Part shown: piece by piece, positions 1 through 24,000 of the stretch
Numbering within the stretch: the first letter of the stretch is position 1
How the letters are laid out: each line of letters starts with the position of its first letter
NCBI RefSeq assembly: GCF_023333595.1
Contig: NZ_JAIQZM010000001.1
Span: forward strand, 505,917-529,916
DNA: 24,000 nt
DNA from: Argonema galeatum A003/A1
GTDB taxonomy: Bacteria; Cyanobacteriota; Cyanobacteriia; Cyanobacteriales; Aerosakkonemataceae
Direction of reading: 5' to 3'
The notes under the pieces: model-generated
What the model saw: the letters and a program-made list of their open reading frames with translations, nothing else
Database searches by the model: none
What the model was told of the DNA's origin: nothing
Made by a program: the position numbers and the translations under genes

Positions 1-1
1 T

Positions 2-1474
2 CGGGACAAGTTGCTGGAAATTATTACCAAGTTTCTGAAAGTGCGGGATTTTTCCCAACCTCGCGAAAAAGCACAAACCCTGATTAACCAACTGCGCGAA
101 CGCAATTTTATTCTCTGTTATTTGGGTGATGAGTATTACGGTTTTGTTCATCGCACGTTTTTGGAATATTTCTGCGCTTGGGAATTTGTGGATAAGTTTG
201 AAAAGCAGCGCATTTTGACGGAGGAGGAGTTAAAAAACGAGGCGTTTGGGAAACATTGGCAGGATGAATCTTGGCATGAAGTGTTGCGGTTGATTTGCGG
301 GATGCTGGCAGAAAAAGTAGCGGGGGAGATGATTGAGTATTTGATGAGTGAAAAGGATGAATCTGAGTTTATAAATCTAATTTTGGCGGCTGAATGTCTG
401 GTAGAAGTGAGAAATATCTCTACTATTAAATCAACTTCTGCATTACTGCTGGATGCTTTGAAAAATGCTACCAAGAAAGTTCGGAAATGGGAAACTGCTA
501 CAAAAGTTATTCAGGCGATCGCAACAACCTGGAAAAACGACCCGCAAACCCTACCCCTACTCCAATCCTGCGTTCAGTCAGATCCGAATTCGGATGTGCG
601 ACGTGCAGCAGTGTATGCGATCGCCTCTAATTACAAAGAAGACCCGCAAACCCTACCCCTACTCCAATCCTGGGTTCAGTCCGCTCCGAATTTGGTTGTG
701 CGACAAACAGCAGTGGATGCGATCGCCTCCTATTACAAAGAAGACCCGCAAACCCTACCCCTACTCCAATCCTGCGTTCAGTCCGATCTGAATTGGAGTG
801 TGCGACGTGCAGCAGTGGATGCGATCGCCCGATATTACCAAGAAGACCCGCAAACCCTACCCCTACTCCTATCCTGCGTTCAGTCCGATCCGGATTGGAC
901 TGTGCGACAAGCAGCAGTTCAGGCGATCGCCCAATATTACAAAGAAGACCCGCAAACCCTACCCCTACTCCAATCCTGCGTTCAGTCCGATCCGCATTGG
1001 GGTGTGCGACGTGCAGCAGTGAAAGCGATCGTCCTATATTACCAAGAAGACCCGCAAACCCTACCCCTACTCCAATCCTGGGTTCAGTCTGATGCGAATT
1101 CGGATGTGCGATATGCAGCAGTGGATGCGATCGTCCAATATTACCAAGAAGACCCGCAAACCCTACCCCTACTCCAATCCTGCGTTCAGTCCGATGCGAA
1201 TTGGAATGTGCGACGTGCAGCAGTGGATGCGATCGCCGAAAATTGGAACCAAGAACCTGGAATGTTTGAGTTTTTCTACAATTGCGCCATCAACGATCCC
1301 TTTGAGCGTGAGGAAGATTGGCAAACTAACCCCCGACAAACTGCTCTTGAAGCAATTCTAGAACATCATGGCGACAATCCCCGCACGCTGGAGTTGTTGC
1401 GCGACCGATCCGAACATGAGCCCGATGAGAAGTTGCGGGAATTTGCTAAGAAAAAATTGCAGAAAAGAAGTTGA
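2..1474 (+). CDS. STAND (NACHT-type) NTPase, C-terminal part, with a HEAT / PBS-lyase-like repeat array; the 5' end lies outside the window
   Basis: The frame is open from base 2, with no stop before the TTG at 11, so the window edge truncates the ORF. The N-terminal stretch (YYGFVHRTFLEYFCAWEF, WHEVLRLICGML) resembles the helical tail that follows NACHT NTPase domains. Seven tandem 34-aa units follow, consensus DPQTLPLLQSCVQSDxNxxVRRAAVDAIAxYYxE, which is HEAT-like. Confidence 0.8.
   Translation, partial: RDKLLEIITKFLKVRDFSQPREKAQTLINQLRERNFILCYLGDEYYGFVHRTFLEYFCAWEFVDKFEKQRILTEEELKNEAFGKHWQDESWHEVLRLICGMLAEKVAGEMIEYLMSEKDESEFINLILAAECLVEVRNISTIKSTSALLLDALKNATKKVRKWETATKVIQAIATTWKNDPQTLPLLQSCVQSDPNSDVRRAAVYAIASNYKEDPQTLPLLQSWVQSAPNLVVRQTAVDAIASYYKEDPQTLPLLQSCVQSDLNWSVRRAAVDAIARYYQEDPQTLPLLLSCVQSDPDWTVRQAAVQAIAQYYKEDPQTLPLLQSCVQSDPHWGVRRAAVKAIVLYYQEDPQTLPLLQSWVQSDANSDVRYAAVDAIVQYYQEDPQTLPLLQSCVQSDANWNVRRAAVDAIAENWNQEPGMFEFFYNCAINDPFEREEDWQTNPRQTALEAILEHHGDNPRTLELLRDRSEHEPDEKLREFAKKKLQKRS
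539..1252 (+). repeat. Seven tandem copies of a 102-bp (34-codon) intragenic repeat that encodes the HEAT units
   Basis: The string gacccgcaaaccctacccctactccaatcctg recurs at 539, 641, 743 and onward with a 102-nt period. The copies are nearly identical at the nucleotide level, and each contains a HIP1-like gcgatcgc. Confidence 0.9.
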
Positions 1475-1815
1475 TTATTGATAGTTTGTTGTTGATTTTT
1501 TAGATATCTTGCACCAGTTGCATGACCCGCCAGCCAGGGAATCAATTCCCTGGCTAATAACGCAAGTTGCTAGTTATATAATTGAGGCTGGTATTAGGTA
1601 CGTTGTTGCGCTTTAGCGCTCTTATCCAAGTTGGTATAAGAGCGCTAAAGCCCAAACCCCCCAACAACATACCCGGAAAGCAAAAATATATGTAGGGACA
1701 CGGCATCCGGGATATTTTGGCGTTGAGAAAAAGGTTAATTATGCCGTGTCCCTACGACCAGATAGGCAACGATCGATCTTTTTGGTATATTTGATTTATA
1801 ACTGAGGAAAAGATC

Positions 1816-2055
1816 GTGCAACCATCCTTACATATCAAAACCAAAATTTTACCGGGAAATAAGATAGAAATTGAGATTCCCGAAGCTGCGATCGGCGATG
1901 CTGTGGATGTATTTGTCATTTTACCAGAAAAACCAGCCTCAAAACGGGGTTCTGCCGTAGAAATGATCGAACAAATCCGCAGTAAACGCCAGTTCAGAAG
2001 TGCTGAAGATATAGATAAGCAACTGCAAGAGGAACGGGATTCATGGGACAGCTAA
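1816..2055 (+). CDS. Type II antitoxin (VapB-like) paired with the downstream PIN toxin
   Basis: A 79-aa ORF with a GTG start, preceded by GAGGA at 1804-1808 (7-nt spacer). Its 3' end overlaps the PIN gene by 13 nt, which is the classic TA layout. The antitoxin fold itself is not recognisable by eye. Confidence 0.7.
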   Translation: MQPSLHIKTKILPGNKIEIEIPEAAIGDAVDVFVILPEKPASKRGSAVEMIEQIRSKRQFRSAEDIDKQLQEERDSWDS

Positions 2056-2486
2056 CACTTCCTTCATCTGGCATTATTTATGCTGACACATCGGTAGCGA
2101 TTTATACGATTGAAAGCCACCCTGACTATTATTCGCTACTGCAACCTCTGTGGTTAAAATTTCAATTACGCGAACTGGAAATAGCCAGCAGCGAACTAAT
2201 ATTGATGGAAACTTTAGTAGTTCCGTTGAGAAACGCTGATACTACTTTAATCAATGCTTACGAACAACTGCTTCTGTCATCCGAAATGCAGCTAATTCCT
2301 ATCAGCCAATCTATCCTGAGAGAAGTTGCAAATTTGAGGGCAACTACCAGTTTGAGAACACCTGATGCGATTCATGCTGCCACCGCTTTATCTATAAATT
2401 GTACCCTATTTCTGACGAACGATAAAGGCTTTCGCAATATTGCCAATTTACCCGTTGTTGTCCTCAGTGAAGTGTTGGCATCTTGA
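2043..2486 (+). CDS. vapC: PIN-domain ribonuclease toxin VapC
   Basis: A 147-aa protein with PIN acidic-residue contexts: IIYADTSV, LMETLVV, TPDAIHAATAL and FLTNDKGF. It overlaps the upstream small ORF. Confidence 0.8.
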   Translation: MGQLTLPSSGIIYADTSVAIYTIESHPDYYSLLQPLWLKFQLRELEIASSELILMETLVVPLRNADTTLINAYEQLLLSSEMQLIPISQSILREVANLRATTSLRTPDAIHAATALSINCTLFLTNDKGFRNIANLPVVVLSEVLAS

Positions 2487-2561
2487 ATTACAAAGTTTCC
2501 ACCGTTCATTCAGCCTCAATAGACATCTCCAGAAATTAAAGGTGCGTTACCTGTAACCCTT

Positions 2562-2600
2562 GTAGAGACGTTGCATGCAACGTCTCTACATTCTTTTTTG
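2562..2600 (+). terminator. Intrinsic terminator downstream of vapC
   Basis: A perfect 28-nt palindrome, gtagagacgttgca/tgcaacgtctctac (2562-2589), is followed by attctttttt with six T at 2594-2599. It lies 76 nt after the vapC stop, between convergent genes. Confidence 0.65.
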
Positions 2601-2619
2601 GAGAGGTCTAATACATTTT

Positions 2620-3033
2620 TTAGGGATACCGTCCTTGCTTAATCAAAATTTTACGTTGAAGTACACGACTGGGAGCATTAAACTTTAGTAATCTTACAGT
2701 AACTTCACCAATCTTAGTTATGCCTTGAATTCGACCGTTATTAAGAGAAAAATGCTCGTTCCAAACTTGACGGCGTGGGTTAAATAAAGGTACAATTTCA
2801 CCGCTAATAGAATCAATAGTAGCAAAATCAGAGCCTTTATAGCGGTTACAAGATAAACATGAAAGAGCTAAATTATCAGCACTGGTTTTACCCCCATGTT
2901 TAAGGGCGATGATATGATCTATCTCATGGCTATAGATAGAAACGTCTTGATGAATCAGGCAGTATTCACAACGTCCGAAAGCCCTTTCAATAACCAACTT
3001 ACGCAGTTCGGCAGAAATTAAATTAGAAGTCAT
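2620..3033 (-). CDS. HNH endonuclease
   Basis: A 137-aa protein with the HNH/zinc motif CEYC...HEIDHIIALKHGGKTSADNLALSCLSCNRYKG. Confidence 0.85.
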   Translation of the reverse strand: MTSNLISAELRKLVIERAFGRCEYCLIHQDVSIYSHEIDHIIALKHGGKTSADNLALSCLSCNRYKGSDFATIDSISGEIVPLFNPRRQVWNEHFSLNNGRIQGITKIGEVTVRLLKFNAPSRVLQRKILIKQGRYP

Positions 3034-3414
3034 TTAGTTAATGCCAGAATAAGCTCGTGCTTTTAGTAAAATCATCAGATGTTCTAGCTGTTCGTAAACA
3101 TCCAATTCTGCTACCTCTGGTGGAGTTAGCGTTGCTTCCCGATTTTTTGACAGCAAAGTTTGCAGCCGTGTTTGAGCTTGGGGAGAAACTTGAAAAGCAA
3201 CAATATCTTCCAGAGTCGGACTTTTGATTAAAAAGTCAATAACTTCTTGATAAACTGGAAAAATATCTGTAAAATTTGGGTTCACTTCTGACTGGATTGG
3301 TTGATAAATTTCAGGATTCTCCAGAACTTGCCAAAGCAGTTCCGGTAATCGCTCTTGCAAAGGTTCTAGGCGTTTAGCAAGTTCATCTGGAATTTGAATA
3401 GTTAGTTCTGCCAT
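3034..3414 (-). CDS. Small hypothetical protein translationally coupled to the HNH endonuclease (possible antitoxin or immunity partner)
   Basis: A 126-aa ORF whose stop codon (3034-3036) directly abuts the HNH start codon (3031-3033). The N-terminus MAELTIQIPDELAKRLE resembles those of cyanobacterial antitoxin-like small proteins. No family could be assigned. Confidence 0.6.
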   Translation of the reverse strand: MAELTIQIPDELAKRLEPLQERLPELLWQVLENPEIYQPIQSEVNPNFTDIFPVYQEVIDFLIKSPTLEDIVAFQVSPQAQTRLQTLLSKNREATLTPPEVAELDVYEQLEHLMILLKARAYSGIN

Positions 3415-3484
3415 TACTTTTGTTAGTTGATTACTTTGTTAAACTTTAGCATTGTGAAGGTGCGATCGCATATTTTAAATCTCA

Positions 3485-6415
3485 TCAAATAATCTCCACC
3501 GTTCCCCTACTCCCATCAATTCGCACTCTTTGTCCATCGCGCAACAAACGAGTCGCATCGTGAATATCCATGACAGCAGGAATTCCGTACTCGCGTGCTA
3601 CGATCGCACCATGAGATAACCTGCCCCCTACTTCCGCAATTATCCCACCCGCACGCGCCAACAGGGGAGCCCAGCCAGAGTCGGTGTAAGGTACAACTAA
3701 TATCGTAGTGCGATCGATCTCGCCAACAGCTTGCAAATTCCGCAGCACCTTGACTCTACCCTCCGCAAGTCCTGGACTGGCACCAATTCCTTGCCACAGA
3801 TGGCTGGGGAAGCGATCGTCTATATTCGATGTGGGAGATGCTGCATTACCGTAGATTACTCGTGGAACTGTATCTAATTGTCGATGTTCTTCCAGTTGCG
3901 ATCGCCTTTCTGCTATCAACTGCGGCAACCGTTCCAGTAAATCTCGATCGTTTTGTGTTATAATTTGTTCGATTTCGGAATATTCTAGAAAAAAGATATC
4001 TCCACGTTCGCGAAGCACCACCGAATCAAGCCAGATTTGCTCGATCGCCACAAAACTCCAACGCAACTCGGCCAGCAACTTACTATAAACTTCAGTTACC
4101 CGACCCTTCAGATCGAGGCGACGCTGTACCGACTGAGCCTTCTTGCTAGTCTTTCCAGGCGGTACATATTCAGGAGGCAGATTCAGAACAAATTGTGCAA
4201 ACAGTTCCCTCACGGGGCTAGGATCTTCTTTCCAGGTGGGAACAGCAATATCGGTTCCCACATCGCTGAGATAGCCGTAAATGTCTAAAAACCGATCGAA
4301 CTGCTGTAAAATTGATTGTCCATCTGCAATTTCAGCTAACGTAGCAAAGATATTAGGTGCAATTTTTTGTGCTTCTAAAGGATTGATTCTTTCTGGTTGC
4401 GGTAACAAATGACGTGCAGCAGCAGCAAGTTGCTGGAGACTTCGCAAACTCGCAAGTTCCGGCGTCTTACCAGCATCAAGTTCTTCATCTTTTACTTTAA
4501 ATATTCCCTGTCGCAACGCCAAACTTAAAGGTGCCAAAATGCTGTAATAAGTAGCGCGTTTGAGTAATCCCAGGATGAAATTAATTCTTTCTAGTATTGT
4601 TTGTGGAGAGTTTAGAGATGTTGCACTGGGGTTCATATCGGCTAACCCTGGGGCAAAGTGGCGTCGATAGTCTCTTTGAAAATCCTTTTCCAAGCGCAAT
4701 TCGCGACGCCACAACCTGAGTAATCCCGGCAGATTTTGCAAAGTAGAACGCACAGGTGGTTTGCTAAACTTCGCGCCAAGAGTCAAAAACTCCAGACTTT
4801 CCGGCGGTAGTCCCATACGAAGGAAGATTTGCCCCAACAGGGAGGCGTTGAAATAAGCACGGGAGTAGTGCAGTGTAGCAGTTTCGTTGAAATCTAAACC
4901 ATGCGATCGCTTTCCCAACACCAGTGTAAAAATTTCTCCCCAAACACCACAAGTCAGAGGACGATTAATTGACCAAGTGAGAGGGCGAATTAATCCCGGA
5001 ATTACTTCGGCGGCTATCTTTCTTGTCCAAATCGGCCATAAAGTAGTGATCGGGCGCGATTGCAACAGCCACAGTGTTTCACCATCATAACTCCACTCAA
5101 TATCTTGCGGAATGCCATGATATCGCGCTTCCAAATCTCGTGCCAAAACAGCCACTTGCCGAATTAACGTTAATGGTACATCTCCGTTTCCCTCAACGCT
5201 AACAACACTCTGCTCCTCTGCCCCTCTTCCCCTCTGCTCCTCTGCTACCAAAGCGGCGTTTCTAACTATAACTCTGTATTGTTCTGGTGTGACTTTACCA
5301 GAAACTATTCGCGAAGCAGCGCCCGGTAAAGCTTCGATCGCAACTGCGTCTCCATATCCGAGCATAGGATCGCGGCTGAAGGCAACTCCAGAAAATGCCC
5401 CAAAAACTTGTTTTTGAATCAATACAGCCATTGCCGCCTCTGGGAGATGGCGCTGTTGTCGATATTCAACAGCACTCGATCGATCGTAAGAAGCCTGACA
5501 CCGAAGGATTGCTTGTTGCAAACCATCTCGGCTCGTCACATTTAAAATAGTTTCATATTGACCAGCCGCAGAAGCATATTCCGAATCTTCTCCTATCGCA
5601 GAAGAACGCACCACCAAAGGCGACGCTGGAGAAGGTTGCAAAGACTCAATCAAAGGTGTCGGGTCATCTCCTGGCGGCAAAACCCATCCATCTGGTACTG
5701 GGTAGCCCCAACGTTTTAGCTGAGATAATGTTGCAGCTTTTTGTCCTACTTTGGAAGCATCTAGCTGTTGGTTGAGAGAAATCATCGCTTTGTCGCCACG
5801 AAAAAAGCGAAACATTGCTTGAGAATCGCGCTGTCCTGCAACTGGTGCAAGATCTAAATCATCTGGCATTTTTTTATAGATCCATCCCATTAAAACAGCA
5901 AGTGCGATCGCAGCAAAGATACGCGCAGAATCCTGGGGATGCAGACCAGCCAATATCGCTGGTAACAGAATTAAAACCGCGATTCGTCCCGCATTACGCT
6001 CACGCAAAATTGTAAAGCCAATTCCCCCAATCAAAAACACCAATCCCGCTACCCGCACATCGTGAACGACAAAACCCCAGAAAACATTGGTTGTCCCAGC
6101 GCCTTTGCCCATCCAGTAGCGTCCCATCACCAAAGCAATCAGCGCAATTATTTCCCACTCCGAACCACTTGGAAAAAAAGCACGCGCCAGCATTACAGCC
6201 GCAATGCCCTTTCCCGCCTCCGATAGCACCGCTAAGATACCTGCAAGGGTTCCGCCGTGGTAGAAAGCAGCTTGAACTCCAATATTTCCAGTGCCGATTT
6301 CTCGCAGCTTGCGTCTTCTGAGTGCGTAAACAATCCACGCAATCACGGGTAACCCTCCTAAGAGGGGACAGAGGATGAAAATCAGCAAAACACCCCAAAC
6401 TTGGGTCAGTGTCAT
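3485..6415 (-). CDS. Fusion protein: PlsY-like (glycerol-3-phosphate acyltransferase family) membrane domain + PPDK_N ATP-grasp + helical middle region + C-terminal PEP-utilising swivel phospho-His domain
   Basis: N-terminal TM region with PlsY-like motifs: GTGNIGVQAA, SEAGKGIAAV and GKGAGTTNVFWG. PPDK_N motifs: KVGQKAATLSQLKRWGYPVPDGWVL and VVRSSAIGEDSEYASAAGQYETILNV. C-terminal mobile domain: ILVVPYTDSGWAPLLARAGGIIAEVGGRLSHGAIVAREYGIPAV. The start was moved to the ATG at 6415 (MTLTQVWG...) because the track start at 6460 is a TTG inside a heptamer repeat array. Confidence 0.85.
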   Translation of the reverse strand: MTLTQVWGVLLIFILCPLLGGLPVIAWIVYALRRRKLREIGTGNIGVQAAFYHGGTLAGILAVLSEAGKGIAAVMLARAFFPSGSEWEIIALIALVMGRYWMGKGAGTTNVFWGFVVHDVRVAGLVFLIGGIGFTILRERNAGRIAVLILLPAILAGLHPQDSARIFAAIALAVLMGWIYKKMPDDLDLAPVAGQRDSQAMFRFFRGDKAMISLNQQLDASKVGQKAATLSQLKRWGYPVPDGWVLPPGDDPTPLIESLQPSPASPLVVRSSAIGEDSEYASAAGQYETILNVTSRDGLQQAILRCQASYDRSSAVEYRQQRHLPEAAMAVLIQKQVFGAFSGVAFSRDPMLGYGDAVAIEALPGAASRIVSGKVTPEQYRVIVRNAALVAEEQRGRGAEEQSVVSVEGNGDVPLTLIRQVAVLARDLEARYHGIPQDIEWSYDGETLWLLQSRPITTLWPIWTRKIAAEVIPGLIRPLTWSINRPLTCGVWGEIFTLVLGKRSHGLDFNETATLHYSRAYFNASLLGQIFLRMGLPPESLEFLTLGAKFSKPPVRSTLQNLPGLLRLWRRELRLEKDFQRDYRRHFAPGLADMNPSATSLNSPQTILERINFILGLLKRATYYSILAPLSLALRQGIFKVKDEELDAGKTPELASLRSLQQLAAAARHLLPQPERINPLEAQKIAPNIFATLAEIADGQSILQQFDRFLDIYGYLSDVGTDIAVPTWKEDPSPVRELFAQFVLNLPPEYVPPGKTSKKAQSVQRRLDLKGRVTEVYSKLLAELRWSFVAIEQIWLDSVVLRERGDIFFLEYSEIEQIITQNDRDLLERLPQLIAERRSQLEEHRQLDTVPRVIYGNAASPTSNIDDRFPSHLWQGIGASPGLAEGRVKVLRNLQAVGEIDRTTILVVPYTDSGWAPLLARAGGIIAEVGGRLSHGAIVAREYGIPAVMDIHDATRLLRDGQRVRIDGSRGTVEII

Positions 6416-6452
6416 AAGTGCGCGGGAGTGGGAGAGTGGGAGAGTGGCAAGA

Positions 6453-6487
6453 AAAGTCAAAAGTCAAAAGTCAAAAGTCAAAAGTAA
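6453..6487. repeat. Heptamer tandem array, (AAAGTCA)x4 plus one degenerate unit
   Basis: aaagtcaaaagtcaaaagtcaaaagtcaaaagtaa, read directly. It is followed by a G-tract-rich segment at 6492-6545. Confidence 0.9.
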
Positions 6488-6697
6488 AGAAGGGATTGGG
6501 GAAGAAGGGCTAGGGTCAGAGGGGCTAGGGAGAGTGGGGGAGTGGAAAAAAATCGTGTCCCTCATGCAAGCGCAAACCATTATAAGTTTCTGCCTAATGC
6601 CTATTTACACTAGGCGCATCGCACTTTAGTCTGAAAGATGAGCATTTATTGGCGATCGCAACTTGGTTAGCGGTCAGCTATAAAGATCGATCGGGAT

Positions 6698-6801
6698 AAG
6701 TAGGTGGGCGTAAATAAACTGAACTCCCAGAAACCCGGTTTCTAAGAGAAACCGGGTTTCTAGGGGCCTGGAGTTTTACGTTTAAATATGCCCACCTACT
6801 T
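6698..6801. repeat. 104-bp imperfect palindrome (nested hairpin) upstream of the ATP-grasp gene
   Basis: The outer arms aagtaggtgggc (6698-6709) and gcccacctactt (6790-6801) are perfectly complementary. The inner arms agaaacccggtttct (6729-6743) and agaaaccgggtttct (6747-6761) form a perfect 15-bp stem with a 3-nt loop. Confidence 0.85.
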
Positions 6802-6849
6802 AGAAACAGCCAATTAGCGATCGCCCATCACATATCATCAATACTCAAT

Positions 6850-8283
6850 ATGCAATTTTATACCTACGATCCAGCAGATTTTTATGATGAACTGTTTGTC
6901 GCCAAGGGCAAACCCCGCCCTGATGCAACTCTTTTAATCGAAAGGATTAATGGGTTGCCGCCAGAGGAACTCCAGCGACGCCAGCAAGTCGCACAGCAAG
7001 CCCTTCTCAAGTTGGGAGCCACTTTCAACGTTTATGGCGATAACCGTGGCACTGAGCGCATCTTTCCCTTTGATGTCATTCCCCGCATTGTCTCGGCGCA
7101 AGAATGGACAGAGATGGAAAAGGGACTCAAGCAGCGCATCTACGCCTTAAATTGCTTTATAGCAGATATTTACGATGCCCAGAAAATTGTTACCGACGGC
7201 GTTATCCCGTTAGAATTAATTGCCTCTGCCAAAGGATTTCTCAAACCCTGTATAGGATTGAAACCACCGGGAGGAATTTGGTGTCATATCACTGGCACGG
7301 ATTTAGTGCGAGATAAAGATGGTCAGTGGTACGTTCTAGAAGATAATCTCCGCTGTCCTTCCGGTGTCTCCTACGTTTTGGAGAACCGCCGGGTGATGAA
7401 ATCGTCCTTTCCGAAGCTGTTTGAGACGATCGCAATTCGACCCGTCGATGATTACCCCAGTCATTTGCTCGAAACTCTCCTCAATCTAGCACCTGCCAAT
7501 TTAGCAGACCCCACCGTAGTCGTTCTCACCCCAGGTATTTACAATTCTGCCTACTTTGAGCATTCTTTCCTCGCTCAGCAAATGGGTGTGCAACTGGTGG
7601 AGGGCAGAGATTTGGTGGTGACGGATGGCTACCTGCAAATGCGTACTACCAAGGGATTGCAGCGGGTAGATGTGATCTATCGCCGCATCGATGACGACTT
7701 TATCGACCCTCTCGTTTTTCGCTCCGATTCCACATTAGGTATACCGGGTCTAACGGAAGTTTATCGCAATCGTCGTGTTGCGATCGCCAACGCCCTGGGA
7801 ACCGGAGTGGCAGATGATAAAGTGATCTATGCCTATGTCCCCGAAATGATTCGCTACTACCTCAAGGAAGACCCGATTCTGCAAAATGTCCCCACTTACC
7901 TCTGCTGGGAAGAGAAACAGCTAAATCATGTCCTTGCCAATTTAGACAAACTTGTGGTAAAATGCGCCAACGAATCTGGCGGTTACGGGATGTTAGTTGG
8001 CCCTCACGCCACACAGTCACAACGAGAAGAATTTGCCCAATTAATTAAAGCTAATCCGCGCAACTATATTGCCCAGCCGACACTTTGCCTGTCGCGAGTT
8101 CCTACAATAATAGGCGATCGCTTTGAGGGATGTCATGTGGACTTACGTCCCTACATTCTCTACGGTAAAGATATCTATGTACACCCAGGTGGTTTAACCC
8201 GCGTCGCCCTCAAAAAAGGTTCTTTAGTAGTTAACTCTTCCCAAGGCGGCGGATCGAAAGATACTTGGGTACTCGCTAATTAG
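6850..8283 (+). CDS. Circularly permuted type 2 ATP-grasp protein (DUF404/DUF407 family)
   Basis: A 477-aa protein with the family-typical N-terminus (YDELF...[37 protein letters not shown]) and the C-terminal [31 protein letters not shown]. It sits upstream of alpha-E and transglutaminase genes. Confidence 0.85.
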
Positions 8284-8370
8284 GGGCTAGGGGCTAGGGG
8301 CTAGGGGGAAGAGAGGGGCTAGGGGCTAGGGGCTAGGGGCTAGGGGAAGAGAGGGGAAGAGAGGAGAAGG
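8282..8370. repeat. G-rich tandem repeats (GGGGCTA heptamers plus GGGGAAGAGA units); contains the left 51-bp inverted-repeat arm (8314-8364)
   Basis: The repeats begin at the ATP-grasp stop codon. The segment (aggggct)x4 + aggggaagagaggggaagagagg at 8314-8364 is the exact reverse complement of 8942-8992. Confidence 0.9.
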
Positions 8371-8417
8371 AATAGCGGAAAATATAAGTTAATTTTTACG
8401 GTTTGGGGTGTACTACT

Positions 8418-8816
8418 ATGAGCATAAGCAGCTATCGAGATCTCAAGGTTTGGCAAGTCGGCATGGAAGTGGCAGACCAGATTTATCAGCTAACGGACAG
8501 CTTTCCAAAGCAGGAGATATACGGTTTAAGCAGTCAAATGCAACGGGCTGCTGTATCGATTCCTTCTAACATAGCTGAAGGACACGCGAGAAACTATACC
8601 AAGGAGTTCTTGCATCACATCTCCATCGCGCTGGGTTCGCTTGCCGAATTAGAAACTCAACTAATCATAGCTGCACGACGGCCTTATATTCAAAACAAGG
8701 CCGATATTGAAACACTTTTTCATAAGATGGAAGAATTGGGCAAAATGCTTCGCGGACTACAGAACTCTTTGGAAAATAAACTAAAAAGAGACAACAAACC
8801 GAGGACTGAAAACTAG
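8418..8816 (+). CDS. Four-helix-bundle protein (23S rRNA intervening-sequence protein / Avd-like family)
   Basis: Family signature YRDLKVWQ...A..IY.LT..FPK.E.YGL.SQMQRAAVSIPSNIAEGHAR....EF..HISIALGSLAELETQL. The ATG at 8418 is preferred over the track TTG at 8403. Confidence 0.85.
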   Translation: MSISSYRDLKVWQVGMEVADQIYQLTDSFPKQEIYGLSSQMQRAAVSIPSNIAEGHARNYTKEFLHHISIALGSLAELETQLIIAARRPYIQNKADIETLFHKMEELGKMLRGLQNSLENKLKRDNKPRTEN

Positions 8817-8828
8817 CGAAAGATTTTT

Positions 8829-8992
8829 CCCCAGCCCCTCTCTTCCCTCTCTTTCCCTAATCCCTAATCCCTCTCTTCCCCTAATCCCTAATCCCTCTCT
8901 TTCCCTAATCCCTAATCCCTCTCTTTCCCTAATCCCTAATCCCTCTCTTCCCCTCTCTTCCCCTAGCCCCTAGCCCCTAGCCCCTAGCCCCT
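8829..8992. repeat. C-rich tandem repeats: 24-bp unit ccctaatccctaatccctctcttY x4 (8855-8950), then (cccctag)x4; contains the right 51-bp inverted-repeat arm
   Basis: Read directly. The array ends 6 nt before the alpha-E ATG at 8999. Confidence 0.9.
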
Positions 8993-8998
8993 AAAAAA

Positions 8999-9949
8999 AT
9001 GCTTAGTCGCGTTGCAGATTCTATCTACTGGCTTAATCGTTATGTTGAACGGGCAGAAAATATTGCTCGTTTTATCAATGCAAATGTCAATCTAATTCTG
9101 GATTCCCCTACGGGTGTGGCGCAGCAGTGGGAACCGTTGGTGCTGACCACTGGCGACTTGCCTGTATTTCAGAATCGTTACGGGGAAGCTACAGCCGAAA
9201 ATGTAATTCAGTTTCTCACTTTCGATCGCGATAATGCCAACTCTATCATTTCCTGCCTTCGCTCTGCCAGAGAAAATGCTCGATCTATTCGAGAAATCAT
9301 TTCTTCAGAGATGTGGGAACAGGTGAATACTTTTTATTTCATGGTGCAAGATGCAGCCGAAGGACAAGCCACTTTTGAACCGCAACATTTTTTTAAAGAA
9401 GTAAAACTGGCTAGCCACCTATTTGCTGGTGTGATGGATGCCACCATGACTCATAATGAAGGTTGGCATTTCGGTCAAATGGGGCGGTTTCTAGAACGCG
9501 CAGATAAAACTGCTCGAATTTTAGATGTGAAATATTTCCTGCTTCTACCTTCGGTAAAAGATGTAGGCACCACGCTGGATGAATTGCAGTGGATGGGATT
9601 ATTGCGATCGGCTAGTGCTTACGAAATGTATCGCAAATGCCAACATCGCATTACACCAACTGGTGTGGCGGAATTTCTAATTTTAGATCGAGAGTTTCCG
9701 CGATCGATTCGATTTTGTCTGATGCAGGCGGAGCGATCTTTACATCAAATTACCGGATCTTCTCCCGGCACCTGGAGTAACCCCGCAGAACGTTCTTTGG
9801 GTCGATTGCGTTCTGAATTGGACTATTTATCCATTGAAGAAATCGTTCAAATGGGATTGCATGAATGTCTCAACGACTTGCAGCAGCAAATTTATGGCGT
9901 CGGCAACAACATTTTTGAAACCTTCTTTGCGTTAAAACCCATTAGTTAA
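8999..9949 (+). CDS. Alpha-E domain protein (DUF403 family)
   Basis: A 316-aa protein with the typical N-terminus MLSRVADSIYWLNRYVERAENIARF and the motif GWHFGQMGRFLERADKTARILDVKY. It is flanked by the usual partner genes. Confidence 0.85.
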   Translation: MLSRVADSIYWLNRYVERAENIARFINANVNLILDSPTGVAQQWEPLVLTTGDLPVFQNRYGEATAENVIQFLTFDRDNANSIISCLRSARENARSIREIISSEMWEQVNTFYFMVQDAAEGQATFEPQHFFKEVKLASHLFAGVMDATMTHNEGWHFGQMGRFLERADKTARILDVKYFLLLPSVKDVGTTLDELQWMGLLRSASAYEMYRKCQHRITPTGVAEFLILDREFPRSIRFCLMQAERSLHQITGSSPGTWSNPAERSLGRLRSELDYLSIEEIVQMGLHECLNDLQQQIYGVGNNIFETFFALKPIS

Positions 9950-9973
9950 TTTTATGTCTAACAGGAATATCCC

Positions 9974-10474
9974 ATGTCTATCGAACAGAAAAAAGAAATT
10001 GTCCTTCGATATTATGAGGAGTTCGACAATGGCAATTTAGACAAGATAGAGGATATGCTCAGTCCCAACTTTGTCGCTCATTTTCCCGGCTCGCCTGCAT
10101 CGCTAAATCGCGAAAAATTTAAAGAGTTTTGCCTCATGTTCCGCTCCGCTTTCCCAGATATTCGCCACAGCTTTGAAGATATCCTTGTAGAGGAAGATAA
10201 AGTTGTCACCCGTGGGATATTTGCTGCCACCCATAAAGGAAAACTGCAAGGTTTCCCTCCAACAGGTAAGCAGGTTACGGTATCATTCATTCACATAGAC
10301 TGCATTGTAGATGGAAAGATTGCGGAACATTGGGGAGAAGCTGACATGATGGGGATGTTGCAGCAACTCGGTACGATTATCTTGCCAATTCAGCTTGTTT
10401 TGCAGGGATTGAAAATTGGCGCGCTCGTCTTAACAGTTCTATGTCTCATCAGTTTCTTAATGACCAAATATTAA
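9974..10474 (+). CDS. SnoaL-like (ester cyclase / NTF2-fold) protein with a C-terminal transmembrane helix
   Basis: A 166-aa protein. KKEIVLRYYEEFDNGNLDKIEDMLSPNFVAH...FP..GKQV.V..I.I.....GKIAEHWGE is typical of SnoaL-like ester cyclases. The tail LPIQLVLQGLKIGALVLTVLCLISFLM is hydrophobic. The gaps to the neighbouring genes are 24 nt and 39 nt. Confidence 0.7.
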   Translation: MSIEQKKEIVLRYYEEFDNGNLDKIEDMLSPNFVAHFPGSPASLNREKFKEFCLMFRSAFPDIRHSFEDILVEEDKVVTRGIFAATHKGKLQGFPPTGKQVTVSFIHIDCIVDGKIAEHWGEADMMGMLQQLGTIILPIQLVLQGLKIGALVLTVLCLISFLMTKY

Positions 10475-10513
10475 CTGTCTGACTTAGTTAAAAATCTAAA
10501 ACCTAAAATCAGG

Positions 10514-11368
10514 ATGCGCTACCAAATCGTTCACACCACTACTTACATTTACGATCGAGCGGTCGTTTTAAATCCGCACATTATCAGGTTGCGATCGCGT
10601 TGTGATAGCACTCAGAAACTGCTTTCTTTTTTCCTGAAAATTGACCCGGAACCAATTGGTATTTCTCACATTACCGATTTAGACGGTAATGCCATACTGC
10701 AAACTTGGTTTGGTGGAACCGCAGATTATCTGAAAATCGAAGTACGCTCAGAAGTTGAAACTTATCGCACAAATCCTTTTGATTACCTACTAGAACCTTG
10801 GGCTTTAAGTCTGCCGATCGACTACCCAGCATCAATGTTATCCCAACTTCAGCCATATTTGCAACCGCAATATCAAATAAATGTAGACCCCGCAGTCATA
10901 CAATTGGCTCAAGATATTGGTTTTGCAGCCGATAATCAAATCAGTACTTTTTTAATGCAACTAAATCAACGCATTTATGAGAATTGCCAATATATTAGGA
11001 GAGAAACCGGCGAACCGCTTCCTGGTGGCGTCACTTGGAACCAAAAATCAGGTTCTTGTCGCGACGTGGCAGTTTTGTTTATGGAAGCTTGTCGCGCCGT
11101 AGGTTTAGCTGCTAGATTTGTCAGCGGTTATCAAGAAGGAGATCCAGATCAAAAGGAACGAGATCTTCATGCTTGGGCGGAAGTATACTTGCCGGGAGCG
11201 GGCTGGCGAGGCTACGATCCAACTGTAGGGTTAGTAGTGAGCGATCGACATATTCCTTTAGTTGCCAGCGCATCTCCCAAGTATACCGCACCCATTTCTG
11301 GAAATTTTTTAGCTCCTGGAAACCAGTTAGATATGACAGCTAGCATATCCATTCAATCATTAGCGTAG
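10514..11368 (+). CDS. Transglutaminase-like cysteine protease/ligase (Bact_transglu_N + transglutaminase core)
   Basis: N-terminus MRYQIVHTTTYIYDRAV..NPHIIRLR. Catalytic Cys context GSCRDVAVLFMEACRAVGLAARFVSGY. His/Asp context HAWAEVYLPGAGWRGYDPT. Confidence 0.85.
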   Translation: MRYQIVHTTTYIYDRAVVLNPHIIRLRSRCDSTQKLLSFFLKIDPEPIGISHITDLDGNAILQTWFGGTADYLKIEVRSEVETYRTNPFDYLLEPWALSLPIDYPASMLSQLQPYLQPQYQINVDPAVIQLAQDIGFAADNQISTFLMQLNQRIYENCQYIRRETGEPLPGGVTWNQKSGSCRDVAVLFMEACRAVGLAARFVSGYQEGDPDQKERDLHAWAEVYLPGAGWRGYDPTVGLVVSDRHIPLVASASPKYTAPISGNFLAPGNQLDMTASISIQSLA

Positions 11369-11407
11369 GGTGCGTTCCCAACACCTTTCATTATATTATT
11401 TCCACGG

Positions 11408-14400
11408 CTAAATTGGAATCTGAATCGCAAATTCCGTCCCCTCTTCTGGCGCAGAAATACAACTCAGCTTACCTCCATGCTTTTCTTCCACAATCTGACG
11501 CGAAATAGACAACCCCAAACCTGTTCCTTTCCCCACTGCTTTCGTAGTAAATAAATGGTCAAATACCTGCTCTTTTACCTCATCTGACATTCCACTGCCA
11601 TTATCTTTGATGCGAATAACGACAGCAGTTTCCGCTTCTAAAACTTCAGTGCGAATAGTAATCTGATTGGGATTGGCTGCAATTTCAGCAAAAGAACGCC
11701 CCTGATTTGCTTCATCCAAAGCATCGATCGCATTTCCCAAAATATTCATAAATACCTGATTCAACTGTCCGAAATAGCATTTTATTTGCGGAATTTCTCC
11801 ATATTCCTTAATCACCTCAATCGCCGGACGAGTATCCTTTGCTTTCAATCGATATTGTAAAATCATCAAAGTACTATCAATACCCTCATGCAGATTGGCT
11901 AACACTTTCGTTGAGGTATCGGCGCGGGAGAAGTTTCGCAACGACCCACCGATCTCGCGAATCCGATCGGTCCCGGCTTTCATCGACGAGAGCATTTGCG
12001 GCAAATCTTCTAAAATATATTCTAACTCAATCTCTTCCGCTTTTTCCGTTATTTCTTCTCCTGGATTGGGGAATTTTTCTTGATACAATTGCAAGTATTC
12101 CAGCAAATCTTGGAGCGCCGTATTAGCCTGCTCGACGTTCCCAGCAATAAACCCGACTGGGTTGTTAATTTCATGGGCTAAGCCCGCCATTAAATTGCCC
12201 AAAACTGACATTTTTTCACTTTGAATCAGTTGCAGTTGCGCTGATTGTAACTCTTGTAGCGATTTTGCTAGTTGCTCCGCTTTTTCTCGCTCTCGCGCTT
12301 CCGATCGCTGCAAATCCTGATAAAGTCTGGCATTTTTTAGAGCGATCGCCGCTTGAGAACACAACACTTTTAACACTTCTAAGCGTTCTCGCGTAAAAGC
12401 TGCTTTGGTTAAGCAATTTTCTAAGTACAAAATTCCAATCAATTCACCTTGATTCAGCAGAGTTGCACACAAAATTGATTGGGGTTTATGTAATTGAATG
12501 TAATAATCATCTGTCCATGTTGTTGCCGCTGCTACATCATCAATTACTAAGGTTTTTTTGGTATGTTTGACATAGTTGACGATCTTTTCAGGAATCAATT
12601 GACTATCTTCTACTGTAATTGATGATAACAAGGCCCAAACAGGTTGTTTGAGTCTGCTGTCGGCATTAATAGTAGCAGCAATATACCATTGCTCGGATTC
12701 AGGTAAAATCAAAGAACCACTTGTAGCGCCAGCATTTTCCAACACTACTTGCATCACTGTTGTGAGTAACTTATCGAGTTCGATCTCATCGGAAAGGTTT
12801 TGAGATGCTTTGAGGACAGTTCCCAAATCAAAAATAACTGAAGTCTCCCAACTCGTAGAACTAACTGTATTAGTCTTAATATAAGTAAGTGTCTGACTAA
12901 TTTTGGAGGTAGTTTTGGTCGCTGTCAGGATGGGAGCAAGTAATTGGGGATAGCGTGTTTCTAAATCATCTACTTTGGCTTTAGCTCCCCAACGAGCATA
13001 AGCATAGTAGGCTTTAGTAAGGTAGGCTTGTGCAATAAATTCTTTATGCAGAGATTCATAAAATTTTCCAGCTAATTCACAAGCGATCGCTTCTTCTTGG
13101 ATATATTCATTTGCCGTTGCTCCTTCGATCGCCAAATCGTAATATTCCATCGCTTCAAAATCAGCCCCTACTACCCGCAAGCGTTCGGCTTCAACTAGGT
13201 GAAATTTATGTAAATAATTCATCGGGGCATAATCTGCCCATTTTTTCAATTTTTCTTGGTTAGCTATTACCCGATCGAGCAAAACATCTTGCTCGGATTT
13301 TACTCCATTAATTCCTAAAGCAAGCTGGACTAAAGAATCGTAAAAATGGAAGATAGGAATAGCGAACATTCCCGTTACTCCATCTAAATACTGAACAGCT
13401 ATATTAGCATTTTCTAATGCTAAAGCATACTTTTCAAATAAATAGCCAAGAATCAGTTTATTTGAATAGAATATATGAAGTCCCAGTCGGTCATTAGCTT
13501 GAGTAAGAATCGGTAGTAATTGCTCCTCATCGCAGGCTTCACCTTGTAAATAGCATAGATTGGGAGAACGAGCGAGCAAATTTAAAATTGACTGCCGATA
13601 CATTTCGTTCCAATAAAACGGAATTTGTTGCTTCAATTGCTTTATTGCTTGGCTATAGGTAGCCATCTTATTTTCCGTTTCCTCCAGTTCCTTACCCATA
13701 TAATATGAATGGCAACATTCAAAGAAGGCGCAGTAAGCTGTAAATTCTAAATCTCCTGTTTCTAATCCACTTTGATATCCCGACCGCAAGTTTTCTAATG
13801 TCAATTTAAGATGATCTTTCCAATGTCTGATATATCCACAATCTACAGCGGAAATTTTGGCTTTTAGTTCCTGAACATTTAATTGAGACAGCAGTCGATT
13901 CGCCAATTTACCAAATTGATAACCCGACTCAATATCTTGGACGACACCACACAAAATTAGTCCGTAGCCAACATAAGCAAACGGAGAGAGATGACTATTA
14001 CCATATTTAATTGATAAATTAACTTGTGCAAAAACAATTAAGGGATATAACTCAGGAGTAGTTTTAAATGTAGAAGGAGCTATACTTGATAAGATCGGCA
14101 TTGCGGCTAACTTTTGTGGATCTGTCATAGCTGGCAAAGCGATCAAATCTTCTATATTTCTTTGCTGCAAATTTGCCGATGTTTCAGCTAAACCTTGCTG
14201 AATATCCGCTAAGGTTGGCCGTTCAGGAAAAGTTACTCCTAAAAGTTGCAAAATTTGCAGTCCCATATTAACTGACTCTTTGAGTCTAGTTTGCGCTGCA
14301 CTGGCTAAAATTTTCACTTCATAAACTTTCATTTTATCTAACAGCGTTGTCGCGCATTTCAGTACTGTTTCAGCTAATTGAGTCATCTGCTCAAAATCAG

Positions 14401-16831
14401 TGCTGAAATAAGCGGCTTCTGTTGCTTCTAAGTACAGGTTTAAGGTTAGGTTATAATCAGTTTGCCAGCTATCAGTAGCTAGGAGTTCTCTGCCTACCGT
14501 TAAATATTTTAGGGCTGTCGCATAAGCCGTCGCGGCTTTGGCTTTGCAACCTGCCATTAAATTCAATTGTGCTAGTTTATCGCGATCGATTTGCTCGCTA
14601 ATTAAATCTACACCATAATTTAATTGGTTGACAAGATCGAAGATTTTTTCTAACTGTTGCGCTTCTGGTGTATGCTTTAACAATAGCTGACCGATGTGGA
14701 AATGAGTTAGCTGTTTTTCGTTTTCATGGATTAATGAGTATGCTGCTTGTTGGACGCGATCGTGCAAAAATTTGTAACCTACTTTTGATTTATCAAAAAG
14801 TAGATTTACTTCGTTTTCTTGGTCAAATACGAGAGGTATTTTATAATCTTCACTCAAAGGTAAAATTAAACCCGCTTGTAAGGCAGGCCATAATTCATTG
14901 GCTGTATTTGAGTGGGGCCGATCGTTAACAATAGAAAGCACATCAAGAGTGAATCTGTCTCCTATGCAAGCTGCCAATTTTAATATTTGTTGTGTTGTTT
15001 CTGGCAGTTTTTCAATCCTACTTGCAACTAATTCTACTACGCTCTTATCGGCGATACCTATAGCTTGAATTTTATCTAAATTCCACTGCCAAGTAGCATT
15101 AACCAAGTCAAATCTTAGCAATTTTTCTTGAAACAGTGCTTGCAAAAGTTGGGTAATAAAAAAAGGATTTCCCCCGGTCTTGTTAAAGATTAGTTCAGCT
15201 AAGGTTTCGGACCGATCGCCCGTATCCAAAGTTTCCACAATCAACTGATTGACACGATCGAAATCTAAAGGTTGCACGATGATATTATTAACAACCCTAC
15301 CTGCTTTTTCAATCTCGGCAATACTTTGGATCAAAGGATGAGTCGGACTGACTTCATTATCTCGATATGCTCCAATTAATAGGAGATATTGACTAGCAGC
15401 ATTGGCTATCAGTAATTGCATTAAGTTTAATGAAGCCAAATCTGCCCACTGCAAGTCATCTAAAAAGATGACAAGCGGGTGTTCTTTTTGGGGAAAAACG
15501 CTGATAAATTCTTGGAAAACTCGGTTAAAACGGTTTTGCGCTTCCGCTGGGCCTAATTGCGGCACTTCTGGCTGAGAACCAATAATTAACTCGACTTCGG
15601 GAATAACATTAATAATAACTTGACCGTTATTGCCTACTGCTGCTAATAATTTGTCTTTCCAATTTAGGATTTTTACAGCACTTTCTGTAAGTAACTGCTG
15701 CATTAGCGATCCAAAAGCTTGAATCAAAGCGGCATAAGGAATGTTGCGTTTAAATTGGTCAAATTTACCGGCAATAAAATAGCCCCGTTGCTTGACTATG
15801 GGTTTATGAACTTCATTAATAACGGAGGTTTTGCCGATGCCGGAATAACCCGATACTAGGATCGTTTCACTGTTGCCATGCCCGACTCTAGCAAATGCAG
15901 TTAGGAGTTGATTAACTTCGGCTTCTCTGCCGTAAAGTTTTTGTGGGATTAGGAGTTGTCCAGCCCGGTCTAATTGTCCGGTAATAAAATTAGTAATTTT
16001 CCCTGTCGTCTGTAATAGGTGGTAACAAATTTCTAAATCTGCTTTAAATCCTTGGGGTGTTTGATATCGGTCTTCAGCATTTTTAGCCATCAATTTGAGG
16101 GTAATTTCTGAGATGGCTGGTGGAATTTGGGGATTTAATCGAGCGGGAGAAATTGGTTCTTTAGCAATATGAGAGTGTACGATTTCTAAGGGGTCGTTAC
16201 TGCTAAAGGGTAATTGACCTGTGAGGAGTTCATAAAATGTGACGCCAAGGGAATAAAAGTCAGTGCGATAGTCGAGTCCTCGGTTCATCCTTCCGGTTTG
16301 TTCGGGAGACATATAGGCGAGGGTGCCTTCGAGAACGTTGAAATTTTGGATAGTTTGGGTTTCTCTGGGTAAGAGGGAAGCGATGCTGAAATCTATTAAT
16401 TTAACTTCTTTAGTTTCGGGATGAATTAGGATATTTTGCGGTTTAATATCTTTATGGATAACTCGGTTTATGTATAGTCCTTCTAACATTTGGGCGATTT
16501 GGATCGCAATGGGGAAAAATTCATTAAGACTGAGAGGTTCGTTGCGGCGGTAGTCACTAAGGGCAATGCTACCATCGTCTGCCATTACTAATGCAAAACT
16601 GTTGCGGTAGTTTTCCAAACTTAGGGGTTGGACTACTCCGGGAATGTTGAGGTTTTTGGTAATGATGTATTGATTGCGAAACCGCACGAGTTCTGTAAAG
16701 CTGGGGTATTCGGCTTTGAGCAGTTTGACGATGACGGGTTTTGCTTGGGTTGTAGAAATTCCTCGATAGACTAGGGTTCTTGAGCCTTCGTAGATTTTTT
16801 CAAGTAGTTGGTAATTCGCTATGCCGACCAT
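11408..16831 (-). CDS. Multidomain sensor: Ser/Thr protein kinase + AAA/STAND ATPase + helical (TPR-like) region + GAF + histidine kinase (HstK-like architecture)
   Basis: STK motifs HKDIKPQNIL, DFSIAS and GTLAYMSPEQ. Walker A GYSGIGKTS and Walker B VIFLDDLQWAD. A GAF-like block precedes the coiled coil. H-box LAHEINNPVGFI, N-box NILGNAIDA, G1 DNGSGM and G2 GTGLGLSISRQIV. Confidence 0.9.
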   Translation of the reverse strand: MVGIANYQLLEKIYEGSRTLVYRGISTTQAKPVIVKLLKAEYPSFTELVRFRNQYIITKNLNIPGVVQPLSLENYRNSFALVMADDGSIALSDYRRNEPLSLNEFFPIAIQIAQMLEGLYINRVIHKDIKPQNILIHPETKEVKLIDFSIASLLPRETQTIQNFNVLEGTLAYMSPEQTGRMNRGLDYRTDFYSLGVTFYELLTGQLPFSSNDPLEIVHSHIAKEPISPARLNPQIPPAISEITLKLMAKNAEDRYQTPQGFKADLEICYHLLQTTGKITNFITGQLDRAGQLLIPQKLYGREAEVNQLLTAFARVGHGNSETILVSGYSGIGKTSVINEVHKPIVKQRGYFIAGKFDQFKRNIPYAALIQAFGSLMQQLLTESAVKILNWKDKLLAAVGNNGQVIINVIPEVELIIGSQPEVPQLGPAEAQNRFNRVFQEFISVFPQKEHPLVIFLDDLQWADLASLNLMQLLIANAASQYLLLIGAYRDNEVSPTHPLIQSIAEIEKAGRVVNNIIVQPLDFDRVNQLIVETLDTGDRSETLAELIFNKTGGNPFFITQLLQALFQEKLLRFDLVNATWQWNLDKIQAIGIADKSVVELVASRIEKLPETTQQILKLAACIGDRFTLDVLSIVNDRPHSNTANELWPALQAGLILPLSEDYKIPLVFDQENEVNLLFDKSKVGYKFLHDRVQQAAYSLIHENEKQLTHFHIGQLLLKHTPEAQQLEKIFDLVNQLNYGVDLISEQIDRDKLAQLNLMAGCKAKAATAYATALKYLTVGRELLATDSWQTDYNLTLNLYLEATEAAYFSTDFEQMTQLAETVLKCATTLLDKMKVYEVKILASAAQTRLKESVNMGLQILQLLGVTFPERPTLADIQQGLAETSANLQQRNIEDLIALPAMTDPQKLAAMPILSSIAPSTFKTTPELYPLIVFAQVNLSIKYGNSHLSPFAYVGYGLILCGVVQDIESGYQFGKLANRLLSQLNVQELKAKISAVDCGYIRHWKDHLKLTLENLRSGYQSGLETGDLEFTAYCAFFECCHSYYMGKELEETENKMATYSQAIKQLKQQIPFYWNEMYRQSILNLLARSPNLCYLQGEACDEEQLLPILTQANDRLGLHIFYSNKLILGYLFEKYALALENANIAVQYLDGVTGMFAIPIFHFYDSLVQLALGINGVKSEQDVLLDRVIANQEKLKKWADYAPMNYLHKFHLVEAERLRVVGADFEAMEYYDLAIEGATANEYIQEEAIACELAGKFYESLHKEFIAQAYLTKAYYAYARWGAKAKVDDLETRYPQLLAPILTATKTTSKISQTLTYIKTNTVSSTSWETSVIFDLGTVLKASQNLSDEIELDKLLTTVMQVVLENAGATSGSLILPESEQWYIAATINADSRLKQPVWALLSSITVEDSQLIPEKIVNYVKHTKKTLVIDDVAAATTWTDDYYIQLHKPQSILCATLLNQGELIGILYLENCLTKAAFTRERLEVLKVLCSQAAIALKNARLYQDLQRSEAREREKAEQLAKSLQELQSAQLQLIQSEKMSVLGNLMAGLAHEINNPVGFIAGNVEQANTALQDLLEYLQLYQEKFPNPGEEITEKAEEIELEYILEDLPQMLSSMKAGTDRIREIGGSLRNFSRADTSTKVLANLHEGIDSTLMILQYRLKAKDTRPAIEVIKEYGEIPQIKCYFGQLNQVFMNILGNAIDALDEANQGRSFAEIAANPNQITIRTEVLEAETAVVIRIKDNGSGMSDEVKEQVFDHLFTTKAVGKGTGLGLSISRQIVEEKHGGKLSCISAPEEGTEFAIQIPI

Positions 16832-16865
16832 ACTTCAGATCTCCTGGGTGAGATAATTTTTGATC

Positions 16866-17021
16866 TTACTCCCTTCGGTTGTGGAAGAATATGTATAGTT
16901 GGAGGGCGTTCGCTCTTCGGCGCGGATGCGCTTAGCATTGCGGAATAAATCTTAACTCAAAACCGAAACTTTAATTCCGCAATGCGGAGCCCCTACATAA
17001 TCTTGTGGCGGGAAGGGAGTA
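16866..17021. repeat. Nested inverted repeats (MITE-like imperfect palindrome) in the Anbu-kinase intergenic region
   Basis: Outer 11-bp arms ttactcccttc (16866-16876) and gaagggagtaa (17011-17021). Inner 12-bp arms gcattgcggaat (16934-16945) and attccgcaatgc (16973-16984). A further aagaatatgta / tacataatctt pairing has one mismatch. Confidence 0.8.
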
Positions 17022-17120
17022 ACCATAGTTGAGCCTGTTCAAATGCTTGTGTAGTCTTGTCTACTATGATACTTTATTTTTTGCTTCGATCGCCAATTCA
17101 GGTTCTTCTCCTATCGCAGT

Positions 17121-17204
17121 CAACTAATGACTAATAGCACCACACTGATATACAAGGATGACCAATGACTAATGACTAATGACCAATGACCGATGACTAA
17201 TGAA
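17121..17204. repeat. STRR-like heptamer array (ATGACYA / TGACTAA units)
   Basis: caactaatgactaat ... gaccaatgactaatgactaatgaccaatgaccgatgactaatga, ending 6 nt from the Anbu stop codon. Confidence 0.85.
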
Positions 17205-17210
17205 GTTATA

Positions 17211-17978
17211 TTAATCAATCACAACATCTTCTTGAGATGATTCCTGATAGTATTGCCATTCGATATCTGGCATATGATCGAAAGCGTTTCTCAGCGACTC
17301 TTCCCACCACTTGCGAACCTTAGCTAGATAAGGATCTCCCAGACGCAATTGCAGTTTATGCCGAATAGCAAGAGCGTCAGTTTCGTACATTACCATGCTA
17401 ATTGGTGGCCCGACAGAAATGTTTGACTTCATCGTCGAGTCGATCGAAAGCAGGGCACATTTAGCGCAGGCTTCTAAGGGGGTGTCAAAATTGAGGGTGC
17501 GGTCTAAAATTGGTTTGCCGTATTTAGTTTCACCTATCTGTAAAAAAGGTGTTTCCTGCGTAGCTTGAATAAAATTACCCTGGCTGTAAATCAGATAAAG
17601 TTCGGGTTCTTCTCCTCTAATTTGTCCGCCCAGGAGAATGCTGCATTTGAAATCGATGTTGTCTTTTTGTAACCAAGCTCTGTCTTGCTCCTGAATCTGG
17701 CGAATTTTGCTACCGATATAACGAGCAATTTCGTACAAATTTGGTAGGGAGTGAATATTGGCTTCTTCTTGAGCTTTGAGATCCTTGCGGATTAAGGTAA
17801 GCACTGCCTGGGTCATTGACAGGTTTCCCGAAGTACACATCAGAATCGCCCGCTCTCCAGGATAGGAGAAATCGAATAGTTTTTGGTAGGTTGAAATGTA
17901 ATCTACACCCGCATTAGTGCGAGAGTCAGCAGCCATAACGAGACCAAAGCGGGTAATAATGCCAAGGCAATAAGTCAT
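17211..17978 (-). CDS. Anbu (ancestral beta subunit) proteasome-type protein / Ntn-hydrolase peptidase
   Basis: A 255-aa protein. The N-terminus MTYCLGIITRFGLVMAADSRTNAGVDYISTYQK (Thr2 nucleophile context) and SGNLSMTQAV are typical of the Anbu family, which normally co-occurs with ATP-grasp, alpha-E and transglutaminase genes. Confidence 0.8.
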   Translation of the reverse strand: MTYCLGIITRFGLVMAADSRTNAGVDYISTYQKLFDFSYPGERAILMCTSGNLSMTQAVLTLIRKDLKAQEEANIHSLPNLYEIARYIGSKIRQIQEQDRAWLQKDNIDFKCSILLGGQIRGEEPELYLIYSQGNFIQATQETPFLQIGETKYGKPILDRTLNFDTPLEACAKCALLSIDSTMKSNISVGPPISMVMYETDALAIRHKLQLRLGDPYLAKVRKWWEESLRNAFDHMPDIEWQYYQESSQEDVVID

Positions 17979-17980
17979 TC

Positions 17981-18020
17981 GATTTTGGATTTTAGATTTT
18001 GGATTTTAGATTTTGGATTG
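17981..18020. repeat. Heptamer array GATTTTG/GATTTTA (14-bp unit x about 2.8) next to the Anbu start codon
   Basis: gattttggattttagattttggattttagattttggattg, beginning 2 nt upstream of the Anbu ATG (17976-17978) in gene orientation. Confidence 0.9.
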
Positions 18021-18164
18021 ACTACAGGGATGAATCCGGCTGGCGACCAAACCAATAATTTCAAGGGTCATGAAGGTAGGAGTGTAAACAACATAGGGTG
18101 CGGGGTTGATGTGGTGAGGAGCGCGAGAGAAGAATCATTCTTTTGGTTGGTTACTTTTCCGATC

Positions 18165-19043
18165 TTACCCTTCGTCATTGTCCGATTGGTTATGATTAGC
18201 TGTGACTGTATCGGGAAGCGATCGCCTCAAAAGGTAAAGCCAAGCCAAACTTGCTAATCCCAGGACAATACCCACTATACTCACCATTTGAGCCATACGC
18301 AGAGGCCCTAGCATTAGGCTATCGGTTCGCAATCCTTCAATCCAGAAGCGACCGATGCTGTAAAACACAAGGTAAAGCAGTGCCAGGGTTCCCACCTTGA
18401 GGCGGGGATTTCCCTTCAGAGAGCGAAAGAAGAGGGTGAGCAGTATCCCAAACACCATTAAATCCCATAGGGACTCATAGAGGAAGGTGGGATGGAAGTA
18501 TTCAAAATTTCTATATCCCGGCAGACGGCTCTCAAAGGGAATATAAACTTTCCAGGGCAAATCTGTGGGAGATCCGTAAGCTTCTGAATTGAAGAAATTG
18601 CCCCAGCGTCCGATCGCCTGACCTAGAATTAGAGAGGGAGCGACTAGATCTGCTAATTGCCAGAATGAGACTTTTTGAACTCGTGCAAAGATTAAAGCCG
18701 CTACTATGCCGCCCAAGATAGCACCGTGAATGGCAATACCACCTTTCCAAATGGCGATGATATCAGCTGGGTTCTTGGCGTATTCTGACCACTGAAATAA
18801 TACGTAATAAAGTCGGGCGGAGGGAATTGCTCCAACCACAAGCCAGATTGCCAGTTCGCCCGGTAAGTCTGGGTTGATGTTACGGCGCTTGGCTAAGTAC
18901 CCGGAAAGGGTTACCCCAATCAATACTGCTGAGGCGATCAACAGACCGTACCAGCGGATGGTTAGTGGCCCAAGCTGAAAGAAAATCGGCCCTGGAGAAG
19001 CAAATTGAAAGGCTAAGGGCAAAATAGAAATACCGAAATCCAT
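18165..19043 (-). CDS. lgt: Prolipoprotein diacylglyceryl transferase
   Basis: Motifs [30 protein letters not shown] and [17 protein letters not shown]. The start is placed at the internal Met ([19 protein letters not shown]), which matches the usual Lgt N-terminus. The track ORF extends to a GTG at 19094. Confidence 0.85.
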
Positions 19044-19371
19044 GAAATTTCCTTTGATAAGTGAAAAGTTGGAGCCATATAAAGACTTCAGCACCCTAAA
19101 TGTCGCATAGCCTCAATTTTACGTTGCTCTGGCTTCCGGGATCGCAGTGTCCGATTTTTTATTAATGATATCGTGTCCGGTTGTATCGGTAGTGTAAGAG
19201 TAATACGGGAAATTGTCTGTTGTCATCGGGGGTTAAATTTTTACCGCAGATGAAGACTCTGGAACGCAGATAAACGCAGATAAGAGAGCGATTTTTCTCT
19301 GGCAATCGATGTGTGAGGACATGATATGACCAGCACGACACGGATATACACGGATGCACTGATATAGCACT

Positions 19372-19433
19372 TGACTAATGACTAATGACTAATGACTAAT
19401 GACTAATAACTAATGACTAATGACTAATGACTA
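19372..19433. repeat. STRR-like heptamer array, (TGACTAA)x8 with one TAACTAA variant
   Basis: tgactaatgactaatgactaatgactaataactaatgactaatgactaatgactaatgac, ending 19 nt from the stop codon of the upstream minus-strand gene. Confidence 0.9.
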
Positions 19434-19452
19434 ATGACGCAAAAAAGCTGAA

Positions 19453-20736
19453 CTATTCTAGTAATTTCTCCATCAGACAGTCAGCAATGCGATCGGCCCC
19501 TCCGGGCTTACCCATCCGACGGCGACCATTATCAGCAATCAGTTGCAGTCGGTCGGGATCGCGCAGGAGCGATCGCACGATCTCGGCAACCTCCCTTGGT
19601 TGTTTCGCTAAAATTAGCGATGGCCCCAATAGGCGAGTTTGAGCTTCTGCGAAGGCGGGGGTAAATTGGGGGCCTTTACCTGGGATTGCGATCGCCGGTT
19701 TGCCTAATCCCACAAACTGTTCTGTAGCGGTTCCAGCCATCGCAATAGCAAAGTCTCCTTGCTGCAAGCAATCCCCAAACGCTCGCTGAGTCAAGATCAG
19801 GGTGGATTTTCCCTGGGTAAACACCGATGCCGTAGGGTCGTTAATTGGCAGCTGGGATTCCTCAAGTTGCGGAGATTGCAGACGCCAGCCTTCTGCTTCC
19901 AAGGCTGACCGTAAAGGATCTAAGCTTAGTACTGGTGCGATCGCGCCCAGAAACAGCACTGTGCGGTCGCGAAACCCTTCCATCACCCCAGTTAGAGCCG
20001 GGAGGATTTGCTGCCAATTTGCGTAGGCTTCCGGGGCTCTGGAACCGGGGAGTAAAGTGATTGTGAGCGATCGCGCTTGCTCCACTTTCTCAGCATCTGA
20101 GGAATAAAAAACCGCCCTTGGACTCTCAGGCTCAAGGTCATCCATCATCGGATTTCCCAAATCAAAAGCCGGGATTGACCATTTCTGCAACATTTCGCTA
20201 GTCAGACTATCTCTAGGAAACACTGCTTTACAACGCTTGCGACTCATCAGCCAACGTTCCCAAGGCAGATAAACCGACCCCGACCAACCTTCCCTGCGCT
20301 GCATCTGGGATTTCCTCGGCAGCGGGCCAGCTTCATCCCGCAGATAATATTCCGATTTGGCGGTGCCGACGAAGGCATAAGGAGCCCCACTCAACCAAGC
20401 AAGCAACAAGGGGACAATATCCCCCACGGCTAAGATAGTTCCGCCCTGTTGTTTCCAAGCCTGTACTGCCCTAAACTGCCACCAGAGCAGTTGGAGTAAG
20501 CCGCTCCGTAAATCTCGCCACAAATGACGCCCATCCATATAAATAAAGCCACCGGAGGGCATTTTCCGCGTCGGTGCGATGAGGGGAATTCCTAGCTCGG
20601 TGTAGGCTTGGCCTTCGCCAACTATAGGTAGGGCTGCTATTTTTGGGGCATTGGGACGCTGCTGTAGTTCTTTCAATATCCGAACAGCGATCGCATCCTC
20701 CCCATGACCATTACTCAGGCAAAGTAACTTCATCAA
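19453..20736 (-). CDS. Lipid-A-disaccharide synthase-related glycosyltransferase (LpxB-related family)
   Basis: A 427-aa protein. The N-terminus MKLLCLSNGHGEDAIAVRILKEL and the C-terminal AMAGTATEQFVGLGKPAI resemble the cyanobacterial LpxB-related GT-B family. The assignment rests on recalled family features only. Confidence 0.65.
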   Translation of the reverse strand: MMKLLCLSNGHGEDAIAVRILKELQQRPNAPKIAALPIVGEGQAYTELGIPLIAPTRKMPSGGFIYMDGRHLWRDLRSGLLQLLWWQFRAVQAWKQQGGTILAVGDIVPLLLAWLSGAPYAFVGTAKSEYYLRDEAGPLPRKSQMQRREGWSGSVYLPWERWLMSRKRCKAVFPRDSLTSEMLQKWSIPAFDLGNPMMDDLEPESPRAVFYSSDAEKVEQARSLTITLLPGSRAPEAYANWQQILPALTGVMEGFRDRTVLFLGAIAPVLSLDPLRSALEAEGWRLQSPQLEESQLPINDPTASVFTQGKSTLILTQRAFGDCLQQGDFAIAMAGTATEQFVGLGKPAIAIPGKGPQFTPAFAEAQTRLLGPSLILAKQPREVAEIVRSLLRDPDRLQLIADNGRRRMGKPGGADRIADCLMEKLLE

Positions 20737-20798
20737 TTATAACCGGGCATTGGGCATTGGAAAATTGGCTCTTCTGTACTGACTATGCTATTTGAGTT

Positions 20799-20860
20799 CT
20801 TGAGCAGAGGGGCGCTTGAGCAGAGGGGCACTTGTGCAGAGGGGCACTTGTGCAGGGGAG
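20799..20860. repeat. 16-bp tandem repeat cttgWgcagaggggcR x about 3.9
   Basis: cttgagcagaggggcg / cttgagcagaggggca / cttgtgcagaggggca / cttgtgcaggggag, read directly. Confidence 0.9.
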
Positions 20861-20923
20861 AAAAGAAATAAAAATGTTCTTAAATTGAACAAAAGCATAG
20901 GAACTCCGAAAGAGCCAATTACC

Positions 20924-21634
20924 CTAGCTTTTCTTCGGTGGTATTGGGGATGATGAGCGTGGAAACAGAGAACCAGGAGGCGTTTTTAGTGCAAGCGGTG
21001 GGGAGTCAGCTTGTTGCAGCTGTTGGCGTCCGTTACGGATTATACGCTGCATATCGTTCAACTGCTGCTCAATATTATTGAGAACCCTTTCGGCATATTC
21101 ATCAGCGCCGTTTTGAATGGCATCAGCTTCTGAAATGGCTTTAGCGCGGATCTCCTCCAGTTCCTCTTGAGCTTCCCGGTGCAAACGTTCGATTTCAGCC
21201 AGAGTCTGTTCTTGTGCAGCACCGCACTCATTCTGTACCATTTGCCAGAGTTGCTGCGCCTCTTGTTTTGCCTGCCGAACAATACCCGTGTCATCTAAAA
21301 TCTGTGCGGCGCGTTGCTGGGCCGTCTCAATGATTTTATGGGCGTATTGTTCCGCTTGCTGAAGCAACTCTTCCTTCTCCCGGATAATCGCTTCTGCTTC
21401 TTCAAAAGCATTTGGCAAATTTAGCCGGATGAGATCTAGCTGTTCTAACAGATGTTCTTCATCAACTAACGTACGACGAGTCAGGGGAATGCGTGGACTA
21501 TCGAGAATCATCTCCTCCATACGGTTGAGTTCTCGCTGAATATCTACACCTGCTGTTCCACGTTGGGACAGTTCATCCTGAGAGCTGGGTTCGTCGATGT
21601 CGGGGCTGATTCGGGGTGGGTTTTGGCGTAACAT
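20924..21634 (-). CDS. Coiled-coil protein, DivIVA-like (function uncertain)
   Basis: A 236-aa ORF. The segment [26 protein letters not shown] is followed by about 150 aa of Q/E/A-rich heptad-like sequence, reminiscent of DivIVA or ATP synthase b-type coiled coils. An alternative start at Met39 (21520) would remove the 91-nt overlap with coaD. Confidence 0.6.
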
Positions 21635-22098
21635 TTGTTGTAAATATCTTTTGCAACGTGCTTGGGAACAAGATGATCGACAGAGCCGCCAAATCTTGCT
21701 ATCTCTTTTACCACGCTACTGCTTAAAAAACCATATTCAGTCGAGGTAGCCAGAAAAACTGTCTCGATTTTATCCGATAGTGTCTTATTGGTATGCGCCA
21801 TCTGCAACTCTTTCTCAAAGTCAGAAAGCACTCGCAGACCCCGGATAATTACAACGGCTTGCCGTATTTGGGCATAATTTACGGTAAGACCGTCAAAGCT
21901 GTCTACCTCTATGTTGGGCAGATGTTGCGTGGATATGCGAATCTGGTCAAGCCGCTCTTGCACCGTAAACATGGGCATTTTATTGGGATTGCGTAGTACT
22001 GCTACGACCACTCGCTCAAATAGCTTACACCCGCGCTGTATGACATCGAGGTGTCCAAGGGTAATCGGATCGAAGCTGCCGGGATAGATTGCAATCAC
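21544..22098 (-). CDS. coaD: Phosphopantetheine adenylyltransferase
   Basis: GTG start. Motifs [19 protein letters not shown] (T/HxGH nucleotidyltransferase motif), RGLR..SDFE.E and [13 protein letters not shown]. It carries a C-terminal tail of about 27 aa beyond the usual CoaD end. Confidence 0.9.
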
Positions 22099-22187
22099 AA
22101 AGTAGGGCTGTCAAAGTCTCTCTTGCAGATTATAAGGTATGTTCGTGGTTCATGGTTTATTGCAATGAACTATGACTTAGGCAGAAA

Positions 22188-22254
22188 GCCCCCCTGTACC
22201 CCCAAATCTGGGGGGGACAAGACTTCTTCTCTTCTGATTTGGGGGGACAGGGGC
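22188..22254. repeat. Long stem-loop (stem of about 17 bp with one mismatch, 27-nt loop) downstream of the TnpB-related gene
   Basis: Left arm gcccccctgtacccccaaatc (22188-22208) and right arm gatttggggggacaggggc (22236-22254). Pairing was checked position by position, with one A/G mismatch at 22198/22246. Confidence 0.8.
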
Positions 22255-22470
22255 GTGAGTGCGTAAGTCCTGTGAACTATCAACGATTAGAATGAAAAAT
22301 GTGAATCTCCGATCGCGCCATGCACCGCCGTCTGATGTCTGTGAGCCTTGTAACTGCAACGCTGTTTCTCGGTTCCACCTTTACCGCTTCTAAAAACCTA
22401 GACAAATCTACCCATTGGTAAACTGAAGCTCTCGGTATAAGTCGGCGGTGTAACTTTTGGTCAATCCGAG

Positions 22471-23961
22471 TTAACGCTTTCGCTTGGATGGTGCCCGGTC
22501 TTGCGACTCGACAACAACCTTAACCAACTCAGCCCAGTTAGAGATGTGATAGTAATCGTGCCGACGATTTACTACACCACATTGACCGATAAATATATTC
22601 AGTTGATGTAACGCACTCCATACGTGCTTTCTGGAGTTCACCCCCAGATAGGCGGACACAGAGCGCGGTAATCTTTCCGAGAGATTCATTCCTCGTCTAG
22701 CAATGGCTAGAGCGGCTGCCACATCGGATGACATTCCATACATCCTCGCGTATTTAACCAGCCCAATTAAGCTGGTATAGGCTGGATTGATGTTAATTAG
22801 TTGAATCCCACGATTAGATAGAATTGACTTCAAAAGTTGATAAAAACGGCTATATGCCCAACCAGACAACATCCGAGCATACTTTCTTCCTTTTTCTCTT
22901 AACTGAGTTGTCTTAGCTGCAAAATCCAAGGATTCACAGACAATTGGACAGGCTTTAGTATCAGCTAAAATTGCTAATTGTAGACAAGCATCCACAATAG
23001 TCGCATCTTGCTTGACCTTTGGTAATCCAGAATGATAGGGGATAGAACCAGACGCCTTCAAATTGCCCTGAAAATCAACATACGCCCAACCAATAGAACC
23101 TGGATTGAGATCGATTCCGATGCAGCCATACTCGACAGGTTTACTAATCTTGTTGACAGGTGATGGAGTAAATTGAACGGCTACCGCCCAGCGGTTATCT
23201 TGGCGATAGAAATGCCAAGTTTTAGCACCATTATCCGGTAATCGATTGATATTTCTCTCAAAATTACCCAGCTTTGAACAGATATATTTACCATACTTAG
23301 ACTCTAAGCAATAGGGAACTCTGAATTTAACTATGTTGCCATCCCACTGACAAGTTTGATTACCAAAACTTTCGTCTTTAGAGCCGACGATAAACACTTC
23401 TCCTCTAGGTACTTTCACCTTAATTGGTGCTAACTTGAGAGCCGCTATTTGTCGGTTTAGCTTGTAAATATATCTCTTTTTATGGTGGAGATTAAATCTC
23501 GTATGATACCAGTTGGTTTTCTTGGTGGTTAGAGAAGTTGAGAGAGGAAAGTTACATCCTGTTTGAGAGTGATGCCAATTCTTCTTAGCGTAAAACTTTC
23601 TCGCTAACTTCAGCTTTTTTTCGGCTTTTTCTAGCGATTTATTGGCTGATTTTAATTTTGATTCTAGCTGCTTGATGTGATTGATTATACATACCTTGGC
23701 TGATTCTACTTTCGAGCTTGACAGCGCGAGCATCCCACCGGCATGACGTTTGCTAATGCCATATTTTTTCTGTAAATAGGTATTCCATTTAGACTTATCA
23801 AACTGACTCTCAACTTCTAATAAGTGATTGACTGTCTCAATAGTAGCGCCATAAGAAAGAGCCGCATAATCAGCTAGAAATAACTCAAAGCTGGTCAATC
23901 CTAATGGGGTTAGCTCGTCTATTGGTGTTGGTAAACCCTTGCAGTAAGTGAGAGTAGTCAT
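22471..23961 (-). CDS. TnpB-related RuvC-fold protein (IS200/IS605 accessory-protein-like) lacking the zinc-ribbon insert
   Basis: A 496-aa protein. RuvC-I GCIGIDLNPGSIGWA, RuvC-II PIVCESLDF, then ARMLSGWAYSRFYQLLKSILSNRGIQLININPAYTS, and RuvC-III SSDVAAALAIARRG. There is no Cys between the Glu and the final Asp, so the CxxC...CxxC ribbon is absent. A GGGAGG lies about 13 nt upstream of the ATG. No tnpA is visible, and the window ends 39 nt upstream. Confidence 0.75.
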   Translation of the reverse strand: MTTLTYCKGLPTPIDELTPLGLTSFELFLADYAALSYGATIETVNHLLEVESQFDKSKWNTYLQKKYGISKRHAGGMLALSSSKVESAKVCIINHIKQLESKLKSANKSLEKAEKKLKLARKFYAKKNWHHSQTGCNFPLSTSLTTKKTNWYHTRFNLHHKKRYIYKLNRQIAALKLAPIKVKVPRGEVFIVGSKDESFGNQTCQWDGNIVKFRVPYCLESKYGKYICSKLGNFERNINRLPDNGAKTWHFYRQDNRWAVAVQFTPSPVNKISKPVEYGCIGIDLNPGSIGWAYVDFQGNLKASGSIPYHSGLPKVKQDATIVDACLQLAILADTKACPIVCESLDFAAKTTQLREKGRKYARMLSGWAYSRFYQLLKSILSNRGIQLININPAYTSLIGLVKYARMYGMSSDVAAALAIARRGMNLSERLPRSVSAYLGVNSRKHVWSALHQLNIFIGQCGVVNRRHDYYHISNWAELVKVVVESQDRAPSKRKR

Positions 23962-24000
23962 AGCTTTTTAGCTACCTCCCTCAGTTCTTCTACTATCTTT

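Follow-up and report, generated by a model that had tools for sequence, protein, structure and literature searches.

Bacterial NACHT (bNACHT) proteins of the 'antigen-receptor type' combine NNH N-terminal domains with C-terminal HEAT, TPR or LRR repeats (Kibby et al., bioRxiv 10.1101/2022.07.19.500537), and D[GAS]hDE is the Walker B signature of the NACHT type (Koonin and Aravind 2000; Kibby et al., bioRxiv 10.1101/2022.07.19.500537). Several families of Avs and further antiviral STAND NTPases have been shown to bind conserved phage proteins directly (Gao 2022; PMC13581612), and in multicellular bacteria STAND sensors have been diversified via diversity-generating retroelements (Dore et al. 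2024, PMC10907252; Kaur 2020, PMC7159879). The fungal NLRs with highly conserved internal repeats include HET-E, HET-D and the NWD WD40 proteins of Podospora, together with ANK, TPR and HEAT classes (Paoletti 2007; Chevanne 2010; Dyrka 2014, PMC4986451); the criterion applied to them is an internal repeat protein identity >85% over at least 100 aa (Dyrka 2014, PMC4986451). As for HEAT-like repeats as binding surfaces, the engineered alphaRep library randomises unit positions 18, 19, 22, 23, 26 and 30, which are the concave binding face in solved complexes (Guellouz 2013, PMC3754942).

Here we describe the 3' part of a gene of Argonema galeatum A003/A1, which lies at the beginning of an analysed stretch of 24,000 nucleotides (the window; positions are counted from its first base and all features of the gene are on the + strand). 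We consider it probable that the repeat array of this gene serves as the arm with which a soluble NLR-like STAND protein, a single-gene system composed of NNH2, a NACHT NTPase and a HEAT solenoid, binds its ligand. Note that this architecture is already catalogued (Kibby et al.) and that the evolutionary mode is known from the fungal NLRs. The locus would provide a clean, quantified example of bacterial NLR-like sensors diversifying as fungal NLRs do, by reshuffling of units and selection on one helical face.

The array is the C-terminal part of an NNH2-NACHT-HEAT protein

ORF extension, translation and Pfam identified positions 2..1474 as the 3' 1.47 kb of an NLR-like gene. The complete CDS encodes 1046 aa (G000:C46:504250-507390; L001:8251-11391), and extension of the ORF placed its first codon 1667 bases before base 1 of the window. 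Outside the window lie an NNH2 domain (PF22734; aa 26-214, Pfam E 1e-54) and a NACHT P-loop domain (aa 292-446; 50.3 bits against a Pfam cut-off of 26.7, E 3e-13). The Walker A motif (P-loop GxxxxGK[ST]) is present as GDPGSGKS (aa 298-305), invariant across 40 homologues, and Walker B, D375-G-L-D-E379, fits D[GAS]hDE, with D375, G376, D378 and E379 invariant in the family alignment. The initial annotation had read the array as the tail of a STAND NTPase, and the NACHT domain found upstream, with its intact Walker A and its DGLDE Walker B, bears this out. In the repeat region, Pfam recognised HEAT_2 (250.5 bits, E 1e-75), HEAT (112.9 bits) and HEAT_PBS (29.2 bits), each exceeding its cut-off. 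As in the bNACHT proteins, the layout is tripartite, with an N-terminal domain (NNH2), a NACHT module carrying D[GAS]hDE and a C-terminal repeat sensor (HEAT_2). The phage-protective bNACHT members, in contrast, are mostly enterobacterial and have other sensors and enzymatic effectors, whereas here the output domain matches no known activity or fold.

The first segment of the window (2..436, aa 557-701) comprises the winged-helix and helical domains that close the NACHT module, followed by a helical linker running into the repeats. This segment contains strongly conserved family columns, including FVHRTFLEYFCAWEF and DESWHEVL, and in the AlphaFold2 (AF2) model it contributes to strands at 594-604 and helices at 607-715. 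It is followed at 437..538 by a degenerate N-terminal capping HEAT unit of 34 aa, ending in ...ATTWKN, which was recognised from the 102-bp register and the AF2 model (helices 695-715 and 719-732) and is in register with the array. This capping unit has a HIP1 octamer at 515, and those of the repeats occupy the matching unit position. The seven HEAT units are unit 1 (539..640, aa 736-769), unit 2 (641..742, aa 770-803), unit 3 (743..844, aa 804-837), unit 4 (845..946, aa 838-871), unit 5 (947..1048, aa 872-905), unit 6 (1049..1150, aa 906-939) and unit 7 (1151..1252, aa 940-973). Units 1-6 are full repeats, and unit 7 departs at its final four residues, which drift towards the conserved C-terminal cap. 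This cap (1253..1474, including the stop codon) is non-repetitive and has 73 aa, with near-invariant columns in the family consensus at P975, F978, P989, F990, N999, P1000, R1001 and D1029-R1035; AF2 predicts four helices in it (977-987, 1000-1011, 1016-1028 and 1032-1045) with a pLDDT of about 90.

The AF2 model of the protein had a mean pLDDT of 80, and its best PDB neighbours in Foldseek were NLRP3, NAIP/NLRC4 and NLRP14 (E 5e-8 to 4e-6). Whole-chain TM-scores to these structures were low, 0.24-0.33, because the sensors differ. A PDB sequence search with aa 1-720 gave only a marginal match, to NLRC4 (E 0.028). The NNH2-NACHT-HEAT protein contains no transmembrane segment, its highest 19-residue hydropathy being 1.36; a membrane anchor was rejected, since no 19-residue window had the hydropathy typical of a transmembrane helix.

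Modelled alone from 36 sequences, NNH2 gave a mean AF2 pLDDT of 67, with a core at about residues 61-150 that reached about 90 or more. Foldseek found no PDB neighbour of this fold better than E 0.8, no catalytic signature was detected in the domain, and a literature search for 'NNH2' returned chemistry papers only. The domain could act as an adaptor or, alternatively, as a helical effector activated by proximity. With Avs and the other antiviral STAND NTPases the protein shares the logic of sensor, switch and output in a single polypeptide, as well as a helical-repeat sensor. Their sensors, however, recognise conserved folds, with near-identical units not reported, and enzymes such as nucleases and proteases serve as their effectors, whereas the array gene falls under all curated antiphage thresholds: the NCBIfam models EruA and DS8 scored 51.9 and 33.4 bits against cut-offs of 1000 and 790. 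PADLOC returned only a weak match to mad8 (E 2e-6) and one to PDC-S73 (7e-4).

Seven near-identical units vary along one helical face

Tandem Repeats Finder reported the repeat at 539-1244 (period 102, 6.9 copies, 88% matches, score 1060), and in-frame cutting from 539 gave seven 102-bp units (539-1252), near-identical as originally proposed. Their pairwise DNA identity is 83-93% and their mean pairwise protein identity 74.5%, and 27 of the 102 nucleotide columns per unit are variable. Amino-acid differences occur at unit positions 9, 11, 15-19, 22, 23, 26 and 29-34, mainly at 17-19, 22, 26 and 30, and 18 codons are invariant. Alignment of the seven units reproduced the variable positions listed in the initial annotation (11, 15-19, 22, 26 and 29-33); the scaffold that it had called invariant is so overall, apart from minor changes in unit 4 (Q9L) and unit 2 (A23T). 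When 28 units from five orthologues were considered, the highest entropies were at positions 19, 22, 26, 30, 18 and 17. Across the family, within-protein variability in 72 homologues peaks at 17-19 and 22.

The units have the characteristics of HEAT repeats: tandem helix-turn-helix units, a hydrophobic core and a V-R motif that opens helix B. The AF2 model places two helices in each unit at pLDDT >90, with helix B at unit positions 18-31, so each 34-residue unit is predicted to be a helix-turn-helix whose packing core comes from the conserved residues. In helix B, the vectors of variability and hydrophobicity lie 176 degrees apart (helical moment; 57/10000 permutations). This agrees with the earlier suggestion that the variable positions are probably surface-facing and not scattered. 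Positions 17-19, 22, 26 and 30, which begin helix B and continue along one of its sides, would form a continuous exposed stripe, and this stripe differs both between units and between species. Note that the argument for solvent exposure rests on secondary structure, helical periodicity (helical-moment analysis) and alphaRep homology.

The top PDB sequence match of the repeats was the alphaRep 6fsq (E 8e-12), with an identical repeat register. The alphaReps (PDB 6fsq and 4JW2; parent HEAT-like family) have the same helix-turn-helix unit, in register around the invariant V20-R21, and the positions randomised in the library coincide with the natural hypervariable positions of the array. Natural hypervariability here falls on the very residues chosen for randomisation in engineered alphaRep binders. 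The engineered units have 31 residues, however, compared to 34 here; in the array, alanine predominates at position 23, and variation extends to positions 11, 16, 17, 31 and 33.

Unit turnover and selection on the exposed stripe

The close orthologues, at a syntenic locus, carry 7, 6, 6, 5 and 4 units per array, and their non-repeat part is 85-94% identical. Copy number is thus not fixed in close orthologues, as the initial annotation had anticipated. The flanks of the locus are 97% identical to those of the orthologue G002, from the same genus; in the proteins, identity between the two is 36% at the binding positions and 90% elsewhere. The nearest relative of unit 1 is unit 1 of G002 (95% nt), indicating that the terminal unit is positionally orthologous, and the same holds for unit 7 with respect to the final unit of G002 (94% nt). 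Unit 3 is closest to unit 5 of its own gene (93% nt), which points to a duplication or conversion within the gene. Synonymous divergence is 0.059 among the window units, compared to 0.095-0.27 between species, and this lower value indicates recent homogenisation. As read from these comparisons, the array evolves by gain, loss and duplication or conversion of entire units, a turnover that keeps the unit DNA alike.

We calculated pN and pS at positions fixed in advance from an independent source. At these pre-defined positions pN was 0.46 and pS 0.14 (pN/pS about 3.3), and at the remaining 28 codons pN was 0.115 and pS 0.164 (pN/pS 0.70). None of 20000 random six-codon sets reached the pN of the pre-defined positions, and pS was not raised there. 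Among the seven window units omega was about 2.8, which, together with the pN and pS values, agrees with the non-synonymous excess expected at the variable positions. Between orthologues, the NACHT part, from the P-loop to the array start, had an omega of 0.15-0.26, corresponding to purifying selection. These omega and pN/pS values are Nei-Gojobori counts on 34 recombining codons and, as the product of a counting method, are rough. On these counts, non-synonymous changes build up faster than synonymous ones in the exposed stripe.

It could be argued that the pattern reflects concerted evolution with relaxed constraint, in which unequal crossing-over homogenises the units and the surface drifts, without ligand-driven positive selection or an arms race. 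Constraint is weaker on the surface of any solenoid; pooling all 28 units gives a whole-unit omega of only about 1.1-1.2, and the value is <1 in the orthologues G018 and G009; and the older, more diverged arrays of other cyanobacteria show pN < pS at the pre-defined positions. Neutral drift, however, predicts a pN/pS near 1, and not 3.3 at positions chosen beforehand with pS unraised. Moreover, the excess is largest in the most recently homogenised arrays (e.g. 0.38 vs 0.09 and 0.36 vs 0.04), and codon positions 1 and 2 are as variable as position 3. Among the arrays of other cyanobacteria, pN exceeded pS in 26/43 at the pre-defined positions and in 6/43 at the other codons. We therefore regard drift under relaxed constraint as unlikely, although it deserves some weight.

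As occurs with the fungal NLRs, the array combines near-identical tandem repeats, a variable number of units, concerted evolution and positively selected positions on the binding surface. Of the features that define the HET-E/NWD proteins, variation in repeat number among close relatives was found here at the orthologue level, and positive selection at a few binding-surface positions per unit was found by counting. The differences are that the mean protein identity of the array is close to but under the 85% threshold, and that the unit is a 34-residue HEAT unit in a bacterium. Repeat exchange between paralogues, a further fungal feature, does not occur here because the unit is present in a single gene of the genome: tblastn with the HEAT region matched only this gene at E 1e-5.

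Genomic context and a possible housekeeping role

Downstream of the array gene are a PIN gene and an HNH gene, the latter with a 126-aa partner, so the statement that the array gene lies next to toxin modules is literally true; we found no evidence that the PIN or HNH genes cooperate with the NLR gene. Upstream are histidine-biosynthesis genes, ruvB and Uma2, and no defence island is evident around the locus. When all flanking ORFs of 80 homologous loci were clustered, no ORF family occurred in more than 16 of them (PIN in 1/80, HNH in 9/80, the 126-aa partner in 16/80), suggesting a single-gene system. A conserved operon partner was rejected, the recurrence reflecting shared neighbourhood ancestry or passenger genes and not a fixed system. 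Promoter and terminator scans gave nothing exceeding the shuffled background.

This setting among ordinary chromosomal genes, syntenic within the genus, would also suit a housekeeping scaffold or regulator whose specialised units bind a conserved endogenous partner, such as a phycobilisome-related or signalling protein. NblB and CpcE/F have HEAT repeats of such a type, and NCBIfam gave weak matches to NblB (63.6 bits) and CpcF (50.2 bits). Both scores nevertheless fall far short of the respective cut-offs, 300 and 220 bits, and mirror the repeat type only. Specialised units should, moreover, be conserved, but within the genus the binding face is far more divergent than the scaffold and the number of units differs. 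In one congener (G001) a stop codon interrupts the NACHT domain of the orthologue, which means that at least one lineage can do without the gene. In addition, the fusion to NACHT and the NLR-like overall fold point to a switch-type receptor, and we consider a housekeeping role rather improbable.

Proposed function

The NTPase upstream, the non-scattered variable positions, the non-synonymous excess and the variable copy number support the reading of the protein as a bacterial NLR-like receptor, and from them we infer that the array protein functions as an immune sensor. The ligand of the exposed stripe would be a variable non-self protein, with a cyanophage or some other invader as its most likely origin. 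Once bound, this ligand may free the NACHT module for nucleotide exchange and oligomerisation, as in animal NLRs, bacterial Avs and bNACHT proteins, and oligomerisation would gather the N-terminal NNH2 domains as the output. The practical use of these results is as a guide for experiments, in which the stripe of the seven units (17-19, 22, 26 and 30) is the part to probe for the trigger, together with the NNH2 output module.

A different role, to which we assign little probability, is that of an allorecognition receptor with which a filamentous cyanobacterium would recognise kin or tell self from non-self, a bacterial counterpart of fungal HET-E. If this were true, reshuffling of the units would set lineages meeting in mats apart by new specificities, and cells at the contact sites would be killed on activation. 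In a weaker variant, reshuffling might be frequent enough that populations, and even single filaments, are mosaic for receptor alleles.

Since 102-bp tandem units at 83-93% identity are difficult for short-read assemblers, reads could have been mis-joined and the number or order of the units could be wrong. We consider such an artefact very unlikely: any two units differ by at least 7 of their 102 bases, making reads of 100-150 bases placeable; the reading frame is unbroken through every unit; the array lies within a 691-kb contig; and five independent assemblies share orthologous first and last units. Programmed hypermutation, by a diversity-generating retroelement or another targeted mutator that writes the variable codons, can practically be discarded, for although the variation is limited to few codons and retroelement-diversified STAND sensors occur in cyanobacteria, retroelements alter template adenines and the variable columns here (consensus A 9, C 8, G 7, T 3) change in all directions, the genome has no second copy of the unit that could act as template (tblastn), and known retroelement targets are C-type-lectin or FGS folds and not HEAT arrays; the base spectrum and the lacking template led us to exclude a diversity-generating retroelement. 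With the retroelement-diversified STAND proteins, the NLR-like sensor proposed here does share similar organisms and the hypervariable binding surface of a conflict-system sensor; it differs in that diversity would come from unit shuffling and selected point substitution, and not from adenine-directed retro-mutagenesis.

Distribution of the family

The family is very large in filamentous cyanobacteria. Among 8000 candidates scored, 2381 database proteins matched at E <=0.001, and a scan of species-representative genomes confirmed at least 539 loci. This strong enrichment, with many paralogues in filamentous cyanobacteria, is a further likeness to the bNACHT proteins, and the Argonema genome carries at least 8 NACHT genes. 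In other members of the family, internal repeat identity reaches 84-97%.

The array is the tail of a NACHT protein

The window contains a sole long-period tandem array (539-1244; period 102, 6.9 copies, 88% matches with Tandem Repeats Finder), which splits in frame from 539 into seven units of 34 residues, with pairwise DNA identities of 83-93%. The open frame continues past the 5' end of the window to an ATG at position 504250 of contig C46, on which the window occupies 505917-529916, and the gene (504250-507390) encodes a protein of 1046 residues. Pfam identified an NNH2 ('NACHT N-terminal helical domain 2') at residues 26-214 (E 1e-54), a NACHT domain at residues 292-446 (50.3 bits vs a cut-off of 26.7) and, in the tail of the protein, HEAT_2 and HEAT (250 and 113 bits). 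The P-loop reads GDPGSGKS, and the Walker B motif, DGLDE, matches the D[GAS]hDE signature that sets NACHT apart from other STAND clades (Kibby et al.). Thus, the initial annotation, which had taken the array for the tail of a STAND NTPase, was correct: the retrieved upstream sequence encodes a NACHT NTPase domain. No transmembrane segment was predicted in the protein.

An AlphaFold2 model made from 40 homologues (mean pLDDT 80, >90 across the repeats) has as its closest PDB neighbours NLRP3, NAIP/NLRC4 and NLRP14, and then HEAT solenoids; the repeats themselves form a solenoid. They are followed by a non-repetitive tail of 73 residues (1253-1471), strongly conserved across the family, with near-invariant NDPFER...NPRQ...DPDE..VR motifs, which fits the 'hybrid' class having a small constant C-terminal module.

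The NNH2 domain, a widespread N-terminal module, lies upstream of the window (L001:8251-9117 in the coordinates of this locus, residues 1-289 of the protein). It is all-helical, with a confident core at about residues 61-150 (pLDDT ~90 or more), and a Foldseek search of the PDB gave no structural neighbour for it (best E 0.8). Its first 20 residues have moderate hydrophobicity and a conserved pattern; by analogy with HeLo or CC domains they could, speculatively, be a helix set free upon activation.

Variation among units falls on an exposed face

The seven units are nearly identical and vary at few codons, as first described. Differences affect 27 of the 102 nucleotide columns, about equally at codon positions 1, 2 and 3 (10, 9 and 8), and 18 codons show no amino-acid change at all; the changes lie at unit positions 9, 11, 15-19, 22, 23, 26 and 29-34. 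Nei-Gojobori counts gave pN 0.147 and pS 0.057 (omega ~2.8). When the units were pooled with those of four close orthologues (28 units), entropy was highest at position 19, with 13 different residues, and then at 22, 26, 30, 18 and 17.

In the model, helix A spans unit positions 4-14 and helix B positions 18-31. The variability vector of helix B points 176 degrees away from its hydrophobic vector, an equally strong moment being reached in 57 of 10000 permutations. The top PDB sequence match was an artificial alphaRep protein (6fsq, E 8e-12), which shares the register around the invariant Val-Arg. The alphaRep library was randomised at positions 18, 19, 22, 23, 26 and 30, which form the concave, target-holding face in crystal complexes (PMC3754942), and we took this list as a pre-defined set, fixed in advance of the pN/pS test. 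Across the 28 units, pN was 0.46 and pS 0.14 at these positions, compared with 0.115 and 0.164 at the remaining 28 codons. None of 20000 random six-codon sets attained this pN and pS was not elevated there, and therefore the excess is not a local mutation hotspot. The array carries an exposed hypervariable stripe, with non-synonymous excess on the helix B face; the initial annotation had thought the variable positions probably surface-facing. Relaxed constraint alone does not predict a threefold excess of pN over pS at a set of positions chosen beforehand; we keep it as an improbable explanation, since the counting method is simple and whole-unit omega falls below 1 in two orthologues.

Unit turnover between species

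Between the P-loop and the array, comparison of orthologues gave dS of 0.10-0.27 and omega of 0.15-0.26; the switch is under purifying selection. Among the units of the gene, dS is 0.059, below the between-species dS, and dN is 0.164; the units were homogenised recently, and their protein sequences have diverged afterwards. Unit number is not fixed: the gene has seven, and its close orthologues in genomes G002, G018, G009 and G001 have six, six, five and four, respectively. Assembly error in the number or order of units in the array is unlikely, because the units differ from one another and five independent assemblies agree.

The locus is syntenic, with flanks 97% identical to those in G002, a genome of the same genus, whose orthologue is 94% identical outside the array. 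Positional orthology across species holds for the first and the last unit but not for the internal ones; units 3 and 5 of this gene are mutual closest relatives. In the best order-preserving pairing with the G002 units, identity is 36% at binding-face positions vs 90% elsewhere; this divergence at the predicted binding positions argues against a fixed, conserved ligand. That a diversity-generating retroelement wrote the variable codons is rejected, since such elements alter only the adenines of their template whereas the variable columns here have all four bases as consensus (A 9, C 8, G 7 and T 3), and no second unit copy exists anywhere in the genome.

The four-unit orthologue of G001 (L005, on contig C239), from a species of the same genus, has a TAA stop within NACHT, at a conserved glutamate (...GYNP*PLG...), and is probably a pseudogene, unless this is a sequencing error. 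The cyanobacterial HIP1 octamer GCGATCGC occurs at 515, 617, 719, 821, 923 and 1229, and with one C-to-T change at 1025 and 1127. A site is present in the N-cap unit and in every HEAT unit, fixed at codons 27-29, and the two units with the variant have valine, not alanine, at position 29. The genome contains 5642 HIP1 sites vs ~67 expected; density in the array is ~10 times that of the genome.

Distribution in cyanobacteria and in this genome

The NNH2-NACHT-HEAT family is very large and essentially confined to cyanobacteria, with 2381 database proteins at E 0.001 or better among 8000 candidates scored, and at least 539 loci confirmed in the genome scan. Three or more in-register 34-residue units were present in 101 of the 120 best homologues (median internal identity 73%, arrays of up to 18 units). 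For the 72 homologues that have at least five units, within-protein variability was maximal at positions 17-19 and 22. Among 43 arrays from other genera, pN exceeded pS in 26 at the pre-defined positions and in 6 at other codons, and the effect was greatest in the most homogenised arrays.

The genome of A. galeatum, a filamentous cyanobacterium, has 123 tandem arrays (period at least 60 bp, at least 3 copies), including those of a second NACHT-HEAT gene, three TPR-CHAT genes and two STAND-like WD40 genes. The second NACHT-HEAT gene (C22:29617-33054, locus L022; 1146 aa) is built with a 102-bp HEAT unit unlike the present one (5.4 copies, 93% identity), and bears C-terminal NCC-H and NCAB1 domains. 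Many arrays sit in TPR-CHAT, nSTAND1-WD40 and AAA_35-WD40 proteins; examples are at C19:99689-100879, C10:19542-20758, C50:5404-6735, C91:86975-88546, C84:156359-156973 and C38:62377-63004. Since so many near-identical-repeat arrays lie in conflict-type proteins, this genome holds a whole repertoire of them.

Proposed mechanism and relation to known receptors

The NACHT domain, the exposed variable face and the change in unit number support the NLR-like sensor proposed initially, and by analogy its function may be immune. By analogy with what is established for NLR, Avs and bNACHT proteins, a ligand would engage the hypervariable stripe and relieve autoinhibition; the NACHT module would then take NTP and oligomerise, and the gathered N-terminal domains would produce the output.

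NNH-NACHT-HEAT proteins are counted among the 'antigen-receptor type' bacterial NACHT proteins (Kibby et al.), and WD and TPR repeats of high internal conservation occur in bacterial NLRs, for which the fungal mode of diversification has been proposed (Dyrka et al.). The precedent in fungi is well established; unlike it, the units studied here fall slightly below the fungal 85% identity criterion and there is no exchange between paralogues. In the literature searched we found no discussion of HEAT arrays in the NNH2-NACHT-HEAT cyanobacterial family. The gene is a well-supported addition to an already known kind of receptor, and its novelty is modest.

Neighbourhood

The initial annotation rightly mentioned adjoining toxin modules. 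They comprise a PIN-domain gene at 2043-2486 and, at 2620-3033, an HNH gene with a 126-aa partner, the pair spanning 2620-3414 on the minus strand. Of 80 homologous loci, only 1 has the PIN gene nearby, 9 have the HNH gene and 16 its partner. Because no gene family is common to more than 16 of these loci, the NLR-like protein looks like a stand-alone, single-gene system. Co-occurrence with the HNH gene and its partner is above expectation for unrelated genes, yet far from a fixed association, and we read all three genes as passengers or old synteny. In several genera, homologues of the partner are located no more than 3 kb downstream of an NNH2-NACHT-HEAT gene (flanks of loci L029, L033, L037, L049 and others). 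A 326-aa Uma2-family gene on the minus strand, just upstream of the NLR-like gene, contains a 21-bp tandem repeat (L001:7343-7501; 7.6 copies, 95% identity), and a TPR gene contains a 27/54-bp repeat (L001:3704-3958).

Follow-up and report, generated by a model that had tools for sequence, protein, structure and literature searches.

The 24,000-nucleotide stretch of Argonema galeatum DNA analysed here (the window) carries a gene whose product has, in our estimate, an even chance of being a membrane-embedded 'X, water dikinase' of the rifampin phosphotransferase (RPH) type, the acceptor X being probably an amphiphile of the cytoplasmic leaflet. The gene and its parts are listed in Table 1. The lone minus-strand ORF runs from 3485 to 6460 if counted from the first TTG in the ORF list; the ATG at 6415 is favoured as start, because the homologues all open with MTLxQVWG. 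The outcome is one frame of 976 aa, as given in a preliminary description of the sequence, with a start that agrees with the N-termini of homologues. A database match to an Argonema galeatum protein shows 100% identity.

Table 1. Features of the fusion gene and its product (positions in the window; residues numbered from the ATG)
Feature	Position	Strand	Basis or remark
Complete fusion gene, PlsY-like/ATP-grasp/helical/swivel-His	3485..6415	-	976 codons + stop
PlsY-fold polytopic membrane domain, residues 1-190	5846..6415	-	Pfam, hhalign, AF2 + Foldseek
Motif 1, G41-T-G-N-I-G-V-Q-A-A50	6266..6295	-	Alignments to PlsY
Arg99 and Gly-rich loop G103-K-G-A-G-T-T-N110	6086..6121	-	Alignments to PlsY
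Acidic motif P184-D-D-L-D-L189, membrane exit	5849..5866	-	Stands for PlsY motif 3 (H177-x-x-N180-I-x-R-L)
ATP-grasp nucleotide-binding domain, residues 216-460	5036..5770	-	PPDK_N; alignment to 5hv1
Helical middle domain (Rph_4th), residues 461-870	3806..5035	-	PF27448; AF2; family profile
Phospho-histidine swivel domain, residues 871-976	3488..3805	-	PEP-utilizers; aligns to RPH-Lm His825 motif

The preliminary description had placed three parts after the membrane domain (first ATP-grasp, then roughly 400 aa of helices, and at the C-terminus a swivel-His domain), had recognised in them the layout of RPH and not that of PEP synthase, and had named the Pfam families to be expected. All of this holds. 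Pfam scans matched G3P_acyltransf (PF02660) at residues 16-180 (E 6.9e-18, 65.7 bits vs a cut-off of 24.1), PPDK_N at residues 264-459 (E 8e-45) and PEP-utilizers at residues 902-971 (E 2.5e-23); the middle region is Rph_4th (PF27448) in the precomputed Pfam annotation, and is helical in the model from about residue 462 to 845. The PEP/pyruvate TIM barrel (PF02896, PEP-utilizers_C) gave no Pfam match at E up to 1, the swivel domain is C-terminal where that of PEP synthase is central, and none of the PADLOC anti-phage defence models matched the protein at E up to 0.01.

The closest PDB sequence is the rifampin phosphotransferase of Listeria monocytogenes, RPH-Lm (5FBS/5HV1; NF041857), found with E 1.6e-54, or 7e-103 with the family profile. 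The order ATP-grasp, Rph_4th and swivel-His is the same in both proteins, and RPH-Lm also ranks first in the PDB by fold, 5hv1 being aligned over 944 columns (Foldseek, E 1.3e-23). Lys226, Arg270, Thr289 and Glu440 correspond to Lys22, Arg117, Thr136 and Glu297 of the RPH-Lm ATP site and are found in 189-190 of the 190 full-length family members over which motifs were counted; AGQ[YF] is kept in 183. The catalytic histidine, predicted from RPH-Lm His825, is His935 (codon 3611-3613), which sits within GGRLSHGAIVAREYGIPAV, and the LSH[GA]A around it is present in 190/190 members. Retention of these residues, whose roles are described for RPH-Lm (PMC4844700), supports a dikinase, and the conversion of ATP to AMP, Pi and X-phosphate is presumably common to the two enzymes.

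RPH-Lm has no counterpart of the N-terminal PlsY-fold part, some 190 aa in the membrane that precede 780 aa of dikinase here, and its middle domain is only distantly similar to that of the window protein. The latter begins with the near-invariant motif PIWTRKIAAEVIPGLIRPLTWSINRPLTCGVWG, and its helices are modelled at pLDDT 80-92 (AF2). Positions 662-962 of the family profile align to RPH-Lm; the phosphotransfer residues Arg666, Glu667 and Lys670 are not conserved, as they fall on Val776, Tyr777 and Leu780 in a profile alignment of modest local confidence, and no Arg-Glu pair is found within one residue of the Arg666/Glu667 position in the window protein. There is no sign that rifamycin is a substrate. 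Characterised RPH-type enzymes act on hydrophobic molecules, namely rifampin (PMC4844700), phenolic ketones in the case of HpeHI from Rhodococcus (PMC12167813) and the prodigiosin precursor MBC in that of HapC (PMC13534948), which supports an amphiphile as acceptor. HpeHI and PigC/HapC/RedH feature the same ATP-grasp and swivel-His modules, and the PigC and RedH models score 214-217 bits on the window protein (NCBIfam); unlike it, these enzymes are soluble, use aromatic or pyrrole substrates and have no membrane domain.

The N-terminal domain is a true, if divergent, homologue of PlsY, as had been supposed. It aligns to canonical PlsY with a probability of 99.3% and E 1.8e-20 (hhalign), and the family profile aligns to the PlsY structure 5xj5 with E 2.8e-11. 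When the domain is modelled alone (AF2, pLDDT 89.4, pTM 0.87), its PDB matches are PlsY 5xj5-5xj8 only (Foldseek, E 1e-4; TM 0.67/0.72, rmsd 2.9 A over 181 columns), the next match having E above 1. With PlsY of Aquifex aeolicus (5XJ5-5XJ9; TIGR00023; PF02660) it has in common the polytopic fold, in collinear alignment, the G-x-G-N with Asn37, D/E-x-x-K-G, the Gly-rich loop 3 and Arg136. Judging from loops rich in Arg and Lys at residues 32-39, 138-144 and 181-182, the C-terminus and the conserved motifs face the cytoplasm; these positive-inside loops and a cytoplasmic dikinase module agree with the topology of PlsY, whose active site and C-terminus are cytoplasmic (PMC5700162). The N-domain is a member of a non-canonical PlsY-like subfamily, 'type b', which scores below the PlsY equivalog cut-off. 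TIGR00023 (cut-off 137.2 bits) is absent among the best 25 NCBIfam matches, and the sole PlsY-related match among those listed is PRK14416 (23 bits vs a cut-off of 222); canonical PlsYs score 177-181 bits on TIGR00023, and type-b stand-alone proteins 68-90.

In motif 1, Thr42, Asn44 and Gln48 are equivalent to PlsY Ser35, Asn37 and Thr41, and Tyr52, just past the motif, occupies the position of Arg45. GTGN is kept in 190/190 members, the Asn37 equivalent being thus invariant. At the Thr41 position 156/190 have Ser and 34/190 Gln, the window protein being among the latter; at that of Arg45, 185/190 have Tyr, and Asn42 is replaced by Ala in the cyanobacterial clade of the family. Arg99 takes the place of His92 (G98-R99 where PlsY has Gly-His; GR[YF] in 190/190), and between it and the Gly-rich loop 5-7 residues are deleted relative to PlsY. 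This loop is the counterpart of the loop 3 'phosphate hole' of PlsY (KGGKGVAT): G.GTTN is found in 188/190 members, 160 members have Lys and 22 have Arg just before the loop, and 182/188 have a Lys or Arg in or near register with PlsY Lys104. Ser142 corresponds to Arg144 in the window protein, where His177 and Asn180 have no His or Asn counterpart; by the alignment used, His177 falls on Tyr180 or Lys182, and Asn180 on Met183 or Asp185. The Pro-Asp-Asp that stands in their place, unlike in PlsY, is present in 189/190 members, and its DD lines up with the one in stand-alone type-b proteins. The GTGNIGVQAA sequence (residues 41-50) and the lack of His in the GH block had been noticed earlier and attributed to neofunctionalisation; the changes are family-wide (GTGN, GR[YF], PDD and LSHGA in 189-190/190), which speaks for this view and against decay.

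In PlsY the phosphate of glycerol-3-phosphate is clamped by Ser35, Arg45, Lys104 and Asn180, and its 2-OH is bound by Ser142 and His177; acyl-phosphate is held by the backbone of the loop-3 phosphate hole, His92 and Thr41, with Asn37 as proposed oxyanion stabiliser (PMC5700162). Single mutations of His92, Arg45, Ser142, His177 or Asn180 cripple the Aquifex enzyme (PMC5700162). The glycerol-3-phosphate clamp of the family is incomplete, only Lys104 and Ser35, changed to Thr, remaining. PlsY-like acyl transfer to glycerol-3-phosphate by the N-domain appears unlikely, because Arg45, Ser142, His177 and Asn180 of this pocket are replaced. The acyl-phosphate side looks mixed, with the Gly-rich loop and Asn37 retained, His92 changed to Arg and Thr41 to Ser or Gln. 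Automatic names given to the protein (NCBI, UniRef, JGI) are 'glycerol-3-phosphate acyltransferase' or 'pyruvate, water dikinase'. That it is a working enzyme of either kind, as these labels and a PF02660 score above gathering would have it, is highly improbable. All five residues critical in the Aquifex enzyme are replaced, TIGR00023 is missing among the best matches, there is no TIM barrel, and the equivalog models of PEP synthase (TIGR01418, 186 bits vs a cut-off of 740) and RPH (NF041857, 263 vs 999; NF000283, 179 vs 1700) score far below their cut-offs. Cyanobacteria in general have both plsX and plsY (PMC5716074, PMC10114076), and a separate essential PlsY is known in them as Sll1973 (PMC10114076). 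These comparisons suggest that both names are wrong.

PlsY-like and dikinase modules are genetically coupled in the Rosetta-stone sense. Three unrelated non-cyanobacterial contigs each have a PlsY-like gene that stands alone, belongs to the same subfamily and adjoins a separate, orthologous dikinase gene of 783-797 aa (PPDK_N + Rph_4th + PEP-utilizers); the overlap of the two is 23 nt long in L091 and 65 nt in L092, and about 1 kb separates them in L087. The L091 and L087 dikinases, the two compared with the window protein, match its entire soluble part, including the middle domain (E 1e-88 to 1e-92), and fused forms near the split ones are represented by P0323 and P0330. HpeHI modules are similarly divided between polypeptides (PMC12167813). 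No dikinase gene was found nearby at 5/8 stand-alone PlsY-like loci. Neighbours of the split pairs, as read from single contigs, are a DedA/VTT gene in two of the three loci and a GT2 + PMT_2 pair in one; glycosyltransferases and a PIG-L deacetylase are also present. The split pairs and their lipid/envelope neighbours support a lipid dikinase. Split-type relatives keep Thr41, Asn42 and Lys104, and have Lys at the Arg45 position; that of His92 is Thr, Val or Ile in split and stand-alone relatives. In a comparison of 134 relatives, both fused and stand-alone, G41, N44, E66, G98 and D186 are invariant, and T42, K69, T109 and D185 are found in 90% or more.

Such an invariant polar pocket, common to fused, split and stand-alone relatives, is more than expected of a mere anchor, and it is unlikely that the PlsY-like domain only tethers an RPH-like dikinase whose middle domain phosphorylates a hydrophobic metabolite or xenobiotic. 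An anchor encoded by a separate gene that adjoins or overlaps a dikinase gene would also be odd, and the Arg666/Glu667 dyad of RPH is not conserved in the middle domain. On the other hand, this domain shows strong conservation and is a homologue of the substrate domain of RPH, known relatives work on small hydrophobic molecules (PMC4844700, PMC12167813), and some cyanobacterial relatives, such as P0256, have lost the motif-1 loop of PlsY and retain the ATP-grasp and His motifs.

A lipid dikinase would work as follows. ATP would be bound by the ATP-grasp domain, and its beta-phosphate taken up by His935 of the swivel domain, with AMP and Pi leaving. The swivel domain would then shift to an acceptor site made up of the helical RPH-like domain and the cytoplasm-facing PlsY-fold pocket, and hand the phosphoryl group to a lipid head group to give a lipid phosphate. 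We infer that the PlsY-fold domain takes part in the acceptor site; the retention of the phosphate hole, Asn37, a Lys/Arg and Thr41 (mostly as Ser) supports this role, and the Asp-Asp pair gained in the pocket could bind Mg2+ or serve as base. The leading substrate candidate would be a free fatty acid, converted to acyl-phosphate, and the second a lipid alcohol, such as polyprenol, converted to its phosphate.

In its widest form, the proposal is that the protein and its split relatives in other phyla carry out an undescribed lipid activation, the dikinase phosphorylating a lipid inside the PlsY-fold pocket; this is tentative, and rather unlikely at present. Several points count against a lipid dikinase in general. 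The membrane domain is poor in the full-length AF2 model, where domain docking is unreliable, and the phosphate hole of Aquifex PlsY sits deep in the membrane (PMC5700162), so that the reach of His935 to the pocket is uncertain. The highly conserved middle domain could alone hold the acceptor site, as in RPH, and the loss of the motif-1 loop in relatives like P0256 makes a constant need for the pocket less likely. The stand-alone loci with no nearby dikinase also count against a lipid dikinase, as does gene context at 80 cyanobacterial loci, which gave no functional pointer. For the fatty-acid version in particular, His92, a ligand of acyl-phosphate in PlsY, has been replaced, and free fatty acids in cyanobacteria are described as activated through Aas (PMC10114076).

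The preliminary description had suggested ATP-driven phosphorylation of a membrane lipid or fatty acid, coupled to a PlsY-like transfer. In a specific form of this, the dikinase would make acyl-phosphate from a free fatty acid, and the PlsY-like domain would pass the acyl group to an acceptor other than glycerol-3-phosphate. The PlsY fold has no known lipid substrate other than acyl-phosphate, the proposed oxyanion residue is invariant, and the position of Thr41 is mostly Ser. The spending of two phosphoanhydride bonds likewise suits the formation of a high-energy acyl-phosphate. HapC-type relatives, moreover, are proposed to phosphorylate a carbonyl compound, and thereby to activate it for a condensation (PMC13534948). 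We nevertheless regard such coupling as distinctly unlikely, as no acceptor site can be named, the residues at the positions of Arg45, Ser142, His177 and Asn180 being replaced, partly by acidic ones; the changes at His92, to Arg here and to Thr, Val or Ile elsewhere, and the Aas route (PMC10114076) weigh against it too. Very doubtful is a further variant, in which the PlsY-like domain would transfer acyl groups from acyl-phosphate to a new acceptor, and the dikinase would make or activate this acceptor, or regulate the transferase by phosphorylation. Features of the acyl-phosphate side are partly retained, the split relatives have Thr41, Asn42, Lys104 and a Lys at Arg45, and glycosyltransferases and a PIG-L deacetylase would fit the synthesis of an unusual glycolipid; but the cyanobacterial clade has Ser or Gln for Thr41 and Ala for Asn42, no acceptor can be proposed, and the context comes from single contigs.

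If the lipid dikinase is real, it would be a new enzyme class in cyanobacterial, possibly thylakoid, lipid metabolism, membrane substrates would join the range of RPH-type small-molecule dikinases, and PlsY, so far a single-function fold, would gain its first functionally distinct relative. In the fatty-acid version, acyl-phosphate would be made straight from free fatty acids, an entry to PlsY-type glycerolipid synthesis independent of Aas and PlsX; the other variant would yield polyprenyl phosphate from polyprenol. The Gram-positive fatty acid kinase FakA/FakB is a functional analogue only, with no kinship in sequence or fold. FakA is a soluble DhaK/DhaL-type kinase that converts ATP to ADP and works with a separate fatty-acid-binding protein. 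Should the fatty-acid version be true, both systems would give acyl-phosphate for PlsY-type lipid synthesis (PMC10146087, PMC10114076). Engineering of cyanobacterial biofuel strains targets the routes by which fatty acids are recycled and activated, and the fused and split gene pairs offer clean constructs with which the lipid-dikinase idea could be tested.

Relatives of the PlsY-like domain are encoded by at least 539 species-level genomes, essentially all of them cyanobacterial, so that the phyletic survey suggested earlier reveals a widespread fusion. A literature search on it found neither biochemical nor genetic data. In the best 80 loci the domain is part of a large conserved fusion gene. 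At 70/71 species loci with enough flank the ORF runs without interruption for 900 aa or more (sizes 941-1067 aa), and the fear that the fusion might be an assembly join is thereby dispelled. Full-length clusters that share 65% identity or more with the window protein number over 120. With these figures, and motifs conserved in 188-190/190 members, the chance that the fusion stems from faulty assembly or annotation, or that the gene is a pseudogene in decay, is negligible. Short fragments make up many database entries of the family, and decayed versions are present in some lineages. Catalytically dead copies occur in strains such as Synechococcus PCC 7002, and, if the lipid activation proposed here is true, would be pseudoenzymes with a structural or regulatory role.

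The fusion of a PlsY-fold membrane domain (N-domain, residues 1-190) to a soluble dikinase module is encoded in the window by a single long minus-strand ORF (3485..6460 in the ORF list, measured from the first TTG). All the homologues aligned start with MTLxQVWG, and the ATG at 6415 is therefore the true start of the gene, for a product of 976 aa. A protein listed at NCBI for Argonema galeatum, a filamentous cyanobacterium, under the name 'glycerol-3-phosphate acyltransferase' matches the window protein at 100% identity. The domains found are listed in the table, and no PEP/pyruvate TIM barrel was detected by the Pfam scan of the protein. The nearest NCBIfam models are PRK06241 'PEP synthase' subfamilies, the rifamycin phosphotransferase equivalog and PigC/RedH ligases, and all score far under their own cut-offs (for example, 263 bits vs 999). 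The top PDB relative is the rifampin phosphotransferase of Listeria monocytogenes (RPH-Lm), matched at E 1.6e-54 by the single sequence and at E 7e-103 by the family profile; the Foldseek match spans 944 columns (E 1.3e-23). Pfam, NCBIfam and PDB matches thus agree with the preliminary description, which had reported a 976-aa protein with G3P_acyltransf, PPDK_N and PEP-utilizers domains, arranged as in RPH and not as in PEP synthase.

More than 120 clusters of full-length proteins, 65-100% identical to the window protein, have been identified, and every named one is cyanobacterial. When an N-domain profile was run over a single genome from each species, relatives of the N-domain were found to be encoded in at least 539 species-level genomes. 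The best 80 loci from these belong to cyanobacteria or to unclassified MAGs, with the exception of one Tatlockia-labelled MAG. An uninterrupted ORF of 941-1067 aa is present in 70 of the 71 loci, among these 80, that have enough downstream sequence. The fusion is hence no assembly join of genes separated by a stop, an eventuality considered in the preliminary description. Cyanobacterial-type copies of the fusion found in the MAGs labelled Tatlockia sp. (locus L084) and Vampirovibrionales (protein P0126) are most likely binning errors rather than genuine occurrences. A second homologue search with the N-domain, which returned mainly contig-end fragments, was used for alignment depth.

A single-sequence PDB search with the N-domain gave no match, and a narrow profile matched PlsY at E 0.53 only. 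Homology becomes visible through broader profiles and hhalign. The broader family profile matched Aquifex PlsY at E 2.8e-11, and hhalign of fused N-domains to canonical PlsYs gave a probability of 99.3% (E 1.8e-20, 171 columns). A domain-only AlphaFold model built from 134 diverse sequences (pLDDT 89.4, pTM 0.87) matched in the PDB PlsY structures alone (TM 0.67/0.72, rmsd 2.9 A, 181 columns), the next structural match having E > 1. The PlsY-family similarity previously proposed is borne out, and the N-domain is, as judged from profiles and predicted fold, a true PlsY homologue, yet not a canonical PlsY. Positively charged loops are found at residues 32-38 (RRRKLRE), 138-144 (RERNAGR) and 181-182 (KK). 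From these loops, and from the fusion to the dikinase, the conserved motifs and the C-terminus would face the cytoplasm, the same topology as that of PlsY. In a full-length AF2 model, built from 37 close homologues, the membrane domain (pLDDT 30-55) is too poor to show how the swivel His might dock at the PlsY-like pocket.

Pocket residues, whose roles are known from Aquifex PlsY structures (PMC5700162), have been mapped by three alignments and counted over 190 full-length members. The N-domain does keep, to judge from the residues in the table, the elements that hold phosphate at the membrane interface. Mutations tested in Aquifex PlsY at Arg45, Asn180, His92 and His177 each cost most of the activity (PMC5700162). 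Since residues critical in PlsY are replaced, acylation of glycerol-3-phosphate by the N-domain is very unlikely. The fusion is mis-named in current databases, and that the database names may be correct after all, as the Pfam match would have it for glycerol-3-phosphate acyltransferase, is scarcely credible. The scheme put forward in the preliminary description, in which activation by the dikinase is coupled to acyl transfer by the PlsY-like domain, is distinctly unlikely, given the same replacements. An acyltransferase acting on a new acceptor is a quite improbable reading.

In the dikinase module the equivalents of RPH-Lm Lys22, Arg117, Thr136, Glu297 and His825 are conserved in 189-190 of the 190 relatives, and the module looks fully active by these residues. 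In contrast, Arg666, Glu667 and Lys670 of the second site of RPH are not conserved, and align in the profile alignment to Val776, Tyr777 and Leu780. The middle domain of the fusion has a near-invariant motif of its own, PIWTRKIAAEVIPGLIRPLTWSINRPLTCGVWG, which is recognisable in split forms. An active dikinase might need the PlsY-like domain as a mere membrane tether. This is unlikely; fused and stand-alone relatives alike show no variation in the polar residues of the pocket.

Features of the fusion protein, of the window and of related loci
Feature	Position	Remarks
G3P_acyltransf (PF02660)	residues 16-180	E 6.9e-18, 65.7 bits vs cut-off 24.1 (Pfam scan)
PPDK_N	residues 264-459	E 8e-45 (Pfam scan)
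PF27448 'Rph_4th'	between ATP-grasp and swivel domains	precomputed Pfam annotation
PEP-utilizers	residues 902-971	E 2.5e-23 (Pfam scan)
PlsY Ser35	Thr42	
PlsY Asn37 (oxyanion)	Asn44	retained, 190/190
PlsY Thr41	Gln48 in window protein	family: Ser 156, Gln 34
PlsY Arg45	Tyr52 in window protein	Tyr 185/190
PlsY D-x-x-K-G	E66-x-x-K69-G	retained, 190/190
PlsY His92	Arg99	190/190
PlsY Lys104	Lys or Arg ahead of Gly-rich loop	182/188
PlsY Gly-rich loop 3 (phosphate hole)	G.GTTN	retained, preceded by 5-7 residue deletion, 188/190
PlsY Ser142	Arg144 in window protein	
PlsY His177 and Asn180 (motif 3)	K-[IM]-P-D-D-L instead	PDD 189/190
RPH-Lm Lys22	Lys226	
RPH-Lm Arg117	Arg270	
RPH-Lm Thr136	Thr289	
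RPH-Lm Glu297	Glu440	
RPH-Lm His825 (phosphate-carrying)	His935	
Neighbours of split PlsY-like/dikinase pairs (DedA/VTT; GT2-small ORF-PMT_2)	L087 5276-5989; L091 4378-5025; L092 5744-7312	
PIN-domain gene	window 2043-2486 (+)	
HNH endonuclease gene	window 2620-3033 (-)	
126-aa ORF	window 3034-3414 (-)	abuts HNH gene; no Pfam match
Hairpin	window 6726-6764	perfect 18-bp stem
Circularly-permuted ATP-grasp / Alpha-E / transglutaminase gene set	window 6850-11368 (+)	split by 23S_rRNA_IVP four-helix-bundle gene (8403-8816) and SnoaL-like gene (9974-10474)
1807-aa signalling protein	window 11408-16831 (-)	Ser/Thr protein kinase, AAA_16, GAF, HisKA/HATPase_c domains
496-aa ORF	window 22471-23961 (-)	weak Cas12f1-like TNB-domain match alone, E 1e-3

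An exhaustive N-domain profile search over 1.84 billion representative proteins yielded fused proteins of 870-1150 aa and two kinds of proteins of about 200 aa. Some are canonical PlsYs, featuring GSGNxGATN, GH, KGGKGVAT and HRxNIxRL motifs and scoring 177-181 bits on TIGR00023. The others, called type b, feature GTGN, lack His92, carry an Asp-Asp motif in place of motif 3, and score 68-90 bits vs a cut-off of 137. The fused N-domain is nearer to type b than to canonical PlsY (hhalign E 3.8e-28, Asp-Asp motifs in register), and therefore stems from the type-b lineage rather than from cyanobacterial plsY copied recently. The type-b group is itself heterogeneous, because a branch found in Chloroflexi/Dehalococcoidia MAGs (proteins P0320, P0349 and P0464), in which His177 is retained beside the new Asp-Asp motif, may on these residues still include working PlsY variants. 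Arg45 is also retained in two of the three proteins shown, and no dikinase neighbour was found at L086, the sole locus of this branch inspected.

In three of the eight stand-alone type-b loci inspected, the PlsY-like gene is adjoined by an RPH-like gene encoding 783-797 aa (PPDK_N, Rph_4th, PEP-utilizers); no dikinase neighbour is present at the other five. In L091 the overlap between the two genes is 23 nt, and in L092, an NCBI MAG contig labelled Proteobacteria, it is 65 nt; in L087 the genes are divergent and about 1 kb apart. Alignments of the soluble proteins from L091 and L087 cover residues 207-973 of the window protein, middle domain included (28-30% identity, E 1e-88 to 1e-92); RPH aligns as a single sequence at the two ends only. 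The closest relatives of the split pairs are two fused metagenome proteins, P0323 and P0330, so that the same two modules have undergone fusion or fission on more than one occasion. No other evidence speaks as strongly for PlsY-like and dikinase modules working together. Neighbours at the eight type-b loci include RPH-like (3/8), DedA (2/8) and GT2 or PMT (1/8) genes. DedA/VTT membrane protein genes are found in two of the three split loci; single split loci hold a GT2 and PMT_2 pair, or a set of PIG-L, GT4 and histidine-phosphatase genes. These anecdotal associations hint at envelope or lipid-carrier metabolism. The split loci are non-cyanobacterial, and in one of them a small ORF goes with the GT2 and PMT_2 genes. 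L091 and L092 both carry a weakly DUF3108-like gene after the PlsY-like/dikinase pair, and in L093, which is syntenic, such a gene comes after a lone PlsY-like gene.

By homology with RPH (PMC4844700), HpeHI (PMC12167813) and HapC (PMC13534948), ATP would be bound in the ATP-grasp domain, the beta-phosphate moved onto His935 with release of AMP and Pi, and the phosphate carried by the swivel domain to an acceptor site. The acceptor would be an amphiphile of the cytoplasmic leaflet, its head group lying in the remodelled PlsY pocket, which offers Asn44, Arg99, a Lys/Arg and the phosphate hole. For the new Asp185/Asp186 pair, a role as Mg2+ ligand or as base is proposed. Such a membrane-lipid dikinase, to which we give an even chance, would account for the invariant polar pocket, for the marked changes on the glycerol-3-phosphate side, and for the genetic coupling of the two modules. 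The leading substrate candidate is a free fatty acid, to be converted to acyl-phosphate, because acyl-phosphate is, to our knowledge, the only lipid ligand of the PlsY fold, and because a high-energy product suits dikinase energetics. No fatty-acid kinase is known in cyanobacteria, which are described as dependent on Aas (PMC10114076). Counting against a fatty acid are the lack of conservation of His92 in the fusion family, the location of PlsY's phosphate hole far inside the membrane (PMC5700162), and the role of Aas, regarded as the activation route (PMC10114076). A lipid alcohol such as polyprenol ranks second; it would agree with the hydroxyl chemistry seen among the best-characterised relatives (rifampin, phenols), and with the neighbouring DedA, GT2 and PMT genes. 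Both modules are of kinds already known; what is new is their combination, with a membrane domain of PlsY fold in the service of an RPH-type dikinase. No study of this architecture was found by full-text literature searching, and the review literature lists Sll1973 (PMC10114076) as the cyanobacterial PlsY without mention of a second PlsY-like protein.

Among 50%-identity representatives, catalytic elements are lost in some cyanobacterial relatives (P0386, P0286, P0300, P0248, P0256, P0258, P0245, P0269), the loss being only partial in P0256, P0258 and P0248. The clearest case is P0386, corresponding to SYNPCC7002_A0291 of Synechococcus (Picosynechococcus) PCC 7002, which lacks three elements: the membrane domain's motif-1 loop, by deletion; the VRSSAxGED motif of the ATP-grasp; and the swivel His, replaced by Gln. 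At least eight strains nevertheless keep the 900-aa ORF whole, and decayed copies are possibly pseudoenzymes retained for a non-catalytic role. The PCC 7002 copy is a warning against extrapolation from this strain. 'A0291' matches in the literature were fragments of DOIs and do not refer to SYNPCC7002_A0291.

No conserved neighbour of the cyanobacterial fusion gene emerged from three single loci and from an all-against-all comparison of flanks at 80 loci. The most frequent neighbours, neither of them general, are psbA (D1) in 9/80 loci and a bactofilin-like ORF of 142 aa in another 9/80; these loci include L079, L070 and others among L006-L085. The DAGK_cat lipid-kinase gene located 3' of the fusion in Gloeocapsopsis is similarly not general, and was discounted as a context clue. 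A circularly-permuted ATP-grasp gene adjoins the fusion gene in 6/80 related loci. In the window, the conserved set that includes such a gene is split by the two genes listed in the table. Between the divergently oriented fusion and CP_ATPgrasp_2 genes lies the hairpin (CCTAGAAACCCGGTTTCTCTTAGAAACCGGGTTTCTGGG), which may serve as a regulatory element or bidirectional terminator, or may be a small repeat element. The 496-aa ORF may, from its domain match, encode a TnpB-like transposon-associated nuclease. Just downstream of the fusion gene, the PIN and HNH genes and the adjacent 126-aa ORF (2043-3414) look like a small mobile or toxin-like gene cluster.

Follow-up and report, generated by a model that had tools for sequence, protein, structure and literature searches.

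Does the DNA between the TnpB-related gene and coaD in Argonema galeatum A003/A1 encode a guide RNA, and where does the mobile element that carries the gene end? On the minus strand of the window (the whole stretch of DNA analysed, 24,000 nt), an open reading frame of 496 aa (22471-23961) is followed by a spacer of 372 bp (22099-22470) and then by coaD (21544-22098; TIGR01510, 202 bits). The original prediction, that no credible reading frame follows the TnpB-related gene, is borne out: 22099-22470 contains only frames of 41-71 aa that cross a repeat. The interval is mostly ordinary host DNA with that small repeat in it, and its last 88 bases belong to an IS607 element (Table 1). We consider it highly probable that the interval as a whole is a composite, in which the right end of the IS607 element, forming the 3' third of a conserved guide-type RNA (22383-22647), adjoins a host spacer with a MITE.

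Table 1. Features in and around the interval 22099-22470; positions above 24000 continue the numbering of the window
Feature	Position	Strand	Basis or remark
Element left end	~24630-24633, beyond window	-	junction from empty site of sister species G002
tnpA, IS607 serine transposase, 200 aa, 3' end in window	23958..24000 (gene to equivalent 24560)	-	NF033518
tnpB, 496-aa TnpB/Cas12-superfamily protein	22471..23961	-	weak HMM matches, family alignment, AF2 model
Predicted omega/reRNA scaffold, ~265 nt	22383..22647	-	RNAalifold and pair counts, 33 loci
Helix H0 (invariant GUGAA loop, most 5')	22642-22647/22631-22636	-	RNAalifold
Helix HA	22583-22587/22459-22463	-	RNAalifold
Helix HB	22574-22579/22545-22550	-	RNAalifold
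Helix HC	22541-22544/22532-22535	-	RNAalifold
Helix HD	22524-22531/22467-22474	-	RNAalifold
Helix H1 (ACCGC loop)	22453-22456/22439-22442	-	RNAalifold
Predicted pseudoknot, uses last five bases	22445-22449/22383-22387	-	model
IS607 right end, 88-bp non-coding tail after tnpB stop	22383..22470	-	33 loci, identical copies, empty site of G002
Right-end terminus TTTTTAGAAGC-GG-T	within 22383..22470	-	GG = crossover, T = fixed right-flanking base
Predicted guide segment, first ~20 nt of host flank	22363..22382	-	analogy with ISXfa1 and ISDra2 (PMC10711439, PMC10097598)
Host intergenic DNA	22284..22382	.	~91% identity to sister species G002
Stretch absent from sister species, 148 bp	22136..22283	.	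G002 joins 22135 to ~22282-22284
MITE copy, 102 bp	22171..22272	.	75 loci in genome, 16-copy alignment
coaD leader	22099..22135	-	host DNA aligned to G002, G006, G010 and G005; directly upstream of coaD start at 22098

Boundaries and identity of the inserted element

A sister species of the same genus (G002) retains the empty site, CTTT-ACC-CCTGT, uninterrupted. Its contiguous matches cover window positions 20974-22135 (97% identity), 22282-22388 (91%) and 24631-25461 (94%), and ACC is found at both junctions of the occupied site (22383-22385 and 24631-24633), reading GGT on the sense strand of the element. Comparison of the window with the empty site gives an insertion of 2,248 bp, composed of 22386-24630 and one copy of ACC; on the sense strand, the occupied site is arranged flank-GGT-element-GGT-flank, and the empty site has a single GGT. 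Because the right end of the element is at 22383, positions 22099-22382 are host spacer. The boundary expected between the big hairpin of the spacer and coaD is thus misplaced, the actual right end being 88 bp past the tnpB stop codon.

Multi-copy relatives have a terminus of the same kind. Scytonema sp. NIES-4073 and Heteroscytonema crispum each possess five copies that are 100% identical within the genome, measure 2.30 kb and 1.85 kb and begin 736 and 287 bp ahead of the ORF, respectively; all have GG at the start and GCGG at the end, and they finish 85-95 bp past the stop codon in ...TTTTTAGAAGCGGT, after which each copy has its own flank. This terminus is found downstream of the ORF at 33 distinct loci; in the window it falls at 22383, where the right end reads ...TTTTTAGAAGCGG-T, a conserved sequence in which GG is the crossover. 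The C before GG is invariant, and T comes after GG in 28 of the 33 loci. That the element would have a definable right end was therefore correctly foreseen, as similarity among copies stops at the equivalent of 22383 and the flanks diverge beyond it; nor is similarity lost right at the stop codon, which in the relatives is followed by a conserved non-coding tail. The last ~45 nt of this tail are conserved as sequence, with two direct repeats (TAGATTT/TAGGTTT) and the GCGG crossover, and a CTAGACAA motif in the tail is present again, inverted, at the element's left end; the repeats and CTAGACAA are probably TnpA sites.

The gene adjoining the tnpB start identifies the element. The window ends 39 bp upstream of tnpB, within a gene whose stop codon overlaps the tnpB start by four bases (ATGA) in the same orientation, and whose product scores 210 bits (cutoff 110) over positions 2-187 of 187 of NF033518 (transpos_IS607), the profile of the IS607-family transposase, a serine recombinase TnpA with an N-terminal MerR-like HTH. 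A solo TnpB is ruled out by this intact tnpA, which lies mostly just beyond the end of the window. The element is a complete IS607-family insertion sequence consisting of tnpA, tnpB and the 88-bp tail, and it shows the features of that family: a serine recombinase beside tnpB, no terminal inverted repeats, GG at both ends and in the target, and multi-copy relatives. It would have integrated between coaD and a TPR gene by crossover at the GG dinucleotide, the mechanism described for IS607 (PMC10711439), after the split from the sister species. The left end is 3 nt from the first possible start codon (GTG) of the divergent TPR gene (window-equivalent 24634-24640); the corresponding codon of the sister species is GTA, and the real TPR start is therefore probably elsewhere.

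The ORF family is widespread in filamentous cyanobacteria, with 752 database matches, the best 120 of which are 60-78% identical, and 60 loci in a scan of genome contigs with the ORF. Its distribution among relatives is patchy: it occurs in nine of 31 genomes (this one and 30 relatives), is often decayed, and is represented in sister species G002 only by a fragment at a different site. The Argonema galeatum A003/A1 genome has one copy of the element. Among 38 related loci, 11 have an intact tnpA ahead of tnpB, and multi-copy derivatives that lack tnpA also exist: the 1.85-kb derivative of H. crispum consists of tnpB and both ends, and it is presumably mobilised in trans, because its five copies are identical despite the absence of tnpA.

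Other traces of such elements are scattered through the genome. A covariance model of the tail alone, used to search the genome for right ends, picks out three more right-end-like sequences, and the 3.5 kb around each yielded no tnpB homologue. Two orphan sequences of this kind (C42:57200-57271 and C48:59217-59280, both on the minus strand) end in TTTTTAGAAGCGGT, with 91% agreement over 65 nt; the former also retains an invariant block of the scaffold, UCUCUAACUGGG, and has a tnpA fragment 1.1 kb away on its far side. At C19:12030-12125 (plus strand), directly after the stop codon of a gene, left-end-like GGTTGGCAACTGTTG precedes right-end-like ...TTTTTACAAGCGGT by no more than 60 nt, a possible mini-IS607 of ~80 bp with no internal ORF. 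A second, distant TnpB-like ORF (C46:581816-582601, 546 aa, 24-31% identity, TIGR01766 36.8 bits) stands alone between lipid kinase and P-type ATPase genes, 52 kb from the element of the window.

Origin of the hairpins in the spacer

Cyanobacterial MITEs are small elements with inverted ends and internal palindromes. The big hairpin predicted at 22188-22254 exists (~22187-22256, also in the MFE fold), but it is the core of such a MITE rather than a scaffold or a subterminal structure of the IS607 element. About 75 loci in this genome match 22188-22272, and copies are also abundant in sister species G002, which has none at this site. The repeat resembles known cyanobacterial MITEs in its copy number, in its 13-bp inverted ends (of the type caggacttacgca / tgcgtaagtcctg) enclosing a palindrome of G and C runs, which is the big hairpin itself, in the short repeats of 5-8 bp that flank the 16 aligned copies (TGAAC at 22166-22170 and 22273-22277 in the window), and in the absence of the stretch from the sister species.

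The predicted small hairpin (22147-22172) likewise has a genuine 6-bp stem, GTTCAT/ATGAAC; it sits, like the big hairpin, within the 148-bp stretch that G002 is missing. This gap is 46 bp longer than the MITE; the MITE and its flanking repeat account for ~107 bp, leaving ~40 bp (22136-22170 and 22278-22283) that include the small hairpin. A deletion between TATAA and TATCAA in G002 could explain the leftover difference.

The third predicted structure, an 8-bp complementarity between CACCGCCG (22323-22330) and CGGCGGTG (22443-22450), is exact once its coordinates are shifted by one base, and it is the only one outside the MITE; it is nevertheless at chance level, since one or more such complements turn up in ~40% of dinucleotide-shuffled sequences. 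The conserved ACCGC loop supplies one of the arms, and its real partner is likely to be the terminal GCGGT of the element. The 284 nt of the interval outside the element fold no better than shuffled sequences (z = -1.2). In scans of 22000-22750, terminator-like matches occur on the plus strand only, within the MITE, and promoter matches are at chance level; a weak minus-strand match to a sigma-70 site (22305 to 22276) could serve coaD.

These results leave virtually no room for the model in which the whole 372-bp spacer is the scaffold, the hairpin is subterminal and the element ends beside the coaD promoter. The presence of hairpins and the absence of an ORF are all that it has in its favour, whereas the empty site of the sister species already refutes it by placing the boundary at 22383; in addition, the hairpin-bearing 148 bp are separate from the element, the relatives lose all similarity beyond GCGGT, and the hairpin is that of a 75-copy MITE. 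The scaffold cannot be the spacer as a whole, because 22099-22382 is outside the element, and the covarying structure described below runs into the ORF instead.

A covarying RNA structure across the 3' end of tnpB

RNAalifold detects no consensus structure in the 88-bp tail alone; further helices appear once the last 150-190 nt of the ORF are added. In an alignment of 33 sequences, on which the structure (38 pairs in seven helices) was both derived and counted, 89.5% of the cells form a standard pair, versus 37-46% when the partners are slid by 1-3 columns; the number of cells changed on both sides is 257 versus 27-68, and the covariation score is 0.53 versus 0.09-0.14. In 500 shuffles, none of these three values for pairing, double changes and covariation was ever attained. 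Depending on the locus, the stem of H1 is AAGT/ACTT or AACT/AGTT (pair 314-327: GC in 16 sequences, CG in 15), and its loop is always ACCG(C/U), complementary to the terminal GCGGU. The pairs of the predicted pseudoknot between this loop and the terminus are almost invariant and therefore contribute little covariation. A second ACCGC motif further 5' (~22652-22656; 87.5% paired, no covariation) could, from its sequence, be the partner instead.

Synonymous variation, an independent measure, shows the coding sequence to be constrained over the same region. Synonymous-codon entropy is 0.51 in residues 441-480, compared with ~0.8 elsewhere in tnpB, and 0.61 versus 0.79 from residue 457 onwards (Mann-Whitney p = 0.018), so that reduced synonymous variation spans the last ~55 codons; the position of the stop codon floats between loci relative to the RNA blocks. 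The covariation, the drop in synonymous entropy and the floating stop codon together indicate constraint at the RNA level. A search of 20000-24000 on both strands at E <= 1 matched no Rfam family, RAGATH-18 included. Homologous loci thus do yield covariation, among 33 sequences, but at 22383-22647 and not at the big hairpin, which is a dispersed repeat; the expectation of an omega/reRNA-like RNA ending at the right end of the element was accordingly sound as to the kind of structure and mistaken as to its position, which is largely within the gene and not downstream of it. By analogy with characterised systems, the conserved structure is most likely an omega/reRNA scaffold of ~265 nt that guides TnpB.

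In the window copy, HB contains two mismatches and HC one, and the single-sequence fold of this copy is unexceptional (z = -1.6). These mismatches, the single copy in this genome and the frequency of decayed copies among relatives would fit an element in decay, inactive and with an RNA structure that is a relic of recent common descent. We regard this as very unlikely: the tnpA and tnpB ORFs are intact with their catalytic residues retained, the insertion postdates the divergence of the sister species, and the family-wide compensatory change implies selection on pairing itself rather than simple identity by descent.

The tail and the structure at the end of the ORF might instead be cis-acting elements that belong to the transposon or to its mRNA, with TnpB having another role or none: at the DNA level, TnpA sites with the crossover; at the RNA level, a 3' stabiliser, a terminator or a translational control. 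The conservation of the last ~45 nt of the tail as sequence and not as pairs, the inverted sharing of CTAGACAA between the two ends and the failure of RNAalifold to find anything in the tail alone are in keeping with this explanation, which is nonetheless unlikely. Serine recombinases work on duplex DNA and need no hairpins; the five helices within the coding region stay paired despite changes on both sides, and the synonymous constraint falls exactly at the helix region. Moreover, a scaffold that spans the 3' end of tnpB and stops at the right end of the element, together with a terminal pseudoknot, is the layout of proven TnpB guide RNAs (PMC10097598, PMC10711439). A guide-RNA scaffold accordingly remains our preferred reading of the structure.

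The TnpB protein and its predicted guide RNA

Sequence models of TnpB match the 496-aa protein weakly. Its score is 34.6 bits against NF040570 (guided_TnpB; cutoff 100) and 19.7 bits against PF07282 (cutoff 26.3), in the RuvC-II region only, and a sequence search of the PDB gave only a chance match. The RuvC triad is D284/E343/D413; its first two residues are invariant, and D413 is present in at least 90% of the 33 sequences. With an AF2 model (pLDDT 75.5) as the query, Cas12 and TnpB proteins account for all of the top 16 Foldseek matches (E = 3e-8 to 3e-5), aligned over roughly the full length, with TM-scores of only 0.2-0.3; the best PDB matches (E 3e-8 to 8e-5, also with low TM-scores) are Cas12f, Cas12g, Cas12m, CasX, the TnpB of ISFba1 (8iaz) and Fanzor2. 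The CCCC zinc finger (TNB) is missing, its place between the YTS block and D413 being taken by ~15 residues free of cysteine. Loss of the finger is on record in some TnpB branches (Altae-Tran et al. 2023, PMC10691335), which likewise lack the C4 finger between RuvC-II and RuvC-III and several of which are associated with a serine recombinase; unlike the RIIIr-4 branch of that study, in which His replaces the RuvC-III Asp, the family described here retains the Asp (D413). Membership in the Fanzor-related cyanobacterial clade with DPG and an alternative Glu (PMC10711439) is ruled out, because the protein has GIDLNPG and the canonical Glu position.

Known systems provide the framework for a mechanism. 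IS607 elements use a GG crossover, and their TnpB uses a reRNA of ~150 nt that crosses the right end and has the fixed right-flanking base within its scaffold (PMC10711439); and a pseudoknot formed by guide-adjacent bases is conserved in TnpB and Cas12 RNAs (PMC10097598). ISXfa1 of Xylella fastidiosa (Yoon et al. 2023, PMC10711439) has the same tnpA-tnpB order, the GG crossover at its ends and target, a scaffold that likewise ends at the right end, and a fixed flanking base, which here is T and takes part in the predicted pseudoknot; its published TAM, GGG, is compatible with the host site GGGG-T. Compared with ISXfa1, the element of Argonema galeatum has a larger protein (496 aa) that is devoid of the zinc finger and falls below the TnpB HMM cutoffs, and a longer predicted scaffold (~265 versus ~150 nt). 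ISFba1 (Ren et al. 2024, PMC11061315) shares the IS607 context, its TnpB structure 8iaz matches the model (E = 5e-6), and its RAGATH-18-derived reRNA also has several stems and pseudoknots; that reRNA, however, is wholly outside the ORF, whereas the RNA described here overlaps ~175 nt of coding sequence and has no Rfam RAGATH-18 match, and the TAM of ISFba1 is AGGAG. The omega RNA of ISDra2 (Nakagawa et al. 2023, PMC10097598) has the same overlap with the 3' end of tnpB, multiple stems, and a pseudoknot that is likewise formed from bases just 5' of the guide; ISDra2 differs in being an IS200/IS605 element with a Y1 transposase, a zinc-finger TNB domain and a 116-nt scaffold, and in having the target motif of the transposon as its TAM.

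If the element works like ISXfa1, ISFba1 and ISDra2, the ~265-nt scaffold RNA would be cut out of the tnpB transcript, possibly by TnpB itself, which is known to process its own RNA (PMC10278001), and would be bound by the protein. Its last five bases, including the fixed right-flanking T, would pair with the ACCGC loop to form the pseudoknot typical of TnpB and Cas12 guide RNAs, and the RNA would extend ~16-20 nt into the flank (from 22382 downwards) as the guide. In the multi-copy relatives, the flank differs at every copy. A genome-wide search with the predicted guide, allowing up to two mismatches in 16 nt, gave its own site as the only exact match and no second match. After excision of the element, the complex of TnpB and RNA would cut the emptied donor site, and repair from the sister chromosome would restore the element. 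The host site is GGGG-T, and the occupied right end is C-GG-T; given this difference, a GGG-like TAM would, tentatively, spare the occupied site. We see about an even chance that this branch of cyanobacterial IS607 elements encodes an active RNA-guided nuclease that does without a zinc finger, uses an unusually long, non-Rfam scaffold of ~265 nt with a pseudoknot between the loop and the last five bases (T included), and recognises a GGG-like TAM that distinguishes G-GG-T from C-GG-T.

Annotation of the locus is to be corrected accordingly, from a solo TnpB to a complete IS607 element whose end is placed to the exact base by the empty site, and from a scaffold hairpin to a MITE. In the literature, we found no experimental test of the zinc-finger-less, ~500-aa TnpB family of cyanobacteria; the boundaries of the element, the predicted start of the guide and the candidate TAM make a test in a heterologous host straightforward. 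The finding is an extension of known IS607 and TnpB biology, not a new principle, and it offers a comparative model of guide-RNA structure for a TnpB family that is common in filamentous cyanobacteria.
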